IMG/VR virus record: IMGVR_UViG_3300020048_000085
DNA from: a virus
Reading direction: 5' to 3' (one strand)
DNA length: 64,000 bases
The position numbers and the translations under genes were made by a program. Shown piece by piece: positions 1 through 64,000 of the stretch. How positions within the stretch are numbered: the first letter of the stretch is position 1; every line of letters begins with the position of its first letter. The notes below the pieces were generated by a model. The model worked only from the letters and a program-made list of their open reading frames with translations, was not told the origin of the DNA and ran no database searches.

Positions 1-128
1 GGTATAAATATCAGTTGATATCCAATTTCCAGTAGTGTGGTCATTATCAGATAGCGATATTGTTGCTACAGAGTTTGGTACATCAACTCTTTTTATAATT
101 GAACGGGCATATTCTTCGATTTTAGGCA
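1..128 (-). CDS. Partial CDS truncated by the window edge (start codon at 128 on the minus strand); hypothetical protein
   Basis: Reverse-complement ATG at 126-128 opens a frame that reads MPKIEEYARSIIKRVDV... through position 1. It is absent from the ORF track because it is partial. Confidence 0.3.
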
Positions 129-187
129 TAAATAAATTTATTTTATTTTTATTATATATAATTTTTTAACATTTTAAAAAATTCACA

Positions 188-2323
188 TTAAATAGAATTT
201 AATCCACTATTTATTATATTATAATAATATAATAATGGATCAGTATGTCCAGGATACACAATATTCAATCCCCCATTAGTAACACCACCAAAAGTTTCCA
301 ATGAATCATTTAATCCACCAACTAAAATATAATAACTATTTGTTCCAATAGACGACAACACAGTCAACGGAACTGGAAATCTTGATTTTCTATCTGAACC
401 AATATATATCAACTCAATAGTAGAAAAATATAAAAGTTCATCAACATTTACATTTGAACCCAAATTAAATAATTTTAAAATAAATTCATTATTTTCATTT
501 TCAAATAGAACTCCAGTTGCAAGCAACCTAATATATTCATCCATTACTAATATTTCAGCATAAGATCTACAAATATATTTTCTTTCATTATCTATTTTTT
601 TAATATACCAATCATATGTATCATTCATATAAACCTCATATAAAATATCTGATATATTTTTCAAACCATCTATGTTCTGTATTGATACTAACTGAGTTGC
701 TGGAAAAAATGGAAAAGATGACGGTTTTTCAATTATCATCTCATGTTCATTAACACTATAAATCAATGTTCTACCAGATAAAGTAACACCAGATATATTA
801 ACATATGTATATGGCTTAAAATTACTCAATAAACTTTCTGAATTATCTACTATTCTTATTCTATTATTATCAGTATACTCATATGTAAATCCTGTAAGTA
901 AATATTCATTATAAAAAGTATAACCAGAATTAAGTATTATATCATCAAGTTTATTCAAATTATCATATAATTTATAACTAATATATTGATTTTTACTAGT
1001 GAATCCACTTGTGAACCAATTATTATTATCATTAAATGAAAATATTAATGCATCATAATCAAAATATTTATCATATTCATTTATAATAGCTTTAACTATA
1101 ACCTCAATAAAATCAACATTAAAATCTCTATTAACTATACTATAATATTCAGAATATGGTGTATGATTTAATTTATAAAAAACATCATCCCAATCAGTTG
1201 CAATATTTAAATTATTTACAGAAAATGCATAAGTCTTTAAACTATTTAATATTCTATTTGGTAAAATCTCATCTAAAATTATATAATTCACACTATTAAT
1301 AACAACCAAATCTTTTATAAAAACATCAAGTGTTAATAAAACTGTTGTAGCAGAATTAAAAGTAGAACCACTATAAATATCTAATTTAATATAATCACCA
1401 TCTGAACAATTAAATGTTAATATATCATAAGGTATTAATGTAAATGTATTTAATACTTTATTTGTAATAGTAGATGTTATACCAGAAAAATAAGAGTTCT
1501 CTGTTGTTCCTGATTTTATAATATATGTTGGTTCATGTCTATAATCTATCTTTATTAATTCTGGTGAAAAATATGTTCTATCAATATCAATGTTTATATT
1601 ATCATATATTTCTGAATTTTCATTTAATTGTTTTCTAGCAACATCATAATCAGTAAATAATATTTTAGCAGCATTATTATAATTTGTATATGTACTATTT
1701 AAATCATATTTAACTAAATTTTTAAGTATAAAAGATTTACCCTCAACAAATTGTTTAGGCTCACCTGTGATTGGGAATGTATTACCAGAATTTAATAAGA
1801 AAAATTGTTTATCAAAATTATTTCCTATTTTTATACTACAACTAAATTTATCTGATTTCTCTCTATTATTTAATAAATCAGAATTTATTAAAAAATTCTT
1901 ATTTGTCACTACATAAATATCATTTTCAATATCTAAATCTTGATTTTTCAATAAAACTAAATGACCTGGTTTAAGTTTAACTCCATTTATTTGTAACCAC
2001 TGACTATATATATCAATATTAGTATCAGAAGCAACATCAACCAATGAGATATTTTTCATAACCCTATCAATAACATCATATTCATTATACATATTTATAA
2101 TAGAATAACCATCTCCAGTTAAAATATTTTTACTATAAATATCATCTAAATTATTAACATAAGTATATGTGATTCCAGTAAGATATTTATTAAATTTAAA
2201 ATAAATATCATCAACAGATATAAATCTATTAGAATCATAAGTTTCTAATCTATTTTGTTTGGTATATTTACCATCATCTTGTTTTATCCAATCAAAATTT
2301 CTTGACACTCTATTTTTATACAT
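188..2323 (-). CDS. Large N/Y/T/S-rich hypothetical protein (711 aa), possibly a virion structural or fibre-like protein
   Basis: Long uninterrupted ORF with Asn/Tyr/Thr/Ser-rich, beta-rich composition typical of phage fibres or baseplate proteins. An AT-rich TATATA-like element lies about 25 nt upstream of its start on the minus strand. No catalytic motif was recognised. Confidence 0.5.
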   Translation of the reverse strand: MYKNRVSRNFDWIKQDDGKYTKQNRLETYDSNRFISVDDIYFKFNKYLTGITYTYVNNLDDIYSKNILTGDGYSIINMYNEYDVIDRVMKNISLVDVASDTNIDIYSQWLQINGVKLKPGHLVLLKNQDLDIENDIYVVTNKNFLINSDLLNNREKSDKFSCSIKIGNNFDKQFFLLNSGNTFPITGEPKQFVEGKSFILKNLVKYDLNSTYTNYNNAAKILFTDYDVARKQLNENSEIYDNINIDIDRTYFSPELIKIDYRHEPTYIIKSGTTENSYFSGITSTITNKVLNTFTLIPYDILTFNCSDGDYIKLDIYSGSTFNSATTVLLTLDVFIKDLVVINSVNYIILDEILPNRILNSLKTYAFSVNNLNIATDWDDVFYKLNHTPYSEYYSIVNRDFNVDFIEVIVKAIINEYDKYFDYDALIFSFNDNNNWFTSGFTSKNQYISYKLYDNLNKLDDIILNSGYTFYNEYLLTGFTYEYTDNNRIRIVDNSESLLSNFKPYTYVNISGVTLSGRTLIYSVNEHEMIIEKPSSFPFFPATQLVSIQNIDGLKNISDILYEVYMNDTYDWYIKKIDNERKYICRSYAEILVMDEYIRLLATGVLFENENNEFILKLFNLGSNVNVDELLYFSTIELIYIGSDRKSRFPVPLTVLSSIGTNSYYILVGGLNDSLETFGGVTNGGLNIVYPGHTDPLLYYYNIINSGLNSI

Positions 2324-2380
2324 CTAAACTTATTCTATTTATTTGTATATATTAAATACTACATTTAAAAAACTGATTAT

Positions 2381-2635
2381 ATGATAAATTATAAAATGAA
2401 AAAAGGAGATATTGTAACACAAAGTAATAATTATTACAGAAATTGGATTGATCCTATTTTTTTCATAGAAATAGTTGATGTTAGAGGAGAAATAATAGAA
2501 TTTAAATATGAAATAACAATTACATCAAAACAAAATGTTAAAATAAATGCGAAATGTATGCATATTAGTTATTTTAAATATGACATTCAAAAAACTAGAA
2601 AGAAAAAAATAAAACAAATATATGAGCGAATTTGA
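2381..2635 (+). CDS. Small hypothetical protein with a basic K-rich C-terminal tail
   Basis: 84-aa ORF. Its stop overlaps the next gene start. The tail ...TRKKKIKQIYERI resembles the K-x-K-L-x-K-L-N tails seen on other small proteins in the window. Confidence 0.4.
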   Translation: MINYKMKKGDIVTQSNNYYRNWIDPIFFIEIVDVRGEIIEFKYEITITSKQNVKINAKCMHISYFKYDIQKTRKKKIKQIYERI

Positions 2636-2951
2636 CGAAATAGAATCTTTAAAAGATGATTCAGAAAAAAATAACAAATTAATTGAATATTATAAAGACA
2701 AAGTTAAAATTAATAGTTGGCTAAATACAACAACAAAAAACTCAATAATAGCATTCAAAGATAGAATAGAATATAAAAAAAATAACAAATATCATAGATT
2801 AAATGGACCTGCTATTGATTTTAAGAATGAAGAAAAAGATAAATATTATTATAAAGGTAAATTATATGACACAAAAAAAGAATGGGAGAAAGTAACAATA
2901 AAAGAATTAAGAAAAATTAAAATTAAAAAATTAAATAAACAAAATGAATAA
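2622..2951 (+). CDS. Small protein with a MORN/YwqK-like repeat signature
   Basis: The segment HRLNGPAIDFKNEEKDKYYYKGKLYD resembles MORN_2 (YwqK-type) repeats of the form G-P-A...Y-x-N-G-K. It ends in KELRKIKIKKLNKQNE and is followed by a hairpin terminator. Confidence 0.35.
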   Translation: MSEFDEIESLKDDSEKNNKLIEYYKDKVKINSWLNTTTKNSIIAFKDRIEYKKNNKYHRLNGPAIDFKNEEKDKYYYKGKLYDTKKEWEKVTIKELRKIKIKKLNKQNE

Positions 2952-2982
2952 AAAAGCTCAGATTTAACTCTGAGCTTTTTTC
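2951..2982. terminator. Bidirectional intrinsic terminator between convergent genes
   Basis: Stem agctcaga / tctgagct (2955-2976) with loop tttaac, flanked by an A-run upstream and a T-run downstream. Confidence 0.6.
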
Positions 2983-3253
2983 ATTTCTTATATATTATAC
3001 AATATGGAGTATTATCACACAATTCTAATACATTTTGATATTTTTTTCTAACCAAATCTGGTTCTGGATTTGGATTTAAATCTGATAACGGTATTACTTT
3101 TTTCAATACTTTATAATTAATATCATTAGGTTCTCCTTTATATATTACTTTATCTATTTTATCTGATAATATAAAATTAACAATATCTTCATTTAATTTT
3201 ACCCTCTTATCATATGTTTTAAAATATATATTATCTTTAAGATTAATTTCCAC
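2981..3253 (-). CDS. Hypothetical protein (90 aa)
   Basis: ORF only. It sits directly next to the terminator hairpin. Confidence 0.4.
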   Translation of the reverse strand: MEINLKDNIYFKTYDKRVKLNEDIVNFILSDKIDKVIYKGEPNDINYKVLKKVIPLSDLNPNPEPDLVRKKYQNVLELCDNTPYCIIYKK

Positions 3254-3312
3254 TATGTTTCTTTTTTTCTTAATATATAATCATTTAGAAAAAAAGTTTA
3301 TATTGTAAGTTA

Positions 3313-3753
3313 TTATATATTGAATTTATTAACATCATAATAATATATAATATCATCATATGTCAAATTTTCAAACATAGCAACAACTTTATCATAATCA
3401 AACAATTTAATTTTTATTGTATCATATATCACGTATTCAACACCTCTTTCATGATGTTTATGCTCAATTTTTACTATTTTTTTAATATTATCTATTATAT
3501 AATCAATAATAAATCTATGTTTTTGTGAATCACCTCCTCGATAATTAGAAAATTCTACAATTATATCATCTTTTTGTTTTTTAAAATAAATTTCTGAATA
3601 TAAAAAACTACTATCTTTATTTTTCTCAAATCTAATACTTGTGCCTTTATATGCATAATAAACTTTATATCTTTGTCTTAAAAAATTAAACATAACTGTT
3701 ATTAAATCTACACAAAAAAAAGTACTCTCAAACAATTTAAACTTTTTTATCAT
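3313..3753 (-). CDS. Member of the N-terminal FKxFE paralog family (MIKKFKLFES... ...DVNKFNI)
   Basis: It has the shared N-terminal motif M-I-K-K-F-K-L-F-E and the shared C-terminal KFNI tail. Confidence 0.55.
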   Translation of the reverse strand: MIKKFKLFESTFFCVDLITVMFNFLRQRYKVYYAYKGTSIRFEKNKDSSFLYSEIYFKKQKDDIIVEFSNYRGGDSQKHRFIIDYIIDNIKKIVKIEHKHHERGVEYVIYDTIKIKLFDYDKVVAMFENLTYDDIIYYYDVNKFNI

Positions 3754-3762
3754 TATTAATTA

Positions 3763-4548
3763 TTAATTATTAATTATTTTATCAACATGAACATCACCTT
3801 TCATAATAACTTCAGATTCTTCTCCTCCAATAAATATAGCAACATCATCAAATAACACCTCTGAAACTAAAATTGTTTGTTTAGTTGAATATATTGGTTT
3901 AAATTGTTTTCCTCCAGTAAATATATATTTTGAAAATCTTTCTGCTTCATTTAAACTAGTTGTCCAACAAGAATATTCACTTTTAATATTTGGATTATAA
4001 TCACACTTCAGACCTCGATAAATTACAATTTTTTCTGGTATATTACCATCAAACATTTCGAATGCTGTTTTATAATTCCATTTATCAATATGTCTTGTTT
4101 TTGATATTTTATCTAATATATTAGTGAGTGCTCGTTGAGAATTAAAATGATCAACAATCAAATCACTTATTCTATCAAAAGATTTATCTATATTAGGGTT
4201 CTTATAACATACAAATAAACTATATGGTATTCTACTAATTTTGTATGATTTAGTATCATATTTTCTAAGCTCATTTTGTAATTTAAAAATATCACCAAAA
4301 GTTTTTACTCCAAAAAAATCATCAATTATCTTCTTACATTCAATTGTTGAGGTTATATATTCATTTCCAATACTAACACATGGAAACTTACTAAATGATT
4401 CCATACAATCAACACCCATTCTACTATCATTTATCCAATTTTTTATTAACATTTCTCCATTATAAACATAGTATAAAAAATACAACCAAGCAACATCACA
4501 ATATAATATCTCAGCCATTTTTTCAAATTTTTTAAATTCTATTATCAT
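3763..4548 (-). CDS. Putative mono-ADP-ribosyltransferase (R-S-E class) carrying the family N-terminal motif (MIIEFKKFEK)
   Basis: Ordered motifs are present: aromatic-Arg (VIYRG), an STS-like WTTSL, and GGEESEVIM (E-x-E) about 45 aa downstream. This is the R/STS/ExE triad of C3/iota/Alt-type ARTs. The call is by motif only. Confidence 0.45.
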   Translation of the reverse strand: MIIEFKKFEKMAEILYCDVAWLYFLYYVYNGEMLIKNWINDSRMGVDCMESFSKFPCVSIGNEYITSTIECKKIIDDFFGVKTFGDIFKLQNELRKYDTKSYKISRIPYSLFVCYKNPNIDKSFDRISDLIVDHFNSQRALTNILDKISKTRHIDKWNYKTAFEMFDGNIPEKIVIYRGLKCDYNPNIKSEYSCWTTSLNEAERFSKYIFTGGKQFKPIYSTKQTILVSEVLFDDVAIFIGGEESEVIMKGDVHVDKIINN

Positions 4549-4907
4549 TTTTTATTCTCTAATTTTTCATAAATTGAAGCTCCATATTTAGTATTGAATA
4601 TATCTTGTTTAGAAACAAAATAATCACCACTTGTAAATAAATAATCCAATCTAATATATTGAGCTAAGACTATTGATTTTTTAGATCCAGTCATCAAACT
4701 ATATCTTTTAGCAACATCAAACTCTGTAGTAAAAAATGTACCACTCTTAAATTTACCAGTATAAATAATCTTGTTAAAATTGTTTTTATTTGTACCATGA
4801 TATAAATAGATATAATAATTACCATCAATAACAATTTTATCTATACCACGTTTATTTATATTATCTAATAACATATCACTAATATAATCTTCAAATATCT
4901 TAATCAC
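4545..4907 (-). CDS. FKxFE-family protein (MIKIFEDY...) with a YHGT motif
   Basis: ATGA overlap with the downstream gene. LYHGTNKNNF resembles the H-G-[ST] nicotinamide-pocket motif of H-Y-E class ARTs and Tpt1/KptA enzymes. This is weak evidence. Confidence 0.4.
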   Translation of the reverse strand: MIKIFEDYISDMLLDNINKRGIDKIVIDGNYYIYLYHGTNKNNFNKIIYTGKFKSGTFFTTEFDVAKRYSLMTGSKKSIVLAQYIRLDYLFTSGDYFVSKQDIFNTKYGASIYEKLENKK

Positions 4908-5809
4908 ATGAAACTCTTTTTTTTAATTAATATATCAACATTTGATAAATAACCACTCTTAATATGAACATTACCATTATCTTCATATAATATATCTTCA
5001 TTCTCATATTCAAAATCAAAAATATATAAGTCATAATCATCTCTTGCTGCAGGTAAATTAATAAAATTATTATTTTTGCTTAAATACAAGTTATCATAAT
5101 CATATCCAATAACTAATTTTTCAATTTCACCATTTCTATTATCAAGTGGTATTATATTATCAACTAAACCAATATTTTTTATATTATTTGATTTTTTATA
5201 TCCTCTCCAATACAAACAATAACCATGATTTATAATTTTTATCTTATAATTTATAATACTATCAATCCAAGCATCATTTTTTTCAATTTTAATACCATCT
5301 TGAACATATATTTCACCAAAAATTTCCTTTATTTTTGGTATATATTCTTTAAAAAAACTAGGTAAATTTATTCTAGAATGATTAAAATGACCACCATCAC
5401 TATCAAACCAACCACAATGTTTCAAATGTTCAACTCGTTCTTTATTTATTATAAACTTATTAGTATATTTACGTATATTTGGAATCTTATTTGTTTTGAT
5501 TTGCTCTTCAAATTCTTGTAATCTTATCTTTTTTATTGAACCATAGCCTACCTCATTTGACGGATATGTAATTGGATTTATTTTAAACTTATCACTTAAT
5601 TTATCACCATCCAATTCCAATTTAAAAATAGAAACAGGTGAATCACCAATATAATAAGACATATTCTTATTTCTAGTTGTAGAAATATTTGAGAATTTAT
5701 ATGAACTCAACGAATTAGTACTCAATATATAATCACATTTCTCCAAATCAAAAATATGATATAATTTTCCTAATTTTTTACCTTCAAATAATTTAAAATT
5801 TGTAACCAT
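4904..5809 (-). CDS. FKxFE-family protein (MVTNFKLFEG...), 301 aa, function unknown
   Basis: It has the N-terminal family motif and an ATGA overlap with 4545..4907. A TATATATA-like element lies upstream of its start. Confidence 0.5.
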   Translation of the reverse strand: MVTNFKLFEGKKLGKLYHIFDLEKCDYILSTNSLSSYKFSNISTTRNKNMSYYIGDSPVSIFKLELDGDKLSDKFKINPITYPSNEVGYGSIKKIRLQEFEEQIKTNKIPNIRKYTNKFIINKERVEHLKHCGWFDSDGGHFNHSRINLPSFFKEYIPKIKEIFGEIYVQDGIKIEKNDAWIDSIINYKIKIINHGYCLYWRGYKKSNNIKNIGLVDNIIPLDNRNGEIEKLVIGYDYDNLYLSKNNNFINLPAARDDYDLYIFDFEYENEDILYEDNGNVHIKSGYLSNVDILIKKKSFM

Positions 5810-5877
5810 AATGTTTATATATTATTTTTTACATATAAGAAAATGTTTTTTTATATATATAAGAAAAAATCATTTTT

Positions 5878-8800
5878 GTGGACAATAAAAGTTTTTTATT
5901 CTTTAATAAAGAAGGGTATCCTCACAACTTCACATACGACACCAACACAGAAAGTTGGAATGGTAAAATAATATTTGACGAAAATTCTGATCAAACATTC
6001 AAAACTCAAAGTTTATATATTTTTGAAAGTGTTGAACCGATAACTTTTGATATTGATGCAGATTTAATAGAAATGAATTATCATAATAATAGTGGAATTA
6101 CCATTGTTTCTGATACAACGTACACAAATCAAGAAATTACAAACATAATAAAAACAAACGAATCTAGTGATTTTTATTCAAAATGGGTATATGGATTAGA
6201 TTTTCATAAGAAATTTCCAATAGGAACTGTAGTATATTTATCTGGTGTAACAGGAACAACATCCACAGATTTTAATGTTGATAATTATTTTACAGTTTTA
6301 GCAGTAAAAAAGAACGCATTTCTAATAGTAACTGAAACAAGTAATGATATATTTAACTTTAGTATATTATCTGGCTACACTAGCTCTCTGAATATGATAT
6401 CAATTAATGATTATAATAGAGATTTATCAACAAATAATACATTAATACAAAACTTATACCCAAATAAAAAGTTTTCAATCATAGATTCAATATCAAATGA
6501 TTCAATAGTAACTGTTAAACAATCTGGTATAACAACATCATATTTAAATGAGATTAAAATAGATGATGAAATAGATAAAATTTTTACATTATCTCTACAA
6601 CTTTTTACTCAAAAACCTATTTTATTACAAAATAATATAATATTATATTCAGACACAATTACAACTGGAACACTTAATGTTGGCAAATATGCTTATTTAT
6701 TATCACCAGAAATAATATACACAAACACTGGTCAAGATATAAGCAAAAAAACTGTTACATTTGAAGATGAACTAGGTAATCAATTATTTGGTGGAATTGA
6801 ATTTACTATAGATTCATTAATCACAGAATCTGTATTAGGCACTAAAGATTTAATATTTAAAACTTTCTATGATGAATCTAAAGTTAAATATAGATCATAT
6901 AGTGTTATAAGTAACACAACAAAATGGAACACAATTCAATATGATAATCAATTAGATATTAAAATTGGAGATATTATATCACTAAGCGGAGTAACAACAA
7001 GCGGAAACACTGGTGCTACTTACTTAATGAATAATAGAGAATTTAGTATAATAGATGTTATTTATGATCCAATTAAAAATACAACTATGTTATTTGTATC
7101 TGGTTATATTATAGATGAAAATAATTCTGCATATATAATAACTAAAAAATTACAATCTAATCAAATAAAAAGTGTAAATTTTAGTTCAAGTGGTGATATA
7201 TCACTATTTACTGGCAATACAAATAATGCATATTGTTATTCAACTTCAAATATATTAAATTACTCACAATCTTATATTAGTGGAAATACAAATAATATAT
7301 CATATGATACTATCACAGCATTTTTAAAAAAATATAAAAATGTTTTAAATACATATGGTATAGATGCTTATTATACATCAAGAAATAATACTGATTATTT
7401 ATCTGTTGAAAGTCTATATGGTGCAAAATATAATTATTTTTCAGTATCTGGTTATACAAATGATGTTAAAATAGTAGATAATTTTGATTTAAGTGTTAAT
7501 GGAACAACAAACAAATATGATATTATAATAAATGAAAAATTAATAAATGAAAAAACAAATAAATCAGACACTGGATTATATAAACCTGATGCACATTCTG
7601 AGATTGTTTTAAATTTACAAAGTGATAATGATAGATTTGGTTTTAAATTAACATTAAATAGTATAGAATATAGTATAGATTACTCAGTTGATAGTCAAAC
7701 CACAATTAATAACTTTATAAATATATACTATGACATTATGTATAGTAATGGTTATAATATTTATAGCGGTTATACTTCTGAATATAGTGGTTACACTCTA
7801 AATATACAATCAGATATCGATATTTGGAATTTAGAAATAATAACAAATATATTATCAACATATAAAATAATTGAAAATCAAAGAAATAAATCAATATTAC
7901 TTTCAGGTAATGAATTAAAAACAACAGCAGATTTATTCAACTTAGAATTATCAACAGGTATGTTATTGAAAATAACTGGTAGTACATATAACACTAACAA
8001 CAAAGAATATAATATCATATCATTAACTGAAAATAACATAACATTATCATACCAAGGTGTATTCACAAGTGATATTAACATCATAATCACTGGAACAACA
8101 AGAGAGTTCATTAGAAAACCTAGAGGTGATTATAATAGAGATGTATATCTTAATGTTTCTTGGAAAAAACCATATGAAAATAATATAGATGAATCAATAT
8201 TTTTTTATGATATATCAGGTGATCAATTAACACCTTATAATAATATTGAAAATTTAAGATATACAGGACCAACACCATTAATAAATTTAAATGAAAATAA
8301 TATTGTTATACTAAATAACGAAGCTAATAATAAAATATCAGAGGTTAATAATCCAAAAGCACAACAAACAATATTTAATGAACTCAATTTTAAATTAGAG
8401 CAATTAGATTCATCTCTTGCTTATGATTATATACCAGAACCATTAGAAATATTTTTCGGTTACAATTCAACTGAAGAAGGCTTTAACACAAAAACAATAA
8501 ATATTAAAAAACTAATAAAATCAGAAAATAACAATAATTATTTTTCGATTAGTGGATATACAAATCCAATATCATCAATATCATTAATTAATTTTACATT
8601 AATAGATAATATTATAAATATATCAGCACCAATTAATTTTAATTTTAAAAACTATTTTGAAATAGGACAACTTATAAAATTAGAATTTATTGATCAAAAT
8701 GAATATAAACAATTAATACAAGAAAATATTAACATATATAAAATTTCAGATATATCAAGAAATAAAATATATATTGACACAGAATATACATATGAAAATG

Positions 8801-10116
8801 AAACTGGTGATTATGTATATTCTGACTCAGGTTTTACATATTTTAATACAACTGGTAATACATATTATTATAAAATCGAGGTACAACCAAAAGAAATTTT
8901 ATCTTGTGTATTATATGGACAAACAGAAATAGAAGATATTAGATTTAAAGTAAATTTAAATAATCTTGGTGTACAATTAGAAGATGATATATATGAAATA
9001 TTATATCAATCTGATATAGAAGATAAAGCAATAGATTATATATTATTAAATAAGAAAAGAAAAGAAATGCTATTAAATTATAGAGAGATTTATGATTATG
9101 TAGGTTCATATAAAGCATTAATAAATGCCATAAACTTTTTTGGATATAATGATTTATATTTATATGAATATTATAGAAATATTAATAAATCATCAGCTCT
9201 ATATGGTAAATTACATAAAATATTAATTCCTGATATGTTTGATAATAGTGTACAAGGTTGGACAGAAACAGATTTTATTAGTGCTAAATATCAAAATAAT
9301 TTATCATGGAAGAAAACCAATTTATTTAACTTATCATATTCTATAACTGATAATGATGGTGATAATATATTAATATATTCATTAGATGAAGTGCAATATA
9401 AATTAACTAAATTAAAAACATGGTTAAGAAAACATATTATACCATTATCAACAAATTTAGTGGATATAACAGGCGTAGCTAATACTGAACAAACATTATA
9501 TCAAAATTATGATGAATCAAATCAAGTTAAAAAAACAGTAGTAAATAGAAAATCTACAGTTGTTAATTTCAATTATACATCTACTTTAAATTTTGGAACA
9601 GATTATTTAGTGACAGTTAATTTTTATGTATTATCTGGTACCACTGGTACAATTTTAGACAATAATGAAATTCCAAATGAATTTTCAGTTAAAATTAAAA
9701 CTTTTTATCTTTCAGGTGAAACATTTAATAACCCAACAGAAACTTTAATTCCTGTTCAATACATAAAATTACACAAAACAGATTTAACATCATTTAGTTT
9801 CAGTTTAAATAAAAATGTGGATCCATATATTTATATTGAAACAACAACTTATGATAATGATGGTAATGGTATTGGATATATTAATAACAAATTATTCTAT
9901 TATGATGAACCAAGAAATTATTGGTTAGTTAATCACAATTTTGATTTAACAAAAATGGTATACTTACAAACAGAAAATTATATTGATAATAATAAACAAA
10001 CAGACACACAAAATATTATATATGATAATAGTACATTAATACCATCATCAGTTGAAACTATTGTAAAGGTAAATACATTAAATCAAACATATATATCACA
10101 AATATCAACAAATTAA
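5878..10116 (+). CDS. Very large (about 1400 aa) N/T/S/Y-rich hypothetical protein, probably a virion structural protein; the start is uncertain (GTG at 5878, first in-frame ATG near 6070)
   Basis: Continuous 4.2-kb frame. A TATATATA element sits about 20 nt upstream of 5878. The composition is typical of phage fibre or baseplate proteins. No motifs were recognised. Confidence 0.55.
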   Translation: MDNKSFLFFNKEGYPHNFTYDTNTESWNGKIIFDENSDQTFKTQSLYIFESVEPITFDIDADLIEMNYHNNSGITIVSDTTYTNQEITNIIKTNESSDFYSKWVYGLDFHKKFPIGTVVYLSGVTGTTSTDFNVDNYFTVLAVKKNAFLIVTETSNDIFNFSILSGYTSSLNMISINDYNRDLSTNNTLIQNLYPNKKFSIIDSISNDSIVTVKQSGITTSYLNEIKIDDEIDKIFTLSLQLFTQKPILLQNNIILYSDTITTGTLNVGKYAYLLSPEIIYTNTGQDISKKTVTFEDELGNQLFGGIEFTIDSLITESVLGTKDLIFKTFYDESKVKYRSYSVISNTTKWNTIQYDNQLDIKIGDIISLSGVTTSGNTGATYLMNNREFSIIDVIYDPIKNTTMLFVSGYIIDENNSAYIITKKLQSNQIKSVNFSSSGDISLFTGNTNNAYCYSTSNILNYSQSYISGNTNNISYDTITAFLKKYKNVLNTYGIDAYYTSRNNTDYLSVESLYGAKYNYFSVSGYTNDVKIVDNFDLSVNGTTNKYDIIINEKLINEKTNKSDTGLYKPDAHSEIVLNLQSDNDRFGFKLTLNSIEYSIDYSVDSQTTINNFINIYYDIMYSNGYNIYSGYTSEYSGYTLNIQSDIDIWNLEIITNILSTYKIIENQRNKSILLSGNELKTTADLFNLELSTGMLLKITGSTYNTNNKEYNIISLTENNITLSYQGVFTSDINIIITGTTREFIRKPRGDYNRDVYLNVSWKKPYENNIDESIFFYDISGDQLTPYNNIENLRYTGPTPLINLNENNIVILNNEANNKISEVNNPKAQQTIFNELNFKLEQLDSSLAYDYIPEPLEIFFGYNSTEEGFNTKTINIKKLIKSENNNNYFSISGYTNPISSISLINFTLIDNIINISAPINFNFKNYFEIGQLIKLEFIDQNEYKQLIQENINIYKISDISRNKIYIDTEYTYENETGDYVYSDSGFTYFNTTGNTYYYKIEVQPKEILSCVLYGQTEIEDIRFKVNLNNLGVQLEDDIYEILYQSDIEDKAIDYILLNKKRKEMLLNYREIYDYVGSYKALINAINFFGYNDLYLYEYYRNINKSSALYGKLHKILIPDMFDNSVQGWTETDFISAKYQNNLSWKKTNLFNLSYSITDNDGDNILIYSLDEVQYKLTKLKTWLRKHIIPLSTNLVDITGVANTEQTLYQNYDESNQVKKTVVNRKSTVVNFNYTSTLNFGTDYLVTVNFYVLSGTTGTILDNNEIPNEFSVKIKTFYLSGETFNNPTETLIPVQYIKLHKTDLTSFSFSLNKNVDPYIYIETTTYDNDGNGIGYINNKLFYYDEPRNYWLVNHNFDLTKMVYLQTENYIDNNKQTDTQNIIYDNSTLIPSSVETIVKVNTLNQTYISQISTN

Positions 10117-10126
10117 AAATATTAAT

Positions 10127-10444
10127 ATGACAGATTATAACACTCTTTATAATAGAAGTTTTTTTGGAGCAACAGGTAGCACAAATATTAGTAGTAACAC
10201 TATCAGTGGTACTACTAATATTTATCAATTTATTGATGATAGTGGTAATGTAACTCAAATATCAAAAATTAAAAAAAATAAATTTAAACATTATATTGAT
10301 GCACCAGAAAAAGCGATTTATCAAGGATGTATGATAGGAGTAAGTGATTCAGATAAAAACGATTTAGATCAAAACATACCATGCACATATGGTATAGCAT
10401 TAGGACTTGGAGATAATAATATGGGACTTGCTAGTTACGAGTAA
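10127..10444 (+). CDS. Hypothetical protein (105 aa)
   Basis: ORF lying immediately downstream of the large structural gene. Confidence 0.4.
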   Translation: MTDYNTLYNRSFFGATGSTNISSNTISGTTNIYQFIDDSGNVTQISKIKKNKFKHYIDAPEKAIYQGCMIGVSDSDKNDLDQNIPCTYGIALGLGDNNMGLASYE

Positions 10445-10730
10445 TTATATAATCCATATATAATCCATTCATAAATTTATCTATTGTGATACAAATCGGA
10501 AATTTTCCAAAAATATCATTTTTTTCATTATAACATCTAAAGCCAACATTTTCAATAAAATATAATCTTATTAATTTATTATCAATTAATAATCCTTGTC
10601 TTTGTGATATCATTCTAAGTTGTTCTTCATCAAATTTAATTAATAAATAATCAATAGTAGAATTTATATTCACATCATAATTTCTATATCTAAGTTTTGT
10701 TAAACTATTAACAAGTGAAAAATTACTCAT
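10431..10730 (-). CDS. Hypothetical protein (99 aa)
   Basis: ORF in a run of three minus-strand genes with 4-nt overlaps. Confidence 0.4.
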   Translation of the reverse strand: MSNFSLVNSLTKLRYRNYDVNINSTIDYLLIKFDEEQLRMISQRQGLLIDNKLIRLYFIENVGFRCYNEKNDIFGKFPICITIDKFMNGLYMDYIITRN

Positions 10731-11107
10731 CTGTTTTTAGTTTTATTTTTAGAGTCTTCTATACAAGAAACCAACAAATCATTTAAATCTCCATTTCTAT
10801 ATAATTTTGATAATACATCATCATTATCATGTTTTATTGTATAAATAGAAATATCTTTAATACTCATAAACGTATCATATGTTCCAGACATACTACTATC
10901 TATTAAATCATCCAAATTACTATCATTTATCTCTTTTGTACCATCTTTAAATATTACACTAACTACTGATAATTGACATCTCTTCATGTCTTTATAAGTA
11001 TCATGATCAGATATACTCACACCATCTCTTATTCTATTTGTTTTTGGATCAAGAATAAATAAAACCAAATTTTCAGCAATTCTAAATACAACACCATCAA
11101 ATTTCAT
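10727..11107 (-). CDS. Hypothetical protein (126 aa)
   Basis: ORF that overlaps both neighbours by 4 nt. Confidence 0.4.
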   Translation of the reverse strand: MKFDGVVFRIAENLVLFILDPKTNRIRDGVSISDHDTYKDMKRCQLSVVSVIFKDGTKEINDSNLDDLIDSSMSGTYDTFMSIKDISIYTIKHDNDDVLSKLYRNGDLNDLLVSCIEDSKNKTKNR

Positions 11108-11339
11108 ATAAGTTCTTTAATTTTAAATACCTCATTAAAGGTTTACTTTGTGCAACTAATTTATTTCTATCTATTATAACATCATTTATAGATAAAAATT
11201 CCATATCAATAACATTATAAACTATAAATTCTACTAATTCCACTCTACTTTTAAAAAAATTGTTTTTTGGAATACCATTTTTTTTAGCATAAATTATATT
11301 ATATCCTTCTATTTTTTCCTTTATTATATTATCAATCAT
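11097..11339 (-). CDS. Hypothetical protein (80 aa)
   Basis: ORF. It is divergent from 11389..12102 and shares with it a TATATATA-containing intergenic region. Confidence 0.35.
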   Translation of the reverse strand: MIDNIIKEKIEGYNIIYAKKNGIPKNNFFKSRVELVEFIVYNVIDMEFLSINDVIIDRNKLVAQSKPLMRYLKLKNLYEI

Positions 11340-11388
11340 TTAAGAGCACATTTTTATTTATATATATAAAAAAAAATCAAAACAGTTT

Positions 11389-12102
11389 ATGATATTTATT
11401 GGATTAGATGTATCTAAAATTTCAACTGCTCTATGTATTGAAAAAAATGGAATAACTAAACTATATAGTTACTCTACTCAAAAAGATAATAATATTTGGG
11501 TTAAAGAAACAACATCATTTATTACTTATAGACATATTAAATATTCATATTTAGACGAACCTGATTATAGTAAATCAGAAATATTAAAATTACAAAACTT
11601 TGATGATGTAACAGACTTAATTATAAATGATATTTATGATAACGTCGGAATACTAGATAGTATCAGAATAGGAATAGAAGGATTCTCATATAATTCAAAA
11701 GGACCAATATTTGATTTGATAGAGTTTACCACTTTACTTAAACATAAATTATTACATAAATTAAATAAATATGGAGATATACAAATATTCGCTCCAATCA
11801 CACTTAAAACTGAAGCATGTAAAATGGCTTATAATCCAAGAATAGAAAAAAAAGGGGTTAGAGTAATAAAAGAAATTATTCATATAGAAAATGAAGAAGG
11901 TAAATGTGCAAAAGATTTTGATAAATGGGACATGCTTTACGCACTACTTAAAAGTAATATAGAATTAGAACTAAAAGAATGGGTATTTAATAATAAAGAT
12001 AATATAACAAAAATAAAAAAAGTACCTAAACCAATAGACGATGAAATAGACGCAATATTTCTAAAGGAAATAGTCAAAAGAATTTATTCAAAAAATAATT
12101 AA
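11389..12102 (+). CDS. RuvC-like (RNase H fold) Holliday-junction resolvase candidate
   Basis: The N-terminal MIFIGLDVS resembles the first acidic motif of RuvC, A22 and IS110-type DEDD nucleases. There is an internal GIEGFSY (Glu) and a C-terminal DDEIDAIFL (the D-A motif at the RuvC C-terminus). Confidence 0.4.
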   Translation: MIFIGLDVSKISTALCIEKNGITKLYSYSTQKDNNIWVKETTSFITYRHIKYSYLDEPDYSKSEILKLQNFDDVTDLIINDIYDNVGILDSIRIGIEGFSYNSKGPIFDLIEFTTLLKHKLLHKLNKYGDIQIFAPITLKTEACKMAYNPRIEKKGVRVIKEIIHIENEEGKCAKDFDKWDMLYALLKSNIELELKEWVFNNKDNITKIKKVPKPIDDEIDAIFLKEIVKRIYSKNN

Positions 12103-12246
12103 TATATAATACAAATAATTACGAGAAATATAAATTATATATATAATATATCATGATCTTGCATCTTTTTTATATTTATATGAGTATTAAGTAGTTGTAA
12201 AAATGTTAAATATCAACTTTATTGAGTATAATTTATATAAGATATT

Positions 12247-12456
12247 ATGTTATTAACCAAAGAAATAAAAATAAAAGTAAATTCAACAACATTTAAACAT
12301 TATAAGGAATGCGGATATGATTTTAAATGCGGAGAAGAAATAATAATAGATGTGAATCATTTAACCAAATCATCAGAATATAAAGTTAAAGTTAAATGCG
12401 ATGTTTGTAGTAGTGAAAAACAATTATCATATGGTAAATATTTAAAAAATATATGA
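12247..12456 (+). CDS. Small Cys-containing (zinc-ribbon-like) protein
   Basis: CGYDFKCGEE ... KCDVCSSEK give two Cys pairs within 69 aa. Confidence 0.35.
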   Translation: MLLTKEIKIKVNSTTFKHYKECGYDFKCGEEIIIDVNHLTKSSEYKVKVKCDVCSSEKQLSYGKYLKNI

Positions 12457-12485
12457 TTCTGGAAAAATAAAATTTAAATTTAAAA

Positions 12486-13388
12486 ATGTTTAAAGAAGGA
12501 AAAGAATATAAAATAAATAGTAAATACATAAAAGTATTTGGTCCTAAAATCAATGAAGAACAACAAATAGATCCAAATATAATACCAAATTTTCCTATAA
12601 ATAAACCAGTTAAATTTGATGTTGAGTTGATGAAAAAAGCAATTAAATATGGTTTAGTTATACTACTCTCATATCGTGGTGAAGATGATAAATGGCGTGG
12701 TGGTAGAGAAAGAACAGTTCAACCAATGGTACTAGGTTTAAATCTTAACACTAAGAATATGTTGTTGAGGGGATTTCACCTAGAGGGTTGGTCTGTATCT
12801 CAAAGAGCAGAAACAAAAAAAGTATGGAGATTATTTAAAACAGATAATATTATATCAATGACATTCACTGGAAATTTTTTCCGTATGCCACCAGTTTCCT
12901 ACAAGATGAACGATAGAATTATGACAGAGAAGATTTTAGCAAAGGCTGATTTTAATGATATAAGAAGAAACCAGAACACTTTGTTGAAAGGTGGACAAAT
13001 TCAAGCAGAAGAAGAAACAACTATCTCAAAAGAATCCGGAGGTGTAGTTAGCATTGAGATATCTAACTCTAATAGTCAAATCGATTTGAGATATCCATCT
13101 AAGAATTTACTTATAAATAAAAATAATTATAATCCAACTAGATTTTCTAAAGATTCTAGTACGCTTTCTATGAAATTTTCAGTTATGAAAAGTATGTTTG
13201 GAAATAAATATCTTGTCATTGTTGGTGCAATTGGTACTATTAATAGACAAGTTAAAGTATACGAAGGTAAAGTATTATTAGGTAATTATAGATGCATAAA
13301 ATCATTCTTAGGTTCAGATTTAGCTAACAATAAAATTGCTGATGGTAAGAATATTTTTGATTTGTATGTATTCAATAGAAAATTATAA
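12486..13388 (+). CDS. Hypothetical protein (300 aa)
   Basis: ORF only; no motifs recognised. Confidence 0.45.
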   Translation: MFKEGKEYKINSKYIKVFGPKINEEQQIDPNIIPNFPINKPVKFDVELMKKAIKYGLVILLSYRGEDDKWRGGRERTVQPMVLGLNLNTKNMLLRGFHLEGWSVSQRAETKKVWRLFKTDNIISMTFTGNFFRMPPVSYKMNDRIMTEKILAKADFNDIRRNQNTLLKGGQIQAEEETTISKESGGVVSIEISNSNSQIDLRYPSKNLLINKNNYNPTRFSKDSSTLSMKFSVMKSMFGNKYLVIVGAIGTINRQVKVYEGKVLLGNYRCIKSFLGSDLANNKIADGKNIFDLYVFNRKL

Positions 13389-13390
13389 TT

Positions 13391-13665
13391 ATGATAAAAT
13401 TATTTGAAGAATTAATTTAATAGAAGAACCTGAAAAAGATGAAATATTAATTTGTGAAATTAAAAATAATAACAAAATTATATTTATTATTAAAATTACG
13501 TCAATACCAACAATAAGTAAAGTATATCCAAAAAGTTTTAAATTTGATACTATAGACTTAACTGAAAATTATAATGCTGAAATTTATTATAATTATATAG
13601 ATAAGTATTTATTCTCTGTAAGTGGAATACATTGTGAATTATTATTTAGAATATTTAATTTATAA
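13391..13665 (+). pseudogene. Decayed member of the FKxFE/KKFNL paralog family
   Basis: It begins ATG ATA AAA TTA TTT GAA GAA (MIKLFEELI) and then stops. The region ends ...gaatatttaatttataa (RIFNL-stop-like), which mimics the family junction. There is no long ORF in between. Confidence 0.35.
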
Positions 13666-13700
13666 AATTAATATATAAGTATACAAAAAAAAATAAAAAT

Positions 13701-14081
13701 ATGAAATATTTAAAAACTTTTGAATATAATTTATCAAACAAATCAATTTATTATAAAATAATAATTGATGGTTCATTTGATAAATTTACAATTGCTCTTG
13801 AAAAATTGGGTATGTTAGAATCTTTTTTATTTGATTGGGATATAAATGATTTTGATGATATTGAAGTAGAGAGTAAATATTTATTTTCTAATGAATATAT
13901 ATATTTAGCAATTGCTAAAAGTGAATATAGTAATAGAAGATATATTACTGATTTTACTCCAACCAATTTCATTGTCAGAAGATATATTACTGATTTTCCA
14001 GATTCTATACAAAAATTTGAATATGGTGGTGAAATAAAAATAGAAGATTATGAAATAGATTCAAAAAAATTTAATTTATGA
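13701..14081 (+). CDS. FKxFE/KKFNL family paralog (MKYLKTFEYN ... SKKFNL)
   Basis: It has both the N- and C-terminal family motifs and an ATGA overlap with the next gene. A TATATA element lies about 25 nt upstream. Confidence 0.6.
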   Translation: MKYLKTFEYNLSNKSIYYKIIIDGSFDKFTIALEKLGMLESFLFDWDINDFDDIEVESKYLFSNEYIYLAIAKSEYSNRRYITDFTPTNFIVRRYITDFPDSIQKFEYGGEIKIEDYEIDSKKFNL

Positions 14082-14422
14082 AACACATAAGATTATTTGA
14101 AGAGTTAGAATCACAATATAAAGTAGGTGATTATGTGTTAATTAAATATATACCTAAATCTAAATCATTATTAGAATTAATGAAATTTGTAAATAATTCA
14201 ATAGGTAAAATGATGTTTATTGATGAACGTAGTGTTATTTTAGAATATGTTGATATACCAGATAATATAAAGCATTATTTTAATGATAAAAATGTTGGAA
14301 ATAAAAAAATTAAAAATTCTGCTTTTTTTTGGTATCACAATAGTATAATAAATAGATTAGCTACTGAAGATGAGATAAAAGAATTTAAAGTTAAAAAAGA
14401 TTTAAATAAATTTAATTTATGA
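14078..14422 (+). CDS. FKxFE/KKFNL family paralog (MKHIRLFEEL ... LNKFNL) with a KVGDYV small-barrel motif
   Basis: Family motifs at both ends, with ATGA overlaps on both sides. Confidence 0.6.
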   Translation: MKHIRLFEELESQYKVGDYVLIKYIPKSKSLLELMKFVNNSIGKMMFIDERSVILEYVDIPDNIKHYFNDKNVGNKKIKNSAFFWYHNSIINRLATEDEIKEFKVKKDLNKFNL

Positions 14423-14820
14423 AATATATAAAAACATTTGAAAATAAAGAAAAATTTATAAAAATGACAGATAAGAATAAACTCAATAGAAACATTTATT
14501 ATTATTTGTTGTATGTGGATTCAATTGAAAAATTTGACTTCGCATTAGATAAAATAGGTATAAAAGATGATTTTTATGATGATATATGGGGTGCACAAGT
14601 TAATATTGATGAATATATTATACCTAAATTAGAAAAAGATAAAAAAATATATTTGAGTGTAGATTATTTTATTGAAAATTTTGACGTTTTTAATCATGAA
14701 CCAAGTGATGAAAAATTAGTATCACTGAGAGATGATAATGATAGAAAATGTAAAATAATATATGGTGGAGAGATATCAGTATATGATTATGAAATTATAG
14801 CAAATAAATTTAATTTATGA
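14419..14820 (+). CDS. FKxFE/KKFNL family paralog (MKYIKTFENK ... ANKFNL)
   Basis: Family motifs and ATGA overlaps. Confidence 0.6.
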   Translation: MKYIKTFENKEKFIKMTDKNKLNRNIYYYLLYVDSIEKFDFALDKIGIKDDFYDDIWGAQVNIDEYIIPKLEKDKKIYLSVDYFIENFDVFNHEPSDEKLVSLRDDNDRKCKIIYGGEISVYDYEIIANKFNL

Positions 14821-15158
14821 AACATATTAGAAAATTTAATGAGAAGAGACGACTAAAGACAGGAGATTATGTTTTAGTTAAATTAGATACTTATACACAA
14901 TCAACTGATAGAATTATACAAGCAAAAGAATATATAAACACACATATTGGTAAGTTGATTAATATAAATAATACTAGACTTGATGATGTTCGTATTGAAT
15001 ACAGAGATGTACCTGAACACATAAGAAGCTATTTTGGAACTTCTAACAAAGATGAAAATGCTTATTATAGATCAGTTGATATTGATAAAATAGTTGAATT
15101 TGGTTCAACACCAGAAGAATTAGAAGTATTTTTACAATCAAAAAAATTTAATTTATGA
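14817..15158 (+). CDS. FKxFE/KKFNL family paralog (MKHIRKFNEK ... SKKFNL)
   Basis: Family motifs and ATGA overlaps. It carries the TGDYVLVK motif. Confidence 0.6.
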   Translation: MKHIRKFNEKRRLKTGDYVLVKLDTYTQSTDRIIQAKEYINTHIGKLININNTRLDDVRIEYRDVPEHIRSYFGTSNKDENAYYRSVDIDKIVEFGSTPEELEVFLQSKKFNL

Positions 15159-15502
15159 AACACTTAATATTATTTGAAGATTTAAAAAAATCATCACCAA
15201 AATATAAAGTTGGAGATTATGTTCATATTGATATGGAACCAGATTTTGATTATGATGTTTGTTTAGCAAAAATTGTTGATGTTGATAATAATGGATTTTT
15301 AATTGAACCAGAAGATAAAGAAAGTAATGATTTTAACGATTATATTAACAAATATAATCCATTTCCATATTCAGTTAAATTTTATAAAAATGGCTGGAAT
15401 GTCGAAGAAAATTTAATAGATAGATATTTAACTGAAGATGAAATTGTATATTTTAATTTTTTAATAAAACATGGAACAGAAATAAAAAAATTTAATTTAT
15501 GA
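15155..15502 (+). CDS. FKxFE/KKFNL family paralog (MKHLILFEDL ... IKKFNL)
   Basis: Family motifs and ATGA overlaps. It carries the KYKVGDYVHID motif. Confidence 0.6.
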   Translation: MKHLILFEDLKKSSPKYKVGDYVHIDMEPDFDYDVCLAKIVDVDNNGFLIEPEDKESNDFNDYINKYNPFPYSVKFYKNGWNVEENLIDRYLTEDEIVYFNFLIKHGTEIKKFNL

Positions 15503-15765
15503 GTAAACTAAGTAATGATATTCACAAAATGTTAGGATATCTTAAAATAATACAACAATATAATTTTTTTGCACAATTAGGAAACGAAGATGATATAGAT
15601 TATTTAAAAGACAAAGTAGATAATTTATATTATATTGATGATAATGAACAACTTATTAAAGATTTTGAATGGTGTGCAAATATGGTAAATATGCTTTATG
15701 ATGAAGTAGATTCAGACTTCAAAAAGAGATTATTAATTGAAGAAAATGAAAATATAGATAATTAA
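15499..15765 (+). CDS. Hypothetical acidic small protein (88 aa), last gene of the plus-strand array
   Basis: It is translationally coupled (ATGA overlap) to the preceding gene and is followed by a hairpin terminator. Confidence 0.45.
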   Translation: MSKLSNDIHKMLGYLKIIQQYNFFAQLGNEDDIDYLKDKVDNLYYIDDNEQLIKDFEWCANMVNMLYDEVDSDFKKRLLIEENENIDN

Positions 15766-15796
15766 AAAAGTCAGATTAAATCTGACTTTCTTTTTA
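15765..15796. terminator. Bidirectional intrinsic terminator
   Basis: Stem aagtcaga / tctgactt (15767-15789) with loop ttaaa, flanked by an A-run and a T-run. It lies between convergent genes. Confidence 0.6.
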
Positions 15797-16270
15797 TTTA
15801 CCATATCTTTCACCTGGATATGTATTCTTAATTTCTTTCCACATATCAAAAGAGCGTTTGAGTAAATCAATTTTATTATTAATAAAGTCTATCACACCAT
15901 CGTCTGTAGTTACATCAATATCAAAATGATCAATAACACCTTGTGGTATAGCATTTAAATATTGTTTTACACTACCAAAATAAAAATTGTCTCTATTATC
16001 AATTCTATATTTTTCAGCAGCATTAATTAATGATTCAATAAAATGTTGATCATGATGACCATTCAATTTATCTCCCATCAAATTTATTTTTCTTTCATCG
16101 TTCTTTTCTCTTTCAATATTATATGCAGTTTGAGTGATAGATGATGATGTTGGTAATTTATCAAAATCTTCATCTTTAATAGTTTTTTTATGTTCACCAC
16201 CAATATTACCACCTTGTGGAAATTTTATATACTCTTTTATATATTCACCAAAATCTACTATTTTTCTCAT
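15794..16270 (-). CDS. Hypothetical protein (158 aa)
   Basis: ORF only. Confidence 0.45.
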   Translation of the reverse strand: MRKIVDFGEYIKEYIKFPQGGNIGGEHKKTIKDEDFDKLPTSSSITQTAYNIEREKNDERKINLMGDKLNGHHDQHFIESLINAAEKYRIDNRDNFYFGSVKQYLNAIPQGVIDHFDIDVTTDDGVIDFINNKIDLLKRSFDMWKEIKNTYPGERYGK

Positions 16271-16300
16271 AATGTTATTTTTTTAAATTATATATTAATT

Positions 16301-16621
16301 TTATAAATTGAATTTATTTGTAGCTAATAATAAATCAATATCTTCAAATTTCATTATTTTCCAATTTTCTCTATTTGTCCATTCATTATCATGGTATTTA
16401 TGAATAACAAAATCTAATCTTTTATTAGCAGCATCAATAGAGTCGAAATATGATATATTATCAATATTAATATCAATATCATTAATATTTTTTACTGTTA
16501 TAAAATCTTCTAAACCATGTCTACATAATAATAAAATTAAATAAATTTGTTCTATTGGACGATGTAAAATTAACACATATTTTTCTTTTTTCTTGAAAAT
16601 ATTAAATCTTTCTATTATCAT
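16301..16621 (-). CDS. FKxFE/KKFNL family paralog (MIIERFNIFKK ... ATNKFNL)
   Basis: Family end-motifs. Confidence 0.55.
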   Translation of the reverse strand: MIIERFNIFKKKEKYVLILHRPIEQIYLILLLCRHGLEDFITVKNINDIDINIDNISYFDSIDAANKRLDFVIHKYHDNEWTNRENWKIMKFEDIDLLLATNKFNL

Positions 16622-16624
16622 AAG

Positions 16625-17239
16625 TTATAAATTAAATTTATTTGCATCAAATAAATATGAATATTCTTTTTTTATTCTATAATGTATTTTCTCATCTTTA
16701 AATATTTTAATAAACTCAGAAGTATGCATTTCAATAAACACCTTTTGAAAATTATAATCAGTATTATAACTAAAATAATTAAAATTAGATATATCAGCAT
16801 TATTTTCTAATAAATATATAGCAACATCCCAATAATTATTTAATGCTGATGTCATTAGTGGTGATACATTACTATCATTTGATATATCTATATTTGCGCC
16901 ATTCTCAACCAACAATTTAACTATATCTAAATATCCATTATGAGCTGCTACATATAATGGAGTTGCATTAATACTATTGAAACTATTCACATTAGCATGA
17001 TATTTAATCATCAATTTAACTAATTTGATATCAGCAATATATACAGATAATGATAACATATTACCATAACAATTATTGTCATCATATATATTTGGATTAG
17101 CTCCATTTTTTAATAAATATTCAACTTTTTTTAAATTTGGTTTATTTAAACTAGCCACACTATTAATAAAATATAATAGATAGTCAATTAAATATTTAGT
17201 TTTATCTATATATTTTTCAAATTGCTTAATATATTTCAT
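16625..17239 (-). CDS. Ankyrin-repeat protein that is also a member of the FKxFE/KKFNL family (MKYIKQFEKY ... ANKFNL)
   Basis: It has at least three canonical ANK repeats, for example TPLYVAAHNGYLDIVKLLVENGANIDISNDSNVSPLMTSALNNYWDVAIYLLENNADI. Confidence 0.7.
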   Translation of the reverse strand: MKYIKQFEKYIDKTKYLIDYLLYFINSVASLNKPNLKKVEYLLKNGANPNIYDDNNCYGNMLSLSVYIADIKLVKLMIKYHANVNSFNSINATPLYVAAHNGYLDIVKLLVENGANIDISNDSNVSPLMTSALNNYWDVAIYLLENNADISNFNYFSYNTDYNFQKVFIEMHTSEFIKIFKDEKIHYRIKKEYSYLFDANKFNL

Positions 17240-17583
17240 AGATTGAATTTCTTTAAGTTTTTATTTATTTCTAATTCTTCTAATGTCTTTCCAGTTGCAA
17301 CAACATCAGAATATTTAAAACTTTTTATTCCACAATTATTTTTTTTGTCAATGAAAAACATTTTTAAATCATCTGGAATATTATCATATTTAACATAAAT
17401 TCTATACCATTGGTTTGATGGTTTTGCATAATCATCAAGTAAAAAACTATCAATTATTCCAATTGTATTATTTATAAAATTTCTCAAATCAATTAATATT
17501 TCACTCGGATAATTCGTTAATATATAATCACCAACAGAAAATTCTGGTATCATATTTTCAAATATTTTAAATTGTGTTATCAT
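17236..17583 (-). CDS. FKxFE/KKFNL family paralog (MITQFKIFEN ... LKKFNL)
   Basis: Family motifs and ATGA overlaps. Confidence 0.6.
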   Translation of the reverse strand: MITQFKIFENMIPEFSVGDYILTNYPSEILIDLRNFINNTIGIIDSFLLDDYAKPSNQWYRIYVKYDNIPDDLKMFFIDKKNNCGIKSFKYSDVVATGKTLEELEINKNLKKFNL

Positions 17584-18005
17584 ATATTAAATTTTTTTGA
17601 ATTTGTAATATATTTTGGTGTTTTATTTATAGCACGTTTAAATACATAAAATACATATTTAGTTATTGGATCACCAATATTATCTATTCTTGCATTATCT
17701 AAAATATATTTTATTTTATCATATAATAATATATCTTTTTCAAATTCTACGATTATTAATTCAATAGCATATTTTTTTACTTCATTGCGTATTCTATCGT
17801 CTATTTTATTATTTCCTTTTTTCCATGTGTTTGAACTGTAATATAAATTATATAATATAGAAAATATATAACTAAATTCTTCTGGTACCTTAAATATATT
17901 TTGAATAAATGATGTATCTTTTTTATACATTCTATCATAATAATTTAAATAATAATCAACCATAGATTGATCATATTTTTCAAATATTTTAAATTGTGTT
18001 ATCAT
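17580..18005 (-). CDS. FKxFE family paralog (MITQFKIFEK ... SKKFNI)
   Basis: Family motifs and ATGA overlaps. Confidence 0.6.
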   Translation of the reverse strand: MITQFKIFEKYDQSMVDYYLNYYDRMYKKDTSFIQNIFKVPEEFSYIFSILYNLYYSSNTWKKGNNKIDDRIRNEVKKYAIELIIVEFEKDILLYDKIKYILDNARIDNIGDPITKYVFYVFKRAINKTPKYITNSKKFNI

Positions 18006-18436
18006 AAATTAAATTTTTTAGCGTTCTCAATTAAAATCAACTTGTTTATTATATCTTTTTTTCTAGGTGGAATATAACCATAAATTGTAAATGGTGAATT
18101 AACATCAACTGAGTGAATAATATGTTCATCATTTTTTAAAATTAAATCTAATGATACAAACTCTTTTACTCTTTTTTTAGCTGTTCCTGTATAACCAATA
18201 CCACATCGTTCAACTTTACTAATAATACCATTATGTTTATTTTCATAATCAACAAGTACCTTTTTAATATTATTAAAAGAATATTTACTATAAAATTTAA
18301 CATTAGTACCAGGAATCAATAAATCAGTTAGAAATTTTTTAATTTTTGTATAACTACCATTATAATATTCTAATAATGTATTTAACATAAATGTTATTTC
18401 TTCTTGTGTATCAAATGAATCAAATTTAGTAATCAT
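18002..18436 (-). CDS. FKxFE/KKFNL family paralog (MITKFDSFDT ... AKKFNL)
   Basis: Family motifs and ATGA overlap. Confidence 0.6.
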   Translation of the reverse strand: MITKFDSFDTQEEITFMLNTLLEYYNGSYTKIKKFLTDLLIPGTNVKFYSKYSFNNIKKVLVDYENKHNGIISKVERCGIGYTGTAKKRVKEFVSLDLILKNDEHIIHSVDVNSPFTIYGYIPPRKKDIINKLILIENAKKFNL

Positions 18437-18442
18437 ATAATT

Positions 18443-18826
18443 TTATTTTTTTCTTAAATATGAAAAAACAACATCAAAAAATATTAGTTTAATACAAAAT
18501 GCTATTATAACCCATAAGAATGAAAAATTTAATACTATTATAATAGAAGCAATAATCATTAATAATTCAGATAAAAACCAAAATAAATGCCACGCATCAG
18601 TAAAAATAACAAATATAGTAGTACTACCTAAAAATTTTTCACCACTATGTGGATCATTATTTTTATATTTATTTAATGAACCTAATCCTTGCTCCCAAAA
18701 ATTTGGATTTAAATGATATTTCAAATATAATTTAGATTTATAAAATAAATTAGGAGATGATGATAAATCAGTAATTGATTTTGCAACTCCAGATAGGAAC
18801 AATAGTATTATAATTAATATTATCAT
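18443..18826 (-). CDS. Predicted small integral membrane protein (at least 3 hydrophobic helices)
   Basis: MIILIIILLFLSGVAKS... followed by a long hydrophobic C-terminal stretch. It is embedded in the paralog array. Confidence 0.4.
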   Translation of the reverse strand: MIILIIILLFLSGVAKSITDLSSSPNLFYKSKLYLKYHLNPNFWEQGLGSLNKYKNNDPHSGEKFLGSTTIFVIFTDAWHLFWFLSELLMIIASIIIVLNFSFLWVIIAFCIKLIFFDVVFSYLRKK

Positions 18827-18828
18827 AT

Positions 18829-19248
18829 TTATAAATTGAATTTTTTTGTTTCTTTATTTATATTTATTTCATCTATGATATCTTTAATATCATCAGGAAT
18901 AATACCATAAATATTCATTGGAGAATTTGTGTCTACATCATGTTTATATCTTATTCCTTTTAATTTTATTGTTAAAAAAATATAGTTAAATTCTTTATTA
19001 AAACCATAACCAAATCCCCTCACAACACCTTTATGTTGTTTATTTGAGTGCATGAAATAATTTAATCCTTTAATATCTTCTGTGCATTTTTTACATTCGA
19101 ATTTAATAACATTATTTTTAATTTCAAGTAATTTAAATATAAAATCACTTATAGATTCATTATCACCATTAAAATAACCAATAATATCATTTATTGTTAA
19201 TGTTACTTTATTTCCTGTATTTTCAAATAATTTGAATTGAGTTATCAT
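18829..19248 (-). CDS. FKxFE/KKFNL family paralog (MITQFKLFEN ... TKKFNL)
   Basis: Family motifs. The element ttatatatac lies immediately upstream of its ATG on the minus strand. Confidence 0.6.
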   Translation of the reverse strand: MITQFKLFENTGNKVTLTINDIIGYFNGDNESISDFIFKLLEIKNNVIKFECKKCTEDIKGLNYFMHSNKQHKGVVRGFGYGFNKEFNYIFLTIKLKGIRYKHDVDTNSPMNIYGIIPDDIKDIIDEININKETKKFNL

Positions 19249-19302
19249 ACAGGTATATATAATTATTTAAAATTATTTTTTAATGTTTAATTTAATGAAT
19301 AA

Positions 19303-20322
19303 TTAAAATAATTCCTTTAAAATATGTGTTCTTGATGCATAATTATATGCAACTTTTTCATTTTTTATAAAATCTTTTTTATTATTATATTTAGATGCGA
19401 CTTCTAAACATAATTCTTTATTCCAAAATAATCTACCATTTTTCATATGTGAACACACATCATCTATCCAATTACTTCTAGAACATCTTAAATATGATCC
19501 AGTTGAATTTTCATAAAAATCTTTTTTACAATTATATTTTAACGCTTCTTCTTTACATTTATTTTTTGTCCATTTTATAATACTACCACCTACACCTCCG
19601 CCTTTTATCTCATTTAATATATTATAATTGTTATTTCTATATTCTTCAATTTTCTCATCTTCCATTTTTTTAATAATATCAATATCTAAATAATCTGTCA
19701 ATTGTTTAAATATATAATTTACTTTTGTTTTGTGTTTATATTTGTATACTTGACTTTTTTTGTTGGTTTTGTGATAATAATTTCTAATATTTATATCATA
19801 TGTTAACCCTATATACACAGAATTATCATCAAATTCATAAATATATAAGCATCTTCTTTTTAAATTTCCACGATATATCATATGTTCACAAATTTCATCT
19901 ATCCATTTATTTTTGTGTGATATACTATATGCTGACATAGAATTAAATTTAAAATCGCTTTTATTATCATATTTTAATGCTTCTTCTTTACATCGTTCAA
20001 AATTCCAATAGTTTTTACATTTTTGATATTCTATCATATGCTCACAAATTTCATCCAACCAGTTATTTTTTCTTGAATATTCATAATATTTTTTGGAATT
20101 TTTTTGAAAATCAGTTCTTTTTGAATATTTATTTGCTTCATTTTTACACTCTATTTTAGAATATATTTTACAATTTTTATGCTTCATGTGTGAGCAAACA
20201 TCATCTAAAATATGATTGAAATATGCATAATTATATGCATAATTATCATTATTCATAAAATCTTGTTTAAATTTATATTTTAGTGCTATTTCTTGACATA
20301 ATTCTTTTGTGTATTTTATCAT
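19303..20322 (-). CDS. GIY-YIG endonuclease with tandem Cys/His-containing repeats of about 40 aa (W..E.C..HM / YxKCKE..LKY modules); the start is placed at the internal Met (MIKYTKELCQ), although the longest ORF extends to 20358
   Basis: GIY-YIG core YIYEFDDNSVYIGLTYDINIRNYYH, flanked by repeats such as KNKWIDEICEHM. The 20322 start is chosen because an RHH ORF occupies 20325..20498 in another frame, mirroring the paralogous cassette at 61809..63182. Confidence 0.55.
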   Translation of the reverse strand: MIKYTKELCQEIALKYKFKQDFMNNDNYAYNYAYFNHILDDVCSHMKHKNCKIYSKIECKNEANKYSKRTDFQKNSKKYYEYSRKNNWLDEICEHMIEYQKCKNYWNFERCKEEALKYDNKSDFKFNSMSAYSISHKNKWIDEICEHMIYRGNLKRRCLYIYEFDDNSVYIGLTYDINIRNYYHKTNKKSQVYKYKHKTKVNYIFKQLTDYLDIDIIKKMEDEKIEEYRNNNYNILNEIKGGGVGGSIIKWTKNKCKEEALKYNCKKDFYENSTGSYLRCSRSNWIDDVCSHMKNGRLFWNKELCLEVASKYNNKKDFIKNEKVAYNYASRTHILKELF

Positions 20323-20324
20323 AA

Positions 20325-20498
20325 TTATAATTTTATTTTTGATGTATTTATTCCACATTTATTAAAATAATCTAGCATTGCAAATTCTATATATTTTGAC
20401 TTGTTTGTAGTACTATCTAAAATCAAATCGTGTAATTCTGGAGACATAGAAATAGAAATTCTTATTTTTCTATCTTCTTCTTTTTTTAATGTTTTCAT
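20325..20498 (-). CDS. Small ribbon-helix-helix (CopG-like) protein immediately upstream of the GIY-YIG gene
   Basis: A 57-codon ORF (MKTLKKEEDRKIRISISMSPELHDLILDSTTNKSKYIEF...KIKL) with a beta-strand/helix-helix pattern. It is a paralog of the ORF at 63024..63182 and is too short for the ORF track. Confidence 0.35.
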   Translation of the reverse strand: MKTLKKEEDRKIRISISMSPELHDLILDSTTNKSKYIEFAMLDYFNKCGINTSKIKL

Positions 20499-20615
20499 AA
20501 TTTTCTTTTTATTGTATATATAAATATTTTAAAGTCAAAAGGTGTAATTATATAGTAATTTTAAAAATATTCAAACATTTTCTATAAAAAATTATATTAT
20601 ATAATAAATTATAAT

Positions 20616-20623
20616 TATCTTTG
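20616..20623 (+). promoter_or_regulatory. TATCTTTG promoter -7-like motif abutting the RHH gene start
   Basis: An exact copy of the recurring 9-mer TATCTTTGT. It matches the Bacteroidetes sigma-A -7 consensus TAnnTTTG. Confidence 0.35.
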
Positions 20624-20624
20624 T

Positions 20625-20789
20625 ATGAGGAATAGAATTAAAAATGAAGAAAAAAATGTTAAAGTTGGAATTACAATACATCCAGATTTATCTAAAATAT
20701 TAGATGAATATTCAAAAGAAAATAAAATAACCAAATCTAAAGTCATTCAAAATATTATGAATGAGCATTTTAAAAATAAAAATAAATAA
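20625..20789 (+). CDS. Small ribbon-helix-helix (CopG-like) protein, divergent from the minus-strand RHH and immediately upstream of sbcDC
   Basis: MRNRIKNEEKNVKVGITIHPDLSKILDEYSKENKITKSKVIQNIM... A paralog is at 63290..63481. It is under 60 aa and so absent from the track. Confidence 0.4.
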   Translation: MRNRIKNEEKNVKVGITIHPDLSKILDEYSKENKITKSKVIQNIMNEHFKNKNK

Positions 20790-20792
20790 ATA

Positions 20793-23700
20793 ATGAAAAT
20801 TGTACACTTGGCTGATGTTCATATCAGAAATATTGAAAGACATGATGAATACAATACTATTTTTAGTAAAATAGTAAATAAATTAAAAGAATTAAAACCA
20901 GATAGAATAGTTATAGTTGGTGATTTGTTTGAAAGTTATATTGAAATTTCAAATGAAGCACAAATTATTGCAGGATTTTTTTTGACTGAATTATCTAAAA
21001 TTGCTAAAGTTATAATTACTCGTGGTAATCATGATATTCGTAAAAAGAATATAAACAGAGTAGATAGTATAGAAACAGTTATAAAATTGCTCAATAATAA
21101 AAATATTAATTACTATGATAAAACTGGTTTTTATGATGATGAAGATGATTTTGTTTGGGTTGTATATGAACACGCAGACAAATTAAATAATCCTTGGTCA
21201 AATAAGAAAAAAGAAGATGATAAAATATATATTGGTTTATTTCATGATCCAATTTTAAACGTCACGTCTAATACAGGTAGAATATTTAATGATTCTGCTA
21301 AATATAAAAATATTAATTATTTTAAAAATAATAATTTTTTGATGATTGGTGATATCCATAAACGCCAATTTTTAAGAGAAAATAAATCTGCTGCATATTG
21401 TGGTTCAACAATTCAACAAACATTTGGAGAAACAGTTGAAAAACATGGTTTCCTATTATGGGATATAAAATCATCTACTGATTTTGATATTACTGAATGT
21501 GATATTAAAAATGAATATACATTAATAAATTTATTTGTTGATGAAAATTCTGATTATGATAACTTAAATTTATCTGCAGATAATATTGGATTATATCCTG
21601 AATTTAAAGTACATTGGAAAGATTATTCTTCTAATATTAACACAGTAAATGAAAAAAAGATACGAGATTATATTAAAGAAAAATTTAATACAACTCAAGT
21701 AATTTTTGATAAAACTTATTTATATACAGATGTTTTATCATCTAAAATGCTTTCAGAATCTATTGATTTGACAGATGCTCAAACACAAAGAGAAATATTT
21801 GAAGAATATTTAAAAGAGCAAAAATATAAAACAGATGATATTGAATCAATACTTAATATTGATGATATTATTAATAGTAGAATTCAATTAACAGAACAAT
21901 TAAAAAATAATGAATGGAGTATTGATAAATTTTGGTTCAGCAATTTTAAATCTTATGGTGATGATAATGTTGTTGATTGGAGTGATATTTCAGGTTTAGT
22001 ACAAATTCATGGAGAAAATCAAGAAGGTAAAACTACAATTCTTGATGCTCTTATGTATATACTATATGGTAAAACAACCACAACATTAAGTCCAGAAAAA
22101 TTTGGAGATAATAGATATATAAACAATAAAAGGGATTTAAATAGTGTTAGTGGTGGAGCAATAATTAGTACTAATGGTAATAAATTTGTTATTCAAAGAA
22201 GCACAGAAAGAGTTTGGAATAAAAATAAAACTGCTTTAAGTGGTTGTCCAACTGTGTTAGATTTTTATAAGAGTGATGTTATTTGTGAAGAAAATAAGAT
22301 AACTGGTGAGCTTAAAAGTACAACACAAAAAGAATTAGATATAATATTAGGTGATTTGAAAGATTTCATTAGACTATCATTCACAAATGCTGATAATTTA
22401 AATGATTTATTATCTGAAACTAGAAGTGTGTTTATGGATAGTATTATTAGAGATGCTGGATATGATATATTTGAGACTAAATTAAATGAATTTAAGGAAT
22501 ATAAGAAAGAATTAACAGAAGAAAAATTAATAATTAATATTCAAGATTCTGAATTAACAATAGCTGATTTGAAATCTGATATTGATAGTAAGAGAGAAGA
22601 TATAAAGATTAATGATATTCAAATAATAGAATTTGTTGTTGATTTAAAAACAAATAATAAAAGTAGAGATAATTTAAATAAAAATTTAAATAATATTGAT
22701 TCTTCTATGATTAATTTTGATGAGGATTTGAATTTAAATTCAATTGAAAATTACAAAGATAAAATTGAAGAAGCGAAAATACAAACAACTATTTTAAATA
22801 GAGAAATTGATAAATTACCAGATAATTTTGATCCAACTAAATTAAATGAGTATAAAATTAAGTTAAAACAAACAAACAATAAAATATCTGAAAGGAAAGA
22901 TGAAATATCAAATCTTAGAAGATCATTAACAGAATCAGACAATAAAATAGATAAGGTAGATTCTAAAATAGTAGAATTGAAACAATCTGAAATTAAAAAG
23001 ATTTCTTTGAAAATTAGTGATAATGAATTAAATATTGAAGTTATTAAGAACAAAAAAGAGAATATAATAAAAGATGAATTAAAACAATTAACATCATCTA
23101 TTCAAAAAATTGAATTGGATAAAAGTGAAATAACATCTCAAATGAAACTATTACAACGAGATGGTGTAAATTCTAAAAAGTCGAATGATGAATTAGATAA
23201 AGAAATTGAAACCTTTAGAGATTCAAAATCTTGTCCAAGTTGTGGTCGTGATTATGATAAAAATGATCCAAAATATTCAGAGCACATATTACATTTAGAA
23301 GAAAAAATTAAAAGTCTTGAAAATAAAAAAGATGCTAATGATTTAATAATTCAAAAAAGTCTAAGTGAATATAATAAATTGAAATTGTCTATATCTGATT
23401 TTGATGATAAAATATCAAAATTAAAAGATAATAAAGATGATATAATAAAAGGAGTTTACTCAGAAGATATTCTAACTAAATTGAAAGTTGTTGGTAGTAG
23501 TAACCAATTAAAACAAGATAATATTGATTTAAATATATTAATAAATAATATAGAAAATGATAAATTTGAAAATTTAGATTCATTAAAAGAAAATATTGAA
23601 AAAGGTAATAAATTAAAAGAAAATATTGAAAAAAGTAAATCAGATACATTATTAGTCATAAAAAATATTGAATCAGAATTAAAAAATTTTGATATAGATG

Positions 23701-24542
23701 GTATTGAAAATGATATATCTATTGAAGAAACAAACAGAGATAATTTTGAATTAAGAAATAAAAAAGTTTCAAAGAAAGATAATATACAATTAACTATTGA
23801 AAATTTTAATTTAAAAATTAAAGATTTAAATTCAGAAATTGATAAATATCAATCACACAAAATTAAAATAGAAGAAAATAAACTAATACAAGATGATATT
23901 GATGAAATTGATAAAAAGATAACATCTATTAATGATGAAATTAAAAAATTAGAACAAGATAATATCAACAAGGAAAAGGATATGCTTCTTAAGCAAAATG
24001 AGATTCATTTAATTGTAACTAAAATTGAAAAGTATTTAGAACAAAAGAAAAAAGAAGAATTGCTGAAAGAATATCAGAAATGTATATCAAGAGATGGTTT
24101 ACCAACATTCTTATTGAAAAAATCTATTCATCTAATCAATAAAGAAATGTCTGAATTGTTAGTTAATGTTGATTTTACTTTATTTTTTGATGAAAATTTA
24201 ATATTAAGACTTAGTGCAAATGATAGATTGGATGTTAGTCAAAATGCAATTGAGAGTTCAGGTAAAGAAAGAACATTCTGTGCATTAGCACTTAAAATTT
24301 CATTAAGACAAATAAATGTAAAATCAAAACCAACATTTATAGTATTAGATGAAATAATGGGGAAATTAATTGATGGTAAAAAAACCAAATCAATAGAGCA
24401 ATTTGCAAATTTCTTAGATGATTTAAAACACAAAGTAAATAAAATAATAATAATTGAACATGTGCATAATATAAATTATGATGCATTAATTGAAGTTGAA
24501 AAAGATGAAAATTTAATTTCACATTTGGAATTAAATTATTAA
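20793..24542 (+). CDS. sbcCD: Single-polypeptide SbcD(Mre11)-SbcC(Rad50) fusion, a DNA double-strand-break processing nuclease/ATPase
   Basis: N-terminal calcineurin-like phosphoesterase motifs (DVH, VGDLF, RGNHD). These are followed by the Rad50/SbcC Walker A GENQEGKTT, a long coiled coil with a CPSCGR zinc hook, and a C-terminal Walker B/D-loop FIVLDEIMGKL. Confidence 0.8.
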   Translation: MKIVHLADVHIRNIERHDEYNTIFSKIVNKLKELKPDRIVIVGDLFESYIEISNEAQIIAGFFLTELSKIAKVIITRGNHDIRKKNINRVDSIETVIKLLNNKNINYYDKTGFYDDEDDFVWVVYEHADKLNNPWSNKKKEDDKIYIGLFHDPILNVTSNTGRIFNDSAKYKNINYFKNNNFLMIGDIHKRQFLRENKSAAYCGSTIQQTFGETVEKHGFLLWDIKSSTDFDITECDIKNEYTLINLFVDENSDYDNLNLSADNIGLYPEFKVHWKDYSSNINTVNEKKIRDYIKEKFNTTQVIFDKTYLYTDVLSSKMLSESIDLTDAQTQREIFEEYLKEQKYKTDDIESILNIDDIINSRIQLTEQLKNNEWSIDKFWFSNFKSYGDDNVVDWSDISGLVQIHGENQEGKTTILDALMYILYGKTTTTLSPEKFGDNRYINNKRDLNSVSGGAIISTNGNKFVIQRSTERVWNKNKTALSGCPTVLDFYKSDVICEENKITGELKSTTQKELDIILGDLKDFIRLSFTNADNLNDLLSETRSVFMDSIIRDAGYDIFETKLNEFKEYKKELTEEKLIINIQDSELTIADLKSDIDSKREDIKINDIQIIEFVVDLKTNNKSRDNLNKNLNNIDSSMINFDEDLNLNSIENYKDKIEEAKIQTTILNREIDKLPDNFDPTKLNEYKIKLKQTNNKISERKDEISNLRRSLTESDNKIDKVDSKIVELKQSEIKKISLKISDNELNIEVIKNKKENIIKDELKQLTSSIQKIELDKSEITSQMKLLQRDGVNSKKSNDELDKEIETFRDSKSCPSCGRDYDKNDPKYSEHILHLEEKIKSLENKKDANDLIIQKSLSEYNKLKLSISDFDDKISKLKDNKDDIIKGVYSEDILTKLKVVGSSNQLKQDNIDLNILINNIENDKFENLDSLKENIEKGNKLKENIEKSKSDTLLVIKNIESELKNFDIDGIENDISIEETNRDNFELRNKKVSKKDNIQLTIENFNLKIKDLNSEIDKYQSHKIKIEENKLIQDDIDEIDKKITSINDEIKKLEQDNINKEKDMLLKQNEIHLIVTKIEKYLEQKKKEELLKEYQKCISRDGLPTFLLKKSIHLINKEMSELLVNVDFTLFFDENLILRLSANDRLDVSQNAIESSGKERTFCALALKISLRQINVKSKPTFIVLDEIMGKLIDGKKTKSIEQFANFLDDLKHKVNKIIIIEHVHNINYDALIEVEKDENLISHLELNY

Positions 24543-24557
24543 AAATAATTATAATGA

Positions 24558-24815
24558 ATGGGATTTATTAGAACAATTAAGGGTGAAGATAATAAACCTT
24601 TTATTTCACTAGAAGATTTAATTTCTGAAATTGAATATACTAAGAATTTTAATAATGAATATAAAAAAGAATTTTCACAGAATATAAATTATATTGATAT
24701 ATTTTTATCAACATTATATAAAATGGAAGAAGATTATTATGGTGATTTTATATTTAGATTAAATAAAGATGATGAAAATGATGATATTGAAAAAAAGAAA
24801 AAAAAGAAAAAATAA
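24558..24815 (+). CDS. Hypothetical small protein with a poly-Lys C-terminus
   Basis: ORF. The C-terminal KKKKKKK is encoded by an A-rich homopolymeric tract. Confidence 0.35.
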   Translation: MGFIRTIKGEDNKPFISLEDLISEIEYTKNFNNEYKKEFSQNINYIDIFLSTLYKMEEDYYGDFIFRLNKDDENDDIEKKKKKKK

Positions 24816-24817
24816 TT

Positions 24818-25156
24818 ATGACTGGAACTACATTAAATTTATCATATATTCAATGTCCAAATTTACTAACTATACATACACCATCAGACAATTCTAAAGA
24901 TTTGTTACAAATAACCAATAATGGCGAAGTGTATTATAGATATAATGATGAGATGTTGAAAGTTAATTGTCCAGATGATGTCACAGAAGCATTAACTTAT
25001 ACTGTATTAAATTATAACAATTCTTCAATAGAAGATATCTTATTTAATAAATATTTGAATAAAATTTCAACTGGACAAATCACCAATGAACAAACTAGTA
25101 TGCTTGAAAATGTATTTAGAAAATTAAAAATTCAAAAATTAAATGATAATAGATAA
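24818..25156 (+). CDS. Hypothetical protein (112 aa)
   Basis: ORF only. Confidence 0.4.
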   Translation: MTGTTLNLSYIQCPNLLTIHTPSDNSKDLLQITNNGEVYYRYNDEMLKVNCPDDVTEALTYTVLNYNNSSIEDILFNKYLNKISTGQITNEQTSMLENVFRKLKIQKLNDNR

Positions 25157-25700
25157 TAATTTAATACAAAAATCTATTTATAAATGGGCTCCTATTATGA
25201 TTTCATTAGGACTAAAAAATAATAGATTAGCAGGTACACTTTCTTTATTTGCTGAATTATATTCATATAACACAATATATAACCATAATAATAAACTAAT
25301 TATTAATTTAAATGATAGAATTAATGCTACTTTATTACCAATAATGCTGAGAACATTAACATCTTTAAATTTAGAACTAGTCAATTTAATTATAGATAAT
25401 GATAATAAATATGAATTAAATACATATAGCATTAAATTAAAACATATTATTGATGATATTGATGATATTGATGATAGTTTTTGTGTTGATAAATTAATAA
25501 TAGATACTATAACAAATGAAATAAACGAAAAAATTAAAAAAGAAAAATCAGATAAAATGATAATTAGATATGATTTTATCAATTGTGATGTTTCAGAAAA
25601 TTATATAAATTTAACATTAAATTATCTATTGACTAGTATAAAAAAAGAAAGAAGTGATAAAATAAATAAAATAAATAAATTATTAATAACAAATAAATAA
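25143..25700 (+). CDS. Hypothetical protein (185 aa)
   Basis: ORF. It lies directly upstream of the M16 peptidase gene with a 1-nt gap. Confidence 0.4.
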   Translation: MIIDNNLIQKSIYKWAPIMISLGLKNNRLAGTLSLFAELYSYNTIYNHNNKLIINLNDRINATLLPIMLRTLTSLNLELVNLIIDNDNKYELNTYSIKLKHIIDDIDDIDDSFCVDKLIIDTITNEINEKIKKEKSDKMIIRYDFINCDVSENYINLTLNYLLTSIKKERSDKINKINKLLITNK

Positions 25701-26855
25701 ATGGTAATAAACGTAAAGAGTGAGACTGCAATGTCTGGATTTTATATTATATTTAAAGGATCAACTATGAATGAAAAACCTGGTTGGTATGGAATTAGTC
25801 ACCTATGTGAACATATTCTTTGTAAGGCTATATTTCATTTACAAGATACATATCAACAAAAAAATATAAAATGGAATGCATATACTTCGGTAGATACTGT
25901 AGTTTTTTATATGACAGGGATTGATAGACACATAAACAAATATAAAAATGATTTTTTAAATTTATTATTAGATTTTAAACCTACACAAAAACAATTGGAT
26001 AATGAAAAGAAAATTGTTTTAGAAGAGTATAAAATGAGTTTCAATTCACAAATTGAATCTCACTATTTTAATTTACAGAGAAAGATGTTAAGTTATTATA
26101 ATCCTATTGGACTCAGATCTGATATTGAAAATATAACATTACAAGATTGTAATGATTATTTAGATTTATATTTTAAGAATCCAACAAAAATAATAAATGT
26201 ATCAAAATTTAATGATTTTGAAACAGATATAAAATTCAAAGTTGAGATAGATGTTAAACCATTTGAATTTAAAATAAATGATAATTTGTATATTATAACA
26301 TCTGACGATAATACAGATGTACCTAAAGGTATGATACCATTAGAAATTATCACAGAATTTAAAAATAAAGTTAGTATAATTGATGTCTCAACTATGCTTA
26401 CAAAAGATTTTGCATATGCATCATTTGTGTGTGAGATGTTAAGTTCAGGTTTAAATTCTCCATTATATAAAGAGGTTAGAGAAAAATTAGGATTAGTTTA
26501 TTACATAAGTTGTTCATTAGATAAATTAAATGATAAATCTTGTTCAATAAGTATTATCACTAACACATCTAAAAATAATATTGAACGTGTACAACATGAG
26601 ATAAAGAATATATTACAAAACAAAGAAATATATTTAACTCAAGAAAGATTTGATATCATAAAAGATAAGCAACTCACAAAAATTGAAGAAAATGAGATTT
26701 TAAATAATAATATTTCTAAATATATGGAAAATCCTGAATGGATGATTGAAAATATTATAAACACTATAACATTAGATGATGTGTATAGAGTGGTTGATGA
26801 ATATCTAAATTGGGATAATATGTATAAATCTGTAGATATTAATGAATTTTCTTAA
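25701..26855 (+). CDS. M16-family (insulinase/pitrilysin/MPP-like) zinc metallopeptidase
   Basis: An inverted zinc-binding motif HxxEH in the typical context GISHLCEHILCK, close to the N-terminus. The size is consistent with one M16 active unit. Confidence 0.55.
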   Translation: MVINVKSETAMSGFYIIFKGSTMNEKPGWYGISHLCEHILCKAIFHLQDTYQQKNIKWNAYTSVDTVVFYMTGIDRHINKYKNDFLNLLLDFKPTQKQLDNEKKIVLEEYKMSFNSQIESHYFNLQRKMLSYYNPIGLRSDIENITLQDCNDYLDLYFKNPTKIINVSKFNDFETDIKFKVEIDVKPFEFKINDNLYIITSDDNTDVPKGMIPLEIITEFKNKVSIIDVSTMLTKDFAYASFVCEMLSSGLNSPLYKEVREKLGLVYYISCSLDKLNDKSCSISIITNTSKNNIERVQHEIKNILQNKEIYLTQERFDIIKDKQLTKIEENEILNNNISKYMENPEWMIENIINTITLDDVYRVVDEYLNWDNMYKSVDINEFS

Positions 26856-26967
26856 TTAATATATAAATATATTTTTTTAACTATATTATAAATCACTAAT
26901 TATCAATAAGTTATAATTATTATTCAAAATATATAATAAAATGTTTTTTTATTATGATTATTATTAG

Positions 26968-26975
26968 TAAATTTG
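26968..26975 (+). promoter_or_regulatory. Weak TAAATTTG (TAnnTTTG-type) candidate promoter upstream of clpS
   Basis: It matches TAnnTTTG about 50 nt upstream of the clpS ATG. There is no clear -33 TTTG. Confidence 0.2.
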
Positions 26976-27026
26976 CACTGTCAATTAATAATTAAAAATT
27001 ATAATAAAGTTAATATATAACAAATT

Positions 27027-27323
27027 ATGGAAATAAACACAAAAACCAAGTCTTTGGAAGAAATTTTATCTGAGAATGGAATTTCTACAAACACAGAAAA
27101 AGAAAGTAAATTGATATTATGGAATGATGATGTCAACTCTTTTGAATGGGTAATAATATGTTTAATAATGTATTTAAAGTTTACACCAGAAAGAGCAGAA
27201 ACAACAGCTTATAATGTTCATCTTAAAGGAAAAGATATTATTAAAACTGGCTCAAAAGAAGATTTAGAGCCATATAAAAAATTACTAGAAGAAAGAGGAT
27301 TAAGTTTAACAATAGAAACATAA
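27027..27323 (+). CDS. clpS: ClpS, the N-degron (N-end rule) adaptor for ClpA/ClpC
   Basis: LILWNDDVNSFEWVI...AYNVHLKGK aligns with the ClpS core, including the NDD substrate-pocket residues and the conserved His. It has the size and operon position of canonical clpS-clpA. Confidence 0.8.
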   Translation: MEINTKTKSLEEILSENGISTNTEKESKLILWNDDVNSFEWVIICLIMYLKFTPERAETTAYNVHLKGKDIIKTGSKEDLEPYKKLLEERGLSLTIET

Positions 27324-27324
27324 A

Positions 27325-27555
27325 ATGAAAAAAATAATAATAAATTATATTTTATATGTTTATCACAATTATATTCAAAATGATGAATTTGATAATATAT
27401 ATAAAGAGTGGGCTAAACCTTTTATGATGGTACTTAAATATATACACAATGTATACATGTGGATATTTTGTATTATATTTTTTCCAGTTATTTTAATCTT
27501 AATGATGATTGATAGCTATATGAAAAAAAATAGAAAAAAAATAAAAAAATTATGA
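27325..27555 (+). CDS. Small hydrophobic protein between clpS and the unfoldase gene
   Basis: 76 aa with a predicted TM helix (IFCIIFFPVILILMMI). It is tightly packed with ATGA-type overlaps on both sides. Confidence 0.35.
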   Translation: MKKIIINYILYVYHNYIQNDEFDNIYKEWAKPFMMVLKYIHNVYMWIFCIIFFPVILILMMIDSYMKKNRKKIKKL

Positions 27556-30095
27556 ATTATTCAAAAGATGTAGAATTTGCGATTAAAACAAGTAAGGATA
27601 TTGCTATTAAAATTGGCTCAAATACAATTAGACCTGAGCATATTTTTTTAGCTATGATTGAGGATGAATATTCTGACGCATGTCTTATTATGAAAGAGTT
27701 AAACTTAAATGTTGACGCAATCAAACAGACTATTTATCAGTGGTCTATGGTTGAACAATCAGGTAAAGGAATAAACAATCTTAGGAAAAATGCAGCAATT
27801 CCTCTTGATATGGAAACAGAGAAAATATTAAAAAGTTCTGTTGTTTTTGCCAAATCAATGGAATCAGATGACGTAGAGATTGATCATGTTTTTTATTCAA
27901 TTTTAGATAATGAAAACAATATAGTTAATTTATTATTAAATAAATCGCCTGGTATTTTAAATAGTTTAAAACGTAGATTGAAGAATGAAGATATTGATGA
28001 TTATACAAACAACTTAAATGAAGATAGTATGGAAGAAGGTATGGAAGAAGGAGAAGTAAAAACAGATTCAAAAAATAAATCAAAAACAAAATTACTTGAT
28101 CAATTTGGTACAAATTTAACAAACTTAGCAAAAGAAGGTAAGTTAGATCCAGTGGTTGGTCGTGTAAATGAGATTAAAAGAATCTCACAAATTTTATCCA
28201 GACGTAAGAAAAATAATCCTGTTTTGATTGGTGAGCCAGGTGTTGGTAAATCAGCTATTGCTGAAGGAATTGCTCAATTAATTGCAGATGGTAAAGTACC
28301 TGAAAATTTACAAAACAAGAGAATCATCACACTTGATATGGGTTCGTTAGTTGCGGGAACTAAATATAGAGGTGAGTTTGAGCAAAGAATGAAAGGTATT
28401 GTTAAAGAAATGGAAGAGAATAGTGATATTATTCTTTTCATTGATGAGATACATACTATTATTGGCGCTGGAGCATCACAAGGATCTCTAGATGCATCTA
28501 ATATGTTAAAACCAGCTTTGGGAAAAGGTACTTTTAGATGTATTGGTGCAACAACATTAGATGAATATCGTAAATATATTGAAAAGGACCCAGCATTAGA
28601 ACGTAGATTTCAAAAAGTTATAGTTGATTCTACTACAAAATCTGAAACATTAGAAATTCTTAAAAATATAAAAGCTCAATATGAGACTCATCATAAAGTT
28701 AAATATACTGATGACGCTTTAATCGCTTGTGTAGAATTATCAGATAAATACATATCAGACAAATTTTTACCTGATAAGGCAATTGATGCACTTGATGAAG
28801 CAGGTGCTATGGTTCATGTTAATAGAACAAGTGATATTCCAGATAAATTAGTAAATCTAAATAATAAAATCAAAGAATCTACTATTTTAAAATTAGATTG
28901 TGTAAAAAATCAAAAATTTGAATTGGCTGCTGAACACAGAGACAATGAGAAACAATGGAAATTAGAAGTTGATGAAATAAGAACAAATTGGAAGCAAGAA
29001 ATATCTAATACTATATCAACTGTAACTAAAGATGATGTGGCAGCAGTTATTTCACTTATGACAAAAATTCCAATTGATAGTGTATCTACAGATGAAAATG
29101 ATAAACTTATCGGTATGCCAGAAAAAGTTAAAAAACTTGTTATTGGTCAAGATGACGCAGTAGATAAAATTGTACAATCTGTTAAAAGATCAAGAATTGG
29201 ATTAAATAGCCATAATAAGCCAGTAGGTACATTTATTTTCTTAGGACCAACAGGAGTAGGTAAAACATACTTAGCAAAAATTATGGCAAAAGAATTATTT
29301 GGTTCCGAGGATTCATTAATTAGAATAGATATGAGTGAATTTATGGAGAAATTTTCTGTATCTCGTTTAGTTGGTGCACCTCCAGGATATGTTGGATATG
29401 AAGATGGTGGAAAATTAACAGAAGCAGTTAGACGCAAACCTTATTCAATTGTTCTTTTCGATGAAATGGAAAAAGCTCATTCAGATGTTCAAAATATTTT
29501 ACTTCAAGTATTAGATGATGGTTTTTTAACTGATAGTAATGGTCGCAAAGTTGATTTTAGAAATACTATTATTATTATGACATCAAATGCTGGTTCTAGA
29601 AAAGTAAAAGATTTTGGGAATGGTATTGGATTTGGTAGTATCTCTTCAAATAATCAAGAAAAGAGAAATGATGTTATAAAAAAAGAACTCGAAAAATTAT
29701 TTAGTCCAGAGTTTTTAAATAGAATTGATGAAATTGTAAATTTCAACTCTTTAAGTAAAGAAAATATCATTTCTATTATTGATGTAGAATGTAAATATTT
29801 GATTAATAATCTTAAAGAAAAAGGTTATGATGTCACAATATCAAACTCACTTAAAGATTACTTAGTTGAAAATGGATATGATGAAAATTATGGTGCAAGA
29901 CCACTCAAGAGAGCAATACAAAAACATATTGAAGATAGACTTATAGACGCTATCATAAGTAAAGAAATTGCTGTAGGTGATACAATATCATTATTATATG
30001 ATACTGAAAGTCAATCTGTTAAAATTTCAAAATTATCACCAAACTTTTTGGTTGATAATGTATTAAAATTAAATGAAAGTACTCCTGAAGTTTAA
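27552..30095 (+). CDS. clpC: ClpA/ClpC-type Hsp100 AAA+ unfoldase (Clp_N domain, two AAA modules, IGF ClpP-docking loop)
   Basis: Clp N-domain at the N-terminus. Walker A motifs GEPGVGKSAIAEG and LGPTGVGKTYLAK. A short UVR-like linker rather than a ClpB M-domain. SNAGSRKVKDFGNGIGFGS aligns with the ClpA IGL ClpP-binding loop, which is absent from ClpB. Confidence 0.85.
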   Translation: MNYSKDVEFAIKTSKDIAIKIGSNTIRPEHIFLAMIEDEYSDACLIMKELNLNVDAIKQTIYQWSMVEQSGKGINNLRKNAAIPLDMETEKILKSSVVFAKSMESDDVEIDHVFYSILDNENNIVNLLLNKSPGILNSLKRRLKNEDIDDYTNNLNEDSMEEGMEEGEVKTDSKNKSKTKLLDQFGTNLTNLAKEGKLDPVVGRVNEIKRISQILSRRKKNNPVLIGEPGVGKSAIAEGIAQLIADGKVPENLQNKRIITLDMGSLVAGTKYRGEFEQRMKGIVKEMEENSDIILFIDEIHTIIGAGASQGSLDASNMLKPALGKGTFRCIGATTLDEYRKYIEKDPALERRFQKVIVDSTTKSETLEILKNIKAQYETHHKVKYTDDALIACVELSDKYISDKFLPDKAIDALDEAGAMVHVNRTSDIPDKLVNLNNKIKESTILKLDCVKNQKFELAAEHRDNEKQWKLEVDEIRTNWKQEISNTISTVTKDDVAAVISLMTKIPIDSVSTDENDKLIGMPEKVKKLVIGQDDAVDKIVQSVKRSRIGLNSHNKPVGTFIFLGPTGVGKTYLAKIMAKELFGSEDSLIRIDMSEFMEKFSVSRLVGAPPGYVGYEDGGKLTEAVRRKPYSIVLFDEMEKAHSDVQNILLQVLDDGFLTDSNGRKVDFRNTIIIMTSNAGSRKVKDFGNGIGFGSISSNNQEKRNDVIKKELEKLFSPEFLNRIDEIVNFNSLSKENIISIIDVECKYLINNLKEKGYDVTISNSLKDYLVENGYDENYGARPLKRAIQKHIEDRLIDAIISKEIAVGDTISLLYDTESQSVKISKLSPNFLVDNVLKLNESTPEV

Positions 30096-30110
30096 TTATA
30101 AATTGAAAAT

Positions 30111-30148
30111 AAAAAAGCTCAAAATTAAAATTTTGAGCTTTTTTTTAT
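30111..30148. terminator. Bidirectional intrinsic terminator after clpC
   Basis: Stem gctcaaaatt / aattttgagc with a T-run of 9. It lies between convergent genes. Confidence 0.6.
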
Positions 30149-30684
30149 TGTTTATTTTCCAATAATTTAATCAATCCAAATATAGAATAATTAATCATAT
30201 CGAAATAATTAGCATCTATACCTTCTGATATTAATGCTCCTTTATTATCTTCCATTTGTTTTGTTCTATATATCTTCATTAAAATTAAATCAGTATATGA
30301 CTCCATACGCATTAGTCTCCACACTTCATTATAATCATGATTTTTGTTCATCATTAAATTTTTAGCCTGATTAATATATTTATCATATAATATTAAACAT
30401 TTATCATAAGGTAAATCATCAACATCTGAAAAATTAAGTTCTAATTGAATTAATCCTATTATACCATAATTAACAATACCAATTAATTCAGAATCAATTC
30501 CTTCATTTACTTTCTTCTCTATTTTTGTTTCTATACTTCTAATTCTATTTGCTTTAATAAATATTTGATCTGTTACAGATGTTGGTCTTAATATTCTCCA
30601 TGATGCACCGTAATCTTTCATCTTATTTGAAAAAATATTTTTACAAATAGATATTATTTCATCATACTCTTCATTTGTTTCCAT
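30145..30684 (-). CDS. Protein with two tandem repeats of about 85 aa (K..DYG.SWR motif), possibly DUF1599-like
   Basis: Internal duplication: KNIFSNKMKDYGASWRILRPTSVTDQIFIKANRIRSIE versus KNLMMNKNHDYNEVWRLMRMESYTDLILMKIYRTKQME. Confidence 0.35.
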   Translation of the reverse strand: METNEEYDEIISICKNIFSNKMKDYGASWRILRPTSVTDQIFIKANRIRSIETKIEKKVNEGIDSELIGIVNYGIIGLIQLELNFSDVDDLPYDKCLILYDKYINQAKNLMMNKNHDYNEVWRLMRMESYTDLILMKIYRTKQMEDNKGALISEGIDANYFDMINYSIFGLIKLLENKQ

Positions 30685-30685
30685 T

Positions 30686-31300
30686 TTAATTATTTTTTTT
30701 AATTATTTTATTAAGTTTATCTACTCTTTTTTCTTTTATTGATAATGTATTATTCTCATATAAAATATCATCAAATTCAAAATTTACTTTCAAATTACTA
30801 AAATCACAAGTTCCATTATTAAATTTAAAATTATTTTTAATTTTTGTGAAATGAAAATTTGTGTAGCAAAGTGTTAATATATCAGATATTTTTATTTTTA
30901 CTGAAAATTTAGTTTTATTATTTATTAATTGCATAATATATTCATATGGTTGAATTCTATTACCAATAAAATCACAAGAAAAAGAAAAATAATCATCTTC
31001 AATATTAGTCAATGAATCAACTAATAACTTAGTTTTTTCTGTATCCAATAAAAAATCTACATTATATGGTAATATTGATAATTTATTCGGAGTAGTCCAA
31101 ACATAACTATTATTAGTTGTGTTAGTATATCCATATAGTGGATTATTAAAAATTGTGTTATTATCTAAAATATTATGATATACTCCTGTGCTATCTAATG
31201 ATGTATCTATTGCCATATCTGATGATATTGTTAGTGATGATTTTCCTATTGCTGGTGACCATGATGATTCAGATGTTGTACTTTGGTTTGTTGTTGACAT
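30686..31300 (-). CDS. Hypothetical protein (204 aa)
   Basis: ORF with a 2-nt gap to the downstream gene. Confidence 0.45.
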   Translation of the reverse strand: MSTTNQSTTSESSWSPAIGKSSLTISSDMAIDTSLDSTGVYHNILDNNTIFNNPLYGYTNTTNNSYVWTTPNKLSILPYNVDFLLDTEKTKLLVDSLTNIEDDYFSFSCDFIGNRIQPYEYIMQLINNKTKFSVKIKISDILTLCYTNFHFTKIKNNFKFNNGTCDFSNLKVNFEFDDILYENNTLSIKEKRVDKLNKIIKKNN

Positions 31301-31381
31301 AAAAAGTTTTTTTATTATTTATTATTTTTATATTATAAAGTTTATTTTTTTATATATAGAAAAAAAGATAATTAAGGTAAT

Positions 31382-33262
31382 ATGTCAAATAGTTCAAAAA
31401 TTATGAAGATTAATGCAAATGTTTTAATGGAATGGACATTTGATAGTGAAAATAATATAAGTGAAAATTATAAAGTTATAACCAATCTTAACGAAAAAAA
31501 GAAAAGAAGCTTTCTTTCTAATTCTACAACAAATAATATTGATAATAACTTGTTTTTATTGGATTCAGTATTGAGAAAATATACTAATATTAATACATCT
31601 AAATATAATTTTTTACAATATCAGGATTATAATACAGCTCCTATTCCATATGATAAAGTAAAATTATATTTACCAACAAATTATAATTTTGTAACAAATG
31701 GTTATGTAGGTTTATATATCAAAATTTATACATATGATTATTATAATGAAAAAGTTTTTGAGTTATCAAATATATTCTTTGATTCAACATCGAGTGTATC
31801 AGGAATTGCTCAACTATCAACACCATTTATATATGATGAACAAGAATGGGGTAAATATTATGAATTTCAAATACCATCTATAGATTATGTTTCTAATCAG
31901 AGATCAATTTCTATAACTGGTAATACAGTATGGAATAATACAATAAATGATGATTTGACTCTTGGTGTAGGATTAAGTCAAACTTCACCTATATTTGTAG
32001 ATTTTCAATATTTAGTATCAAAAGAAATTGTTCTTGGTACAACATATTATTATTCATCTGAATCTTATCGTACATCATTTCCAAAAGCTGCAGAATATAG
32101 TACATTAGCTGTAAATATAAATGAATCTACAGAAGGTGATTTTTTTGAAATATTTGGAACTTATGATGGCTCCACAGAAAATTTAGATAACTTTATACGA
32201 GAGCAAGAAAATAAAGGTCGTAGAATACGTATTGAATATGATATTTATTTATACGAAGAAAATATTCAAACAAATATGCAAACTGTGGTTGTTGCAGGCG
32301 GTGGTCCAAATGATGATTTTACAAAGAAAATTTTATATAGACCAATTTTAACTTTTTCAAATACAACTGCTTTCATAAAAGTTATTATGAGAGTTATAGA
32401 TTTAGTTGATATTAGTACAATTGAAAGAACAGCAACATTAGGATTAAGTAGTAATATTCAAAAATATGGCAAAAAATTAATAAGTTTGAATATACAAAAT
32501 ATTAACAAATTAAAAATATATAATGCAAAACCAGATGAAATAGTATTAGGTAATGATTATTTATCAGGAAATATTACAACAGAAATAGTAAAAGTAAATT
32601 CTCCACAATTAATAGAAGTTGGTAAAATTATTGTTAATAGTTCAGCATCATCATCAACAAATAGTGAATATAAATCAATGGGTTTACTAAATATAGTTAT
32701 CACACCATTTGATAATATTATTCAATTTAGATTAGCGTCACTTACATCAACTAGTAAATCAACTAATCAACTAGAAATATATAATTTATCCAATATACTA
32801 AATAATGCTGAATTAGTATTAATATTTAAATCTGATACAGAAATAATAGAAAAAACTATTTATAAAGAATCTAATAATGATTATGTAAATGGTATTGTAA
32901 ATTTTAAAATAATAGAAAATGATATAAAAGTATTAAAATCAATATATTCTAAAGGATTTACTAATTTTTATTTGACATTAGTAGCAAATAATCAATCAGC
33001 AACCAGTACAATTCAAGTTATGGGAAAAGATAAGGTTAGAACATTGTTATATTCTGGTACATATACACTATTTGAAAATATCACATTTGTTGATAATAAT
33101 ATTAATTATGTGTCAGATTTAAGTGATTCTATTCCAATATCATCAACTACAAATAATATATCAACAGATAATACTACTATATCAGAACCAGAATGGCCTA
33201 AAGCAGGTAGAACAGTTATTATATACACTAAATATAAAGATACATCTTCTACATCAAATTAA
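31382..33262 (+). CDS. Hypothetical large protein (626 aa), possibly structural
   Basis: ORF with N/T/S/Y-rich composition. A TATATATAGAAAAAAA element lies about 25 nt upstream. Confidence 0.5.
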   Translation: MSNSSKIMKINANVLMEWTFDSENNISENYKVITNLNEKKKRSFLSNSTTNNIDNNLFLLDSVLRKYTNINTSKYNFLQYQDYNTAPIPYDKVKLYLPTNYNFVTNGYVGLYIKIYTYDYYNEKVFELSNIFFDSTSSVSGIAQLSTPFIYDEQEWGKYYEFQIPSIDYVSNQRSISITGNTVWNNTINDDLTLGVGLSQTSPIFVDFQYLVSKEIVLGTTYYYSSESYRTSFPKAAEYSTLAVNINESTEGDFFEIFGTYDGSTENLDNFIREQENKGRRIRIEYDIYLYEENIQTNMQTVVVAGGGPNDDFTKKILYRPILTFSNTTAFIKVIMRVIDLVDISTIERTATLGLSSNIQKYGKKLISLNIQNINKLKIYNAKPDEIVLGNDYLSGNITTEIVKVNSPQLIEVGKIIVNSSASSSTNSEYKSMGLLNIVITPFDNIIQFRLASLTSTSKSTNQLEIYNLSNILNNAELVLIFKSDTEIIEKTIYKESNNDYVNGIVNFKIIENDIKVLKSIYSKGFTNFYLTLVANNQSATSTIQVMGKDKVRTLLYSGTYTLFENITFVDNNINYVSDLSDSIPISSTTNNISTDNTTISEPEWPKAGRTVIIYTKYKDTSSTSN

Positions 33263-33274
33263 AATATTTAATAA

Positions 33275-34528
33275 ATGATAACAACAACTACTACAACATT
33301 AAATAACAAAAATGATTTACAACAAACATTAAATATATCATCTGGTACATCGTTGAGTTATAATTCATCAATTGAGAATATTATCAACACTCAAGGTGGT
33401 ACAGTCTTATATTCGTATGATAATATAATTATTGCATCTGAAATAACTGATGCATTTTATAATGAATTATATAAAAATCCATATATTGAATATATTGAAT
33501 CTGTACCATTAAAAAAATATGGAGATTTAACTAATATACCAAATAATACAACAATTTATACTATCACTGGTATTAATACTGGTACTGATGTTAATGCTGT
33601 TACAAATACAGTCACTACTAGTGGCTATACAAATAGTTTCATAGAAGGAGTTAATATGACAGGTTACACAAATGTTATAACAGATTATATTAACACATTA
33701 AATACTTATACAACAACACTACAAGATGGTGTATCAGGAAAAACAACTCAATTAAATATAAATAAAATTTCTCCTATTATCACAAATAATATTTTTAGTT
33801 TAACTGGAGATACTCTTAATTCATTTGAATATAATATTATATCAACTGGAACAAAACCTATTAAATATGAAATAATAACACCATCTAATTATACTGGAAA
33901 ATTAATTCTAGATTTAAATAAAATTATTGGAACACCAGATAAAGGAGGTATTTATACATTTATTATTAAAGCGATTAATTATTATGGTTCTGATTCAAAA
34001 GAATTGGTATTAAGCACAACTGAATATATTAAAATATTAAATACTAATTTAACAATACTTAATACTTTAGGATCACTTGTAACATATCAAATATTAGCAA
34101 ATGGTAATCCAACATCTTACTCAGCAACATCGTTACCTAGTGGACTAAGTATAAATACAATTACTGGTGTTATTAGTGGAGTTTGTACATCAACTGGAAC
34201 AACAACAGCAACTATATCTGCATCAGGAACAACTGGAATAGATACTAAAGAATTGGTAATAATAGCAGGAAACAAACCAATTATAACAAGTTTAGGTACA
34301 GTAACAGGTAAAACATTTATACCATTTAATTATGATATAACATCAACTGTTAGCAACCCTACATATATAATAATTGGTGATTTACCTAGTGGATTAAGTT
34401 TTAAAAGAAATAATATAAGTGGATATCCTACTACACCAGGAATATCAAACATTAAAATAAAAACAACTAATGATTTTGGTGAGAGTACTAAAGATTTAGT
34501 AATAACAATAACTAATTCATCTAAATAA
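33275..34528 (+). CDS. Protein with two putative-Ig (He_PIG / cadherin-like) repeats and an N-terminal domain that is duplicated in the next gene
   Basis: LPSGLSINTITGVISGVCTSTGTTTATISASG and LPSGLSFKRNNISGYPTTPGISNIKIKTTNDFGESTKDLVITI fit the L-P-x-G-L-S...G-x-P-T Ig-like repeat. The N-terminus TQGGTVLYSYDNIIIASEITDAFYNELYKNPYIEYIESVPLKKYG is paralogous to 34548..34805. Confidence 0.5.
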   Translation: MITTTTTTLNNKNDLQQTLNISSGTSLSYNSSIENIINTQGGTVLYSYDNIIIASEITDAFYNELYKNPYIEYIESVPLKKYGDLTNIPNNTTIYTITGINTGTDVNAVTNTVTTSGYTNSFIEGVNMTGYTNVITDYINTLNTYTTTLQDGVSGKTTQLNINKISPIITNNIFSLTGDTLNSFEYNIISTGTKPIKYEIITPSNYTGKLILDLNKIIGTPDKGGIYTFIIKAINYYGSDSKELVLSTTEYIKILNTNLTILNTLGSLVTYQILANGNPTSYSATSLPSGLSINTITGVISGVCTSTGTTTATISASGTTGIDTKELVIIAGNKPIITSLGTVTGKTFIPFNYDITSTVSNPTYIIIGDLPSGLSFKRNNISGYPTTPGISNIKIKTTNDFGESTKDLVITITNSSK

Positions 34529-34547
34529 TAAACAATAAATAGAATAT

Positions 34548-34805
34548 ATGGCATCATCAACACAAAGCTCATTATTTAAAGGATTATCATATAGCAACGA
34601 AATAAAAAATGAAATTATTTCAAGTGGTGGCACAATCGTTTTCATGAGAGATAATATAATAATGGCATCTGAAGTATCAGAAGCAGAATATAGACAACTA
34701 TTAAATAATCCATATATATCTAAAATAGATGTATTACCACTAAAAAGGTATGGAAATCAAGGTATTCAATATACAATATCTACTGAAACAACAACAATAA
34801 AATGA
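34548..34805 (+). CDS. Small protein paralogous to the N-terminal domain of 33275..34528
   Basis: SSGGTIVFMRDNIIMASEVSEAEYRQLLNNPYISKIDVLPLKRYG aligns with the N-terminus of the upstream gene. Confidence 0.45.
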   Translation: MASSTQSSLFKGLSYSNEIKNEIISSGGTIVFMRDNIIMASEVSEAEYRQLLNNPYISKIDVLPLKRYGNQGIQYTISTETTTIK

Positions 34806-34810
34806 AATAT

Positions 34811-36355
34811 TTAAAAATTATTTGAATATATCATTTTTAAATTACCAGAATCATATATTCTATAATATTTTAGTTCTAACATTATTTCATGTTCTGTTTT
34901 ATTAGAATCGTATCCATTTTTAATTAATATGTTTTTCTTGAAATTGAATCTATTATACCTAATATTATCAATTATATAATAATATTCAGGATTGGTAATA
35001 CTATTCAATTCAAATCCAATTTTTTCATATTTATCTATATTGTTTTTTGTTCTATCTATATGAACTATTATTTTATCATGATTATAATTATTAATAAAAT
35101 AATTAAAAAGTGCTGATATACTATCTATTATATTAGTATTAATTTTATTACAAAATCTTAACATCTCATAATTATTATTTTTATCTTTGTTTTTTATCAT
35201 ACCAAATATCATAATACTAACTAATTCATTTTTATAAAAAAGTCCAATTTTTACTTTAGAGCCAATATATCCTTGAATATGATTAGTATTAAGAAAATAT
35301 TTAACTAATTTATCATCAAAAATTTCTTTTATTTCACAATCAGTAATATCAATATTGTTTTCTAGTAAATATAATTTGTTTAATATCAAAGATTTAATCA
35401 AATCTTGTTTATATAACCACTCATCTTCAAAAATATGAATTAATTGTACTCCTTTTTTTTCACATAAATTAGTTTTATTTAAATGATAATTATTTTCTTT
35501 ATATAATTCAGAATGCCAATGTATTCCATTAAACTCAAATGCTAATTTTAAATCAGGTAAATATATATCAATTTCATATGGTTTAGTAATATTCTTAGAA
35601 TTTAATATTATTATACCATTATAATTATCACTAATAAAATTTTTAAGTTGAATTTCAAGTCCTGATATTTGTTTTGATACAGGATTACAAGTTGTACATA
35701 ATATAGTATTACATTTTTTCCTGGCATAAAAAAGAGTATCATTAATTAAATAATTATTATCACAAATATCACAATGAGCTAAATAATTATGATCTATAAC
35801 ATCAATTATATTATTGTCTATTATCATTTGTTCTCTAATTTTTAAATTATATTTTTTTCTAAATTCTTTATGTTGAAATGTGTTTTTTACTCCATATCTT
35901 TCTATATTTGTTTTTTCTATTTTGTTTTTGAATTCATCATATTGAATAGCAAATTCAACATTATATTTTTTTAACATACTAGATTTCATAAGTTCTATAT
36001 TTTGAAGAGGAGTAGCATAACCATATCTTTCTATGTTTGTATTCTTTTGTTTTTCTTTACATTTATCTAATTTAGATGGATATTCTATTCCATATCTTTC
36101 TAAATTTGTTCGTCTCATTTTTTTTAACACATCTTTATTTTGCGTTGTAGCAACGCAACCATATCTTTCTAAATTAGTAATTTTAGCTTTTTCTGCTGAA
36201 CATTTATGACAATAGCATTTTTCTATCATTCCTTTTGTTATTTTAAAATATGTTCTATATTCCATTTCTTTCTCTCTACCACATATATCACAACTAGTAT
36301 TTATAATATAATGACTACCTTTTGTTAATTCTGTTTGTAATTCTGTTAGTATCAT
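34811..36355 (-). CDS. Putative homing-type endonuclease: N-terminal Cys cluster, at least 5 tandem N[IL]ERYG repeats, and a C-terminal Vsr/PD-(D/E)xK-like nuclease fold
   Basis: Repeats TNLERYGC..., TNLERYGIEY..., TNIERYGYAT..., TNIERYGVKN... The C-terminal EIDIYLPDLKLAFEFNGIHWHSE resembles the Vsr FxDGxFWH core. Confidence 0.45.
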   Translation of the reverse strand: MILTELQTELTKGSHYIINTSCDICGREKEMEYRTYFKITKGMIEKCYCHKCSAEKAKITNLERYGCVATTQNKDVLKKMRRTNLERYGIEYPSKLDKCKEKQKNTNIERYGYATPLQNIELMKSSMLKKYNVEFAIQYDEFKNKIEKTNIERYGVKNTFQHKEFRKKYNLKIREQMIIDNNIIDVIDHNYLAHCDICDNNYLINDTLFYARKKCNTILCTTCNPVSKQISGLEIQLKNFISDNYNGIIILNSKNITKPYEIDIYLPDLKLAFEFNGIHWHSELYKENNYHLNKTNLCEKKGVQLIHIFEDEWLYKQDLIKSLILNKLYLLENNIDITDCEIKEIFDDKLVKYFLNTNHIQGYIGSKVKIGLFYKNELVSIMIFGMIKNKDKNNNYEMLRFCNKINTNIIDSISALFNYFINNYNHDKIIVHIDRTKNNIDKYEKIGFELNSITNPEYYYIIDNIRYNRFNFKKNILIKNGYDSNKTEHEIMLELKYYRIYDSGNLKMIYSNNF

Positions 36356-36465
36356 TTGTTTTTATTATTTTTTAAAACATACCTACTATCAAAGAGTATA
36401 TTTTTACTATATATAATTTTTTATATTCTATATTTTAATATATAGATAAAAAGTAATAAAATACA

Positions 36466-37113
36466 ATGAGAATAAGTTCACAAAATAATCAATTTTTATT
36501 TAATTTTCCTAGTGACTTTATATCAAAGGAAGTTGATGATAGAATTAAAAAATATATGTATAATAATTGGATTCCATATATGGATTCTATGTCATATTTG
36601 AACAGTAGTATTAAGGAAATTGTGTTTCCAAGTATAACATATGAAGGATCTGAGCAAACACATAAATATGGTAAAAAGATTGAATATAAACCAGCAGGAA
36701 ATATTCACGATACATATAATAATACATTAGATATTACTTTTAGAAGTGTGGATTCACATTCTAATTATTTTATGATGCAACAAATTTTTAATGAATATTA
36801 TAATAATACTAAAAAATATTATATCCCTGATATTAGTTTACATATATTAGACAAAGATGGTGATTTTTTATATTCTGTTGTATTTAGATCATCATTACTT
36901 AAATCATTATCAGAAACAAGATTTATGTATCAATCAATAGATGTATCAGAGCAAACATTTACTGTAACATTCAAATTCAATTTTATAGATATATTTTGGA
37001 ATTTAAGTGATGATCCTTATTATAAGCAAGATAATATATTCTATTCTCAGACTTGGGATCACACTAACGAAGTACTTCCTATGAAAAGACCACAAAATAA
37101 TTATAATTTATAA
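36466..37113 (+). CDS. Hypothetical protein (215 aa)
   Basis: ORF with a TATATAGATAAAAAG element about 22 nt upstream. Confidence 0.45.
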   Translation: MRISSQNNQFLFNFPSDFISKEVDDRIKKYMYNNWIPYMDSMSYLNSSIKEIVFPSITYEGSEQTHKYGKKIEYKPAGNIHDTYNNTLDITFRSVDSHSNYFMMQQIFNEYYNNTKKYYIPDISLHILDKDGDFLYSVVFRSSLLKSLSETRFMYQSIDVSEQTFTVTFKFNFIDIFWNLSDDPYYKQDNIFYSQTWDHTNEVLPMKRPQNNYNL

Positions 37114-37154
37114 ACTTTTTATTTATTATTCTATATATTATTTCTAATTTTAGA

Positions 37155-37397
37155 GTGATGATTATAGATAAAAAATATGGTGACTGGAATTTATTAAATC
37201 CCACTGAAAACGATGATTTTGCATATTACTTATATTTGATAGAAACTAAAAACAAATATAATAATAATATACTTTTTTTATCTCAACAAGAGTTTACATT
37301 TATGTTTTATGATTATGATTATACACATAATTCTTATTATATAAAAGCCACAAAAGAAATAAGAAAAATAAAATTGAAAAAATTGAATTTAAAATAA
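37155..37397 (+). CDS. Small protein (MMIIDKKYGDWNLLNPTENDDFAYYLYL...) paralogous to 53758..54078, with an RKIKLKKLN tail
   Basis: Shared N-terminal IIDKxYGxWxLxNP...DxAYYL and a C-terminal K-x-K-L-x-K-L-N tail. Confidence 0.45.
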   Translation: MMIIDKKYGDWNLLNPTENDDFAYYLYLIETKNKYNNNILFLSQQEFTFMFYDYDYTHNSYYIKATKEIRKIKLKKLNLK

Positions 37398-37477
37398 AAC
37401 TTTTTTATTTTTATGTCATATAATCTCTAAATACAAAAAAAAATAAATAAATTATTAACTTTTTAAAAAAAACAAAC

Positions 37478-38638
37478 ATGAACAAAGAATTAATTGAAGG
37501 AGTAAATATTGGAAATTTACCTGATCCATTTCCATACTTAAACAACAATAAAATTAGAAAAATCAAAAGTTCTGGTGATCTTAATGAAGAATACAGGGCA
37601 ATGTACGAAAAAATGGAATTATCTTTATCGACAACTAAAGAAGTTAGAGTAAATGAGGTAGTTACAGGTACAATAAAATCAATAAACCAAAAAGAAATTT
37701 TAATTGATTTTGGATTTAAAGATTTTATATATGTTGAAAAACCAAAATTAAATACAGTAATTACAGAATTAGTAACAGGTGAGATTATTGATGTATTAAT
37801 CACTAGTGTATCAGAAAAACCATATTTAATAAAGGGTTCTATAACTGAACTTATCAAGCAGAATGTTCATAATAAAATGAAATCTTATTATGACGGTAAT
37901 TTAACACTTATTGCAGAAGTTAAATCAATTATTCCAGCAGGATATAATATGAATATTATTATGGATAATGTTAAGATAGAAGCATTTATGCCAAATACAC
38001 TAGCAGATGTAAACAAATTAACAGACTCTGAATCTATCTTAGGTTCAACATTTGAAGTTATGTTAGAAACATTACAACAAGAAAAAGGAGTATATGTTGT
38101 ATCAAGAAGAAAGTATTTACAATCATTAATACCAGAAGAAATAACTAAATTAAAACATGATATTGTTTATCAAGGTTATATTACAGGCACAACACCATTT
38201 GGAATATTTGTTCAATTTAAAGCAACAGAAGATGGTCCTAATTGCTTAACTGGTATGGTTCATAAAGCTAATATTGCAGAAAATTGGCAAAGTAAATGGG
38301 ATAGTATACTTCCTGGTATGACAATCGAATTTTATGTTAAAGAAGTAATAAAAGGAAATAAAATAATCTTAACACAAATATTAAAAGAATCCTTATGGGA
38401 TAGTATTAAAGTTGGCAAAATATTAACTGGTAAAATAAGAGTAATTAAAAATTTTGGTGCACTTATAGCATTAGATGATGAAACTACTGGTTTAATTCAA
38501 ACGTCATATATTAATAGATATGATAAAAAATTAAATGTTGGTGATGAAGTTAAAGTTAAAGTAATATCTTTAATAAAAGATGATAGAAAAATTTATCTAA
38601 ATTTCGCTGATGCAAAATACAAAAGAGATGATGTATAA
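37478..38638 (+). CDS. Ribosomal protein S1-like protein with four S1 (OB-fold) domains
   Basis: Repeated S1 signatures, for example YQGYITGTTPFGIFVQFKATEDGPNCLTGMVHKANI and LTGKIRVIKNFGALIALDDETTGLIQTSYI...VGDEVKVKVISLIKDDRKIYL. Confidence 0.6.
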   Translation: MNKELIEGVNIGNLPDPFPYLNNNKIRKIKSSGDLNEEYRAMYEKMELSLSTTKEVRVNEVVTGTIKSINQKEILIDFGFKDFIYVEKPKLNTVITELVTGEIIDVLITSVSEKPYLIKGSITELIKQNVHNKMKSYYDGNLTLIAEVKSIIPAGYNMNIIMDNVKIEAFMPNTLADVNKLTDSESILGSTFEVMLETLQQEKGVYVVSRRKYLQSLIPEEITKLKHDIVYQGYITGTTPFGIFVQFKATEDGPNCLTGMVHKANIAENWQSKWDSILPGMTIEFYVKEVIKGNKIILTQILKESLWDSIKVGKILTGKIRVIKNFGALIALDDETTGLIQTSYINRYDKKLNVGDEVKVKVISLIKDDRKIYLNFADAKYKRDDV

Positions 38639-38640
38639 AA

Positions 38641-38672
38641 AAAGAGAGAATCAAATGATTCTCTCTTTTTTG
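38641..38672 (+). terminator. Intrinsic terminator after the S1-like gene
   Basis: Stem gagagaatc / gattctctc (38644-38665) with loop aaat and a T-run of 6. Confidence 0.65.
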
Positions 38673-38721
38673 TTTATATTGTTTCTGTATATTATATCAA
38701 TAATATAATCTTTTTTATTTT

Positions 38722-38757
38722 TAATAAAAAAAACACCACAAATTGTGGTGTTTTTTA
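38722..38757. terminator. Bidirectional intrinsic terminator (serves nusG on the minus strand)
   Basis: Stem acaccaca / tgtggtgt with a 3-nt loop, an A7 run upstream and a T5 run downstream. Confidence 0.6.
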
Positions 38758-38764
38758 ATGATAA

Positions 38765-39283
38765 CTAATCTAAATCTTTAATAAATTGTGTTCCAATTAA
38801 ATCTAATATAACTTCTCTGTCGAATACATTAACTGCAACTTTATATTTTTGTTTTTGTTTATTAATATCAATATTCTTTATAACACCTTTGAATGTATTA
38901 AATGGACCATCAATTATTCTTACTTTTTCTTTAATATAAAAAACATCTATATCACTAACAACATCATTAGATGGTGTTTTATCTAATAATCTATTAACTT
39001 CAGATTCTCTTAATGGTTTAGTCAATAATGATTGAACACCATCTATATATTTAACAAATCCAGCAACCTCATTTACCAAATCACATTCAACAAAAATATA
39101 ACCTGGAATAATAATTTTTTCTACATTTATTTTTTTACCATTTCTTAATTGTTGAGCTTTATTTGAAGGTACTAATATATTTATTATTAAATTATTTAGT
39201 TCTTTTCTTTTTAATTCAGCTTCAATTAATTCTTTTACTTTTTTTTCTTTACCATTTGCAACTTTTATAACATACCATTTCAT
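38765..39283 (-). CDS. nusG: NusG-like transcription antitermination/elongation factor (NGN + KOW domains); the start is at the internal Met (MKWYVIKV), not the 39337 start of the longest ORF
   Basis: NGN domain WYVIKVANGKEKKVKELIE... and KOW motif VRIIDGPFNTFKGVIKNIDI...KVAVNVFDREV. The 18-codon upstream extension is rejected because it runs into a 16-bp perfect terminator hairpin. Confidence 0.7.
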   Translation of the reverse strand: MKWYVIKVANGKEKKVKELIEAELKRKELNNLIINILVPSNKAQQLRNGKKINVEKIIIPGYIFVECDLVNEVAGFVKYIDGVQSLLTKPLRESEVNRLLDKTPSNDVVSDIDVFYIKEKVRIIDGPFNTFKGVIKNIDINKQKQKYKVAVNVFDREVILDLIGTQFIKDLD

Positions 39284-39327
39284 GTTTTTTATTTTATTTT
39301 TATAATTATTATATAAACATTTAAAAT

Positions 39328-39362
39328 AAAAGTTCAAAAAATATTATATTTTTTGAACTTTT
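39328..39362 (-). terminator. Strong intrinsic terminator (16-bp perfect stem) between two minus-strand genes
   Basis: aaaagttcaaaaaata - tta - tattttttgaactttt. On the minus strand it is followed by a U-rich tract. It lies between 39367..39837 and nusG. Confidence 0.65.
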
Positions 39363-39366
39363 ATTT

Positions 39367-39837
39367 TTAATATCTTCTTATAATAGTTTTATATTTTGGT
39401 GGTTCTACTGAAGGTATATAATTAGGCTCACCATTAGCTTTATCATTATACTCATCTCTGAATATATTATTTTTTTCTATGTTTTGATTTCTAGGTATTG
39501 ATATAGAATCATCATTTTTTTTTCTATCTCTTTTTTCATCTTTTTTTAATCTTTGATTAATAAATTCTCTAATATAATTATGGGCAGATTTTAAATCATT
39601 CTTCTTTTTATTTCTTAACCTGATGTTTTCACCTTCTGATGTTTTTTTAAAAATCTTACAAATAAAAAAACTACCAGATTTTTCTATTTTAGCAAAATAA
39701 TAGGGAGTACTATTTCCAGATTTATATTTTATCTCACCAGCATATACTTTAGGATTATATTTGGCTTTACCACTAGTAAATAAATTATCATCTATGATAT
39801 TATTTTTCCAAGTTTCGAATGTTTTAATATTTTTCAT
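39367..39837 (-). CDS. Basic protein starting MKNIKTFETW (dispersed FKxFE-family N-terminus), function unknown
   Basis: It has the N-terminal family motif. The C-terminal half is Lys/Arg-rich. Confidence 0.45.
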   Translation of the reverse strand: MKNIKTFETWKNNIIDDNLFTSGKAKYNPKVYAGEIKYKSGNSTPYYFAKIEKSGSFFICKIFKKTSEGENIRLRNKKKNDLKSAHNYIREFINQRLKKDEKRDRKKNDDSISIPRNQNIEKNNIFRDEYNDKANGEPNYIPSVEPPKYKTIIRRY

Positions 39838-39895
39838 ATCATCTATATATAAAACTTTTCATTTTATTTTTTCTATATAAAAATAAATTCAACAA

Positions 39896-40018
39896 ATGGG
39901 TAAGTCAAGAAAAGTAAAAGTTAGTAAAATTAAGAAAAATAGTAAGAATTATACTAAGAATCAGAAGAGAATGCAAGATAATATGAAAATAATTAATGAA
40001 TTAAAAAACAATAAATAA
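39896..40018 (+). CDS. Tiny, highly basic ORF (40 aa, MGKSRKVKVSKIKKNSKNYTKNQKR...)
   Basis: In-frame ATG to TAA with a TATATAAAAATAAA element 22 nt upstream. It is under 60 aa and so absent from the ORF track. The call is speculative. Confidence 0.25.
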   Translation: MGKSRKVKVSKIKKNSKNYTKNQKRMQDNMKIINELKNNK

Positions 40019-40024
40019 ATTAGA

Positions 40025-40300
40025 ATGAAAAATTCTTTCCTAAAAATGAGAATAGATGATGATGAATATCAAAAATTTCAAGAATCATGTGAAAATAAAG
40101 GCAAAACTATGAGCGAAGTTATGAGAGCCTTTATTAACTCATATAATAACGGTAAAAATATAATTCTATTAGATATTGATAATGACACATTTGATCAAAG
40201 TCTAAACTTATGTAAAGAGAAAAAAATTAAACTTAATGATGTTGTGAAATATTTATTGCACAAAGCAATTAAAAATAAAGACAAATTAAATTTTAAATAA
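40025..40300 (+). CDS. Small RHH/CopG-like DNA-binding protein candidate
   Basis: LKMRIDDDEYQKFQESCENKGKTMSEVMRAFINSY is a strand-helix-helix pattern, with a second similar segment downstream. Confidence 0.35.
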   Translation: MKNSFLKMRIDDDEYQKFQESCENKGKTMSEVMRAFINSYNNGKNIILLDIDNDTFDQSLNLCKEKKIKLNDVVKYLLHKAIKNKDKLNFK

Positions 40301-40350
40301 AAACAAATAGTGTCTCTATTTAATTAATAATAGTTATAATAAAAAATAAG

Positions 40351-40385
40351 TCTTGAATAATTTTGTTTGTTCAAGATTTTTTTTT
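40351..40385 (+). terminator. Intrinsic terminator hairpin plus T9, forming part of a repeated terminator-promoter cassette
   Basis: tcttgaataa - ttttgt - ttgttcaaga (one G-U pair) followed by TTTTTTTTT. It is nearly identical to the cassette at 59838. Confidence 0.6.
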
Positions 40386-40392
40386 ATCTTTG
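40385..40392 (+). promoter_or_regulatory. TATCTTTG -7-like promoter element with TTTG 19 nt upstream
   Basis: A copy of the recurring 9-mer TATCTTTGT, about 33 nt upstream of the ATG at 40426. Confidence 0.4.
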
Positions 40393-40425
40393 TATTTCAA
40401 TTTAAAATTAAAAAAATGGAACACA

Positions 40426-41630
40426 AATTTGAAGATTACAATAAAAAAGAACAAAGAGATATAATTTTTGAAATTATCAGACAAAAATATATAAATGATC
40501 CAGATATGAATGGATTTGGTAAAAACACAAAATATATGATTAAAGTCTTAAAAGATTTTGAATCTGATAATATATCACAAGAATCAGCAAAACAAAAAAT
40601 AGTAGATTTTTATGATTATTTTAATACAGAAATAGCATCAGAAGTATTATTTTATTTCTATCATATTGCAGAAGGAGTAGCAGAAGATTCAACTGGAATA
40701 AAATCTGAAAAGTATAGAAAAGTATGTGAAATAATAAGTAATATTATCAATATTGATGATTTGAAAAAAAGAGTACAACCACCAGAAGACAAACTCACAA
40801 ATACAGACAAATCAAATGGTGGATTTGTAGTACAAACTTACAGTAGATATCCAGATCCAAAATCATATGTAGCTCCAACTAAACCTCCAAAAGTACACAA
40901 TTTTCCTAATCCATATATCAATAAAGATTTCAAATCAATTTGTGATTATGTAAGATATAAATTTTTCGAATTAATGGAAGAATCACACATTGAAAATTTT
41001 CAAAATTTAGATGCTGAAATAAGTGTTTCATATTTAGTACCAGATTCAGATGAATTTATTAATTTTCCTCAAGTTGAATATGATGGAGAAGAAGAAGACT
41101 TAGATTTTGAAAATACAGGAGATTTTATTATAAATGATGAAAATAGTATTACCTTTGGTGGTGGTGGAGATTGGCAAGAACCAAAAACATTTAGTTTTAA
41201 ACTTGAAAAGAATGGAAAGGTAAAAGCATTTGATATAGTTGATGATTACGATGATAGTAATTGGACAAGTAATCCTGAAATGATATTGAAAGTAATTTGT
41301 AAATTATTTGGACTTAATATTAAAAATTATAATCCAGACAGTGTAAATCCTGATGATGTAAAACTATTATATGATGATATGGTTGCAAATAAAGATTATA
41401 AGTTGACTGTACCATCAAATATTACAACTGATGATTGTGTTAAAGCAATATGTAAATACTTTAGAAAAAATGATAAATATCTTGATGATATGACAGAACC
41501 AAAAAATTGGAAAAGATTATCAAAAAAAGGTACACACATATGTATTAGAATATTCGAAAATAAAGTAACAAAAAGTCAAGTCAAAGTTACTTCAACTAAC
41601 ACAAAAATTATAAAGGTAGAACAAATTTAA
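40426..41630 (+). CDS. Hypothetical protein (about 400 aa); the start is at MEHKFEDY rather than the upstream extension at 40353
   Basis: The longest ORF (from 40353) runs through the terminator hairpin and promoter motif. The first ATG after the promoter is at 40426. Confidence 0.5.
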
Positions 41631-41672
41631 TTTTATTAACATAATATAATTTGGATATTCAAATAATTAAAT

Positions 41673-41680
41673 TATCTTTG
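41673..41680 (+). promoter_or_regulatory. TATCTTTG -7-like promoter element upstream of nfeD-flotillin
   Basis: TATCTTTGT lies 35 nt upstream of the ATG at 41715. Confidence 0.35.
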
Positions 41681-41714
41681 TTAAGTATTTAATAATAATT
41701 TAAAAATAAAAAGT

Positions 41715-42281
41715 ATGATAGAATTTTTTAACTCTCTAGATATGTTTAGTAAAACATTATTTTTTATGGCTTTTGGAACAGGTGTATTATTTATTATCCA
41801 AAATTTAATTGTGTTTTTAGGAATGGATCATGATAGTGATATTGATACTGATTCAGATATTGATTCAGAACACAACTCTGGTAAATCATTTGGTTGGTTT
41901 TCATTTAAAAACGTTGTTAATTTTATTCTAATTTTTTCATTAGTAGGATTAATAACAGTAGGTTCTGGAATATCAAAACCAGTATCATTATTAATAGCAT
42001 CAATAGCAGGTATTATATTTGTTTATGTGATGATATTATTATTCAATCTAATGAAAAAACTCTCTCAAGATAATACACCAACATTAACTGATTTAGTTGG
42101 AGAAACTGGTGTAGTATATTTAAAAATACCTGCAGTAGGAAATGGAAAAATAAAAATAATGCATGGCGGAGCAATTCAAATATTAGATGCGTGTTCAGAA
42201 GGTATAGTAATCACAAGAGATTCAAATGTTAAGGTGTCTAAAATTGTAGGACATACTATAATAGTAGAAGAAATAAAATAA
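41715..42281 (+). CDS. NfeD-like membrane protein (short form, YuaF/YqiJ-like) partnered with flotillin
   Basis: N-terminal transmembrane helices plus a C-terminal beta-rich OB-like segment (GVVYLKIPAVGNGKIKIMHGGAIQILDA). It sits immediately upstream of an SPFH protein, as in bacterial nfeD-floT operons. Confidence 0.55.
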   Translation: MIEFFNSLDMFSKTLFFMAFGTGVLFIIQNLIVFLGMDHDSDIDTDSDIDSEHNSGKSFGWFSFKNVVNFILIFSLVGLITVGSGISKPVSLLIASIAGIIFVYVMILLFNLMKKLSQDNTPTLTDLVGETGVVYLKIPAVGNGKIKIMHGGAIQILDACSEGIVITRDSNVKVSKIVGHTIIVEEIK

Positions 42282-42328
42282 TCAATAAAAATAATTTATA
42301 AATAAAAACAATTTAATTTAAAAAAAAC

Positions 42329-43831
42329 ATGAGTAGTACATTAACGTTAATTTTAATCGTAGTAGTTGCGATTTCAGTATTTTCAATTATTGTTGCCTTA
42401 GTAAAAAGGTACAAACGTTGCCCATCAGATAAACTTTTAGTTATTTATGGTAAAACAGGCAAAACTGATGGTAAAGCATCAGCAGCAAAAGTAATTCATG
42501 GTGGTGGTGCATTTGTTTGGCCAGTCATTCAGGATTATACTTTCTTAGATTTGAAACCAATTTCAATTGATATTAATTTGAAAGGTGCATTATCTAAACA
42601 AAACATACGTATTGATGTTCCATCAGTATTTACAGTTGCAATATCAGGTGGAGATGGAATACGTGAGAATGCTGCTGAGAAATTACTTGGACTTCAAAAA
42701 CAAGAAATAGCACAATTAGCACAAGATATTATTCTTGGTCAAATGCGTTTAGTTATCGCAATGATGAACATTGAAGAAATAAATGCTGACCGTGACAAAT
42801 TTCTTGAAAATATTCAAAAAAATCTTGAAGATGAGCTTCAAAAAATTGGTCTAAGACTTATTAATGTAAATATCACAGATATTAGTGATGAATCAAACTA
42901 CATTAAATCATTAGGACAGAATGCAGCATCAGGAGCTATTAATGAAGCTGCAATTCAAGTTGCACAGAAGAATAAAGATGGTGCTATTGGTGTTGCAACA
43001 GCAGATAGAGAAAAACGTGTGAGTGTTGCTGCTGCGCAAGCAGAAGCACAAATTGGTGAAGCTGATGCAAGTCAAAAAATGAGAGCAGAAACTGCTGCAT
43101 TAAATGCAAAGGCTATTGCTGGTGAAAATAGTGCATTTGTTGAAATAGCAAAAACTAATGCTAGTAGACAAATTGCAGAAGCTGATGCAAAGAAAGACTC
43201 AGTTACTGCTGAAAATGTAAAAGCAGCAGAAGCAAAACAAGCATCATATGATGCTGAAAAATTAGCAGAAACAAAACGTGCTGAAAGAGATAAAGCAACT
43301 CAATATGCAAATATTGTTGTACCTGCTGAAATAGCAAAAGAAAAACTTATTGTTGAAGCTGCTGCAAATGCAGAATCAACTAGAGTAATTGCAAAAGGTG
43401 ATGCTGATGCAATGTTTGCTAAAATGGAAGCAGAAGCAAGAGGTATAAATGAAATACTAACAAAGCAAGCTGAAGGTTTTGCAAAGTTAGTTCAAGCTGC
43501 TGGTGGAGATGCTGCAAAAGCTGTTCAATTGATGATTGCTGATAAATTACCAGAACTTACAAGAATTCAAGTTGATGCTATCAAAAATATCAAATTTGAT
43601 AAGATTACAGTTTGGGATAATGGTGGAAATGGCTCAGGAAATTCTACTGCAAATTTTGCAAAAAATTTATTTTCAATGATTCCACCACTTACTGACATTT
43701 TCAAACAAGTTGGTGCTGAATTACCAGCATTTATGCAAGGTGCAGGAGAACAAAAAACAAATGAACTTGAAGCAGAAAACTCTGTCACTAAAGTAATAAA
43801 AGACGAAACAACTGATAATAGTAAATCATAA
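42329..43831 (+). CDS. Flotillin-like SPFH/band-7 protein (FloT/YqiK type) with Ala/Glu-rich coiled-coil repeats
   Basis: N-terminal TM anchor and an SPFH core (VIHGGGAFVWPVIQDYTFLDLKP...). There is a long EA-repeat region (AAQAEAQIGEADASQKMRAETAALNAKA...). GC is visibly higher than in the surrounding sequence. Confidence 0.75.
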   Translation: MSSTLTLILIVVVAISVFSIIVALVKRYKRCPSDKLLVIYGKTGKTDGKASAAKVIHGGGAFVWPVIQDYTFLDLKPISIDINLKGALSKQNIRIDVPSVFTVAISGGDGIRENAAEKLLGLQKQEIAQLAQDIILGQMRLVIAMMNIEEINADRDKFLENIQKNLEDELQKIGLRLINVNITDISDESNYIKSLGQNAASGAINEAAIQVAQKNKDGAIGVATADREKRVSVAAAQAEAQIGEADASQKMRAETAALNAKAIAGENSAFVEIAKTNASRQIAEADAKKDSVTAENVKAAEAKQASYDAEKLAETKRAERDKATQYANIVVPAEIAKEKLIVEAAANAESTRVIAKGDADAMFAKMEAEARGINEILTKQAEGFAKLVQAAGGDAAKAVQLMIADKLPELTRIQVDAIKNIKFDKITVWDNGGNGSGNSTANFAKNLFSMIPPLTDIFKQVGAELPAFMQGAGEQKTNELEAENSVTKVIKDETTDNSKS

Positions 43832-43839
43832 AATTAAAT

Positions 43840-43870
43840 AAAAAGTCCTGTTTTTTGCAGGACTTTTTAT
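43840..43870. terminator. Bidirectional intrinsic terminator after the flotillin gene
   Basis: Stem aaagtcctg / caggacttt with a T-rich loop and a T-run. Confidence 0.6.
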
Positions 43871-44079
43871 GTTGTTATAATAAAATTTGCCAATTCTTTA
43901 CAATCAGATTCAATATAATCAATATAATTTACTTTTATTTGATCACCAACTGGGAAATTCATTAAATTATCAAATAGTATAACATAAGAACTATCTTCTT
44001 CTATATTATTGTTTAATAACATAATATATAAACCTTTATTTGATGTACTATTTATGTGCTTATAAATTGTTCCTTGCAT
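43867..44079 (-). CDS. Hypothetical small protein (70 aa)
   Basis: ORF only. Confidence 0.35.
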   Translation of the reverse strand: MQGTIYKHINSTSNKGLYIMLLNNNIEEDSSYVILFDNLMNFPVGDQIKVNYIDYIESDCKELANFIITT

Positions 44080-44102
44080 AATTAATTTTTTAACTATATA
44101 TT

Positions 44103-44135
44103 AAAAAAAAATCCTGCTTTCGCAGGATTTTTTTA
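44103..44135. terminator. Intrinsic terminator (A-run, stem atcctgc / gcaggat, T-run)
   Basis: Perfect 7-bp GC-containing stem with tetraloop tttc, flanked by an A8 run and a T7 run. Confidence 0.6.
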
Positions 44136-44339
44136 TACCCATTCCTCTTCTTCGAGATATTCTGGATTATATATTAAACCAAGTTCATTAATTTTTTTAT
44201 AAATATCATTTTTGTTTCTTGTTTCGAAAAGTTCATTCATAGTCTCTAATTCACATTCAATGTTTTTTAGTAATAAAACATCTTTTGTTTCTGCATCCCA
44301 AATCAATTTCCATACACTACCATTTTCAAGTTTTTTCAT
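44133..44339 (-). CDS. Hypothetical small acidic protein (68 aa)
   Basis: ORF only. Confidence 0.35.
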   Translation of the reverse strand: MKKLENGSVWKLIWDAETKDVLLLKNIECELETMNELFETRNKNDIYKKINELGLIYNPEYLEEEEWV

Positions 44340-44483
44340 AAAAAATTATTTTTTTTTTGTAAATGTTGTTGAAAAATTCAACTTTTTTGTTTTTATTTTA
44401 TACTACATTTTATAGTATTTCAACTCAAGTATATATTAATATTAATAAATTCAAAAAAAGTCAATCATACTAATATATTGATA

Positions 44484-44507
44484 ATCAAGTATATATAATC
44501 ACTTGAT
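44484..44507 (+). promoter_or_regulatory. Inverted repeat ATCAAGT-N10-ACTTGAT enclosing a TATATATA box upstream of tk; candidate operator/promoter
   Basis: Perfect 7-bp arms with a 10-nt spacer. A direct repeat of TCAAGTATATAT also occurs at 44424-44436. Confidence 0.35.
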
Positions 44508-44535
44508 ATTCAACAATAAAAAAAATAATTAAAAA

Positions 44536-45141
44536 ATGGCTAAACTTTTTTATAGATATTCAACTATGAATGCTGGTAAAAGTATTGATTTAATTAGAAT
44601 AAATCATAATTATATAGAAAACGGTAAAAGAACAATGTGCTTTACTTCTAGTAAAGATGATAGATATGGAGTAGGTAAAATAACATCAAGAATAGGTGTT
44701 TCAGTTGATGCAATACCTGTCAATATTGATACAAATATATTTGATATAGTTAATAATTATTTTAGCGTAGATGGTGAAGATGAAATTGCTTGTGTATTTG
44801 TAGATGAAGTTCAGTTCTTAACTAAGAAACATATATTTCAATTATTAGATATTGTTGATGAATTAGATATACCAGTGATGTGTTATGGACTTAGAACTAA
44901 TTATATGTTAGAAATTTTTGAGGGTTCAAAATATTTAATGTCATTATCAGATAATATTGAGGAGATCAAAACTATTTGCGCTCATTGTAAATCAAAAAAA
45001 GCAATCATAAACACAAAAATGAGTGATGGTATAATAATAACAGAGGGTGAGGAGATTCAAATTGGTGGTAATGATAGTTATCAGCCTCTATGTAGAAAAT
45101 GCTATAAGAAACTATTAAAACAACAAATTAATACATTATGA
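44536..45141 (+). CDS. tdk: Thymidine kinase (TK1 family)
   Basis: P-loop STMNAGKS near the N-terminus. The fold order is TK1-like. The C-terminal zinc ribbon is CAHCKSKKA...CRKCY. Confidence 0.85.
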   Translation: MAKLFYRYSTMNAGKSIDLIRINHNYIENGKRTMCFTSSKDDRYGVGKITSRIGVSVDAIPVNIDTNIFDIVNNYFSVDGEDEIACVFVDEVQFLTKKHIFQLLDIVDELDIPVMCYGLRTNYMLEIFEGSKYLMSLSDNIEEIKTICAHCKSKKAIINTKMSDGIIITEGEEIQIGGNDSYQPLCRKCYKKLLKQQINTL

Positions 45142-45368
45142 AAGAAGATTTAGAAAAAAAAGAAGATTTAGAAAAAATTCAAAAGTTAATAGATGAAGGT
45201 AATAAAAGACTTGCAATAGTATCAACAATTTGGGCTGCATCAACAACACCAATAGTTTTTTTATTTCCTGAAAAATATATTCCAGTATTTGTTATCTGTT
45301 GGATGATTTGGGCTATTATTGGAGTTTTTTTATCACCTAAAATTATAAATAAAATATGGCAAAAGTAG
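45138..45368 (+). CDS. Small membrane protein (2 predicted TM helices)
   Basis: IVSTIWAASTTPIVFLFP and VFVICWMIWAIIGVFL hydrophobic segments. It overlaps its neighbours by a few nt. Confidence 0.4.
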   Translation: MKEDLEKKEDLEKIQKLIDEGNKRLAIVSTIWAASTTPIVFLFPEKYIPVFVICWMIWAIIGVFLSPKIINKIWQK

Positions 45369-45769
45369 ATTTTATAACACTAGCAAATATCATCTTTAAA
45401 GATAAAGATAAATATAAATTTGTTTCTGATGAAGAAAAAGAAGATACATTTTTTATGCTTAATAGAAAATTTGCATATAAGTATATAAAGAAAGCTCAAT
45501 TCTTTAATAATAAAAACACAAATAAAGCATCATCTATTGATATTTGGTATAAAATATTCTATAATACAACAAATGGTACTCCTCAATGGTGGTGGCAAAC
45601 AAAACAACCTTCAAAAAATAAAGTTAAATCTGAATTTAATAATAATGATTTGAAATTTATAAAGGATTATTATGATATTAAAGATAGAGATATTGAGTTT
45701 TTGATAAAATATTATAATCAAGAACTAAAAGATGATATTAAAAGACTGAAAAAATTTAGTAAAGAATAA
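45356..45769 (+). CDS. Hypothetical protein (137 aa)
   Basis: ORF followed by a hairpin terminator. Confidence 0.4.
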   Translation: MAKVDFITLANIIFKDKDKYKFVSDEEKEDTFFMLNRKFAYKYIKKAQFFNNKNTNKASSIDIWYKIFYNTTNGTPQWWWQTKQPSKNKVKSEFNNNDLKFIKDYYDIKDRDIEFLIKYYNQELKDDIKRLKKFSKE

Positions 45770-45803
45770 AAAAGTGGATTACAATGTAATCCACTTTTTT
45801 TAT
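45769..45803. terminator. Bidirectional intrinsic terminator
   Basis: aagtggattaca / tgtaatccactt inverted repeat followed by T7. Confidence 0.6.
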
Positions 45804-46561
45804 ATTGTAATGTTTAATGCGACATGACGTTGATTTGTTATATAATATGATTTTGTTGTTTTTATTTTATCTAAATATTTCCCATTTCTTAATATTATTA
45901 TATCATATAAATTACCTCTATTACTCTTTATTTCTCTATATAAACCCAAATAATTAGTATTAAAACTTAATGAACCATCTGATTCAATTTTTATGTTATC
46001 TTCTACTCTACATTGATTAAGAAATGGTTTTACTTGAAGAGTAAATTTTTCATTATTGTATATAAATGAGCCATCAATACCAGAAATATCTTCAGCGACA
46101 GTTGGATTTGTTATTTTACCACCAATAAGTTTTTCAAAAGCTTTTTTCACTTCAATTTCTCCTCTAGAACCTTTGTTTGATGTGCGTGTTATAATAGTAT
46201 ATGAGTTATCAAAAAAAACTCCATCGTAATGAAATAACTGAAATAAATTATTTTTTATATATTTGAAAAAAGTCTCTTTATCTCTTATTTCATTTCTTTT
46301 AATTATACTATTGTAGTTTTTAAAATTATGAATAAATTTACCAATATATTCTGTTTTATATTTTTTATCATTTATTTCAATAATTTTATTTACTCCATAT
46401 ACAAATCCAAATTTAGAATAAACACTATCAAGATATTTATGAATATAATCATCTATTTCATTTAAATCATGTTTCGTTAATTCTATTTCTACATATTCTT
46501 TATTCATATTAATATAAGATAACTTTTTTATTTCAGGTATCTTCTGCGTATTATCTATCAT
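45800..46561 (-). CDS. Hypothetical protein (253 aa)
   Basis: ORF. It is preceded on the minus strand by the terminator of the candidate small RNA. Confidence 0.45.
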   Translation of the reverse strand: MIDNTQKIPEIKKLSYINMNKEYVEIELTKHDLNEIDDYIHKYLDSVYSKFGFVYGVNKIIEINDKKYKTEYIGKFIHNFKNYNSIIKRNEIRDKETFFKYIKNNLFQLFHYDGVFFDNSYTIITRTSNKGSRGEIEVKKAFEKLIGGKITNPTVAEDISGIDGSFIYNNEKFTLQVKPFLNQCRVEDNIKIESDGSLSFNTNYLGLYREIKSNRGNLYDIIILRNGKYLDKIKTTKSYYITNQRHVALNITI

Positions 46562-46599
46562 ATTTATTTAATTAGTTATTAATCAATACAAATATAACG

Positions 46600-46780
46600 A
46601 AAAAAAGTGAAACAACCTAATGTTTCACCTTTTAATTTAAAAAATAAATAAGAGAGATAGCTTACACACACCTAAAAATTATTTAATTCGCCAGGACCTT
46701 ACCCTGAATCTCTCCGTTTGTATAAATACAAAAACCTAGAAAACTTTAAAAAAGTTTCACTAGGTTTGTCATATTTAATA
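46600..46780 (-). ncRNA. Candidate structured small RNA (about 180 nt) with its own intrinsic terminator; function unknown
   Basis: A 330-bp ORF-free island with clearly higher GC. Minus-strand reading gives a long imperfect hairpin (aaacctagtgaaac...gtttcactaggttt on the plus strand at 46732-46767), a closing stem gagagat/atctctc (46652-58 with 46708-14), and a terminal hairpin gtgaaaca-N6-tgtttcac (46607-28) followed by U7. No tRNA-like T-arm was found. Confidence 0.35.
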
Positions 46781-46891
46781 TTATAATAACAGATGTTTTA
46801 TTCATAAATTGTATATTATATATAAATCATTTTATTTGATTTTTTTCTAATAAATATAACTTAATTATTTATTATTTAAATTCTAAATTGA

Positions 46892-47440
46892 TTATAATTT
46901 ACATATTCTATCACCAGCACTAGATGCTCCATATGCAAAAGGCTTACCCATAACTTTATATTTTTCTCCACATAACCAACCCATTACATCATTATATATT
47001 TTGTTTGATTTATTATTAGACATTCTTGCTCCATTTCTTGTGGATTTTGTTGAATTTAAATCTACATGTATCTCAACTAATTTTTCTGGTATTGAATTAT
47101 CATAATAATTTCTATCAAATTTATAGTAGTAATTACCCCTTAAAGAATCATCCAATGATTCAGCAATTTTGTGAGCTGCAACTGCTTCATCCCATAATTT
47201 TGTTATCATATCTTTCTTAGGTACATTATATTTAGTATAAACTACATGAGCACCATTTCTTTTAAATTCATTATAAAATACAACTGTAATAGCATAACTA
47301 GTTTGTCTTGATCGAGTATTAGAATCACAACCAACAATAATTTTACTTTTATTATCTATATTTTTAACATAATTTAATACATATTCATTTATGTTTGAAA
47401 TTTTTTCACCGTTTGCTTTTTTCCATACTAAGTTTGTCAT
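46892..47440 (-). CDS. Hypothetical protein (182 aa)
   Basis: ORF only; no motif recognised. Confidence 0.45.
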   Translation of the reverse strand: MTNLVWKKANGEKISNINEYVLNYVKNIDNKSKIIVGCDSNTRSRQTSYAITVVFYNEFKRNGAHVVYTKYNVPKKDMITKLWDEAVAAHKIAESLDDSLRGNYYYKFDRNYYDNSIPEKLVEIHVDLNSTKSTRNGARMSNNKSNKIYNDVMGWLCGEKYKVMGKPFAYGASSAGDRICKL

Positions 47441-47710
47441 AAGTCTTATTTATTTTTATTAAAAACAATATATTTGTTATTTTCATATAAGTTTATCATT
47501 TAATTGATATTTATTGTTTTTTTATTATAATATAATCTATATAAATAAAATATTATAACAATTACAATAATTATAGAACAATACAATATATTTAGTATCT
47601 TTGATAGTGGTTTATAATAATACTTATATCGTTTTTATAACATTTTTTAATTCAAAAAATATAAACTTATTTGATAATTGTATGTATATATTTCAAAAAT
47701 AATATAAATA

Positions 47711-47947
47711 ATGAAACATTTCAGAATATTACAAATAAAAAATAAGAATAAATATTATATTATTCAATATAATGTTAGTTTATTTATTGGTTTAAACTAT
47801 TGGACTAATTATAATAACATTAAATACAACAAATACGAAGATGCTATTAATATAGTAAAAGAAAATATAAATAAATCAGATTACGAAACAAATTCAATAG
47901 TGTATCATTATATTGACGCTTATAAATTATATAAGATTAAAAAATAA
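47711..47947 (+). CDS. Hypothetical small protein (78 aa)
   Basis: ORF only. Confidence 0.35.
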   Translation: MKHFRILQIKNKNKYYIIQYNVSLFIGLNYWTNYNNIKYNKYEDAINIVKENINKSDYETNSIVYHYIDAYKLYKIKK

Positions 47948-47979
47948 TGACTCAGTATTATTAACTAAAAAAGATTATA

Positions 47980-48708
47980 ATGTCAAAAATTAAAACAAAT
48001 AAAGAATATACTATTAAAATAGAACATCCAACATTAGGTATTTATTACTATTCATATTGTGGATTTAATGATAAATTTAGACCATTTGTATTTACAAAGA
48101 ATTTATCAAAAGTACAAACATGGAAAACAACAAAATTTGTTGAGAAACATATAGAGTCAATTCTATCAAAAATAAATCAAAAGTCTGGTAAAATTTATTT
48201 ATCACTTGGAACTGAACCAGATGAAAATTTATCCAGAGAATTAAAAGAAAATTCTATTATATCAAGAAAAATGAATTATTATATAATAGAAAAAACAGAT
48301 AATATTAGATCAAAGATAGGTTTGATAACAGCAGAAGAAAATATAAAAGAATTAGATGTTACTCTAATACAAGATTCTGATATGATTGCAAATGAATATA
48401 TTAATATTAAAAATAATTTTTATATTAACAAAATAAATAAAATTTCTAATGATAATATAAACGTAAGCGAAATTATAACAAATATTGATAATACATTACT
48501 ATCTATGAATAGTTTTGATTGTATACAAAAAAAATTTTATGATAAAGTAAATAAATATAATAAAGATATATTTTGTTATAAAGAATCTTGTAAAATTATT
48601 AAAGAAGAAAAAAACTATAATGGATTATATTTAGAAATATATGATGCATCTAATAAATTTAGAAAATTAAAGATACAAACATTAAGACAACTACAATCAA
48701 ATGAATAA
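47980..48708 (+). CDS. Hypothetical protein (242 aa)
   Basis: ORF only. Confidence 0.45.
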   Translation: MSKIKTNKEYTIKIEHPTLGIYYYSYCGFNDKFRPFVFTKNLSKVQTWKTTKFVEKHIESILSKINQKSGKIYLSLGTEPDENLSRELKENSIISRKMNYYIIEKTDNIRSKIGLITAEENIKELDVTLIQDSDMIANEYINIKNNFYINKINKISNDNINVSEIITNIDNTLLSMNSFDCIQKKFYDKVNKYNKDIFCYKESCKIIKEEKNYNGLYLEIYDASNKFRKLKIQTLRQLQSNE

Positions 48709-48738
48709 AAATTTGCAATTTGCAAATTGCAAATTTTT
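48707..48738. repeat. Triple TTGCAA palindromic repeat (aaatTTGCAAtTTGCAAaTTGCAAattt) between convergent genes; a terminator and/or operator-like site
   Basis: Three copies of the self-complementary hexamer TTGCAA at 7-8 nt spacing, within an A-run / T-run context. Confidence 0.45.
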
Positions 48739-49348
48739 ATATTAATTCTTTAACCAAGTCAATTTTACTATTAGAACATATCCAACCAACTCTTTTTTGT
48801 CCTGTTTTTGGATCAGTTAAAAATTTATTATACCTGCAACCAATAGACAACAAATCATCTTTAATTTTTCTAGTATCTTCACCAAATATTGCATATGCTT
48901 TATCTGAATATTTAATTATTTCAATATTATCCTTTTTGTCAAATGTGTTTATTGATTTAATGTGTTTTAATTTAGATACTTTTGGAGCTTTTGTAATTTC
49001 AGTTTTTTCAGGTGAATACATCAAGAAAACTTCAGTTAATGACATTAGATTACCTTCTTTATCTTCCCAATGTTGAGAAAAATTGTGTTGAGAAATTTTG
49101 TGTTTTTTTAGTAACGTTCTAACCAAAGCAGTATCAATCTTTGTATTTAAATTTCCAATTTTAACTAATTCTAATGGTGTTGTCCAACTACCCTTACCTA
49201 ATCCACTTTTAACTTTATGAGATTTCATTTCAAGATATACAGAATTATCTTCTTTATCTAATAATATTTCTGCTGTAACATCATTGTAGTCATATTCCCA
49301 TTGATAGTAGCTTTTATTCTTTACTAACACTTCAAGATTATCAATCAT
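48737..49348 (-). CDS. Hypothetical protein (203 aa)
   Basis: ORF. The plus-strand ORF 48720..49076 overlapping it is treated as spurious. Confidence 0.45.
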   Translation of the reverse strand: MIDNLEVLVKNKSYYQWEYDYNDVTAEILLDKEDNSVYLEMKSHKVKSGLGKGSWTTPLELVKIGNLNTKIDTALVRTLLKKHKISQHNFSQHWEDKEGNLMSLTEVFLMYSPEKTEITKAPKVSKLKHIKSINTFDKKDNIEIIKYSDKAYAIFGEDTRKIKDDLLSIGCRYNKFLTDPKTGQKRVGWICSNSKIDLVKELI

Positions 49349-49419
49349 ATTTATAAATTAATTTTATGTTCTATATATAAAAAAATAAACTTTTTTATTT
49401 TTATAATATAAAAACAAAC

Positions 49420-49725
49420 ATGAAAACAATATATTTGACTATTAATAATAATTTAGAATTTAGTTTTGATTTAGAATCAGAGAAAGCTTTTTATAGACAC
49501 AGAAGAGAAATTGAAGAAATGTGTGAAACATATTTATTTGAGTTTAATTCAGAGCAAACTATGACAGAAATAAAAAATAAAATATTACAAATATTAAGTA
49601 CTGATATACAAAATATTAGAAAAAATAAACTCAAAAAAATTGATGAGTCATGTGGAATAAAAAGTGAACAAAAAATGAGATGGTTTGATATAAAATTTGA
49701 AATTACATCAAATAAATTAAATTAA
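49420..49725 (+). CDS. Hypothetical protein (101 aa)
   Basis: ORF only. Confidence 0.4.
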   Translation: MKTIYLTINNNLEFSFDLESEKAFYRHRREIEEMCETYLFEFNSEQTMTEIKNKILQILSTDIQNIRKNKLKKIDESCGIKSEQKMRWFDIKFEITSNKLN

Positions 49726-49735
49726 ATTTAAAAAT

Positions 49736-50185
49736 ATGTCGTTACCTCATTTTACTAAACAAAATTATAATCAAATGTATTCAAATACAATTCATCAAAG
49801 TCAATATGAAGTTATGTTTGAAAATGAATATTTATCGGAGTCTTGCTATGCCATTGAAAATAATATCATGAAATTTAATTTGAATATAATATATGGTAAT
49901 TTACAACCATTTGAATATATTAATTATATGATTATAAATAATAAAAATATAAGATATTTAAAAATAAACAATTATAACAAAGAAGGTGATGTTGTATATA
50001 GTATTTTTCTGAAAAACTTTAAATTTAGTAAAACTAATATATTAGATTTTAATTGGAAAGATAATGATATTAAGGAATTATATGTCAATTTCGAATATGA
50101 AAATATTAAATTGATAACAGCAAAAAATATTAATTCTTTTTTAAGAAAGATTAAGTTGGAGTACTTAAAAGAAAAAGAGTCATAA
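49736..50185 (+). CDS. Hypothetical protein (149 aa)
   Basis: ORF followed by a hairpin terminator. Confidence 0.4.
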   Translation: MSLPHFTKQNYNQMYSNTIHQSQYEVMFENEYLSESCYAIENNIMKFNLNIIYGNLQPFEYINYMIINNKNIRYLKINNYNKEGDVVYSIFLKNFKFSKTNILDFNWKDNDIKELYVNFEYENIKLITAKNINSFLRKIKLEYLKEKES

Positions 50186-50199
50186 TTGACTCTTTTTTA
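50172..50199. terminator. Bidirectional intrinsic terminator
   Basis: Stem aagagtca / tgactctt with loop taat and a T-run of 6. It lies between convergent genes. Confidence 0.6.
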
Positions 50200-50200
50200 T

Positions 50201-50617
50201 TTAATCTTCTTCTTGAATATCATACTGAACATCATCCTGAACATCATCTTCATCTAGAAATTCGATTTCGTCATCATCATCAATATTAATTAATTTAATA
50301 TCATCTGAATAAACAACATATTCTTTAAGTTTTTCTAATTCATCATAGAATTCTATCTCAGATAAATTATCTAGTATATCAGCCAATTCACCTTTAGATA
50401 GCTCATAATTTTCTTCATCTTTATATTCATCTAAAGATATTTCACCTTGAGTATCTAATATTTCTAATATTTGATCAATAGCATCATGCTTATATTCCCA
50501 AAATGATTCTGTTTCTCCATTTATTCTAACTTCCCATTTGTTGTCATTTTCATCTTGTGTATCATCAAGTATATTTTCTTTAACATAGTTAAATTCTGCA
50601 AATTTTTTAAGACTCAT
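50201..50617 (-). CDS. Highly acidic small protein (138 aa), candidate DNA-mimic / anti-restriction-like protein
   Basis: Asp/Glu make up about 35% of residues, with C-terminal DDDDEIEFLDEDDVQDDVQYDIQEED. There are no hydrophobic segments. Confidence 0.45.
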   Translation of the reverse strand: MSLKKFAEFNYVKENILDDTQDENDNKWEVRINGETESFWEYKHDAIDQILEILDTQGEISLDEYKDEENYELSKGELADILDNLSEIEFYDELEKLKEYVVYSDDIKLINIDDDDEIEFLDEDDVQDDVQYDIQEED

Positions 50618-50652
50618 AATAGTTTTCTTTTTTTTGTATATATAAAAAATGC

Positions 50653-51780
50653 TTATTTCAGTTTATCAATAATATCAATTATTTGTTCTAATGATAATCC
50701 TTGTTTCATATATTTATAAACATCAAATCTATCAACATCAAGGCTAGATTTATAATGTTTATATAATTCATTATTTAGTATATTATATTTATTTATATCA
50801 TCCATATTTTTAAACTCATTACCTTCATATCTTATTGATTCAATATTAATTGTTTCTTTTGGGTTGAAAATTGCATATGTATTATGATTATCTTCTTTTG
50901 CTACATATCCACTAAAACCAAGTGCTTTAATTGAACTAGAAACAGAATCATTTTCATAATATCTCCAAGTATTAGATAATTTTATATTTTTTGGTTTTTT
51001 ATTCCATGGTTTTTCTACAGTTTTTGAATAATCTTCCATCATATCTTTTTTACCAATTTCAAATAATTCAACACCTTTATTATATTCTTCATCTGTTAAT
51101 TCAAATCCACCATATGCCTTTTGATGTTTTCTACTAAGAAATAAACCTGTCAAATGATCAGATATATTATATATTGATACTCCTTTATTTTTAACTACAT
51201 CTTTAACATAATCAATAAATTCTTTAAAGTGTTTACGATACTCATATCCAAAGTGATGATTACCATATGATACTGATGATGCTCCTTCTAAATAATAATT
51301 AAAGTTTTTTTTGTCTATTGTATAAACATTATCATCATCTATTCTAACTACAATAAATTTATCAACAGGATATGATGGATCAGGAATTTCATCTCCAATT
51401 TTAGCAGTTAAAATATCAGGATTTGGCTCTATAATATCATCACCTTTTAATAATTCTAATATATCATCTTTTGTAAAATCATGCGGAAAACAAAAATTTG
51501 TCATATAACAAGTCACCTTATCAGGTAATTTATTTTTTAATTTTTGTAAATGTTCTCCATTGTTAGCATCAAATATTTCACCATTTAATTTACATATATA
51601 AACAATAGGCTCAGCATCCATTTCATTATCCATTGATTTTTCACTAGCATATTCCCAAGCAAATTTTGGATTATCTGAAAAAAATGTTATTCTATTTTTA
51701 AACTCACTAAATAAATACGGAGATCCATGATATAATACAAAATTTGACATCATTTTCTCAAAGGTTTTTAAATATTTCAT
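50653..51780 (-). CDS. Protein starting MKYLKTFEKM (FKxFE-family N-terminus) with a VLYHGSPYLF (H-G-S) motif; possible H-Y-E class ADP-ribosyltransferase or Tpt1-like enzyme
   Basis: It has the family N-terminus. The H-G-S motif immediately follows it, as in the PARP/DT-type nicotinamide pocket. The assignment is weak. Confidence 0.4.
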   Translation of the reverse strand: MKYLKTFEKMMSNFVLYHGSPYLFSEFKNRITFFSDNPKFAWEYASEKSMDNEMDAEPIVYICKLNGEIFDANNGEHLQKLKNKLPDKVTCYMTNFCFPHDFTKDDILELLKGDDIIEPNPDILTAKIGDEIPDPSYPVDKFIVVRIDDDNVYTIDKKNFNYYLEGASSVSYGNHHFGYEYRKHFKEFIDYVKDVVKNKGVSIYNISDHLTGLFLSRKHQKAYGGFELTDEEYNKGVELFEIGKKDMMEDYSKTVEKPWNKKPKNIKLSNTWRYYENDSVSSSIKALGFSGYVAKEDNHNTYAIFNPKETINIESIRYEGNEFKNMDDINKYNILNNELYKHYKSSLDVDRFDVYKYMKQGLSLEQIIDIIDKLK

Positions 51781-51831
51781 ATATTATTAATTTTTATTAC
51801 TACTATATATTATTATTTCAAATCTTTTTTG

Positions 51832-51839
51832 TATCTTTG
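51832..51839 (+). promoter_or_regulatory. TATCTTTG -7-like promoter element heading the long plus-strand gene run 51868-61787
   Basis: TATCTTTGT lies 28 nt upstream of the ATG at 51868. Confidence 0.35.
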
Positions 51840-51867
51840 TCTCTTAAATATATTAAATAGTAAAAAT

Positions 51868-52380
51868 ATGGATAATTTTGAGACATTTTTTAAATTCTGG
51901 ATAAATAAGAAAGTAAGAAAACAACTTAATGTGATAGATGAAATTTCAAAAGAAACTGGAATTGATGCTAAGAATTGGTTTATTAATGATTTTTTAGTTA
52001 GAAATATTAATAACCATGCTGGTGATGAATTTTTAGATGTTTTACTTGAAAATTTTCTATTAGAATTGTCAAATAAATTTGAGTATCTATTTAAGGATTA
52101 TATAGAACCAGAAAGGTATAATATTTACAAAGAACCAATCTTTGATATTAATATTAGTCTTGACTATGATTATAAAAACAATTGTATTATTATTGATGAA
52201 TATACTACAGATGATGACAAAGAACATATCATAAAAATAATAAAATCTTTGACTTTGGAACAAAAATTAGAATTGATGAATAATAAAATTTTTTCATATG
52301 TTATAAATAAAACAAAATTAGAAGTTTTTTCAATTAAAGATATAAGGGCTTTAAAATTAAAAAGTCTAAATGGATTATAA
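51868..52380 (+). CDS. Hypothetical protein; the start is moved to MDNFETFF (the track ORF begins at 51829 inside the promoter)
   Basis: It is the first ATG downstream of the TATCTTTGT element. Confidence 0.45.
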   Translation: MDNFETFFKFWINKKVRKQLNVIDEISKETGIDAKNWFINDFLVRNINNHAGDEFLDVLLENFLLELSNKFEYLFKDYIEPERYNIYKEPIFDINISLDYDYKNNCIIIDEYTTDDDKEHIIKIIKSLTLEQKLELMNNKIFSYVINKTKLEVFSIKDIRALKLKSLNGL

Positions 52381-52591
52381 TTTCAAATATAAAGTTGGAG
52401 ATGTTATAGATAAAAATCATTTTATATGTACTATTAAACATTTAGATTATCATTATTATGATATAGAATATTATGATTCGAATAATATTAAAAAATATAC
52501 ATTTGTTGATGCAATATATTTAGACGCAGCATCAAAATTAGAGTTAAAATATAGTAGAAAAGAAAAATTGAAAATAATAAATGAGTCATAA
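52370..52591 (+). CDS. Small protein with a KYKVGD small-barrel motif and an ELKYSRKEKLK tail
   Basis: It is paralogous to 52581..52814 and has an overlapping start/stop. Confidence 0.45.
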   Translation: MDYNFKYKVGDVIDKNHFICTIKHLDYHYYDIEYYDSNNIKKYTFVDAIYLDAASKLELKYSRKEKLKIINES

Positions 52592-52814
52592 GTGTAAATA
52601 TAAAGCAGGTGATATTGTAGTTTATTTTGGAGTATTAATTAATATTAAATTGGTTGATTTTCCTAAATATGGTATTGAATATATTAATCACATTAATACA
52701 CAGTATTCTGCAATTGATTCAAATTTTTTAGATTTAAATTCAGAATTAGAGTTAAAATATAGTAGAAAAGAAAAAATAAAAAAATTAAATGAAACTTCAA
52801 CAATGGTTAAATAG
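52581..52814 (+). CDS. Paralog of 52370..52591 (KYKAGDIV ... ELKYSRKEKIKKLN)
   Basis: It shares the N-terminal G-D-hydrophobic motif and the C-terminal tail. Confidence 0.45.
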   Translation: MSHKCKYKAGDIVVYFGVLINIKLVDFPKYGIEYINHINTQYSAIDSNFLDLNSELELKYSRKEKIKKLNETSTMVK

Positions 52815-53364
52815 TGCATATTTTTTAGAAAAAAATCAATTTGAAAAACGTGAATTATTAAAAGGTAGTATACTCACTGATAATTATTGTAATATCGGTA
52901 ATAATGTTACATGTTTTGATACTGAACCATATTGTTCTAAGATGAATGAGAGATTTTATTCTAAATCATCAAATAAATCTTGTGATTTAACTATTGGTAA
53001 ATCATATGAAATATTAGATCATAGAAAAGGAAAAATAAAAATATCTAATGATAGTAATAAGATAGTGTATGTCACAATTCATAGATTTATGTATTCTATC
53101 AAATATGAAAGAAAAGAAAAATTAATTAATATAAATAACTCAGAAGAAAATATTTTAAATGATACAACAAATAAAAAATTAATTTGTGTGTTGTGTGGTC
53201 AAGAATGGGGTAACATAAATAAATTCACAAATACTTGTGAAAATGAAAATTGTAGAGGATTTTGTACATGGGGATACGAGCCAATGAAACCTGAAAGTTT
53301 TGATATTAACGAAAATAATTTTTGGATTTTAAAAACAATACCTAAAAATATCAATGATTTATAA
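52789..53364 (+). CDS. Cys-rich hypothetical protein (191 aa) with an internal YERKEKLININ motif
   Basis: CVLCGQEW...CENENCRGFC cysteine cluster. Confidence 0.4.
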   Translation: MKLQQWLNSAYFLEKNQFEKRELLKGSILTDNYCNIGNNVTCFDTEPYCSKMNERFYSKSSNKSCDLTIGKSYEILDHRKGKIKISNDSNKIVYVTIHRFMYSIKYERKEKLININNSEENILNDTTNKKLICVLCGQEWGNINKFTNTCENENCRGFCTWGYEPMKPESFDINENNFWILKTIPKNINDL

Positions 53365-53378
53365 TAATTTTTAATAAT

Positions 53379-53768
53379 ATGCTAGATAATATTTCAACTA
53401 AAAAAATAAAAGAACATGTAATTAATACTGGTAAATTAATTGATGTCAAAAGTGGTAGATGTAGATATAACTACAAATGCCATATGAATGCTGTAAGTGA
53501 TGCATTAAGTAGTAAACAGAATAGTATTGGGATGTGTGTTTGTATAAATGATAATAATTGTTTTATTCATTTTGTCAACATATCAAAAAATAATACATAT
53601 ATTGATAATACACTAGGACAATGGTCTATTAATTATGATTATTATTTAATTGATATTATAGACAAAAAAGATTTTTTTAGTGTAAATGAAATATTTACTA
53701 AATATAGAAAGAAATTACACCAAAAATTACCACTATTATTAAGAATGGTAAATACTGTTGAGTTTTAA
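53379..53768 (+). CDS. Hypothetical protein (129 aa)
   Basis: ORF only. Confidence 0.4.
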   Translation: MLDNISTKKIKEHVINTGKLIDVKSGRCRYNYKCHMNAVSDALSSKQNSIGMCVCINDNNCFIHFVNISKNNTYIDNTLGQWSINYDYYLIDIIDKKDFFSVNEIFTKYRKKLHQKLPLLLRMVNTVEF

Positions 53769-54078
53769 TATTATGATTATAGATAAAACATATGGAATTT
53801 GGGATTTAATAAATCCTCCAATAATTGATGATATTGCATATTATTTATGTATGAAAGATTATATTTTTTATTGTAATCATTGTATTTATTTAAATGATTT
53901 TAATGTTATAACAAAATATGATCCACCATGTCAAAGTTGGGTTAAAGTTGTAAGATGTTATAAATGGTGTGATAACATTGTTAATTATTATGAAAAAGCA
54001 ACACACATAGTAGAGAAAAAAATTAGAAAAGAAAAATTAACAAAATTATATAATGAAGAAAAAAGTGGTTGTTTTTAG
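53758..54078 (+). CDS. Small protein paralogous to 37155..37397 (IIDKTYGIWDLINP...DIAYYL ... RKEKLTKLYN)
   Basis: Shared N-terminal and tail motifs. Confidence 0.45.
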   Translation: MSFNIMIIDKTYGIWDLINPPIIDDIAYYLCMKDYIFYCNHCIYLNDFNVITKYDPPCQSWVKVVRCYKWCDNIVNYYEKATHIVEKKIRKEKLTKLYNEEKSGCF

Positions 54079-54718
54079 TGGAGCCGGATTAGATGCTGAA
54101 AGTGGAGTTTCAACTTTCAGAACAGATAACGGATTGTGGGAAAATTATGATGTAAAAGATGTTGCAAATATTGATGGATGGAGAAATAATAGACAATTAG
54201 TATTAAACTTTTATAATGAAAGACATAAACAATTAGATGCAGTAGAACCGAATTCTGCACATTATTATCTTGCTGAATTAGAAAAAAAACATGATGTTTT
54301 TCACATAACTCAAAATATTACAGATTTACTTGAACGAGCTGGTTGTACAAATGTGTTACACCTCCATGGAGAATTAACAAAAATGAGAGGATTTAATAGT
54401 GGAACAATTTATGATTGGGATAAAGACTTTGATATTCAAACTCATAGTGTAGATGAAAATGGTGATACACTTCGTCCACATGTAGTTTGGTTTGGAGAAG
54501 ATGTTCCAAACATGGTAAAAGCTGAGAAATTAGTTAGAGATGCTGATGTGTTAATTATTATTGGCACGTCTTTATTAGTTTATCCTGCAGCAAACTTAGT
54601 ATATAAAGTTAAATTTAGAACTCCTATATATTATATTGATCCATCAAATTCAGATATTGATGATGTTATACACATCAAAGATGTTGCAACAGATGGTGTT
54701 AAAAAATTAAATTTATAA
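54053..54718 (+). CDS. Sir2-family NAD-dependent deacylase / ADP-ribosyltransferase (sirtuin), apparently lacking the zinc-binding cysteines
   Basis: GAGLDAESGVSTFR, TQNITDLLERAG and LHLHGEL are present in the canonical order. No CxxC pairs are visible in the small-domain region. Confidence 0.75.
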   Translation: MKKKVVVFSGAGLDAESGVSTFRTDNGLWENYDVKDVANIDGWRNNRQLVLNFYNERHKQLDAVEPNSAHYYLAELEKKHDVFHITQNITDLLERAGCTNVLHLHGELTKMRGFNSGTIYDWDKDFDIQTHSVDENGDTLRPHVVWFGEDVPNMVKAEKLVRDADVLIIIGTSLLVYPAANLVYKVKFRTPIYYIDPSNSDIDDVIHIKDVATDGVKKLNL

Positions 54719-54722
54719 AAAT

Positions 54723-55142
54723 ATGATAGATTTAGAAAAATTAAAAGAATTATTAAATGATCCTGAAACTCAGTTGAAATGGCAACAAAAAATTCAACTT
54801 GAAGAGAATCAAAAGAATAATAATATTGAAAGAGTCAAAAAAATGTTTAATGATCAAAAAACATTTGATGATTTGATGTTTAAAATATTAAGTAAAAATG
54901 GAGATGAACGTAAAGATATGTGTTATAAGAAAGGATATATGCCATATCCATCTACCTTATTATCTGTTATTTTTGATTTAGCTGAACAAGAAGGTGTAGA
55001 GATAGTTGAGTCAATCGATGATTTGACTGAACATTTTCCTAGTGCTATTTATAATTATAACGATTGGACATTTTCTTTGACTTTTGGACAAGGTACAAGT
55101 AGTAGCATATACTATAATAAAAAATTAATGTATAGTGATTGA
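54723..55142 (+). CDS. Hypothetical protein (139 aa)
   Basis: ORF only. Confidence 0.4.
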   Translation: MIDLEKLKELLNDPETQLKWQQKIQLEENQKNNNIERVKKMFNDQKTFDDLMFKILSKNGDERKDMCYKKGYMPYPSTLLSVIFDLAEQEGVEIVESIDDLTEHFPSAIYNYNDWTFSLTFGQGTSSSIYYNKKLMYSD

Positions 55143-55381
55143 AAACAATAAAATCAAGATATAGTTTAACAACAATTAATTCTAATAATTTTGGAACGTT
55201 ACAGATAAGTGGAACATCACAATATCCAATGTTAACAACTTTAAGTGGTGGTAACCTTACTCAAGGTTATGTTTTTGTTCCATATATAATATCTAATGTA
55301 TTAGAAGATATAATAATGAAAAGAAAATTATTAAGAGAAGAAAGAATACAGAAACTCAATAAAGTAGCAAAAAATGAATAA
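55139..55381 (+). CDS. Small protein with an RKLLREERIQKLNK tail
   Basis: ORF with an ATGA-type overlap. Confidence 0.4.
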   Translation: MKTIKSRYSLTTINSNNFGTLQISGTSQYPMLTTLSGGNLTQGYVFVPYIISNVLEDIIMKRKLLREERIQKLNKVAKNE

Positions 55382-55595
55382 TTCTAAAATAATAGAAGAA
55401 GAAATTTATAAACGAGCGTTTGTAATATTTGTTACATTTATTTCTGTTGAAACTAATATTAGTTATGAAAAAACACTTGATATGATTAGTTATGATGTTT
55501 TTATTTCTGATACGAATAAAATTTGTAATTTTTTAGAATTAGCTAAAAAACAATTAAGAAAAGAAAAACTCACTAAAATCAATAGATATGTGTGA
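55374..55595 (+). CDS. Small protein with a KKQLRKEKLTKIN tail
   Basis: ORF with the tail motif. Confidence 0.4.
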   Translation: MNNSKIIEEEIYKRAFVIFVTFISVETNISYEKTLDMISYDVFISDTNKICNFLELAKKQLRKEKLTKINRYV

Positions 55596-55866
55596 ATTTA
55601 AAATTGGAGATGATGTGATATTTTTTGATAATGATGATCATGATTATGACAATATTTTAATTGTTGGACAAGCATATAAAATAACTCGTGTTTATAGTGG
55701 AAAAATAACAAAAATACAACATATTACTGTCGAAACTCAACTAATATATCCAAAATATACTAGTGGATTTTCAAGTAGATTTTTATCTAAAAAAGATTAC
55801 AATATAAAACAACGAGCACAGAAACTCAATAAACTCACATCAAATGAACAAGTTCAAAAAATATGA
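55588..55866 (+). CDS. Small protein (FKIGDDVIFF ... KKDYNIKQRAQKLNK)
   Basis: It is paralogous to the next gene. Confidence 0.4.
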   Translation: MCEFKIGDDVIFFDNDDHDYDNILIVGQAYKITRVYSGKITKIQHITVETQLIYPKYTSGFSSRFLSKKDYNIKQRAQKLNKLTSNEQVQKI

Positions 55867-56083
55867 ACATGTAGTTTGTATTGAAAATATGTTTTTCAGT
55901 TATAGCTTATGTATAGGTAAAGTATATGTTGTTGTTAAAATCTTATTACCAGATTTTATGATAGTTGAAGATATTAATAAAACTATTGTAACCGTTTCTG
56001 TTCCAATCGAATACTTTATGAGTCAAAAAGATTTCAACATAAAACAAAGAAAAGAAAAACTAATTAAAATAAATTTATTATAA
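55844..56083 (+). CDS. Paralog of 55588..55866 (... QKDFNIKQRKEKLIKIN)
   Basis: Shared tail and an overlapping start. Confidence 0.4.
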   Translation: MNKFKKYEHVVCIENMFFSYSLCIGKVYVVVKILLPDFMIVEDINKTIVTVSVPIEYFMSQKDFNIKQRKEKLIKINLL

Positions 56084-56087
56084 TAAT

Positions 56088-56402
56088 ATGACAAAGATAT
56101 ATTTTAAAGGTGGAAGTGGAATTGAAAATCCAGTTGATTTTTATGGTAATAAAATTAAAGAAGGAGATATATTAACATTTGATTGGTTTATAAAAGATGA
56201 AAATTATTATGAACACTTTCATGAACATTATCCTCAATTATCAGATGAAGAAATAGAAAAAAGAGTTCATGAACCTAGAGTTATAGTAAAATGGAACGAA
56301 AATGGATACTTCTATGGCGAAGGTTTTGATGACAATGAAAGACATAGACTATATATGCATGACTTTTGTTTTAAACACACAAAAAAAATAAATAATAAAT
56401 AA
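56088..56402 (+). CDS. Hypothetical protein (104 aa)
   Basis: ORF whose stop lies inside an AAT microsatellite. Confidence 0.4.
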   Translation: MTKIYFKGGSGIENPVDFYGNKIKEGDILTFDWFIKDENYYEHFHEHYPQLSDEEIEKRVHEPRVIVKWNENGYFYGEGFDDNERHRLYMHDFCFKHTKKINNK

Positions 56403-56431
56403 TAATAATAATAATAATAATAAATAATAAA
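56389..56431. repeat. (AAT)n microsatellite spanning a stop codon and the following intergenic spacer
   Basis: taaataataaataataataataataataataaataataa with about 7 perfect AAT units. The next ATG is at 56437. Confidence 0.7.
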
Positions 56432-56436
56432 AACAT

Positions 56437-56673
56437 ATGAAGATTTTAAGAAAAAATGACATTTTTAAAAAAGTACCTGATAGTAGTATTGTTGATGCTG
56501 TCGCAATTAAAGGTTTTATTGAACAAGGTTGGAAATATTGCTCAAGAAAAGAATATAAAGAATTTTTCGGTGGTGTAAAAGATTTACAACAAAAAGATTT
56601 AAAATCTGAAAATATTAAACCAGAAGATAATATTCAACCAACAAAAAAGAAAAAACACGGTAAAAATAAATGA
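56437..56673 (+). CDS. Hypothetical small basic protein (78 aa)
   Basis: ORF with an ATGA overlap with def. Confidence 0.4.
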   Translation: MKILRKNDIFKKVPDSSIVDAVAIKGFIEQGWKYCSRKEYKEFFGGVKDLQQKDLKSENIKPEDNIQPTKKKKHGKNK

Positions 56674-57107
56674 TTTTAGATATAATTAAGTATACTGATA
56701 CATATTATGGAAAATTGAGAAAACCTAATGTTGATGTTAAAAAAGAAAATCCTTTTTTAAATCAATTAATTAAAGATATGTTTGAAACTCTTAATTATTA
56801 TAAATTTGAATTTGGATTATCTGCACCACAAGTTGGACACAATTTAAATTTATTTGTTATCAATACTCCTGATTTAAAAGAAGTTTTTATTAATCCAGAA
56901 ATACATCTTGAAGGCTTAATTATACAAAATAAAGAAGAATGCCTGAGTTTTCCTGGTATGCAATTTGCAGCAAATAGAAGAAGTAATATCGAAATTAAAT
57001 ATTATGATAGTGATTGGAATCTTAGAATATGTAAATATAAAGATTTAAATTCAATCGCAATACAACATGAATATGATCACTTAAAAGGTAGATTAATAAT
57101 TGACTAA
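56670..57107 (+). CDS. def: Peptide deformylase
   Basis: All three PDF motifs are present: GLSAPQVG (GxGxAAxQ-like), EECLSFPG (EGCLS) and IQHEYDHLKG (QHExDH). Confidence 0.85.
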   Translation: MILDIIKYTDTYYGKLRKPNVDVKKENPFLNQLIKDMFETLNYYKFEFGLSAPQVGHNLNLFVINTPDLKEVFINPEIHLEGLIIQNKEECLSFPGMQFAANRRSNIEIKYYDSDWNLRICKYKDLNSIAIQHEYDHLKGRLIID

Positions 57108-57124
57108 AAAATAATGAATAATGA

Positions 57125-57382
57125 ATGTTAGGTAAAGAATTATTGGATAGTATCTTAGATAATTATCCAGATGAAGAAATTTTATCCGCTGATGGTTTAG
57201 ACGATGCTATAATTGGACTTGAAATGAATTCAATGAAATTGATATACTCAGTTTCAAAATGTCTTGAAAAATTTGTAGAAGATGGTATGACAGAAGATGA
57301 AGCAATTGAATATTTTGAATATAATGTTTTTTGTGCATATGTTGGTGATCACACACCAATATGGTGCTATGATGATTTTTAA
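57125..57382 (+). CDS. Hypothetical acidic small protein (85 aa)
   Basis: ORF only. Confidence 0.4.
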   Translation: MLGKELLDSILDNYPDEEILSADGLDDAIIGLEMNSMKLIYSVSKCLEKFVEDGMTEDEAIEYFEYNVFCAYVGDHTPIWCYDDF

Positions 57383-57396
57383 AAATAATAACTAAT

Positions 57397-57729
57397 ATGA
57401 AAAAATTTTTAGATAATGAATATAGAAAATTTATTTGGAATAGATCTAAAAAATTAATTGATAAAATATCAACAGTCATTGATATTGATAGAGTTATTGT
57501 TCTTGGTAGTTTCACCACAAAGAAAGATAGACCAGCAGACGTTGATTTTATTATTATGATTAAAACGAAGGATAATGACGATGGTTGGTCAACAGATATT
57601 CAATTTGTACCGTCTACAAAATTTGGGCAAGATATCATCATTGATGCTGAAAATTGGATGAAAGAGAAATATGGTAAGGATAATTATCAAACATTTGATT
57701 TTAGTATTGAAGAATTTAAATCTGATTAA
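57397..57729 (+). CDS. Minimal nucleotidyltransferase (Pol-beta superfamily, MNT-like)
   Basis: RVIVLGSFTTKKDRPADVDFIIM matches the G-S-x(9-13)-D-x-D NTase signature. The size is about 110 aa. Confidence 0.5.
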   Translation: MKKFLDNEYRKFIWNRSKKLIDKISTVIDIDRVIVLGSFTTKKDRPADVDFIIMIKTKDNDDGWSTDIQFVPSTKFGQDIIIDAENWMKEKYGKDNYQTFDFSIEEFKSD

Positions 57730-57755
57730 TAATATAATATAATATAATATAATAT
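57730..57755. repeat. (AATAT)5 pentanucleotide repeat filling the intergenic spacer and ending in the ATG of the next gene
   Basis: aatataatataatataatataatATG, lying between the stop at 57729 and the start at 57754. Confidence 0.7.
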
Positions 57756-57960
57756 GATAGAAGATAAAAATGAAGTAGAACAAATATATTTTAATTGGGT
57801 TAAAGAATCTGGAATTAGTAATTTGACTGGAAATCAAGTTAAAGTAATAAAAACACTAATTGAGAATAGAAAAGAATTAATAAATATTGGTGGCTTTTTT
57901 GGTGTAACTAAAAGTATTATTAAATATTTAAAGAATAATCGTGAAAAAATAAAATATTAA
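57754..57960 (+). CDS. Hypothetical small protein (68 aa), possibly DNA-binding
   Basis: ORF only; a helix-turn-helix-like segment cannot be confirmed. Confidence 0.35.
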   Translation: MIEDKNEVEQIYFNWVKESGISNLTGNQVKVIKTLIENRKELINIGGFFGVTKSIIKYLKNNREKIKY

Positions 57961-57967
57961 AAAAATT

Positions 57968-58822
57968 ATGAGTTTAAAAGCATATGATGGTATGATGACT
58001 AGAAATGGTTTAGCATATATACAAGAAGAAATATTAAAAAGATTTGATAGGTTTGAATTAGCATCACAAAACGCATTAGCTAAAACATACGCTAATATGA
58101 TTGTTTCTCATATTGATAAAAAATATGACATAATTGAACAAATATCATTTATGGCAATAAATGAAAGTCAATCAGTAAAATATGAAATTAAAAATATTGA
58201 AATAAAAGACACAACAACATTAATATCATATTTATTTAAAGCAGGAAATATTTTATCAAAAGGACAATATCAAAATGATTTTATGGTAGATTTAAAATTA
58301 TATATTGATTGTATAGATGATAAAATATTAATAAATCCAGGTATTAATGTACAAGAACACAAAAAAATATTATTAGAGTTTCTTACTGATTGGTATTGCC
58401 AAAATCAGTCTGATACTGTCGAAGATGTACCAGAGGATGAATGGAACGAAAGAACAAAAGATTGGTATGCGTTTAATGAGCATAAAGGACTTTCAATGAA
58501 TATTATGATATATGATCCTAAACACTATTGGAATAATTTTAATGAATTTTTTAGAGGAGATATTTTATTTCAGAAAATATTTGAAAATATTCCATCAGAT
58601 GAAAAAAGAAAACGAAAAATTGCAACTAACCTTTTAATTGAGGAAAAATCTAAACAATCAAAAGAAGAAGATTCATATTCAAGAGTATGGAATATAATGA
58701 ACGAATTATCAAAAGATGGTAACACAGAAATAGATGATTATATTAGTTCACATGACATAGAGTTAGTTAAAATAGATTATAATTTTTTAGAAACACAATT
58801 ATTAAAAAACACATCAATTTAA
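57968..58822 (+). CDS. Hypothetical protein (284 aa)
   Basis: ORF followed by a hairpin terminator. Confidence 0.45.
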   Translation: MSLKAYDGMMTRNGLAYIQEEILKRFDRFELASQNALAKTYANMIVSHIDKKYDIIEQISFMAINESQSVKYEIKNIEIKDTTTLISYLFKAGNILSKGQYQNDFMVDLKLYIDCIDDKILINPGINVQEHKKILLEFLTDWYCQNQSDTVEDVPEDEWNERTKDWYAFNEHKGLSMNIMIYDPKHYWNNFNEFFRGDILFQKIFENIPSDEKRKRKIATNLLIEEKSKQSKEEDSYSRVWNIMNELSKDGNTEIDDYISSHDIELVKIDYNFLETQLLKNTSI

Positions 58823-58838
58823 GATGTGTTTTTTATTT
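58806..58838 (+). terminator. Intrinsic terminator overlapping the stop of 57968..58822
   Basis: Stem aacacatc / gatgtgtt with loop aatttaa and a T-run. Confidence 0.55.
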
Positions 58839-58988
58839 TTATATATACATAAAATATAATAACGTAGATGGAAATTTATAATTTTAAAGAATATAACGAA
58901 TATGTTCCAAATGAATTTTATATAACCAACACAGAATATAGAGATATATTAAAATATATGGAAAATTCAGAATTATATAAATTGAATA

Positions 58989-59816
58989 TTGATGCTAATA
59001 AATTTAACTTATAATATGAATAAAAAAATTAAAAATTGGATTTCTTTCATTTTAGAACAACAAAATAATAGTATTAATTTTTCAATATTTGATTGGGATG
59101 ATAATATTTTAATTATGAACACACCTTTGCATTTACAACATTTTGAAAATGGTAGATGGATAAATAAAGATGTATCAATTCAAGAGTTTTCCAATATTCG
59201 TTTAAAATATCCAGATAATTATGTTGATAATTCAGAATGGAAAGCTGATAAAAATTCTTTCATTGAGTTTACTGATTGTGGAACAAGAGTAGAAAATGTT
59301 TTTTTAGATGATGTAAAGGTTGCAATAAAAAATAAAGAATTTGGTCCATCTTGGACAGAATTTATTGACACTTTAAAAAATGGTAACTTATTTGCAATAA
59401 TAACAATTAGAGGACATGAATCAAATTCAATAAGAAAAGCAATTAGACATATTATTGACTATGTTTTAGAACCTAATATAAAAGAACAATTAATTGAAAA
59501 TATTCAAAGATATAATAATCTATTTAAAAACAAATCAATTGATTTAATTGAACAATATTTAGATTGTTGTTATTTTATCGGATTGATGTCACAAGAATTT
59601 AAAGATGAATATAGTTATTCTCCTGTTGGAAATAAACTAAATGAAGGTAGACAAGACGCAATTAATAAATTTAGTAACTATGTTAAATCTATTTATCCAA
59701 ATGCTACAAAAGAAGTATTTGTGAACATGGAGAAATCATTGAATTTTCCTGAAATACAATACACTAGAAGTACTTCTGATAATAAGATTCCTATCGGAGT
59801 AAGAGTAAAAATATAA
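58989..59816 (+). CDS. Hypothetical protein (275 aa), weak HAD-phosphatase-like N-terminal motif
   Basis: SIFDWDDNIL resembles HAD motif I (hhhDxDx[TV]L), but with N in place of T/V. A later IITIRGHE segment follows. The assignment is weak. Confidence 0.35.
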   Translation: MMLINLTYNMNKKIKNWISFILEQQNNSINFSIFDWDDNILIMNTPLHLQHFENGRWINKDVSIQEFSNIRLKYPDNYVDNSEWKADKNSFIEFTDCGTRVENVFLDDVKVAIKNKEFGPSWTEFIDTLKNGNLFAIITIRGHESNSIRKAIRHIIDYVLEPNIKEQLIENIQRYNNLFKNKSIDLIEQYLDCCYFIGLMSQEFKDEYSYSPVGNKLNEGRQDAINKFSNYVKSIYPNATKEVFVNMEKSLNFPEIQYTRSTSDNKIPIGVRVKI

Positions 59817-59837
59817 AAATATAATTTTAAAAATATA

Positions 59838-59872
59838 TCTTGAATAATTTGGTTTATTCAAGATTTTTTTTT
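59838..59872 (+). terminator. Intrinsic terminator hairpin plus T9; the second copy of the terminator-promoter cassette
   Basis: tcttgaataa - tttggt - ttattcaaga is a perfect 10-bp stem, followed by TTTTTTTTT. Confidence 0.65.
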
Positions 59873-59879
59873 ATCTTTG
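59872..59879 (+). promoter_or_regulatory. TATCTTTG -7-like promoter element with TTTG 20 nt upstream, driving ligA
   Basis: TATCTTTGT lies about 40 nt upstream of the ATG at 59916. It is embedded in the repeated cassette. Confidence 0.4.
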
Positions 59880-59915
59880 TTTTTCAAAATATAAACAATA
59901 AAAATAATAATTATT

Positions 59916-61787
59916 ATGAGTGTGTCAGAAATATATAAATTACTAGAAAACGATTTGTTTTCAGAAGCTTCTATTGAAATTAAGAAACTAAATCAGAAAT
60001 ATCGTGATGGTGATCCTCAAATTAGTGATATAGATTATGATAAATTGATTGAATTGTTTCAAAGATTAGATCCAGATAATGAATTTTTTAAATCATCTGT
60101 TGTTGATGATGTTAATCCTGATAGAAAAGAAGCTTTGAAATTTCCAATGTTCTCTTTGGATAAATATCATTCTATTGAAGATATTCATAAGTGGTTAAAT
60201 AATAAAGGAATATCACTAGATGTAGAATTAGTTTGTACATCAAAGTATGATGGTATATCTATTCTTAAAGATGAATTTAATCAACTTGCATGGTCAAGAG
60301 GTGATGGTTTAGTAGGTGAGACTATGCATGAACATTGTAAAAAATTAAAATCTGATAATAAGAAAATCGATTTATTTACTATTGGAGAGATGCTTTTTTC
60401 AAAACCTTTTTTTAATAGTAAAATATTTTATAGAGATAATGGTGAACCATTTAAAAATGCTCGTAATATGATTGCAGGACTTAAAAATTCTGATACAGTA
60501 TCAGAATATTTAGTTGATGCTAAACATATTCGTTATGGATATGCTAATGAAGATTTTTCATTGAATAAATCTGAACAATTAGATTTTATTAATGAAAATT
60601 TCTCTACTGTACCATACAAAATAATTAAAGCAAAAGAATTGAATATTGATATGTTAAATGAGCTTTTTGTTAAGTGGGGCGAAGAGTATGATATTGATGG
60701 ATTAGTCTTTGATATTGATGATAAAAATATCAGAAAAAATCTAGGTCGTGAAAGGAACAACAATCCAGCATATGCCAGAGCGTTTAAAAATCCTCAATGG
60801 TCAGAAGCAAAAGAAACTATAATTCTTGATATAGAATGGAATATCAGTAAGAACGGATTACTTAAGCCAGTTGGAATATTACAACCTATTGATTTAGAAG
60901 GTGTTATAGTTTCAAGGGTGACATTGAACAATGCGAAGTTCGTCAAGGACTTCTGCATTGGAAAGAACACAATTTTGAAAATTTTGAGATCTGGTTTTGT
61001 CATACCAAAAGTGCAGAGTATTATAAAATCTACTGGATATGTTGAACCTGTTGTTGGAAACTCAAAAGTTTTCTGGAACGAAAATGGTGTAGAATTGATG
61101 GTTGAAGGTACGGAAGAACAGGAAATCAAAAAACTCATTTCTTTTTTTGAAATTCTTGGTGCAGAAAACGTGTCAGAAGGTATTATTAATCAATTGTATA
61201 ATTCTGGTTATAAAACTATTAAACAAATTTTAGATTTGACAACTGATGATTTAGAAAAACTTGAACGCTTTGGTGAACGGAAATCACAAATCGTTTTTCA
61301 ATCCATACATAATGCGGTTACAGACTTAAAATTATCTAAACTTATGCATGCAACAAATATTTTTAAAAATCTAGGATCGAAGAAACTTGATTTGTTGATG
61401 CATTTTGAAGGTAAACCAACATTTGAAGAAATACTTAAAGTCGATGGGTTTTCTGATATCTCAGCAAAAGCATATCTTGATGGATATGATGAATTTTATA
61501 ATTGGTTAAGTGATATGACAAAAATAACTATAGAAACTAAAAAAGAAAAAAACATTATGGAAAAAAATGATTTAGAAGGAACAGTATGGGTGTTTACTGG
61601 AATTCGATTAAAAACTGCTGAAGAATTGTTAATTGATAGAGGTGCAAAAATTACAACCTCTGTAAGTAAGAATACCACTCACTTGGTGTGTAAAGATCCA
61701 AATAGCGGATCAAGTAAATTGCTGAAAGCTATTGAGTTAGGTGTAGAAATTATGAGTGTAGAAGACTTTGAAGATTTTTTAAGTTGA
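59916..61787 (+). CDS. ligA: NAD-dependent DNA ligase (LigA type) with a C-terminal BRCT domain; no tetracysteine zinc-finger module is visible
   Basis: N-terminal Ia-like helical domain. Adenylation motif I TSKYDGISI (KxDG). OB and HhH regions. A C-terminal BRCT (WVFTGIRLKTAEELLIDRGAKITTSVSKNTTHLV). No Cys4 cluster lies between the OB and HhH regions. Confidence 0.88.
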   Translation: MSVSEIYKLLENDLFSEASIEIKKLNQKYRDGDPQISDIDYDKLIELFQRLDPDNEFFKSSVVDDVNPDRKEALKFPMFSLDKYHSIEDIHKWLNNKGISLDVELVCTSKYDGISILKDEFNQLAWSRGDGLVGETMHEHCKKLKSDNKKIDLFTIGEMLFSKPFFNSKIFYRDNGEPFKNARNMIAGLKNSDTVSEYLVDAKHIRYGYANEDFSLNKSEQLDFINENFSTVPYKIIKAKELNIDMLNELFVKWGEEYDIDGLVFDIDDKNIRKNLGRERNNNPAYARAFKNPQWSEAKETIILDIEWNISKNGLLKPVGILQPIDLEGVIVSRVTLNNAKFVKDFCIGKNTILKILRSGFVIPKVQSIIKSTGYVEPVVGNSKVFWNENGVELMVEGTEEQEIKKLISFFEILGAENVSEGIINQLYNSGYKTIKQILDLTTDDLEKLERFGERKSQIVFQSIHNAVTDLKLSKLMHATNIFKNLGSKKLDLLMHFEGKPTFEEILKVDGFSDISAKAYLDGYDEFYNWLSDMTKITIETKKEKNIMEKNDLEGTVWVFTGIRLKTAEELLIDRGAKITTSVSKNTTHLVCKDPNSGSSKLLKAIELGVEIMSVEDFEDFLS

Positions 61788-61794
61788 TGAATTA

Positions 61795-61828
61795 AAAAAC
61801 GTGGTGTATTATGCACCACGTTTTTTAT
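61795..61828. terminator. Bidirectional intrinsic terminator between ligA and the convergent GIY-YIG gene
   Basis: Stem aacgtggtg / caccacgtt followed by T6. Confidence 0.6.
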
Positions 61829-63020
61829 ATTTTGGAAAAAATTCATCTAACCAACCATTAATAGAAGAATAATTATATGCACTCCAAACACTTTTTCGAA
61901 ACTCACATCTAGAATTATATTTTTTAGATTCTTTTTCACACAATTCTTTATTATTCCAATATCTAAATATTGTTTTTGTTCTTATTGGATCAAGTAAATG
62001 TTGCCAATCTTTTTTTAGAATTGTAGTATATGCTCCTCCTGAATATTTAATAAAATCTGATAATTTTTCATATTTTTCGACTTCAATTTTACAAGATTCT
62101 ATTGTCCATTTTAAATCATGTGAACCAATTCCACCAGTTTTAACTTCATTTAATAATATCCATCCATTATTTTTATAATCATTAAGAGTTTCACCTTCTA
62201 ATAAAATTGCCAAATCAACATCTATGTAATCTGATTTTATTTTCAAAATAGGTTTCAGATTTGTTTCGTTCATATATTTTTTTACTGAACTTTTATCTTT
62301 TCCTATAATGTGCTGATTATTTCTTCTTTTTATATTTCCAGTTAACCCTACATAACAATGATTATCAGAAAATTCATAAGTATATATTAAACGTTTATAT
62401 TTATTTCCAATTTTCTTCAAATGTGATAATAATTCTAACCAATTTTCTTTATAAATTTTATTGTGTGCTGATACATATTTACTTTTCAACTCCTTTTTTG
62501 TCTCACATTTTAATGCAACTTCTTTACATTTTTCATAAGTCCAATAATTGTTACATTTTACTATCTTCATAGTTTTTGGCATCAATTCACTCCAATTATT
62601 TTTTAATATTTTTTCATATGCTGAACTACACTTACACTTTAATTCTGTGTTAGTTTTACAACTAGATGATATTTCTTTACACTTTTCATATGTCCAATAA
62701 TTTTTAGGTTTTTTATTTTCAAAAAAGTGTGAAAACAATTCTATCCAATTATTTTTCAAAATATTTCTATATGCGGAGCCATACAATAACATAAATTTGG
62801 TTATGCTCTCACATTCTAAAGCGGCATATTTACAATTTTCGTAATCCCAATATCCTTTTGGTTTTTTTCTCGCTATAATATGTGATATTAATTCATTCCA
62901 TTCATTCTTATTAATTGTATAATATGCGGTATAATATTTATTTTTTAATTCATTTTTGCTGGTGCATTACAACGCAGCTTCTTTACATTTCTCATATGTC
63001 CAATAATTTTTAGGTTTCAT
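61809..63020 (-). pseudogene. GIY-YIG endonuclease with tandem YEKCKE..LKC..ELK repeats, interrupted by a single in-frame TAA (plus-strand 62967..62969); the intact ORF is 61809..62792
   Basis: GIY-YIG core LIYTYEFSDNHCYVGLTGNIKRRNNQH. Reading the minus strand from the ATG at 63020 gives MKPKNYWTYEKCKEAAL, then a stop, then CTSKNELKNKYY...; this is in frame with and continuous into the 61809..62792 ORF. The repeat consensus shows a Lys codon at the stop position (AAA changed to TAA). Confidence 0.45.
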
Positions 63021-63023
63021 ATT

Positions 63024-63182
63024 TTACAATTTTATTTTTTTAATTCTATCATCTGCATATTTTTCATTTAAGTCATTATATATCAGCCATTCAATATATT
63101 TTGATTTATTTGAAATTAATTCTATCATTAAGTTATCTAATTCTTTGTTTATAGATATTCTAATATTTGATTTTTTTACCAT
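63024..63182 (-). CDS. Small ribbon-helix-helix protein immediately upstream of the GIY-YIG gene (paralog of 20325..20498)
   Basis: MVKKSNIRISINKELDNLMIELISNKSKYIEWLIYNDL...KIKL. Its stop lies 3 nt before the GIY-YIG start. It is 52 aa and so absent from the ORF track. Confidence 0.35.
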   Translation of the reverse strand: MVKKSNIRISINKELDNLMIELISNKSKYIEWLIYNDLNEKYADDRIKKIKL

Positions 63183-63289
63183 TACCTTTTTTATTGTATA
63201 TATAAATATATAAAAGTTATAAAGTGATTTTTTGGTGATTTTTTATAAACTTTTTTAAAATAAATTTATAATATAAATAAAAATATTAT

Positions 63290-63481
63290 ATGTCAAGACA
63301 TAAACTATCAGATGAAAACAAAAAGCCTAAAATAAGCATAACATTAAATAAAGATTTGGATATTATTTTACAGAATTATATAAAAAATAATGATTTAAAC
63401 CGTTCAAAATATATTGAAAATCTCATAAAGAGTGATATGGAAAAAAGAGGATATAAAATAAAAGAAGATTTTGAGAAATAA
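63290..63481 (+). CDS. Small ribbon-helix-helix (CopG-like) protein, divergent partner of 63024..63182 (paralog of 20625..20789)
   Basis: KISITLNKDLDIILQNYIKNNDLNRSKYIENLI aligns with KVGITIHPDLSKILDEYSKENKITKSKVIQNIM. Confidence 0.4.
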   Translation: MSRHKLSDENKKPKISITLNKDLDIILQNYIKNNDLNRSKYIENLIKSDMEKRGYKIKEDFEK

Positions 63482-63506
63482 GTTTGGTAGATTAAAATAA
63501 TTTTAT

Positions 63507-63514
63507 TATCTTTG
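63507..63514 (+). promoter_or_regulatory. TATCTTTG -7-like promoter element
   Basis: TATCTTTGT lies 22 nt upstream of the ATG at 63538. Confidence 0.35.
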
Positions 63515-63537
63515 TTATACAAAAATAAAGCACAAAT

Positions 63538-63858
63538 ATGGGATGGGGAACAAACTTTAATATGAACTTATATCTTAGTCATATGACATTTGATAGTATT
63601 CAAGATGTAAGAGATAAAATAACTGAAAATGATAATTATATAAATGATGCAAAGCAAAAAATAAAAATGTTTGCATCATCTACTCCTAGTAGTATTGTAC
63701 CAGAAGATTGGAAAGATGAACCAATCAATTGGCTTAATGCTGAAATTGAATCATTAATTGATGAGATGACTGAATCAATCAAAGAAAATGTTTTATTGGA
63801 TCAATACTTTCAATTTTTAGAAAATAAAGAAATTGACAATAATTTAAAAACAGAATAA
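63538..63858 (+). CDS. Hypothetical acidic protein (106 aa)
   Basis: ORF downstream of the promoter motif. Confidence 0.45.
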   Translation: MGWGTNFNMNLYLSHMTFDSIQDVRDKITENDNYINDAKQKIKMFASSTPSSIVPEDWKDEPINWLNAEIESLIDEMTESIKENVLLDQYFQFLENKEIDNNLKTE

Positions 63859-63861
63859 TTA

Positions 63862-64000
63862 ATGACTATAATTGATTTTTTTGACATATTAAAAAATGAT
63901 AATTGTTTTTTAGAATATAATTTTAATTTTAATTCTATAGCACCACATAATGGTTCTAATTTTGATCCTAATATGTTATGTTTTAATATAAAAAATAGAA
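63862..64000 (+). CDS. Partial CDS running off the window end (MTIIDFFDILKNDNCF...)
   Basis: The ATG at 63862 is 3 nt after the previous stop. The frame is open to the window end. Confidence 0.3.
   Translation, partial: MTIIDFFDILKNDNCFLEYNFNFNSIAPHNGSNFDPNMLCFNIKNR

What the first reader, a model, noticed from the sequence alone, without database searches (positions are those of the whole stretch)
38765..39283. Virus-encoded NusG paralogue
This is a full NGN + KOW NusG-like protein. Specialised NusG paralogues (UpxY-like) are a hallmark of Bacteroidetes operon-specific antitermination. A phage copy could license read-through of the many intrinsic terminators seen between its own genes. The annotated longest ORF overran a 16-bp terminator hairpin, and the start was corrected to the internal Met.
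Basis: partly seen in the sequence, partly recalled or inferred. Interest (0 to 1): 0.55.

Follow-up and report, generated by a model that had tools for sequence, protein, structure and literature searches.

The report
Streamlined NusG gene in huge phage

Summary
Window 38765..39283 (-) encodes a 172-aa NGN + KOW NusG homologue, and the ATG start is correct. The longer TTG start lies inside a hairpin that ends the upstream gene.

The window is a Mahaphage-like huge-phage fragment: 22% GC, no Shine-Dalgarno motifs, and relatives on contigs up to 711 kb and in IMG/VR.

The protein belongs to a phage-only lineage of at least 47 sequence clusters (99% bootstrap), under purifying selection. Its nearest cellular relatives are housekeeping Bacteroidota NusGs (39-46% identity), not UpxY, LoaP or RfaH. 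It fails the curated cut-offs of all four families.

Compared with host NusG the lineage:
- has lost an 8-12 aa NGN loop;
- has lost the Trp-position and His residues that face the gate loop and non-template DNA;
- has fixed a Phe at the position of RfaH F56;
- keeps a beta-barrel KOW with the central Phe of the Rho/S10 loop.

The gene has its own conserved promoter-like block and its own terminator. It sits tail-to-tail with a phage S1 gene.

Best reading (inferred, confidence about 0.45): a general elongation and coupling factor that replaces or outcompetes host NusG on host RNA polymerase. The proposed read-through of phage terminators is untested and poorly motivated, because the hairpins lie mostly at convergent gene ends.

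The parts
38765..39283 (-). Phage nusG coding sequence, 172 aa, ATG 39283 to TAG 38765-38767
   Evidence: ORF and sequence. Pfam NGN 2e-15, TIGR00922 6.9e-32, PHROG 6386 8e-24. Same start in all 47 homologues. dN/dS 0.08-0.12 in the two least saturated pairs of relatives.
38984..39283 (-). NGN domain (residues 1-100), the part that binds RNA polymerase. It carries F64 at the position of RfaH F56. It lacks the Trp-position/His pair and the 8-12 aa loop of cellular NusG.
   Evidence: Pfam residues 1-99. AlphaFold2 pLDDT about 90. Column-by-column comparison with 78 Bacteroidota NusGs, E. coli NusG and RfaH, and B. subtilis NusG.
38948..38983 (-). Short flexible linker (residues 101-112)
   Evidence: AlphaFold2 pLDDT below 50 for residues 103-112. 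The linker is shorter than in cellular NusG.
38774..38947 (-). KOW domain (residues 113-170), predicted as a five-stranded beta-barrel. It keeps GPF..F.G and the central Phe of the Rho/S10 loop (V153-F154-D155-R156).
   Evidence: AlphaFold2 strands 120-169. phmmer matches to KOW-only PDB chains 6duq_M, 2kvq_G and 1nz9_A. Residue mapping.
39319..39371 (-). Long hairpin that starts at the stop codon of the upstream ORF; probable terminator of that gene. Its 3' arm contains the spurious TTG start at 39337.
   Evidence: 26-nt arms, 96% complementary. RNA fold -19.7 kcal/mol, z = -7.7. A hairpin sits at the same position in relatives L001 and L004/L005, with a different stem sequence.
39284..39337 (-). 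Conserved upstream block with a promoter-like TTGAAC-N18-TATAAT (39337..39308) and an A-rich leader without a Shine-Dalgarno motif
   Evidence: Promoter scan. The same TTGAAC-N18-TATAA[T/C] and leader are conserved in L001 and L004/L005, although the proteins are only 66-70% identical. It is not a repeated motif in the window. Promoter function is inferred, not shown.
38728..38756 (-). Terminator-like hairpin 9 nt after the nusG stop codon (A6-CACCACAA / TTGTGGTG-T6)
   Evidence: 14-nt perfect arms. RNA fold -14.8 kcal/mol, z = -5.0. Hairpins also follow nusG in L001, L004, L006 and L007.
39367..39837 (-). Upstream co-directional ORF of 156 aa. It is restricted to the same phage lineage; function unknown.
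   Evidence: 50 homologues, all on the same kinds of contigs as the NusG clade, none with a Pfam domain. Syntenic in L001, L002 and L091. AlphaFold2 core is confident, but no fold match is better than E = 0.2.
37478..38671 (+). Convergent neighbour: a 386-aa multi-S1-domain (ribosomal protein S1-like) gene with its own terminator hairpin at 38638-38671
   Evidence: Pfam S1 1.8e-19. NCBIfam rpsA-like but below cut-offs. The NusG/S1 tail-to-tail pair is conserved in L001, L002, L003 and L091. Hairpin -19.5 kcal/mol, z = -8.1.
39896..40300 (+). Divergent neighbour: a 40-aa ORF plus a 91-aa RelB/Arc-like ribbon-helix-helix protein. It could regulate the ORF156-nusG unit.
   Evidence: Pfam RelB 1.4e-6. 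PHROG Arc-like repressor families. Conserved beside the module in L001, L002 and L091. An imperfect palindrome lies at 39858-39892 in the shared intergenic region. The regulatory link is inference only.

Best explanation
This is a phage-encoded, streamlined NusG. It belongs to a lineage that is found only in Mahaphage-like huge phages, whose nearest cellular relatives are the housekeeping NusGs of Bacteroidota.

Proposed mechanism:
1. After infection the gene is transcribed from its own promoter-like element as a short unit bounded by hairpins.
2. The NGN domain binds the beta' clamp helices of the host RNA polymerase, at the site that host NusG uses. An RfaH-like Phe (F64) in the binding patch favours tight binding and competition with host NusG.
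3. Once bound, it bridges the cleft over the transcription bubble. This is expected to keep the polymerase processive on the 78% A+T template.
4. The beta-barrel KOW domain on a short tether links the polymerase to a partner. The lead ribosome (via protein S10) is the most likely partner; Rho is possible.
5. Together with the phage's own S1 protein, this would couple transcription to translation of the Shine-Dalgarno-less, A-rich phage mRNAs.

Shown here: the domain architecture, fold, lineage, purifying selection, gene context and residue pattern. Inferred: polymerase binding, competition with host NusG, the effect on elongation, and the KOW partner.
For: Identity and fold:
- NGN + KOW by Pfam, NCBIfam and PHROG models.
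- AlphaFold2 model, and Foldseek top matches to NusG bound to RNA polymerase, in expressome complexes and in antitermination complexes.

Phage setting:
- Relatives are in IMG/VR and on contigs of 235-711 kb.
- The S1 gene and the 1412-aa gene of the window match Mahaphage genomes, Lak Prevotella phages and Tenacibaculum/Chryseobacterium jumbo phages best.
- The gene is not in a secE-nusG-rplK context.

Housekeeping descent:
- The best family model is TIGR00922 nusG.
- After the phage clade, the next-best proteins are Bacteroidota NusGs. One of them, P0057, lies in tuf-secE-nusG-rplKAJL.
- All 80 best loci among 185,579 species genomes are Bacteroidota, at 39-46% identity.

Functional constraint:
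- The clade forms its own split with 99% bootstrap support.
- dN/dS is 0.08-0.12 in the two least saturated pairs.

Binding patch kept:
- W3-Y4-V5 and P60-G61-Y62-I63-F64-V65 are conserved.
- Phe occupies the RfaH F56 position in 44 of 47 phage sequences, against Leu in 68 of 78 host-type NusGs. F56 is needed for RfaH to bind polymerase, and tight binding lets RfaH outcompete NusG (PMC7593976).

KOW kept:
- GPF..F.G and F154, which corresponds to E. coli F165, are invariant.

Translation link:
- 0 of 90 genes have a Shine-Dalgarno-like motif, and the upstream regions are A-rich.
- The S1 gene is a conserved convergent neighbour.
- B. fragilis NusG is anti-pausing, and transcription-translation coupling has been proposed for Bacteroides (PMC11685472).
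Against: - No phage NusG has been tested experimentally, so every functional step is inference.
- The face that in E. coli NusG touches the beta gate loop (D77, W80, H81, R84) is remodelled. The His that is invariant in 78 of 78 Bacteroidota NusGs is Ala/Gly/Ser in the phage clade. The Trp position is Glu in 45 of 47 (Ala in the window). The following 8-12 aa loop is deleted in all 47. The classical anti-pausing contact may therefore be missing.
- In the window's subgroup the Rho/S10 loop reads V-F-D instead of I-F-G, and the conserved Pro of the last KOW strand is replaced. Partner binding may be altered.
- The protein fails the curated NusG equivalog cut-off (110.6 against 135.7 bits).
- I did not establish whether this phage lineage also encodes its own RNA polymerase (one search was not conclusive on this).
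Confidence: 0.45

Rival explanations
1. RfaH-like excluder that needs no recruitment signal. The phage NusG binds host polymerase more tightly than host NusG and displaces it. This removes NusG-assisted Rho termination (and any NusG-assisted hairpin termination) from phage transcription, while its KOW keeps ribosome coupling. The net effect is general antitermination by exclusion.
For: - Phe occupies the RfaH F56 position in 44 of 47 clade members (the role of F56 is described in PMC7593976).
- The Gly of the I164-F165-G166 Rho-contact loop is Asp or Glu in 13 of 47, including the window (V-F-D), and the conserved Pro170 is lost.
- The gate-loop and non-template-DNA contacts are lost.
- RfaH evolved from NusG by the same kinds of steps (PMC7593976, PMC7819879).
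Against: - 34 of 47 clade members keep I/V-F-G, so loss of Rho binding is not a feature of the whole clade.
- In + strand gene blocks the strand carries more G than C (GC skew +0.21 to +0.26 in several windows), so the mRNAs there are C-poor. By general knowledge that makes them poor Rho substrates.
- No binding data exist.
Confidence: 0.22
2. Operon-specific antiterminator of the UpxY, LoaP or RfaH kind. The protein is recruited at a cis element in particular phage transcription units and carries the polymerase through the hairpin terminators inside them.
For: - LoaP is the second-best family model (88 bits).
- Specialised NusG paralogues are common on mobile elements (PMC7819879).
- A few terminator-like hairpins do lie between co-directional genes, at 39319-39371, 44105-44134 and 58803-58835.
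- The PHROG family is labelled 'transcription antiterminator'.
Against: - It scores below the curated cut-offs of UpxY (51.8 against 100), LoaP (88.2 against 125) and RfaH (36.1 against 144.5). Its UpxY score is lower than that of housekeeping NusGs.
- The gene does not head an operon, and no UpxZ-like partner is present.
- Its KOW is predicted as a beta-barrel, not an autoinhibiting helical hairpin.
- The residues that other NusGs use to read non-template DNA are degenerate or deleted.
- 10 of 29 perfect hairpins lie in the 11 convergent junctions.
- I found no repeated leader element. The only conserved motif I examined is private to nusG.
Confidence: 0.12
3. Host shut-off factor or decoy. 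The protein occupies the NusG site on host polymerase, or titrates S10 or Rho through its KOW domain. It does this without providing NusG activity, and so damages host gene expression to the phage's benefit.
For: - The gate-loop contact residues, including the His invariant in Bacteroidota NusG, are lost and the NGN loop is deleted, while the clamp-helix patch is kept.
- The best whole-chain structural match of the model is the closed, autoinhibited T. maritima NusG 2LQ8 (TM 0.74; PMC7819879).
Against: - If the phage depends on host polymerase, a pure poison would hit its own genes too.
- Both domains are under strong purifying selection together, as expected for a working two-domain adaptor.
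- The domain packing in the model is not reliable (pTM 0.55).
Confidence: 0.08
4. Not viral. The window would be part of a very A+T-rich reduced bacterial genome, and this would simply be its nusG.
For: - 22% GC.
- Cellular-looking genes are nearby: a ClpB-like ATPase, NAD-dependent ligase, S1, thymidine kinase and Sir2.
- No capsid, portal or terminase gene was identified in these 64 kb. The only structural hit is a weak 'virion structural protein' match at E = 3.8e-4.
- One homologue of the upstream ORF is filed under a Dojkabacteria MAG.
Against: - The gene is not in the universal secE-nusG-rplK context (compared).
- Relatives are in IMG/VR.
- Other window genes match curated huge-phage genomes and cultured jumbo phages of Bacteroidota best.
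- No member of the clade was found among 185,579 species genomes; the best identity there is 46%.
- The window has no tRNA genes, and most of its ORFs have no family match.
Confidence: 0.03

Closest known systems
Housekeeping NusG of Bacteroidota (for example P0057 from a Flavobacteriales MAG; B. fragilis NusG was studied in PMC11685472)
   Same: - Two-domain NGN + beta-barrel KOW architecture.
- 39-46% identity over the full length, the nearest cellular relatives.
- The same beta2-beta3 hairpin pattern (R-x-G-K-K), the PGY motif, GPF..F.G, and the central Phe and Arg of the KOW loop.
   Different: - The phage protein is 8-15 residues shorter: no N-terminal extension, an 8-12 aa NGN loop deleted, and a shorter linker.
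- GF[ILV]G becomes S[IV]LK.
- The invariant His becomes A/G/S.
- Leu becomes Phe at the RfaH F56 position.
- TP[LV]EL becomes x[ILM]LDL in the last KOW strand.
- It scores 106-128 bits on TIGR00922, against 162-187 bits for cellular NusGs.
- It is a stand-alone gene, not in the secE-nusG-rplK operon.
RfaH (E. coli; the NusG paralogue that excludes NusG and blocks Rho)
   Same: - Phe at the F56 position of the polymerase-binding patch.
- A shortened loop after beta4.
- A stand-alone gene.
- In the window's subgroup, an altered residue in the Rho-contact loop.
   Different: - Only 36 bits on the RfaH model, against a cut-off of 144.5.
- The KOW is predicted as a beta-barrel, not an alpha-hairpin.
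- No HTTT or ops-reading residues.
- The central Phe of the Rho/S10 loop is kept.
UpxY (Bacteroides capsule-operon NusG paralogues)
   Same: NGN + KOW architecture; associated with the Bacteroidota world.
   Different: - 51.8 bits against a cut-off of 100, lower than housekeeping NusGs score on the same model.
- It is not the first gene of a polysaccharide operon, and there is no UpxZ neighbour.
- Its beta2-beta3 hairpin resembles that of NusG, not the class-1 UpxY sequence quoted in PMC11685472.
LoaP (Firmicutes antiterminator of polyketide operons)
   Same: Second-best family model; similar length.
   Different: 88 bits against a cut-off of 125. Housekeeping Bacteroidota NusGs score as high or higher on the same model (85-109 bits), so the score carries no specific signal.
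Other phage-borne NusG homologues: PHROG 6386, the NusGs of huge phages LR756501 and LR756504, nusG of Microcystis phage MaAM05, and the 'antitermination protein' of Sinorhizobium phage phi3LM21
   Same: Phage-carried NGN + KOW proteins. One such gene is annotated, without comment, in a supplementary file of the huge-phage survey PMC7162821.
   Different: - The LR756501 and LR756504 copies are 182-186 aa and keep the loop and N-terminus.
- They pass the NusG equivalog cut-off (167 and 145 bits).
- They lie in other contexts and fall outside the clade.
- They look like separate, less diverged captures. The window's lineage is the derived, phage-specific one.

Membership tests
NusG/Spt5 superfamily | N-terminal NGN domain | tested here: met
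   Pfam PF02357 scores 57.5 bits against a gathering score of 22.2, over residues 1-99. The AlphaFold2 NGN has pLDDT about 90. NGN-only PDB chains superpose with TM 0.64-0.80 normalised to the target.
NusG/Spt5 superfamily | C-terminal KOW beta-barrel | tested here: met
   The Pfam KOW motif is just below threshold (18.9 against 22.3). However, phmmer matches KOW-only PDB chains at E = 2e-5, TIGR00922 aligns through model position 165 of 172, and AlphaFold2 predicts five strands at residues 120-169.
Housekeeping bacterial NusG (NCBIfam TIGR00922 equivalog) | Score at or above the curated cut-off (135.7 bits) | tested here: not met
   The window protein scores 110.6 bits and six other clade members score 106-128. 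Four Bacteroidota NusGs score 162-187, and the huge-phage copies in LR756504 and LR756501 score 145 and 167.
Housekeeping bacterial NusG | Position in the secE-nusG-rplK-rplA gene cluster | tested here: not met
   The window neighbours are an orphan ORF, an S1-like gene and an RHH gene. The cellular homologue P0057 has the canonical context, as does E. coli nusG.
Housekeeping bacterial NusG | Gate-loop / non-template-DNA face: E. coli W80, H81 and R84; B. subtilis W76, Y77, R80 and K97 | tested here: not met
   Only the basic residue is kept (Lys in 47 of 47). The Trp position is Glu in 45 of 47 (Ala in the window). The His/Tyr position is A/G/S. The loop carrying K97 is deleted (residue roles are from PMC9963633, and the Delbeau et al. 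preprint). Bacteroidota NusGs also lack the Trp, but they keep the His in 78 of 78.
Housekeeping bacterial NusG | KOW loop I164-F165-G166(-R167) that contacts Rho and S10 | tested here: inconclusive
   The window reads V153-F154-D155-R156. Across the clade the loop is I/V, then F (47 of 47), then G in 34, D in 8 and E in 5, then R in 45. Binding cannot be judged from sequence.
UpxY family (NF033644) | Score at or above the curated cut-off (100 bits) | tested here: not met
   The window scores 51.8 bits and other clade members 36-58. Housekeeping Bacteroidota NusGs score 58-87 on the same model.
UpxY family | First gene of a capsular polysaccharide operon, followed by upxZ, with an ops-like leader | tested here: not met
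   The gene is bounded by hairpins and faces a convergent S1 gene. No polysaccharide genes lie within 10 kb. An ops-like leader could not be tested.
LoaP (NF033641) | Score at or above the curated cut-off (125 bits) | tested here: not met
   88.2 bits.
RfaH (TIGR01955) | Score at or above the curated cut-off (144.5 bits) | tested here: not met
   36.1 bits.
RfaH | Autoinhibited alpha-helical KOW that refolds on recruitment at ops | tested here: not met
   AlphaFold2 predicts a beta-barrel KOW. This is a prediction only; fold switching cannot be excluded by computation.
RfaH | Phe at position 56 of the polymerase-binding patch | tested here: met
   F64 aligns with RfaH F56 and E. coli NusG L70. 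The alignment is gap-free in this region, and it reproduces the correspondences published in PMC7593976 (F56 with Leu, F81 with G95, and L145-I146-N147 with I164-F165-G166).
PHROG 6386 ('transcription antiterminator') | Significant match over the full profile | tested here: met
   E = 8.1e-24, residues 1-161 to profile positions 13-170 of 179. The family name is an annotation, not a tested function.

The most novel reading that the evidence does not exclude
A phage-specific NusG lineage has been rebuilt into a constitutive, signal-independent counterpart of RfaH. It would grip the clamp helices of host polymerase tightly through the acquired Phe. It has shed both the pause-promoting DNA pocket and the host-type gate-loop contact. 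Together with the conserved neighbouring phage S1 protein, it would convert host polymerase-ribosome pairs into a phage-dedicated expression machine that is insensitive to host NusG/Rho control.
Probability: 0.2. Interest if true: 0.7.

Novelty: new variant of a known kind. Interest (0 to 1): 0.45.

Why it matters
NusG is the only transcription factor shared by all cellular life, and its specialised paralogues are a model for how a general factor becomes a dedicated one. Phages are known to manipulate NusG through proteins such as lambda N, but I found no paper that describes a phage carrying and reshaping its own NusG.

This lineage offers a natural experiment. It shows which NusG surfaces can be removed (the loop, the gate-loop and DNA face) and which must stay (the clamp-helix patch, the KOW barrel). 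It also gives a concrete handle on how huge phages with 78% A+T genomes and no Shine-Dalgarno sites get transcribed and translated in Bacteroidota.

It can be tested directly with the recombinant B. fragilis polymerase system that already exists (PMC11685472).

If it is only a spare copy of host NusG, it is an ordinary auxiliary gene of a huge phage.

Tried and rejected
1. Rooting the NusG tree on RfaH. Distances were saturated and the root fell inside the phage clade. I replaced this with an unrooted split analysis. The position of the clade relative to Bacteroidota versus other phyla is still only weakly resolved (66%), because only two outgroup sequences were available.
2. I could not obtain real UpxY or LoaP sequences for a tree. 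Classification against those families therefore rests on the curated HMMs.
3. The conserved TTGAAC-N18-TATAAT upstream of nusG as a general phage promoter. Rejected: 6 occurrences in the window against 3.6 +/- 2.0 in shuffles. Sigma-70-like sites overall are not enriched (179 against 212).
4. Host NusG pauses at TTNTTT and the phage avoids that motif or replaces NusG for this reason. There is no avoidance: 4.5 per kb observed against 4.4 expected. B. fragilis NusG is reported to be anti-pausing. I dropped this as the main rationale.
5. The upstream 156-aa ORF as a recognisable partner (Nus factor, sigma or anti-sigma). No Pfam, NCBIfam or PHROG hit, no PDB sequence hit, and no fold match better than E = 0.2.
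6. Whether Mahaphages carry a cellular-type beta' subunit. The tblastn of E. coli RpoC listed no huge-phage record among the 40 rows shown (77 further records were not listed), so this stays open. The search did show that several 'phage' records with NusG hits are bacterial DNA.
7. Literature searches for phage-encoded NusG found nothing relevant. The huge-phage survey mentions NusG only in one supplementary annotation file.
8. The closed-state resemblance of the model to T. maritima NusG. I do not rely on it, because pTM is 0.55 and no inter-domain error estimate was available.
Full report
WHAT IS THERE

On the minus strand, an ORF from ATG 39283 to TAG 38765-38767 encodes 172 residues beginning MKWYVIKV.
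- Pfam finds the NusG N-terminal (NGN) domain over residues 1-99 (57.5 bits, gathering score 22.2). It finds a KOW motif just below threshold (18.9 against 22.3).
- The NCBIfam housekeeping nusG model aligns almost end to end, residues 3-163 to model positions 1-165 of 172.
- PHROG 6386, labelled 'transcription antiterminator', matches at 8e-24.
- phmmer against PDB sequences finds B. subtilis NusG best (1.9e-22), and also KOW-only chains (2e-5).
- An AlphaFold2 model built on 72 homologues (mean pLDDT 83) shows an alpha/beta NGN (residues 1-100), a disordered linker (103-112) and a five-stranded beta-barrel (113-170).
- Its Foldseek matches in the PDB are NusG structures, free and bound to polymerase or to the ribosome.

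The observation 'full NGN + KOW NusG-like protein' is therefore correct at the stated coordinates.

THE START CODON AND THE HAIRPINS

The longest ORF begins at TTG 39337. That codon lies inside the 3' arm of an inverted repeat at 39319-39371. The repeat has 26-nt arms at 96% complementarity and a perfect 21-bp stem at 39323-39367. As RNA it folds at -19.7 kcal/mol, z = -7.7. It starts at the stop codon of the upstream ORF (39367-39369) and is the longest inverted repeat in the 64-kb window.

Relatives L001 and L004/L005 have a hairpin at the same place with an unrelated stem sequence. That is what one expects of a structure kept for its shape, and it most simply serves as the terminator of the upstream gene.

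All 47 members of the protein's clade start M-[K/N]-[W/Y]-[Y/F]. A gene caller on an ENA contig did produce the long form.

Between the hairpin and the ATG lies a block that is conserved in L001 and L004/L005. It holds TTGAAC-N18-TATAA[T/C] and then an A-rich leader. This is promoter-like, but it is not a repeated phage motif.

Nine bases after the stop codon there is a second hairpin at 38728-38756 (-14.8 kcal/mol, z = -5.0). The convergent S1 gene has its own hairpin at 38638-38671. The gene therefore looks like a short transcription unit of its own.

WHERE THE WINDOW COMES FROM

- The window has 22% GC and no tRNA genes.
- It is a mix of orphan ORFs and genes typical of very large phages: a ClpB-like ATPase, an SbcC-like protein, NAD-dependent ligase, thymidine kinase, an S1-domain protein, an SPFH/NfeD pair and Sir2.
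- Proteins 66-70% identical to the NusG lie on IMG/VR contigs and on JGI/ENA contigs of 235 kb and 531 kb with the same gene order. The cluster of one relative is recorded on a contig of 711 kb.
- The window's S1 protein (47-53% identity) and its 1412-aa protein (38% identity over 97% of its length) match the 630-735-kb 'Mahaphage' genomes best. Lak Prevotella phages also appear among the matches to both proteins, and Tenacibaculum and Chryseobacterium jumbo phages among the matches to the 1412-aa protein.
- The huge-phage survey predicted Bacteroidetes hosts for that clade, and noted that S1-carrying huge phages rarely have Shine-Dalgarno sites (PMC7162821).
- Consistent with this, none of about 90 genes in the window has a Shine-Dalgarno-like 4-mer, and the 20 nt before start codons are 51-74% A at every position except -1 (31% A, 60% T).

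I conclude the gene is phage-borne and the host is probably a member of the Bacteroidota. No capsid, portal or terminase gene lies in these 64 kb, so the viral assignment rests on relatives.

WHICH KIND OF NusG

A search of 5.8 billion proteins gives two tiers:
- First, 47 clusters of 163-173 aa at 45-71% identity, all from metagenomes and none with an organism name.
- Then housekeeping NusGs of Bacteroidota, 176-186 aa, at 39-45% identity.

One of the second tier, P0057, lies in tuf-secE-nusG-rplK-rplA-rplJ-rplL.

A scan of one genome from each of 185,579 species returned only Bacteroidota among the best 80 loci, at 39-46% identity, and no member of the short clade. The scan is pattern-seeded, so it is somewhat biased towards Bacteroidota.

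On curated models the window protein scores as follows:

| Model | Score (bits) | Curated cut-off (bits) |
|---|---|---|
| nusG (TIGR00922) | 110.6 | 135.7 |
| LoaP (NF033641) | 88.2 | 125 |
| UpxY (NF033644) | 51.8 | 100 |
| RfaH (TIGR01955) | 36.1 | 144.5 |

Six other clade members behave the same way (nusG 106-128, UpxY 36-58). Four cellular Bacteroidota NusGs score 162-187 on nusG and 58-87 on UpxY. The phage protein is thus less UpxY-like than the housekeeping factor itself.

In an unrooted neighbour-joining analysis the 47 sequences form their own split in 99% of 300 bootstraps, and they are not nested among the 78 sampled Bacteroidota NusGs. Mean distances are 1.05 to Bacteroidota NusG, 1.35 to B. 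subtilis NusG and 1.76 to E. coli NusG.

dN/dS is 0.08 and 0.12 in the two least saturated pairs.

The NusG copies of huge phages LR756504 and LR756501 are different. They are 186 and 182 aa, keep the loop, pass the nusG cut-off (145 and 167 bits), lie in other contexts and fall outside the clade. Lak phage records gave no hit. NusG has therefore probably entered huge phages more than once, and the window's lineage is the old, derived one.

WHAT HAS CHANGED AND WHAT HAS BEEN KEPT

I aligned the 47 phage sequences with:
- 78 Bacteroidota NusGs translated from the genome loci;
- E. coli NusG and RfaH taken from the MG1655 genome;
- B. subtilis NusG.

The alignment reproduces the published correspondences: RfaH F56 with the NusG Leu, RfaH F81 with NusG G95, and RfaH L145-I146-N147 with NusG I164-F165-G166 (PMC7593976).

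Kept in the phage clade:
- the strands that form the clamp-helix-binding sheet (W3-Y4-V5 and P60-G61-Y62-I63-F64-V65);
- the basic beta2-beta3 hairpin;
- the basic residue equivalent to E. coli R84;
- the KOW signature GPF..F.G;
- the central Phe and Arg of the Rho/S10 loop.

Changed in the phage clade:
1. Phe replaces Leu at the RfaH F56 position in 44 of 47 sequences, whereas 68 of 78 Bacteroidota NusGs have Leu. In RfaH this Phe is needed for polymerase binding, and tight binding lets RfaH outcompete NusG.
2. The pair corresponding to E. coli W80-H81 is Glu plus Ala/Gly/Ser. The His is invariant in all 78 Bacteroidota NusGs. In E. coli NusG, D77, W80, H81 and R84 contact the beta gate loop. 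In pro-pausing NusGs the same Trp and Arg hold the non-template DNA.
3. GF[ILV]G becomes S[IV]LK, and the following 8-12 residues are deleted in all 47. These include the position of B. subtilis K97.
4. The last KOW strand reads x[ILM]LDL instead of TP[LV]EL.
5. The loop Gly is Asp or Glu in 13 of 47 sequences, including the window (V153-F154-D155).
6. The N-terminal extension and part of the linker are gone.

That test is not met: the patch is present and, if anything, more hydrophobic.

HOW IT MOST LIKELY WORKS

The simplest model consistent with all of this has four parts:
- The protein binds the clamp helices of the host polymerase in place of host NusG.
- It keeps the polymerase processive on an extremely A+T-rich template.
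- It uses its KOW barrel to hold a partner, most plausibly ribosomal protein S10.
- In this way it couples transcription with translation of leader-poor, A-rich mRNAs.

The conserved tail-to-tail pairing with a phage S1 gene fits a module devoted to expression of phage genes. So does the literature view that Bacteroides NusG is anti-pausing and that coupling is likely in Bacteroides. I give this model about 0.45.

Because the gate-loop face is remodelled and a Phe has been gained, a sharper variant is possible: a signal-independent RfaH analogue that excludes host NusG and thereby Rho. I give it about 0.2. It is weakened because most clade members keep the I/V-F-G loop.

- Every family test for it failed.
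- The gene does not head an operon.
- The DNA-reading residues are gone.
- The hairpins are not where an antiterminator would be needed. Terminator-like sites are indeed enriched (14 against 1.8 expected in 20 kb; 29 perfect hairpins against 11.4 in shuffles). But 10 of them occupy the 11 convergent junctions, and only about four convincing ones lie in the 66 co-directional junctions.

A decoy or shut-off role (about 0.08) and a non-viral origin (about 0.03) are the remaining rivals.

WHAT IS KNOWN

Phage-borne NusG homologues exist in databases:
- PHROG 6386;
- about seven NusG-fold proteins in the BFVD viral structure set;
- nusG in Microcystis phage MaAM05, and an 'antitermination protein' in Sinorhizobium phage phi3LM21;
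- one annotated CDS in a supplementary file of the huge-phage survey.

Several other 'phage' hits are bacterial DNA, because the same records carry a full cellular-type rpoC.

I found no paper that discusses or tests a phage NusG. The library searched is incomplete, so this is not proof that none exists.

VERDICT

This is a real gene, correctly delimited. It is a phage-specific, streamlined variant of housekeeping-type NusG, not a UpxY-like paralogue. Its function is plausible but untested. Interest is moderate: a NusG specialist would want to test it, but a huge phage carrying another piece of the expression machinery is not in itself surprising.

Noticed in passing
window 37478..38638 (+): A 386-aa protein made of several S1 RNA-binding domains (ribosomal protein S1-like, below all rpsA cut-offs). 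It is 47-53% identical to genes in the 630-735-kb Mahaphage genomes and is also found in Lak Prevotella phages. It is always tail-to-tail with the phage nusG in this lineage.
   Followed up: partly
window 39367..39837 (-): A 156-aa ORF just upstream of nusG. It is restricted to the same phage lineage (50 homologues). It has a confidently predicted five-strand sheet plus a 30-residue helix, a disordered Pro/Lys-rich tail and a conserved C-terminal K-T-I-I-R-R-[F/Y]. It has no sequence or fold match to anything known.
   Followed up: yes
window 39838..40300: A 40-aa ORF and a RelB/Arc-like ribbon-helix-helix gene are transcribed divergently from ORF156-nusG. An imperfect palindrome (39858-39892) lies in the shared 58-nt intergenic region and could be an operator. 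The arrangement is conserved in relatives.
   Followed up: partly
window, all intergenic regions: Perfect A-tract/stem/T-tract hairpins sit at almost every convergent gene junction (10 hairpins in 11 junctions) but rarely between co-directional genes. They look like bidirectional terminators that mark the ends of transcription units.
   Followed up: partly
window, 20 nt upstream of about 90 start codons: No Shine-Dalgarno-like 4-mer upstream of any gene. Upstream positions are 51-74% A, except position -1 (31% A, 60% T). Stop codons: TAA 63, TGA 22, TAG 5.
   Followed up: yes
L093 (LR756501.1 309933-320469), nusG at 4992-5540: The 735-kb phage carries a cell-type NusG (167 bits, passes the nusG cut-off). 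By my reading of the translated neighbours it lies among epimerase- and glycosyltransferase-like genes; these were not scanned against any family library. The setting recalls UpxY at polysaccharide operons and is unrelated to the window's lineage.
   Followed up: partly
'phages' collection records AFYI01000006, AGRM01000005, CAKLQF/CAKLQH020000005, OR844998, OR846602, MT836236 and others: Records labelled as phages that carry NusG also carry a full-length cellular-type rpoC (47-99% identical to E. coli). They are bacterial DNA in the phage collection and inflate the apparent number of phage NusGs.
   Followed up: partly
window 41715..43831 (+): An NfeD-like gene followed by an SPFH/Band-7 gene, a membrane-scaffold pair usually seen in bacteria.
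   Followed up: no
window 27552..30095 (+): An 847-aa ClpB/ClpA-like double AAA+ ATPase (PHROG 4871, E = 3.9e-255). Relative L091 also has a ClpS-like gene next to its copy.
   Followed up: no
window 19303..20358 (-) and 61809..62792 (-): Two paralogous genes of the same unknown phage family (PHROG 20046), about 42 kb apart.
   Followed up: no
window 54053..54718 (+) and 25701..26855 (+): A Sir2-family protein (3e-40) and an M16 (insulinase-like) peptidase homologue.
   Followed up: no
window 48705..48740: A perfect 18 + 18 nt palindrome (ATAAAAATTTGCAATTTG / CAAATTGCAAATTTTTAT) at a convergent gene junction. It contains a repeated TTGCAA core.
   Followed up: no
AlphaFold2 model of the NusG (model m7a19112e3dbc): The best whole-chain structural match (TM 0.74) is the closed, autoinhibited form of Thermotoga maritima NusG (2LQ8). 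In that form the KOW packs on the NGN and hides the binding sites. With pTM 0.55 this may be a modelling artefact.
   Followed up: no

What the first reader, a model, noticed from the sequence alone, without database searches (positions are those of the whole stretch)
40351..40392. Near-identical 50-nt terminator-promoter cassette present twice (40351 and 59838)
tcttgaataatttNgtttNttcaagaTTTTTTTTTATCTTTGTNtttcaa occurs upstream of the gene at 40426 and upstream of ligA. It consists of a 10-bp-stem hairpin, a T9 run whose last T begins TATCTTTG, and a TTTG 19-20 nt upstream of that motif. The TTTG lies inside the hairpin arm, so terminator folding and -33 recognition would be mutually exclusive. 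This is a compact unit that ends one transcript and starts the next, duplicated almost verbatim 19 kb apart.
Basis: seen in the sequence. Interest (0 to 1): 0.6.

Follow-up and report, generated by a model that had tools for sequence, protein, structure and literature searches.

The report
Repeated terminator–promoter cassette in huge phage
A 50-base unit that most likely stops one transcript and starts the next occurs twice in this very AT-rich giant-phage genome; it is real and conserved in related phages, but it is the same kind of composite "terminator plus promoter" cassette already described in T4-like phages.

Summary
Positions 40351-40400 and 59838-59887 are 47/50 identical, and a structure model finds exactly these two copies in 64 kb. 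Each copy holds a 10-13 bp hairpin, a T9 run, TATCTTTG (the Bacteroidota -7 box TAnnTTTG) and a TTTG 19-20 nt upstream. The window looks like an AT-rich (22% GC) huge phage related to 'Mahaphages'. The copy upstream of ligA is old. Nine IMG/VR contigs, with ligases only 59-70% identical to the window's (one of them a partial match), keep the same hairpin, T-run and -7 box behind a co-directional gene. Two closer relatives have a divergent gene upstream, and there both the 5' arm and the T-run have decayed while the promoter half remains. Orthologues of the 404-aa gene carry weaker, shifted or unrelated hairpins plus T-runs before the same promoter. This supports an intrinsic terminator fused to a host-type promoter. 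The TTTG lies in the loop, not the arm. RNA hairpin folding does not compete with -33 recognition on duplex DNA. The near-identity is best explained by sequence exchange between two old cassettes, plus double constraint on the 3' arm. The closest known kind is the PeSL cassettes of T4-type phages. It is a new member of a known kind, of modest interest.

The parts
40348..40379 (+). Copy A hairpin. Core stem is 40351-40360 paired with 40367-40376, with loop 40361-40366 (TTTTGT). The extended stem as aligned by the covariance model runs 40348-40379.
   Evidence: Sequence. RNAfold gives -12.8 kcal/mol, z -7.1. The covariance model scores 50.0 bits on the + strand against 24.3 on the - strand. Two G.U pairs exist only in the + strand RNA.
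40377..40385 (+). Copy A T9 run, the putative terminator U-tract. Its last T is the first base of the -7 box.
   Evidence: Sequence. It is the longest T-run among the 37 hairpin-plus-T-run sites in the window.
40362..40365 (+). Copy A TTTG, the candidate -33 element, located in the hairpin loop 19 nt upstream of TATCTTTG.
   Evidence: The motif definition is from PMC7366714.
40370..40374 (+). Copy A TTCAA, exactly 10 nt before the -7 box. It is part of the 3' arm and is shared with promoters that lack a hairpin.
   Evidence: TTCAA-N9-11-TAnnTTTG has 4 hits in the window, all intergenic and all N10. The same arrangement occurs in relatives.
40385..40400 (+). Copy A -7 box TATCTTTG (40385-40392) plus the conserved TATTTCAA, the presumed start-site region. 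The ATG of the 404-aa gene is at 40416.
   Evidence: TATCTTTGTATTTCAA is identical in the orthologous locus L192.
59835..59866 (+). Copy B hairpin. Core stem is 59838-59847 paired with 59854-59863, with loop 59848-59853 (TTTGGT).
   Evidence: Sequence. RNAfold gives -11.0 kcal/mol, z -5.0. The covariance model scores 50.5 bits.
59864..59872 (+). Copy B T9 run, the putative U-tract.
59848..59851 (+). Copy B TTTG, the candidate -33 element, in the loop 20 nt upstream of the -7 box.
59872..59887 (+). Copy B -7 box TATCTTTG (59872-59879) plus TTTTTCAA. The ligA ATG is at 59916.
   Evidence: NAD-dependent DNA ligase domains. A homologous cassette lies upstream of ligA in 9 IMG/VR contigs.
40025..40300 (+). 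Co-directional gene whose transcript copy A would terminate: an Arc/RelB-like ribbon-helix-helix protein. Its stop codon lies 50 nt before the hairpin.
   Evidence: Pfam RelB at 1.4e-6. PHROG Arc-like repressor at 2e-5.
58989..59816 (+). Co-directional 275-aa gene of unknown function whose transcript copy B would terminate. Its stop codon lies 21 nt before the hairpin.
   Evidence: ORF list. A homologue occupies the same position in 9 relatives.
40416..41630 (+). The 404-aa gene driven by copy A. It has no family match and is conserved in huge phages.
59916..61787 (+). The NAD-dependent DNA ligase gene driven by copy B.
41650..41680 (+). Promoter of the same family without a hairpin (TTTGGATATTCAAATAATTAAATTATCTTTG), upstream of the NfeD-like/SPFH gene pair.
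51817..51839 (+). Promoter of the same family without a hairpin (TTCAAATCTTTTTTGTATCTTTG).

Best explanation
Each copy is a composite regulatory cassette: an intrinsic (Rho-independent) terminator fused to a Bacteroidota-type housekeeping-sigma promoter. The genome looks like an AT-rich huge phage that probably infects a member of the Bacteroidota.

Proposed mechanism. RNA polymerase coming from the co-directional upstream gene (the RHH gene at copy A, the 275-aa gene at copy B) transcribes the 10-13 bp hairpin and the U9 tract and is released. A new transcript for the 404-aa gene or for ligA then starts a few bases downstream of TATCTTTG. The terminator is built out of the promoter's own upstream half: the loop carries the -33 TTTG, the 3' arm carries the TTCAA(G) spacer element, and the U-tract is the T-rich spacer running into the -7 box.

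Why the copies are so alike. The 3' arm is constrained twice, as promoter spacer and as stem, and the 5' arm must complement it. That leaves the stem little room to drift. The remaining near-identity of the two copies reflects sequence exchange (gene conversion) between two old cassettes within this phage lineage.

Shown: the sequence anatomy, the folding, the conservation and the pattern of loss. Inferred: the actual RNA 3' and 5' ends, host sigma use, the host phylum and the gene-conversion history.
For: Terminator.
- Hairpin stability: -11 to -12.8 kcal/mol, z -5 to -7, followed by T9.
- The genome uses this style widely: 37 hairpin-plus-T-run sites, 21 of them in the 12.5% of the window that is non-coding (binomial P about 2e-10). 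The standard scan finds 12 terminators in 36-48 kb against 1.2 expected.
- Conservation: nine IMG/VR contigs (four sequence variants) have ATATCTTGAATAA-TTTTT-TTATTCAAGATAT, then T6-8 and ATCTTTG, between a co-directional homologue of the 275-aa gene and ligA. These hairpins fold at -13.4 to -17.6 kcal/mol, z -6.5 to -9.
- Degree of divergence: their ligases are only 67-80% identical to each other and to the window's, with four-fold third positions 53-64% identical, yet the 60-nt cassettes are 84-98% identical.
- Loss pattern: in L187 and L188 (ligases 76% and 72% identical) the upstream gene is divergent. There the 5' arm and the T-run have both decayed (-3.3 and -0.7 kcal/mol, not significant), while TTATTCAAGAT...TATCTTTG persists.
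- Alternative solutions before the same promoter: orthologues of the 404-aa gene that have a co-directional upstream gene carry a weaker homologous hairpin (L192: -7.5, z -2.4), a shifted hairpin with T6 (L197: -6.7, z -3.1), or an unrelated GC-rich terminator (L200/L201).
- Strand: every variable stem position stays paired in + strand RNA (97.4% of cells, one AU-to-UA swap, two G.U changes). The model scores 50 bits on + against 24-33 on -.

Promoter.
- TATCTTTG fits the TAnnTTTG -7 consensus, with TTTG near -33, of Bacteroidetes sigma-A (PMC7366714).
- 7 of 14 TATCTTTG sites are intergenic (P = 7e-4), all on the + strand before + strand genes; six of the seven have a start codon close downstream (the 47596 site has no clear ORF downstream).
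- Related promoters occur in relatives.
- The closest ligase hits are 634-642 kb uncultured phages. Al-Shayeb et al. report that all their phages above 634 kb fall in the Mahaphage clade and were predicted to infect Bacteroidetes (PMC7162821).

Exchange between the copies.
- A and B are 90% identical. A is 84-85% identical to ligA-type cassettes of other phages but only 79% identical to its own orthologue in L192. A's flanks (AAGT upstream, TATCTTTGTATTTCAA downstream) still match L192.
- B alone among ligA cassettes has the N10 spacing and a 6-nt G-containing loop, as A does.
Against: - No transcript ends were mapped. The host is unknown and uncultured, so both activities are inferred.
- The stem has only 2 G-C pairs of 10 and fails the generic terminator scan, which asks for at least 3.
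- Across divergent phages the stem hardly varies. There are only 3 distinct hairpin sequences, so covariation is not statistically informative (338 of 500 shuffles reach the observed value). Such strict sequence conservation is more than an ordinary terminator needs, and could point to a protein-binding site.
- One family promoter (41673) follows a co-directional gene without any hairpin.
- The -33 TTTG is absent from the relatives' cassettes.
- Support for TTCAA as a promoter element is modest: 3 independent sites in the window against about 1 expected by my estimate.
- The gene-conversion argument rests on a few characters in 60 nt.
Confidence: 0.7

Rival explanations
1. The inverted repeat TCTTGAATAA-N6-TT(A/G)TTCAAGA is mainly a DNA operator. 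A dimeric phage regulator, for example one of the ribbon-helix-helix proteins encoded in the window such as the Arc/RelB-like gene just upstream of copy A, would bind it and control the overlapping promoter. The two genes would share one regulator, which would explain the identical sequence.
For: - The palindrome overlaps the -33 and spacer region of the promoter.
- Both arms are invariant across phages whose synonymous sites are near saturation. That is more sequence conservation than pairing alone requires.
- An Arc/RelB-like gene sits directly upstream of copy A and is conserved next to the cassette in L192.
Against: - The T-run is conserved together with the hairpin and is lost together with it in L187 and L188. 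An operator has no need for a T-run.
- Copy A breaks the DNA symmetry at two positions that remain G.U pairs in + strand RNA.
- The distance between TTGAA and TTCAA varies between homologues: 11 nt in the ligA-type cassettes of relatives, 12 nt in the window and 13 nt in L192.
- Orthologues replace the palindrome with shifted or unrelated hairpins.
- No further copy lies near any RHH gene, as autoregulation would predict.
- The half-site centres are about 16-17 bp apart, roughly 1.5 helical turns.
Confidence: 0.12
2. The cassette is primarily a recombination linker or mobile regulatory module in the PeSL sense. Conserved about-50-nt cassettes would serve as homology patches that move promoter-gene-terminator modules within and between co-infecting phages. 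The identity of the copies would be maintained by that traffic rather than by regulatory constraint.
For: - PeSLs are composite terminator/promoter cassettes shown to recombine and to flank indels (PMC2839356, PMC4122927).
- The paralogues within this genome are more alike than A is to its orthologue.
- L192 differs from the window by an extra 152-aa ORF immediately upstream of the cassette. It also lacks the NfeD/SPFH module downstream of the 404-aa gene.
- L187 and L188 have a rearrangement that ends at the ligA cassette.
- L192 repeats its own arm sequences 1.46 kb apart.
Against: - There are only two copies in 64 kb and one per 33-235 kb contig in relatives, compared with about 50 per T4-type genome.
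- The copies precede conserved genes (ligA and a conserved 404-aa gene), not ORFans.
- The 19.5 kb between them holds about 30 genes, not a single-gene cassette.
- The ligA cassette has stayed at one locus over long divergence.
- The indels near the cassettes are anecdotal.
Confidence: 0.2
3. The two copies are similar only because of convergence and low-complexity AT-rich sequence. They would be independent terminators and promoters that happen to look alike, or a neutral duplication remnant with no function.
For: - The genome is 22% GC, so T-runs and A/T-rich hairpins are common.
- Several positions are fixed by motif requirements (TTTG, TTCAA, T-run, TAnnTTTG).
Against: - 0 matches occur in 100 shuffles, and the next best model hit is 33 bits lower.
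- No other terminator stem in the window is repeated in this way.
- The cassette is conserved at 84-98% across phages whose synonymous sites are 53-64% identical, which a neutral remnant would not be.
Confidence: 0.03

Closest known systems
PeSL (promoter-early stem-loop) cassettes of T4-type phages (Arbiol et al. 2010, PMC2839356; Comeau et al. 2014, PMC4122927)
   Same: Both are small intergenic composite units of a host-type promoter plus a stem-loop that terminates upstream transcription. In PeSLs the stem-loop may overlap the -35 box or lie between the two promoter boxes, as it does here. Both are repeated within a large phage genome with conserved sequence, and both lie next to differences in gene content between relatives.
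   Different: - PeSLs use sigma-70 -35/-10 boxes and a Shine-Dalgarno site, with stems that are often G-tract/C-tract. This cassette has a Bacteroidota -7/-33 promoter, no Shine-Dalgarno site and an A/T-rich stem.
- PeSLs number about 50 per genome and sit mostly before ORFans in hyperplastic regions. Here there are 2 copies in 64 kb and one per relative contig, before conserved genes.
- Recombination and mini-circles were shown for PeSLs and are untested here.
- There is no sequence homology between the two.
Intrinsic (Rho-independent) terminators, including bidirectional ones flanked by A-tract and T-tract
   Same: The cassette has a stem-loop of 10-13 bp with a 5-6 nt loop, immediately followed by T8-T9. 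An A-rich stretch lies upstream, and the site is just after a co-directional gene.
   Different: The stem has only 2 G-C pairs. The U-tract doubles as promoter spacer and runs into the -7 box. The stem sequence is conserved rather than covarying.
Bacteroidetes sigma-A (sigma-ABfr) promoters: TAnnTTTG at -7 and TTTG near -33 (Bayley et al. 2000 and later work, as summarised in PMC7366714)
   Same: Both copies have TATCTTTG at the right distance from a start codon and TTTG 19-20 nt upstream. There is no Shine-Dalgarno site and the leader is A-rich.
   Different: The relatives' cassettes lack the -33 TTTG. A TTCAA lies 10-11 nt before the box and recurs in this phage group. I do not know of that element being described for host promoters.
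Phage 'morons' (a promoter-gene-terminator unit inserted between conserved genes)
   Same: The NfeD/SPFH pair (41715-43831) has its own family promoter at 41673 and a terminator at 43838-43870. It is absent between the 404-aa gene and thymidine kinase in L192.
   Different: A moron is a gene insertion, not a repeated regulatory sequence. It describes the neighbourhood of the cassette, not the cassette itself.

Membership tests
Intrinsic terminator | A stable RNA stem-loop that forms in the transcript of the upstream gene | tested here: met
   The hairpins fold at -12.8 and -11.0 kcal/mol, z -7.1 and -5.0. Those of relatives fold at -13.4 to -17.6. G.U pairs form on the + strand only, and the model scores 50 bits on + against 24-33 on -.
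Intrinsic terminator | A U-tract immediately 3' of the stem | tested here: met
   T9 follows the stem in both copies, and T6-T8 in relatives. The T-run is interrupted in the two lineages that lost the hairpin.
Intrinsic terminator | A G+C-rich stem | tested here: not met
   Only 2 of the 10 core pairs are G-C. The generic scan, which requires at least 3 G-C pairs, does not list the site. The genome is 22% GC.
Intrinsic terminator | RNA 3' ends map to the U-tract, and read-through is reduced | not testable with these tools
   This needs Term-seq, 3' RACE or a reporter assay.
Bacteroidota sigma-A promoter | A TAnnTTTG -7 box, intergenic and oriented toward a nearby start codon | tested here: met
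   TATCTTTG ends 23 nt before the ATG in copy A and 36 nt before it in copy B. 7 of 14 TATCTTTG sites are intergenic (P = 7e-4), and all seven face a + strand gene.
Bacteroidota sigma-A promoter | A TTTG near -33 | tested here: inconclusive
   It is present 19 and 20 nt upstream in the two window copies. It is absent from the homologous cassettes of nine relatives, whose loop is TTTTT.
Bacteroidota sigma-A promoter | Transcription starts a few nt downstream of the box, driven by host RNA polymerase with sigma-A | not testable with these tools
   This needs dRNA-seq, 5' RACE or in vitro transcription. The host is unknown.
PeSL (T4-type mobile regulatory cassette) | A promoter and a terminator stem-loop combined in one short conserved intergenic motif | tested here: met
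   The definition is from PMC2839356.
PeSL (T4-type mobile regulatory cassette) | A sigma-70-like -35/-10 promoter with an upstream AT-rich region and a Shine-Dalgarno site | tested here: not met
   The promoter half is TTTG/TAnnTTTG, and no Shine-Dalgarno site precedes either ATG.
PeSL (T4-type mobile regulatory cassette) | Dozens of copies per genome, concentrated in hyperplastic regions before ORFans | tested here: not met
   The window's 64 kb holds two copies, and each 33-235 kb relative contig holds one. Both copies precede conserved genes. The rest of the source genome could not be retrieved.
PeSL (T4-type mobile regulatory cassette) | Indels or replacements between close relatives bounded by the cassettes | tested here: inconclusive
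   L192 has an extra ORF directly upstream of the cassette and lacks the NfeD/SPFH module. L187 and L188 are rearranged up to the ligA cassette. There are too few genomes, and those available are too fragmentary.
PeSL (T4-type mobile regulatory cassette) | Recombination between copies yields mini-circles | not testable with these tools
   This needs inverse PCR on infected cells or virions.
Repressor operator (palindromic) | A symmetric DNA half-site pair at fixed spacing, also present at the regulator's own promoter | tested here: not met
   Copy A is asymmetric at two stem positions. The TTGAA-to-TTCAA spacing is 11, 12 or 13 nt in different homologues. No further copy exists in the window.
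MITE / transposon end / attachment site | Terminal inverted repeats with target-site duplication, or identical core flanked by integrase-linked junctions | tested here: not met
   Similarity ends within about 60 nt, the flanks are unrelated and there is no duplicated target. The only inverted repeat is the hairpin itself. The cassette is syntenic in relatives.

The most novel reading that the evidence does not exclude
The cassette may be more than a terminator abutting a promoter. The invariant 26-31 bp palindrome could be read in a sequence-specific way, either by a phage protein (a regulator or a recombination factor) or as a device that hands terminating RNA polymerase directly to the promoter that begins inside the U-tract. 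It would then couple or co-regulate a small set of early DNA-metabolism genes and act as a preferred exchange point between co-infecting huge phages. That would make it a Bacteroidota-phage counterpart of PeSLs with an added sequence-specific layer.
Probability: 0.15. Interest if true: 0.55.

Novelty: new member of a known kind. Interest (0 to 1): 0.3.

Why it matters
Almost nothing is known experimentally about transcription signals in the uncultured huge phages of Bacteroidota.

- The cassette and its relatives give a concrete, testable promoter consensus, TTTG(G)-N3-4-(A)TTCAA-N10-11-TATCTTTGT, and a terminator style for this group.
- They show a host-type promoter class existing alongside a second, probably phage-specific, TATATATA class.
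- They show how a terminator can be assembled on top of a promoter's own upstream half.
- Practically, the cassette is a compact insulating part (terminator plus promoter in about 50 nt) that could be tried in Bacteroides or Flavobacterium genetics.
- It does not reveal a new mechanism. Composite terminator/promoter cassettes are established in T4-type phages.

Tried and rejected
- **IMG/VR scans with T9-specific patterns** (whole cassette and TTCAAGA-T9-ATCTTTG) found nothing. The relatives read GATAT-T8, and a looser pattern then found them.
Apart from L003, a 3.8 kb ENA contig of the same phage that was already held, none of the loci held carries the whole cassette. Most hits were unrelated, and many were ordinary TTTG...TATCTTTG promoters of Bacteroidales.
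- **The rest of the source genome could not be recovered.** Exact-protein look-ups returned only 3-4 kb ENA contigs or nothing. An 83 kb JGI contig is listed for the 404-aa protein but was not retrievable.
- **No tRNA, tmRNA or Rfam family** lies anywhere in the window.
- **MITE, transposon end or att site** was rejected: there are no target duplications, the flanks are unrelated, and the position is syntenic in relatives.
- **Possible third copies** (window 44369-44390, GTTGAA-AAA-TTCAAC plus T6; L192 2157) do not fold better than shuffles (z -0.5 and -1.2). The model does not detect the one at 44369, so they are not counted.
- **TTGAA-N3-14-TTCAA** is over-represented against a mononucleotide shuffle (19 against 4.5). 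Most sites are coding and the control is weak, so this was not used.
- **The similar layout in Prevotella phage Lak-A1** (E = 3e-3) is treated as an analogue, not a homologue.
- **Covariation statistics** are uninformative because there are only three distinct hairpin sequences.
- **PHROGs and Pfam** gave no function for the 404-aa or the 275-aa protein.
Full report
**1. The observation**

The two stretches are exactly as described.

Over 50 nt the copies differ at three positions, so 47/50 are identical. A pairwise alignment shows the similarity collapsing to AT-rich background outside roughly 40342-40401 and 59829-59888.

Each copy has four parts:
- a 10-bp core stem (TCTTGAATAA paired with TTGTTCAAGA in A and TTATTCAAGA in B);
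- a 6-nt loop;
- a T9 run;
- TATCTTTG, which begins with the last T of the run.

The G/A difference in the 3' arm turns a U.G pair into U-A.

RNAfold gives -12.8 and -11.0 kcal/mol (z -7.1 and -5.0), and no shuffle out of 200 folds as well. A covariance model of the hairpin, run over the whole window with filters off, scores 50.5 and 50.0 bits at these two sites and no more than 17.6 bits elsewhere. There are therefore exactly two copies in these 64 kb.

Two details need correcting:
- The gene after copy A starts at ATG 40416, not 40426.
- The TTTG that lies 19 nt (A: 40362-40365) or 20 nt (B: 59848-59851) before the box is in the loop, not in an arm.

**2. The genome**

The window is 20-31% GC, about 22% overall. 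It is densely packed with short ORFs and has no tRNA or Rfam match.

Recognisable genes:
- ClpB-like ATPase;
- a nuclease/ATPase fusion of the SbcCD type;
- NusG;
- an S1-domain protein;
- an M16 peptidase;
- an SPFH/NfeD pair;
- a GIY-YIG protein;
- thymidine kinase;
- an NAD-dependent DNA ligase.

The ligase's best hits among deposited phages are two uncultured phages of 634 and 642 kb, at 43% identity. Al-Shayeb et al. report that all their phages above 634 kb fall in the Mahaphage clade and were predicted to infect Bacteroidetes (PMC7162821). Homologues of the 404-aa protein lie on phage-like contigs encoding IF3, SmpB and a tRNA synthetase.

I therefore treat the window as part of a huge phage with a probable Bacteroidota host. 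The host assignment is an inference.

**3. The promoter half**

TAnnTTTG at -7 and TTTG near -33 define the promoters of the Bacteroidetes primary sigma factor (PMC7366714).

TATCTTTG occurs 14 times in the window. Seven are in the 12.5% of the sequence that is non-coding (binomial P = 7e-4). All seven are on the + strand in front of + strand genes. Six of the seven have a start codon close downstream; the box at 47596 has no clear downstream ORF.

Four of them (40385, 41673, 51832, 59872) also have TTCAA exactly 10 nt before the box. These are the only four matches to TTCAA-N9-11-TAnnTTTG in the window. Four have TTTG 19-20 nt upstream.

The same arrangement, T-rich - TTCAA - N10/11 - TATCTTTGTAT, precedes other genes in related phages, including one of the 642 kb genomes.

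So the 3' arm of the hairpin (…TTCAAGA) coincides with a recurrent spacer element of a promoter family whose other members have no hairpin. This element is an observation with modest statistical weight, not an established motif.

**4. The terminator half**

The window uses hairpin-plus-T-run sites heavily.
- The standard scan finds 12 in 36-48 kb against 1.2 expected.
- My own scan (hairpin of -6 kcal/mol or better directly before at least five T) finds 37, of which 21 are intergenic (P about 2e-10).

The two cassette hairpins (-9.4 kcal/mol for the core stem, with the longest T-runs in the list) sit in the middle of that population. They escape the standard scan only because they have two G-C pairs. 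Both follow a co-directional gene, by 50 nt at copy A and 21 nt at copy B.

**5. Relatives: the decisive evidence**

*The ligA locus.* A degenerate scan of IMG/VR found nine contigs of 33-235 kb and 22-25% GC, in four sequence variants. In each, ATATCTTGAATAA-TTTTT-TTATTCAAGATAT, followed by T6-8 and ATCTTTGTA, lies between a co-directional homologue of the 275-aa gene and ligA.

| Comparison | Value |
|---|---|
| Hairpin stability in these relatives | -13.4 to -17.6 kcal/mol, z -6.5 to -9 |
| Ligase amino-acid identity, to the window and to each other | 67-80% |
| Four-fold third codon positions identical | 53-64%, near saturation for this composition |
| Identity of the 60-nt cassettes | 84-98% |

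The cassette is therefore under strong purifying selection.

*Loss where the upstream gene is divergent.* Two phages whose ligases are among the closest to the window's (L187 and L188, 76% and 72% identical) have a divergently transcribed gene upstream of ligA. In both:
- the 5' arm has decayed (-3.3 and -0.7 kcal/mol, not different from shuffles);
- the T-run is interrupted;
- TTATTCAAGAT…TATCTTTG (L187) or a close variant (L188) remains.

The hairpin and the U-tract are kept together where upstream transcription arrives and lost together where it does not. That is what a terminator predicts and what an operator does not.

*The 404-aa gene locus.*
- The closest orthologue (L192, 79% identical) has a homologous but weaker hairpin plus T7 before an identical TATCTTTGTATTTCAA.
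- A 56% orthologue (L197) has the same promoter with a shifted hairpin, ATAATTTG paired with CAAGTTAT, plus T6 (-6.7 kcal/mol, z -3.1).
- A 52% orthologue (L200/L201) has an unrelated GC-rich terminator followed by TACCTTTG.
- Two others sit inside operons with neither element.

Different structural solutions at the same place again point to selection for an RNA hairpin.

*Strand.* All variable stem positions remain paired in + strand RNA: one AU-to-UA swap and two G.U changes, 97.4% of cells paired. With only three distinct sequences this has no statistical force.

**6. Why the two copies are nearly identical**

Both loci have homologous cassettes in other phages, so this is not a fresh duplication to a new site.

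Copy A is 90% identical to copy B and 84-85% identical to the ligA-type cassettes of other phages. It is only 79% identical to its own orthologue in L192. Its immediate flanks (AAGT upstream, TATTTCAA downstream) still match L192.

Conversely, copy B is the only ligA cassette with N10 spacing and a 6-nt G-containing loop, which are the states of copy A. Every other ligA cassette has N11 and a TTTTT loop.

This mosaic is most simply explained by sequence exchange (gene conversion) between the two cassettes in this lineage.

It is helped by a double constraint. The 3' arm serves as both promoter spacer and stem, so the 5' arm can only be its complement. That also explains why the stem does not covary.

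The argument rests on few characters, and I hold it at about even odds against parallel selection.

**7.

The best-supported reading is an intrinsic terminator fused to a host-type promoter. It insulates the 404-aa gene and ligA from the genes upstream of them.

The claim that hairpin folding and -33 recognition are mutually exclusive does not follow. The hairpin forms in RNA made from upstream, and sigma reads duplex DNA. At most there is transient promoter occlusion by elongating polymerase, which the terminator would relieve.

The -33 TTTG is also dispensable in evolution, since the relatives have a TTTTT loop. [quoted passage not shown]

**8. Comparison with known systems**

The closest known kind is the PeSL of T4-type phages. 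These are small conserved intergenic cassettes made of a strong host-type promoter and a stem-loop terminator. The stem-loop lies upstream of, overlaps, or sits between the promoter boxes. PeSLs are shown experimentally to terminate and to promote, and are implicated in modular shuffling and mini-circle formation (PMC2839356 and PMC4122927).

The present cassette works like a PeSL but is not a member in the strict sense:
- the promoter type differs;
- there is no Shine-Dalgarno site;
- the copy number is two in 64 kb, and one per contig in relatives;
- it precedes conserved genes rather than ORFans.

Gene-content differences next to the cassettes are suggestive of exchange at these points but anecdotal:
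- an extra ORF lies upstream of the cassette in L192;
- the NfeD/SPFH module is absent from L192;
- L187 and L188 are rearranged upstream of the ligA cassette.

**9. Rivals**

*Palindromic operator.* This idea is attractive for two reasons. An Arc/RelB-like gene sits just upstream of copy A, and the arms are invariant. It is weakened by five points:
- the T-run is conserved and lost together with the hairpin;
- copy A is asymmetric in DNA in ways that remain G.U pairs in RNA;
- the half-site spacing varies between homologues;
- orthologues substitute other hairpins;
- no further copy exists in the window.

It could still be an additional layer.

*Chance or neutral remnant.* This is excluded by the conservation data.

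**10. Verdict**

The 'mutually exclusive' refinement and the arm placement of TTTG are wrong. It is a new member of a known kind, the composite terminator/promoter cassette. It is useful as a first look at transcription signals in Bacteroidota huge phages, but not surprising mechanistically. Interest 0.3.

Noticed in passing
window, e.g. 5852, 11361, 20515, 31351, 39844, 49372, 50637, 58840, 63197; L187 900-1020 and L188 800-940: A second intergenic motif, TATATATA(A/G)A. All 15 occurrences are intergenic, as are 38 of 42 plain TATATATA. It often faces genes on both sides of divergent intergenic regions. In L187 and L188 it occurs in 3-4 tandem repeats of about 30 nt upstream of ligA. It is probably a distinct, phage-specific promoter class alongside the host-type TATCTTTG class.
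   Followed up: partly
window 20616-20790; 40025-40300; about 63300-63480; repeats 20506-20567 / 63188-63249: There are several small ribbon-helix-helix (Arc/CopG/RelB-like) genes. One appears to start at ATG 20625, only 1 nt after the TATCTTTG box at 20616, which suggests a leaderless mRNA. I read that ATG by eye from the sequence context printed. Its upstream region is repeated at 74% identity before another RHH-like ORF near 63.2-63.5 kb. In the 642 kb relative, the ligA ATG likewise lies 4 nt after TATATTTG.
   Followed up: partly
window 41631-44140 compared with L192 1998-2300: The NfeD-like/SPFH pair (41715-43831) has its own family promoter (41673) and terminator (43838-43870). It is present between the 404-aa gene and thymidine kinase in the window and absent in the 79% relative L192. 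Two terminators with the same TCCTG…CAGGA stem (43845-43868 and 44112-44134) bracket the following short minus-strand ORFs. L192 has a single orthologous one, TCCTGCAAATGCAGGA. This looks like a moron-type insertion.
   Followed up: partly
L192 695-735 and 2157-2195: The relative L192 repeats its own version of the arms (AAGTTGAATAATAT … TTTCAATATTTTTT) 1.46 kb apart, flanking the 404-aa gene. The second copy is followed by GATATATAAAG instead of TATCTTTG. The second copy does not fold significantly as that hairpin.
   Followed up: partly
window 61809-63017 and 19303-20358: A GIY-YIG-domain ORF lies on the minus strand directly after ligA. It contains, and is followed by, four tandem 153-nt repeats (62421-63017). 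These are related to repeats inside the 351-aa ORF at 19303-20358 (families D1, D3 and D4).
   Followed up: no
window 13701-15765 (+) and 16301-19248 (-): Two arrays of small paralogous genes have conserved junctions. One junction is …AAATTTAATTTATGAAACA with overlapping stop and start (D2, D11). The other is TTTTCAAATATTTTAAATTGTGTTATCAT (D6, D12).
   Followed up: no
window 28001-30000, 42001-44000, 60001-62000: There are local GC maxima of 0.29-0.32 against a background of about 0.22. They coincide with the conserved cellular-type genes ClpB, SPFH and ligase.
   Followed up: no
L002 1500-1554 (Prevotella phage Lak-A1, MK250015.1 308912-308965): Lak-A1 has a similar layout: AAAAAAGTCTTTGAATAA-TTTTT-TTATTTAAAGA, an 11-bp hairpin with one G.U pair (-12.8 kcal/mol for the segment, z -3.6), followed 8 nt later by TATCTTTGTAT. 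There is no T-run. It is probably analogous rather than homologous.
   Followed up: partly
L237 (IMGVR_UViG_3300038345_000251, 392 kb), minus strand about 3934-3990: This huge-phage contig has the same 9-nt arms (CTTGAATAA…TTATTCAAG), then T8 and TATATTTG, before a small gene. The 5' arm contains the stop codon of the upstream co-directional gene (…KELE*). This may be coincidence or a distant relative of the cassette.
   Followed up: partly
loci L004-L186 (metagenome and GTDB hits): Many Bacteroidales/Prevotella genomes carry TTTG-N4-5-TTCAAGA-T6-7-(C/T)G-TATCTTTG(C/T)A promoters, with TTCAA most often 10 nt before the box. The search pattern itself required TTCAAGA, so whether TTCAA is a real host promoter element was not tested.
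   Followed up: no

What the first reader, a model, noticed from the sequence alone, without database searches (positions are those of the whole stretch)
46600..46780. GC-rich ORF-free island with nested hairpins and a terminator: candidate small RNA on the minus strand
The 330-bp gap between two minus-strand genes is visibly richer in G+C than any other non-coding stretch in the window. Read on the minus strand it contains, in order, a long imperfect hairpin, a short palindrome, a 7-bp closing stem enclosing about 50 nt, an AU-rich spacer, and a perfect 8-bp hairpin followed by U7. It sits 45 nt upstream of the next gene. It has no tRNA T-arm and no ORF. It may be a phage-encoded regulatory sRNA, or a cis-acting leader or riboswitch for 45800..46561.
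Basis: seen in the sequence. Interest (0 to 1): 0.6.

Follow-up and report, generated by a model that had tools for sequence, protein, structure and literature searches.

The report
Conserved structured small RNA in huge phages
The flagged gap holds a real, previously undescribed small structured RNA, a three-armed fold with its own terminator, that is shared by a small group of very AT-rich giant phages from environmental metagenomes and is not a control switch for the gene next to it.

Summary
On the minus strand, 46600-46766 carries a long hairpin, a 7-8 bp closing stem around 49 nt, an AU spacer and an 8-bp hairpin followed by U7.

Nine distinct versions exist in related phage contigs of 21-501 kb. 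They share a 65-78 nt three-way junction: P1, P2 with a 7-nt loop NURANGU, a P3 of variable length, and a near-invariant 13-nt junction strand GUGUGUG(G/U)A(A/C)GCU.
- Pairing: 94% of pair cells are paired, and 7 of 17 pairs show compensatory changes.
- Strand: 12 G·U cells point to the minus strand.
- Copy number: a covariance model finds one copy in the window (73.7 bits; the next hit scores 14).
- Known families: none in Rfam, and no tRNA or tmRNA.

The leader/riboswitch reading fails. In three variants the downstream gene is convergent. The terminator sequence changes without any matching antiterminator. The next gene has its own TAnnTTTG box after the terminator.

The best reading is a stand-alone (or 3'-domain) phage small RNA. 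It is driven by a promoter-like motif that recurs in this phage, and it is preceded by a conserved AUG and a mini-ORF that stays open into the first hairpin. Its function is unknown. I infer that it acts in trans through the invariant junction strand.

The parts
46816..46826 (-). Promoter-like motif TTTATATATAA, 10 nt upstream of the conserved AUG
   Evidence: The only exact match in the window. It is conserved in all nine variants as T(T/A)ATATATA(A/G/C), or nearly so. The motif [TA]ATATATA[AG] lies within 60 nt upstream of 17 of 93 window ORFs, against 2.6 +/- 1.6 for random 60-mers. Promoter function is inferred, not shown.
46746..46805 (-). Mini-ORF of 19 codons (MNKTSVIIILNMTNLVKLF); its stop codon lies in the loop of hairpin 1
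   Evidence: The AUG is conserved (ATTATGA). In 8 of 8 variants that have hairpin 1, the AUG frame is open up to the hairpin, while the other two frames carry 1-5 stops. The peptides are 13-46 aa and are not detectably homologous. Translation is not shown.
46733..46766 (-). Hairpin 1: a long imperfect stem-loop with a U-rich tail (UUUUUGUAUUU, to about 46724); terminator-like
   Evidence: It folds at -14 to -24 kcal/mol in all 8 variants that have it. The base AACCUA/UAGGUU is invariant, and the seventh and eighth pairs covary (G-C to A-U; C-G and U-A). It is absent in L034 and lies about 100 nt from the core in L032 and L043.
46649..46717 (-). Core three-way junction. P1: 46708-46715 with 46651-46658. 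P2: 46703-46707 with 46691-46695. P2 loop: 46696-46702 (GUAAGGU). P3: 46687-46690 with 46672-46675. Junction strand J3/1: 46659-46671 (GUGUGUGUAAGCU).
   Evidence: Covariance model R1 hits here at 73.7 bits, E = 2e-19, and nowhere else in the window. On nine variants, 94.1% of pair cells are paired, 7 of 17 pairs change on both sides, and the covariation score is 0.382 against 0.205 in shuffles (0 of 500 reach it) and 0.05-0.17 when partners are slid.
46634..46650 (-). AU-rich spacer between the core and the terminator
   Evidence: Poorly conserved: 0.42 identity between the two subgroups. Its length varies.
46600..46633 (-). Intrinsic terminator T2: 8-bp perfect stem extended by A-U pairs, then U7
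   Evidence: Found by the terminator scan with 13 pairs. The same position holds a terminator of different sequence in L011 and L016 (UCCGAU...AUCGGA) and in L034 (AAGCCACAA...UUGUGGCUU).
46589..46596 (-). TATATTTG box (TAnnTTTG) between T2 and the next gene. It marks the boundary of the RNA unit and is the likely promoter element of 45800-46561.
   Evidence: Present after T2 in all six syntenic variants; L003 has one mismatch (TATATTCG). The same 'terminator then TATCTTTG' arrangement precedes window genes at 40416 and 59916. The motif is only weakly enriched upstream of ORFs: 10 of 93 against 5.8 +/- 2.3. That TAnnTTTG is the Bacteroidota -7 promoter consensus is from my own knowledge.

Best explanation
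This is a gene for a small structured RNA carried by a clade of very AT-rich huge phages.

Proposed transcript in the window (inferred):
- It starts downstream of a phage-type promoter motif at 46816-46826.
- It runs through a short open reading frame and a first terminator-like hairpin (46733-46766).
- It continues through a compact three-way junction (46651-46715).
- It ends at its own intrinsic terminator (46600-46633).
- The full-length RNA would be about 200 nt, with hairpins capping both ends. If transcription or processing begins just after hairpin 1, it would be about 115 nt.

The functional part is the three-way junction.
- P1 stacks directly on P2.
- P3 varies in length.
- The sequence-invariant elements are the 7-nt P2 loop (NURANGU) and the 13-nt junction strand GUGUGUG(G/U)A(A/C)GCU.
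- I infer that these form the recognition surface for a trans partner, most likely a protein and less likely an RNA or a small molecule.

What it is not: it does not regulate the downstream gene 45800-46561 in cis.

Shown: conservation, secondary structure, strand, terminator, single copy in the window, and independence from the downstream gene.
Inferred: the promoter, the transcript ends, action in trans, and any role of the mini-ORF and hairpin 1 in gating synthesis of the core.
For: Family and structure:
- Nine distinct variants were found in phage contigs of 21-501 kb.
- The structure is supported by covariation: 94% of cells paired, 7 of 17 pairs with double changes, 0 of 500 shuffles reaching the observed score, and slid controls 0.05-0.17 against 0.38.
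- There are 12 G·U cells, so pairing falls to 86% if the other strand is read.
- The core is far better conserved than third codon positions of the flanking genes, which are 43-75% identical.

Unit boundaries:
- A terminator is kept at this position while its sequence is replaced.
- There is one copy in the 64 kb window.
- In L032, L034 and L043 the core is followed by a convergent gene.
- In those same three variants an outer helix, GAUGGUGA/UCACCAUC, pairs the two flanks of the core. Stable processed RNAs are often closed this way.
- The upstream promoter-like motif is enriched about six-fold upstream of the window's ORFs.

Junction strand:
- A scan anchored only on P2 and its loop found no member with a different junction strand. 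That pattern would not match the L032-type variant.
Against: - No transcript data exist, so the RNA ends are unknown.
- Hairpin 1 with its U-tract could stop most transcription from the proposed promoter before the core is reached.
- L032 and L043 show no terminator after the core.
- Every variant lies within 1.1 kb downstream of the same RNase H-like gene (PF04308) on the same strand. A cis role on that transcript, or a functional tie to that protein, is therefore not excluded.
- No complementary target of the junction strand occurs in the window.
- The family is narrow: nine variants from one clade. Several of the compensatory changes are therefore shared by descent.
Confidence: 0.6

Rival explanations
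1. Riboswitch or leader. The junction would be an aptamer, and T2 its expression platform controlling read-through into 45800-46561.
For: A conserved junction fold lies directly upstream of an intrinsic terminator, 45 nt before a co-oriented gene. Six of nine variants keep this gene order.
Against: - Three variants have a convergent gene downstream and lack the homologue at this position.
- L012 has the gene without the element.
- The terminator sequence is replaced in L011, L016 and L034 with no matching change in the core or spacer, so no conserved antiterminator exists.
- The only complementarity to T2 is AGUGAAAC in hairpin 1. It carries a mismatch in L013 and is absent in L011 and L016 (read directly from the sequences).
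- A TAnnTTTG box sits between T2 and the gene.
- No Rfam riboswitch model matches.
Confidence: 0.06
2. Cis-acting 3' domain of an upstream message. The junction would belong to the mRNA of the mini-ORF, or of the RNase H-like gene. It would stabilise that transcript, or serve as a binding site for the RNase H-like protein, rather than acting in trans.
For: - All nine variants lie 0.3-1.1 kb downstream of, and co-oriented with, a PF04308 gene.
- In L034 an 82-codon ORF runs into the core, and in L043 a 46-codon ORF precedes it.
Against: - In L032 the RNase H-like gene has its own terminator, and a 2H-phosphoesterase gene lies between it and the element.
- L038 has the RNase H-like gene (68% identity) with no element within 1.5 kb.
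- The mini-ORF peptides are not homologous.
- A sequence-invariant junction strand is more than a 3' stabiliser needs.
Confidence: 0.2
3. Translation-gated attenuator, which can be added to the main reading. Ribosomes translating the mini-ORF would melt hairpin 1, an intrinsic terminator, and so decide whether the core RNA downstream is made.
For: - The AUG is conserved 10-22 nt after the promoter-like motif.
- The AUG frame is open up to or into hairpin 1 in 8 of 8 variants, while both other frames are closed.
- The stop codon lies in the hairpin loop or 3' arm in five variants, at its base in one, and beyond it in two.
- Hairpin 1 is stable and is followed by a U-rich tail in all eight.
Against: - There is no Shine-Dalgarno sequence in most variants.
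- No run of regulatory codons is present.
- No alternative antiterminator hairpin was found.
- L034 lacks hairpin 1.
- In L032 and L043 about 100 nt separate hairpin 1 from the core.
- An open frame of 11-13 codons in a few related sequences is only moderately unlikely by chance.
Confidence: 0.2
4. Self-cleaving ribozyme or other catalytic RNA. The invariant junction strand and loop would form the active site.
For: The core is compact, with a few strictly invariant unpaired nucleotides, and lies between genes in a phage. Several ribozyme classes are found in such settings (own knowledge).
Against: - No hit to hammerhead, twister, twister-sister, pistol, hatchet or HDV-like models, even at E up to 10.
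- The junction layout is 0, 0-1 and 13 unpaired nucleotides. This does not fit the hammerhead core, CUGANGA / GAAA / NUH, which I recall from memory.
Confidence: 0.04
5. Short protein-coding gene. The invariant GUG UGU GGA AGC UAU CUC would encode (M)VCGSYL....
For: - ORF listing reports a 30-codon GTG ORF at 46579-46671.
- In L032 and L034 an ATG precedes this frame.
Against: - The start is ATG, TTG, CTG or GTG, depending on the variant.
- The peptides are 9-42 aa and share nothing after the sixth residue.
- The six conserved codons show no synonymous change. Every substitution seen changes the amino acid, and those in the P1 strand keep the base pair with the other P1 strand.
Confidence: 0.02

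Closest known systems
Stand-alone phage-encoded small RNAs with an intrinsic terminator, such as the small stable RNAs of phage T4 and the sRNAs reported from phage transcriptomes (own knowledge)
   Same: It is a short non-coding unit between protein genes. It is co-oriented with its neighbours, ends at a Rho-independent terminator, and is conserved among related phages.
   Different: There is no sequence or covariance-model similarity to any described family. The three-way junction with an invariant 13-nt junction strand is not a known sRNA scaffold. No target or partner is known.
Riboswitch aptamers built on three-way junctions, such as the purine and TPP classes (own knowledge)
   Same: The size is similar (65-78 nt). 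P1 closes a junction. Invariant nucleotides are concentrated in a junction strand and a loop. One arm varies in length. A terminator follows.
   Different: It is not tied to a downstream gene: 3 of 9 variants have convergent neighbours. No alternative pairing with the terminator is conserved. No Rfam riboswitch model matches. Two of the three junction strands are zero or one nucleotide long.
DUF2815 RNA (Rfam RF03084), a candidate structured RNA
   Same: This is the best Rfam hit. The L034 variant shares GGGAGA, a hairpin whose loop ends in UUGAAGUCC, and a following AAGG...AUG.
   Different: The score is 21.5 bits against a gathering threshold of 41.2. Only one of the three variants scanned (window, L034, L043) matches. 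The model is a single 7-bp hairpin with a 13-nt loop. It has no counterpart of P1, P3 or the junction strand. No DUF2815 gene was seen among the neighbouring genes examined.
tRNA anticodon arm (resemblance of P2 only)
   Same: P2 is a 5-bp stem with a 7-nt loop. U is invariant at loop position 2 and a purine (G) at position 6, matching U33 and R37 of tRNA (for the sequence; tRNA numbering from own knowledge).
   Different: ARAGORN finds no tRNA or tmRNA in the window or in eight relatives. There is no D-arm, T-arm or CCA end. The 'anticodon' varies (AAG, AAA, AAU, GAA).

Membership tests
Any Rfam 15 family | Covariance-model score at or above the family's gathering threshold | tested here: not met
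   There were 0 hits in the whole window at gathering thresholds. At E up to 10, only noise appeared on the window element and on L043. On L034 the best hit was DUF2815 RNA at 21.5 bits against 41.2, alongside matches driven by the terminator.
tRNA / tmRNA | Cloverleaf or tRNA-like domain recognised by ARAGORN | tested here: not met
   No gene was found in the window or in L003, L009, L011, L013, L016, L032, L034 or L043.
Riboswitch / cis-regulatory leader | Lies in the 5' leader of a co-oriented gene in essentially all members | tested here: not met
   L032, L034 and L043 have a convergent gene after the element. L012 has the downstream gene's homologue without the element.
Riboswitch / cis-regulatory leader | Expression platform: conserved, mutually exclusive pairing between the aptamer or spacer and the terminator | tested here: not met
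   Terminator arms differ completely between subgroups (GGUGAAACA, UCCGAUAUAUA, AAGCCACAA), with no co-varying complementary segment upstream. The spacer is poorly conserved.
Riboswitch / cis-regulatory leader | Specific ligand binding by the conserved fold | not testable with these tools
   This needs in-line probing or ITC with candidate ligands.
Intrinsic (Rho-independent) terminator, for 46600-46633 | G+C-containing stem-loop immediately followed by a U-tract on the transcribed strand | tested here: met
   The scan found 13 pairs, a loop of 6, then U7. Functional equivalents with different sequence occur in 7 of 9 variants.
Stand-alone trans-acting small RNA gene | Conserved independently of the flanking protein genes, with its own terminator | tested here: met
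   The downstream neighbour differs in 3 of 9 variants, and a gene is inserted upstream in L032. Terminators are described.
Stand-alone trans-acting small RNA gene | Own promoter and a discrete transcript | not testable with these tools
   A promoter-like motif is conserved and is enriched upstream of ORFs. No transcript data are available.
Leader-peptide transcription attenuator | Short translated ORF overlapping a terminator, with alternative antiterminator pairing and regulatory codons | tested here: inconclusive
   The ORF is open up to the hairpin in 8 of 8 variants, and the other frames are closed. No alternative hairpin or codon run was seen, and translation is untested.
Hammerhead and other small self-cleaving ribozymes | Family-specific conserved core and a covariance-model match | tested here: not met
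   There were no Rfam hits. Junction strands of 0, 0-1 and 13 nt do not fit the hammerhead core (core consensus from own knowledge).

The most novel reading that the evidence does not exclude
The invariant 13-nt junction strand and the NURANGU loop form a pocket with a new activity. This could be a new self-cleaving ribozyme class that cuts the core free after hairpin 1. It could also be a trans-acting sensor RNA that binds a metabolite or a host factor during infection by huge phages. A related possibility is that synthesis of this RNA is gated by translation of the upstream mini-ORF. That would be a leader-peptide attenuator controlling a non-coding RNA rather than an operon.
Probability: 0.08. 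Interest if true: 0.8.

Novelty: new member of a known kind. Interest (0 to 1): 0.5.

Why it matters
As far as I know, huge phages are still largely unexplored for structured RNAs other than tRNAs, tmRNAs and CRISPR arrays. This element is a compact, covariation-supported fold with strictly invariant unpaired nucleotides. It is kept while neighbouring genes, terminators and spacers are swapped, which is the signature of an RNA that does something specific.

It gives a small, well-defined candidate (65-120 nt) for biochemical work such as in-line probing, pull-downs and cleavage assays, and for metatranscriptome mapping.

It also yields practical annotation clues for this phage group: a likely phage promoter motif, T(T/A)ATATATA(A/G), and a TAnnTTTG box that matches the Bacteroidota promoter consensus and so hints at a Bacteroidota host.

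The limits are a narrow family of nine variants from one clade and an unknown function.

Tried and rejected
- **Rfam.** I scanned the whole window at gathering thresholds and three members at E up to 10. Only sub-threshold noise appeared. The DUF2815 RNA hit (21.5 against 41.2 bits, L034 only) is rejected as membership.
- **ARAGORN.** Nothing in the window or in eight relatives.
- **GenBank phages.** blastn in distant mode gave one weak hit, inside the downstream gene only, to a 635-kb uncultured phage.
- **First exact-pattern and single-protein scans of IMG/VR.** No hits.
- **Metagenome and GTDB genome scans with a pattern based on the junction strand.** These returned only the same variants plus two chance hits in G+C-rich coding DNA, L023 and L026. 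I therefore found no copy in any bacterial genome.
- **IMG/VR scan anchored on P2.** No new members; two chance hits, L046 and L047.
- **Complement of the junction strand in the window.** Only the element itself.
- **Sigma-70 promoter scan.** Fewer hits than in shuffles, so uninformative in this AT-rich DNA.
- **Literature.** The junction-strand sequence appears in no relevant paper, and YkuK/DUF458 is described only as an uncharacterised RNase H1-like family.
- **Antiterminator between hairpin 1 (AGUGAAAC) and T2 (GUUUCACU).** Rejected because it is not kept in L013, L011 or L016.
- **Tertiary pairing between the P2 loop and the junction strand.** No complementarity and no covariation.
- **Homology between mini-ORF peptides.** None found.

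Full report
**The observation**

- A long imperfect hairpin at 46733-46766.
- A short palindrome at 46719-46730.
- A closing stem GAGAGAU/AUCUCUC around 49 nt.
- An AU-rich spacer.
- An 8-bp perfect hairpin followed by U7, with the stem ending 45 nt before the next ATG.

These features are unlikely to be chance.
- The region folds much better than shuffles: z = -5.9 on the minus strand and -4.0 on the plus strand.
- The terminator scan picks up the last hairpin.
- The 80-nt G+C peak is 0.36 in a window of 22.8% G+C.
- The three other gaps with similar peaks appear, on reading their sequences, to be coding sequence missed by my ATG-only ORF map. I did not run their translations.

**Relatives**

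- The element has no Rfam match and no tRNA or tmRNA.
- GenBank phages hold nothing similar in the gap.
- Two short assemblies carry the identical sequence.
- Homologues of the downstream protein (36-45% identity) led to syntenic contigs that keep a gap of 297-341 nt with the same layout.
- DNA-pattern scans and a scan with the RNase H-like protein added further contigs from IMG/VR viral genomes of 21-501 kb.
- After collapsing duplicates there are nine distinct variants: the window, L003, L009, L011, L013, L016, L032, L034 and L043.
- Metagenome and GTDB genome scans added no new variant and no bacterial copy.
- The window also encodes thymidine kinase, an NAD-dependent DNA ligase and a homing-endonuclease-like protein. 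Together with the IMG/VR origin of its relatives, this fits a large phage.

**The structure**

All nine variants share a three-way junction.
- P1 has 7-8 bp.
- P2 follows with no linker (UCRGG/CCYGA) and has a 7-nt loop NURANGU.
- P3 starts with a C-G pair and varies from 4 bp with a short loop to more than 10 bp.
- A 13-nt junction strand, GUGUGUG(G/U)A(A/C)GCU, leads back into P1.

The pair counts support this fold.
- On the model-based alignment, 94.1% of 152 pair cells are standard pairs.
- 7 of 17 pairs have changes on both sides.
- The covariation score is 0.382 against 0.205 +/- 0.024 in shuffles (0 of 500 reach it) and 0.05-0.17 when partners are slid (similar on the MAFFT alignment).
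- In P1, the pair in columns 5/77 of alignment A6 occurs as A-U, G-C and U-A.
- In P2, one pair changes from A-U to G-C.
- Twelve cells are G·U, so reading the other strand drops pairing to 86%. The RNA is therefore on the window's minus strand.
- The model finds exactly one copy in the 64 kb window (73.7 bits; the next hit scores 14).
- Third codon positions of the flanking genes are only 43-75% identical between variants, whereas P1-P2 and the junction strand are almost invariant.
- A scan anchored only on P2 and its loop found no member with a different junction strand. The invariance is therefore not just a product of my search patterns, although that pattern would not match the L032-type variant.

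**What surrounds the core**

Downstream:
- Seven variants have an intrinsic terminator after the core.
- Its sequence differs between subgroups: GGUGAAACA..., UCCGAUAUAUA... and AAGCCACAA....
- Function is thus kept while sequence is replaced.

Upstream:
- Eight variants have hairpin 1. Its base AACCUA/UAGGUU is invariant, its upper stem covaries, and a U-rich tail follows.
- Further upstream, all variants have T(T/A)ATATATA(A/G/C) followed 10-22 nt later by a conserved AUG.
- That motif lies within 60 nt upstream of 17 of 93 window ORFs, against 2.6 +/- 1.6 for random 60-mers. It is probably a promoter element of this phage.
- From the AUG a frame stays open up to or into hairpin 1 in 8 of 8 variants, while both other frames are closed.
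- The resulting peptides are 13-46 aa and are not homologous.
- In the window this mini-ORF is 46746-46805, and its stop codon lies in the hairpin loop.

**Why it is not a leader or riboswitch of 45800-46561**

- In L034 the homologue of that gene is missing. The core and its terminator abut a convergent gene, the homologue of window 45356-45769.
- In L032 and L043 the core is also followed by convergent genes.
- In those three variants an outer helix (GAUGGUGA/UCACCAUC) pairs the two flanks of the core, as in stable processed RNAs.
- L012 has a homologue of the gene with no element.
- Nothing upstream covaries with the different terminator arms, so there is no conserved antiterminator.
- Between T2 and the gene, all six syntenic variants carry TAnnTTTG; L003 has one mismatch.
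- The same 'terminator then TATCTTTG' unit precedes other window genes. The gene therefore probably has its own promoter.
- That TAnnTTTG matches the Bacteroidota -7 consensus is from my own knowledge, and its enrichment here is weak.

**Context**

- Every variant lies 0.3-1.1 kb downstream of, and co-oriented with, the RNase H-like (YkuK/DUF458) gene. The literature describes this family only as an uncharacterised RNase H1-like group.
- The link is not obligatory. L038 has the gene without the element nearby.
- In L032 a terminator and a 2H-phosphoesterase gene intervene.
- The 253-aa downstream protein has no sequence-level annotation. A model of moderate confidence gives weak matches to PD-(D/E)xK nucleases.

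**Best explanation**

- This is a stand-alone structured small RNA, or the structured 3' domain of a very short message, made from a phage promoter and ended by its own terminator.
- I infer that the invariant junction strand and loop form a binding surface for a trans partner.
- The mini-ORF and hairpin 1 may gate how much core RNA is made.
- The fold, strand, terminator, copy number in the window and independence from the downstream gene are shown.
- The promoter, the transcript ends and the mode of action are inferred.
- No target for the junction strand lies in the window.
- I file it as a new family within a known kind, phage-encoded structured small RNAs, and it is not a member of any described family.

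Noticed in passing
window 40348-40415 and 59835-59915 (+ strand): Two nearly identical regulatory cassettes. Each is a terminator hairpin, TCTTGAATAATTT(T/G)GTTT(G/A)TTCAAGA plus T9, followed at once by ATCTTTGT (TAnnTTTG-like). They lie upstream of the genes starting at 40416 and 59916 (an NAD-dependent DNA ligase). The same 'terminator then box' layout follows the RNA element.
   Followed up: partly
window-wide, for example upstream of ORFs at 31382, 48737, 49420, 43867, 36466 and 50653: The motif [TA]ATATATA[AG] lies within 60 nt upstream of 17 of 93 ORFs, against 2.6 expected. It often occurs back-to-back between divergent genes. It is probably the commonest promoter element of this phage.
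   Followed up: partly
window 45768-45800: A perfect 15-pair hairpin flanked by A6 and T6 lies between the convergent genes 45356-45769 (+) and 45800-46561 (-). The scan calls it a terminator on both strands.
   Followed up: no
window 41715-43831 (+): An NfeD-like protein (weak Pfam hit) followed by a 500-aa SPFH/Band 7 (flotillin-like) protein. This membrane-scaffold pair is unusual in a phage genome.
   Followed up: partly
window 52370-53364 (+): Three adjacent small ORFs share a C-terminal motif (ELKYSRKEK(L/I)K..N.S, and KYERKEKLININNS in the third). They look like a tandem paralogue family of unknown function.
   Followed up: no
window 45800-47440 compared with L003, L009, L011, L013 and L016: The locus is mosaic. 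The window's RNase H-like protein is closest to L011 and L016 (81-82% identity). Its RNA region and downstream gene are closest to L003, L009 and L013. This implies recombination within or next to the RNA locus.
   Followed up: partly
L032 2114-2848 (501-kb viral contig): A 2H-phosphoesterase (2'-5' RNA ligase superfamily, with a weak Acb1-like hit) lies between the RNase H-like gene and the RNA element. With the PD-(D/E)xK-like downstream gene of the other variants, the RNA sits among nucleic-acid-processing genes.
   Followed up: partly
window 62793-63023 (-) and 5880-6072 (+): These G+C-rich 'gaps' in an ATG-only ORF map appear to be in-frame extensions of the adjacent ORFs (61809-62792 and 6073-10116). 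If so, those genes start further upstream than the first ATG I used. This comes from my own reading of the sequence; I ran no translation.
   Followed up: partly
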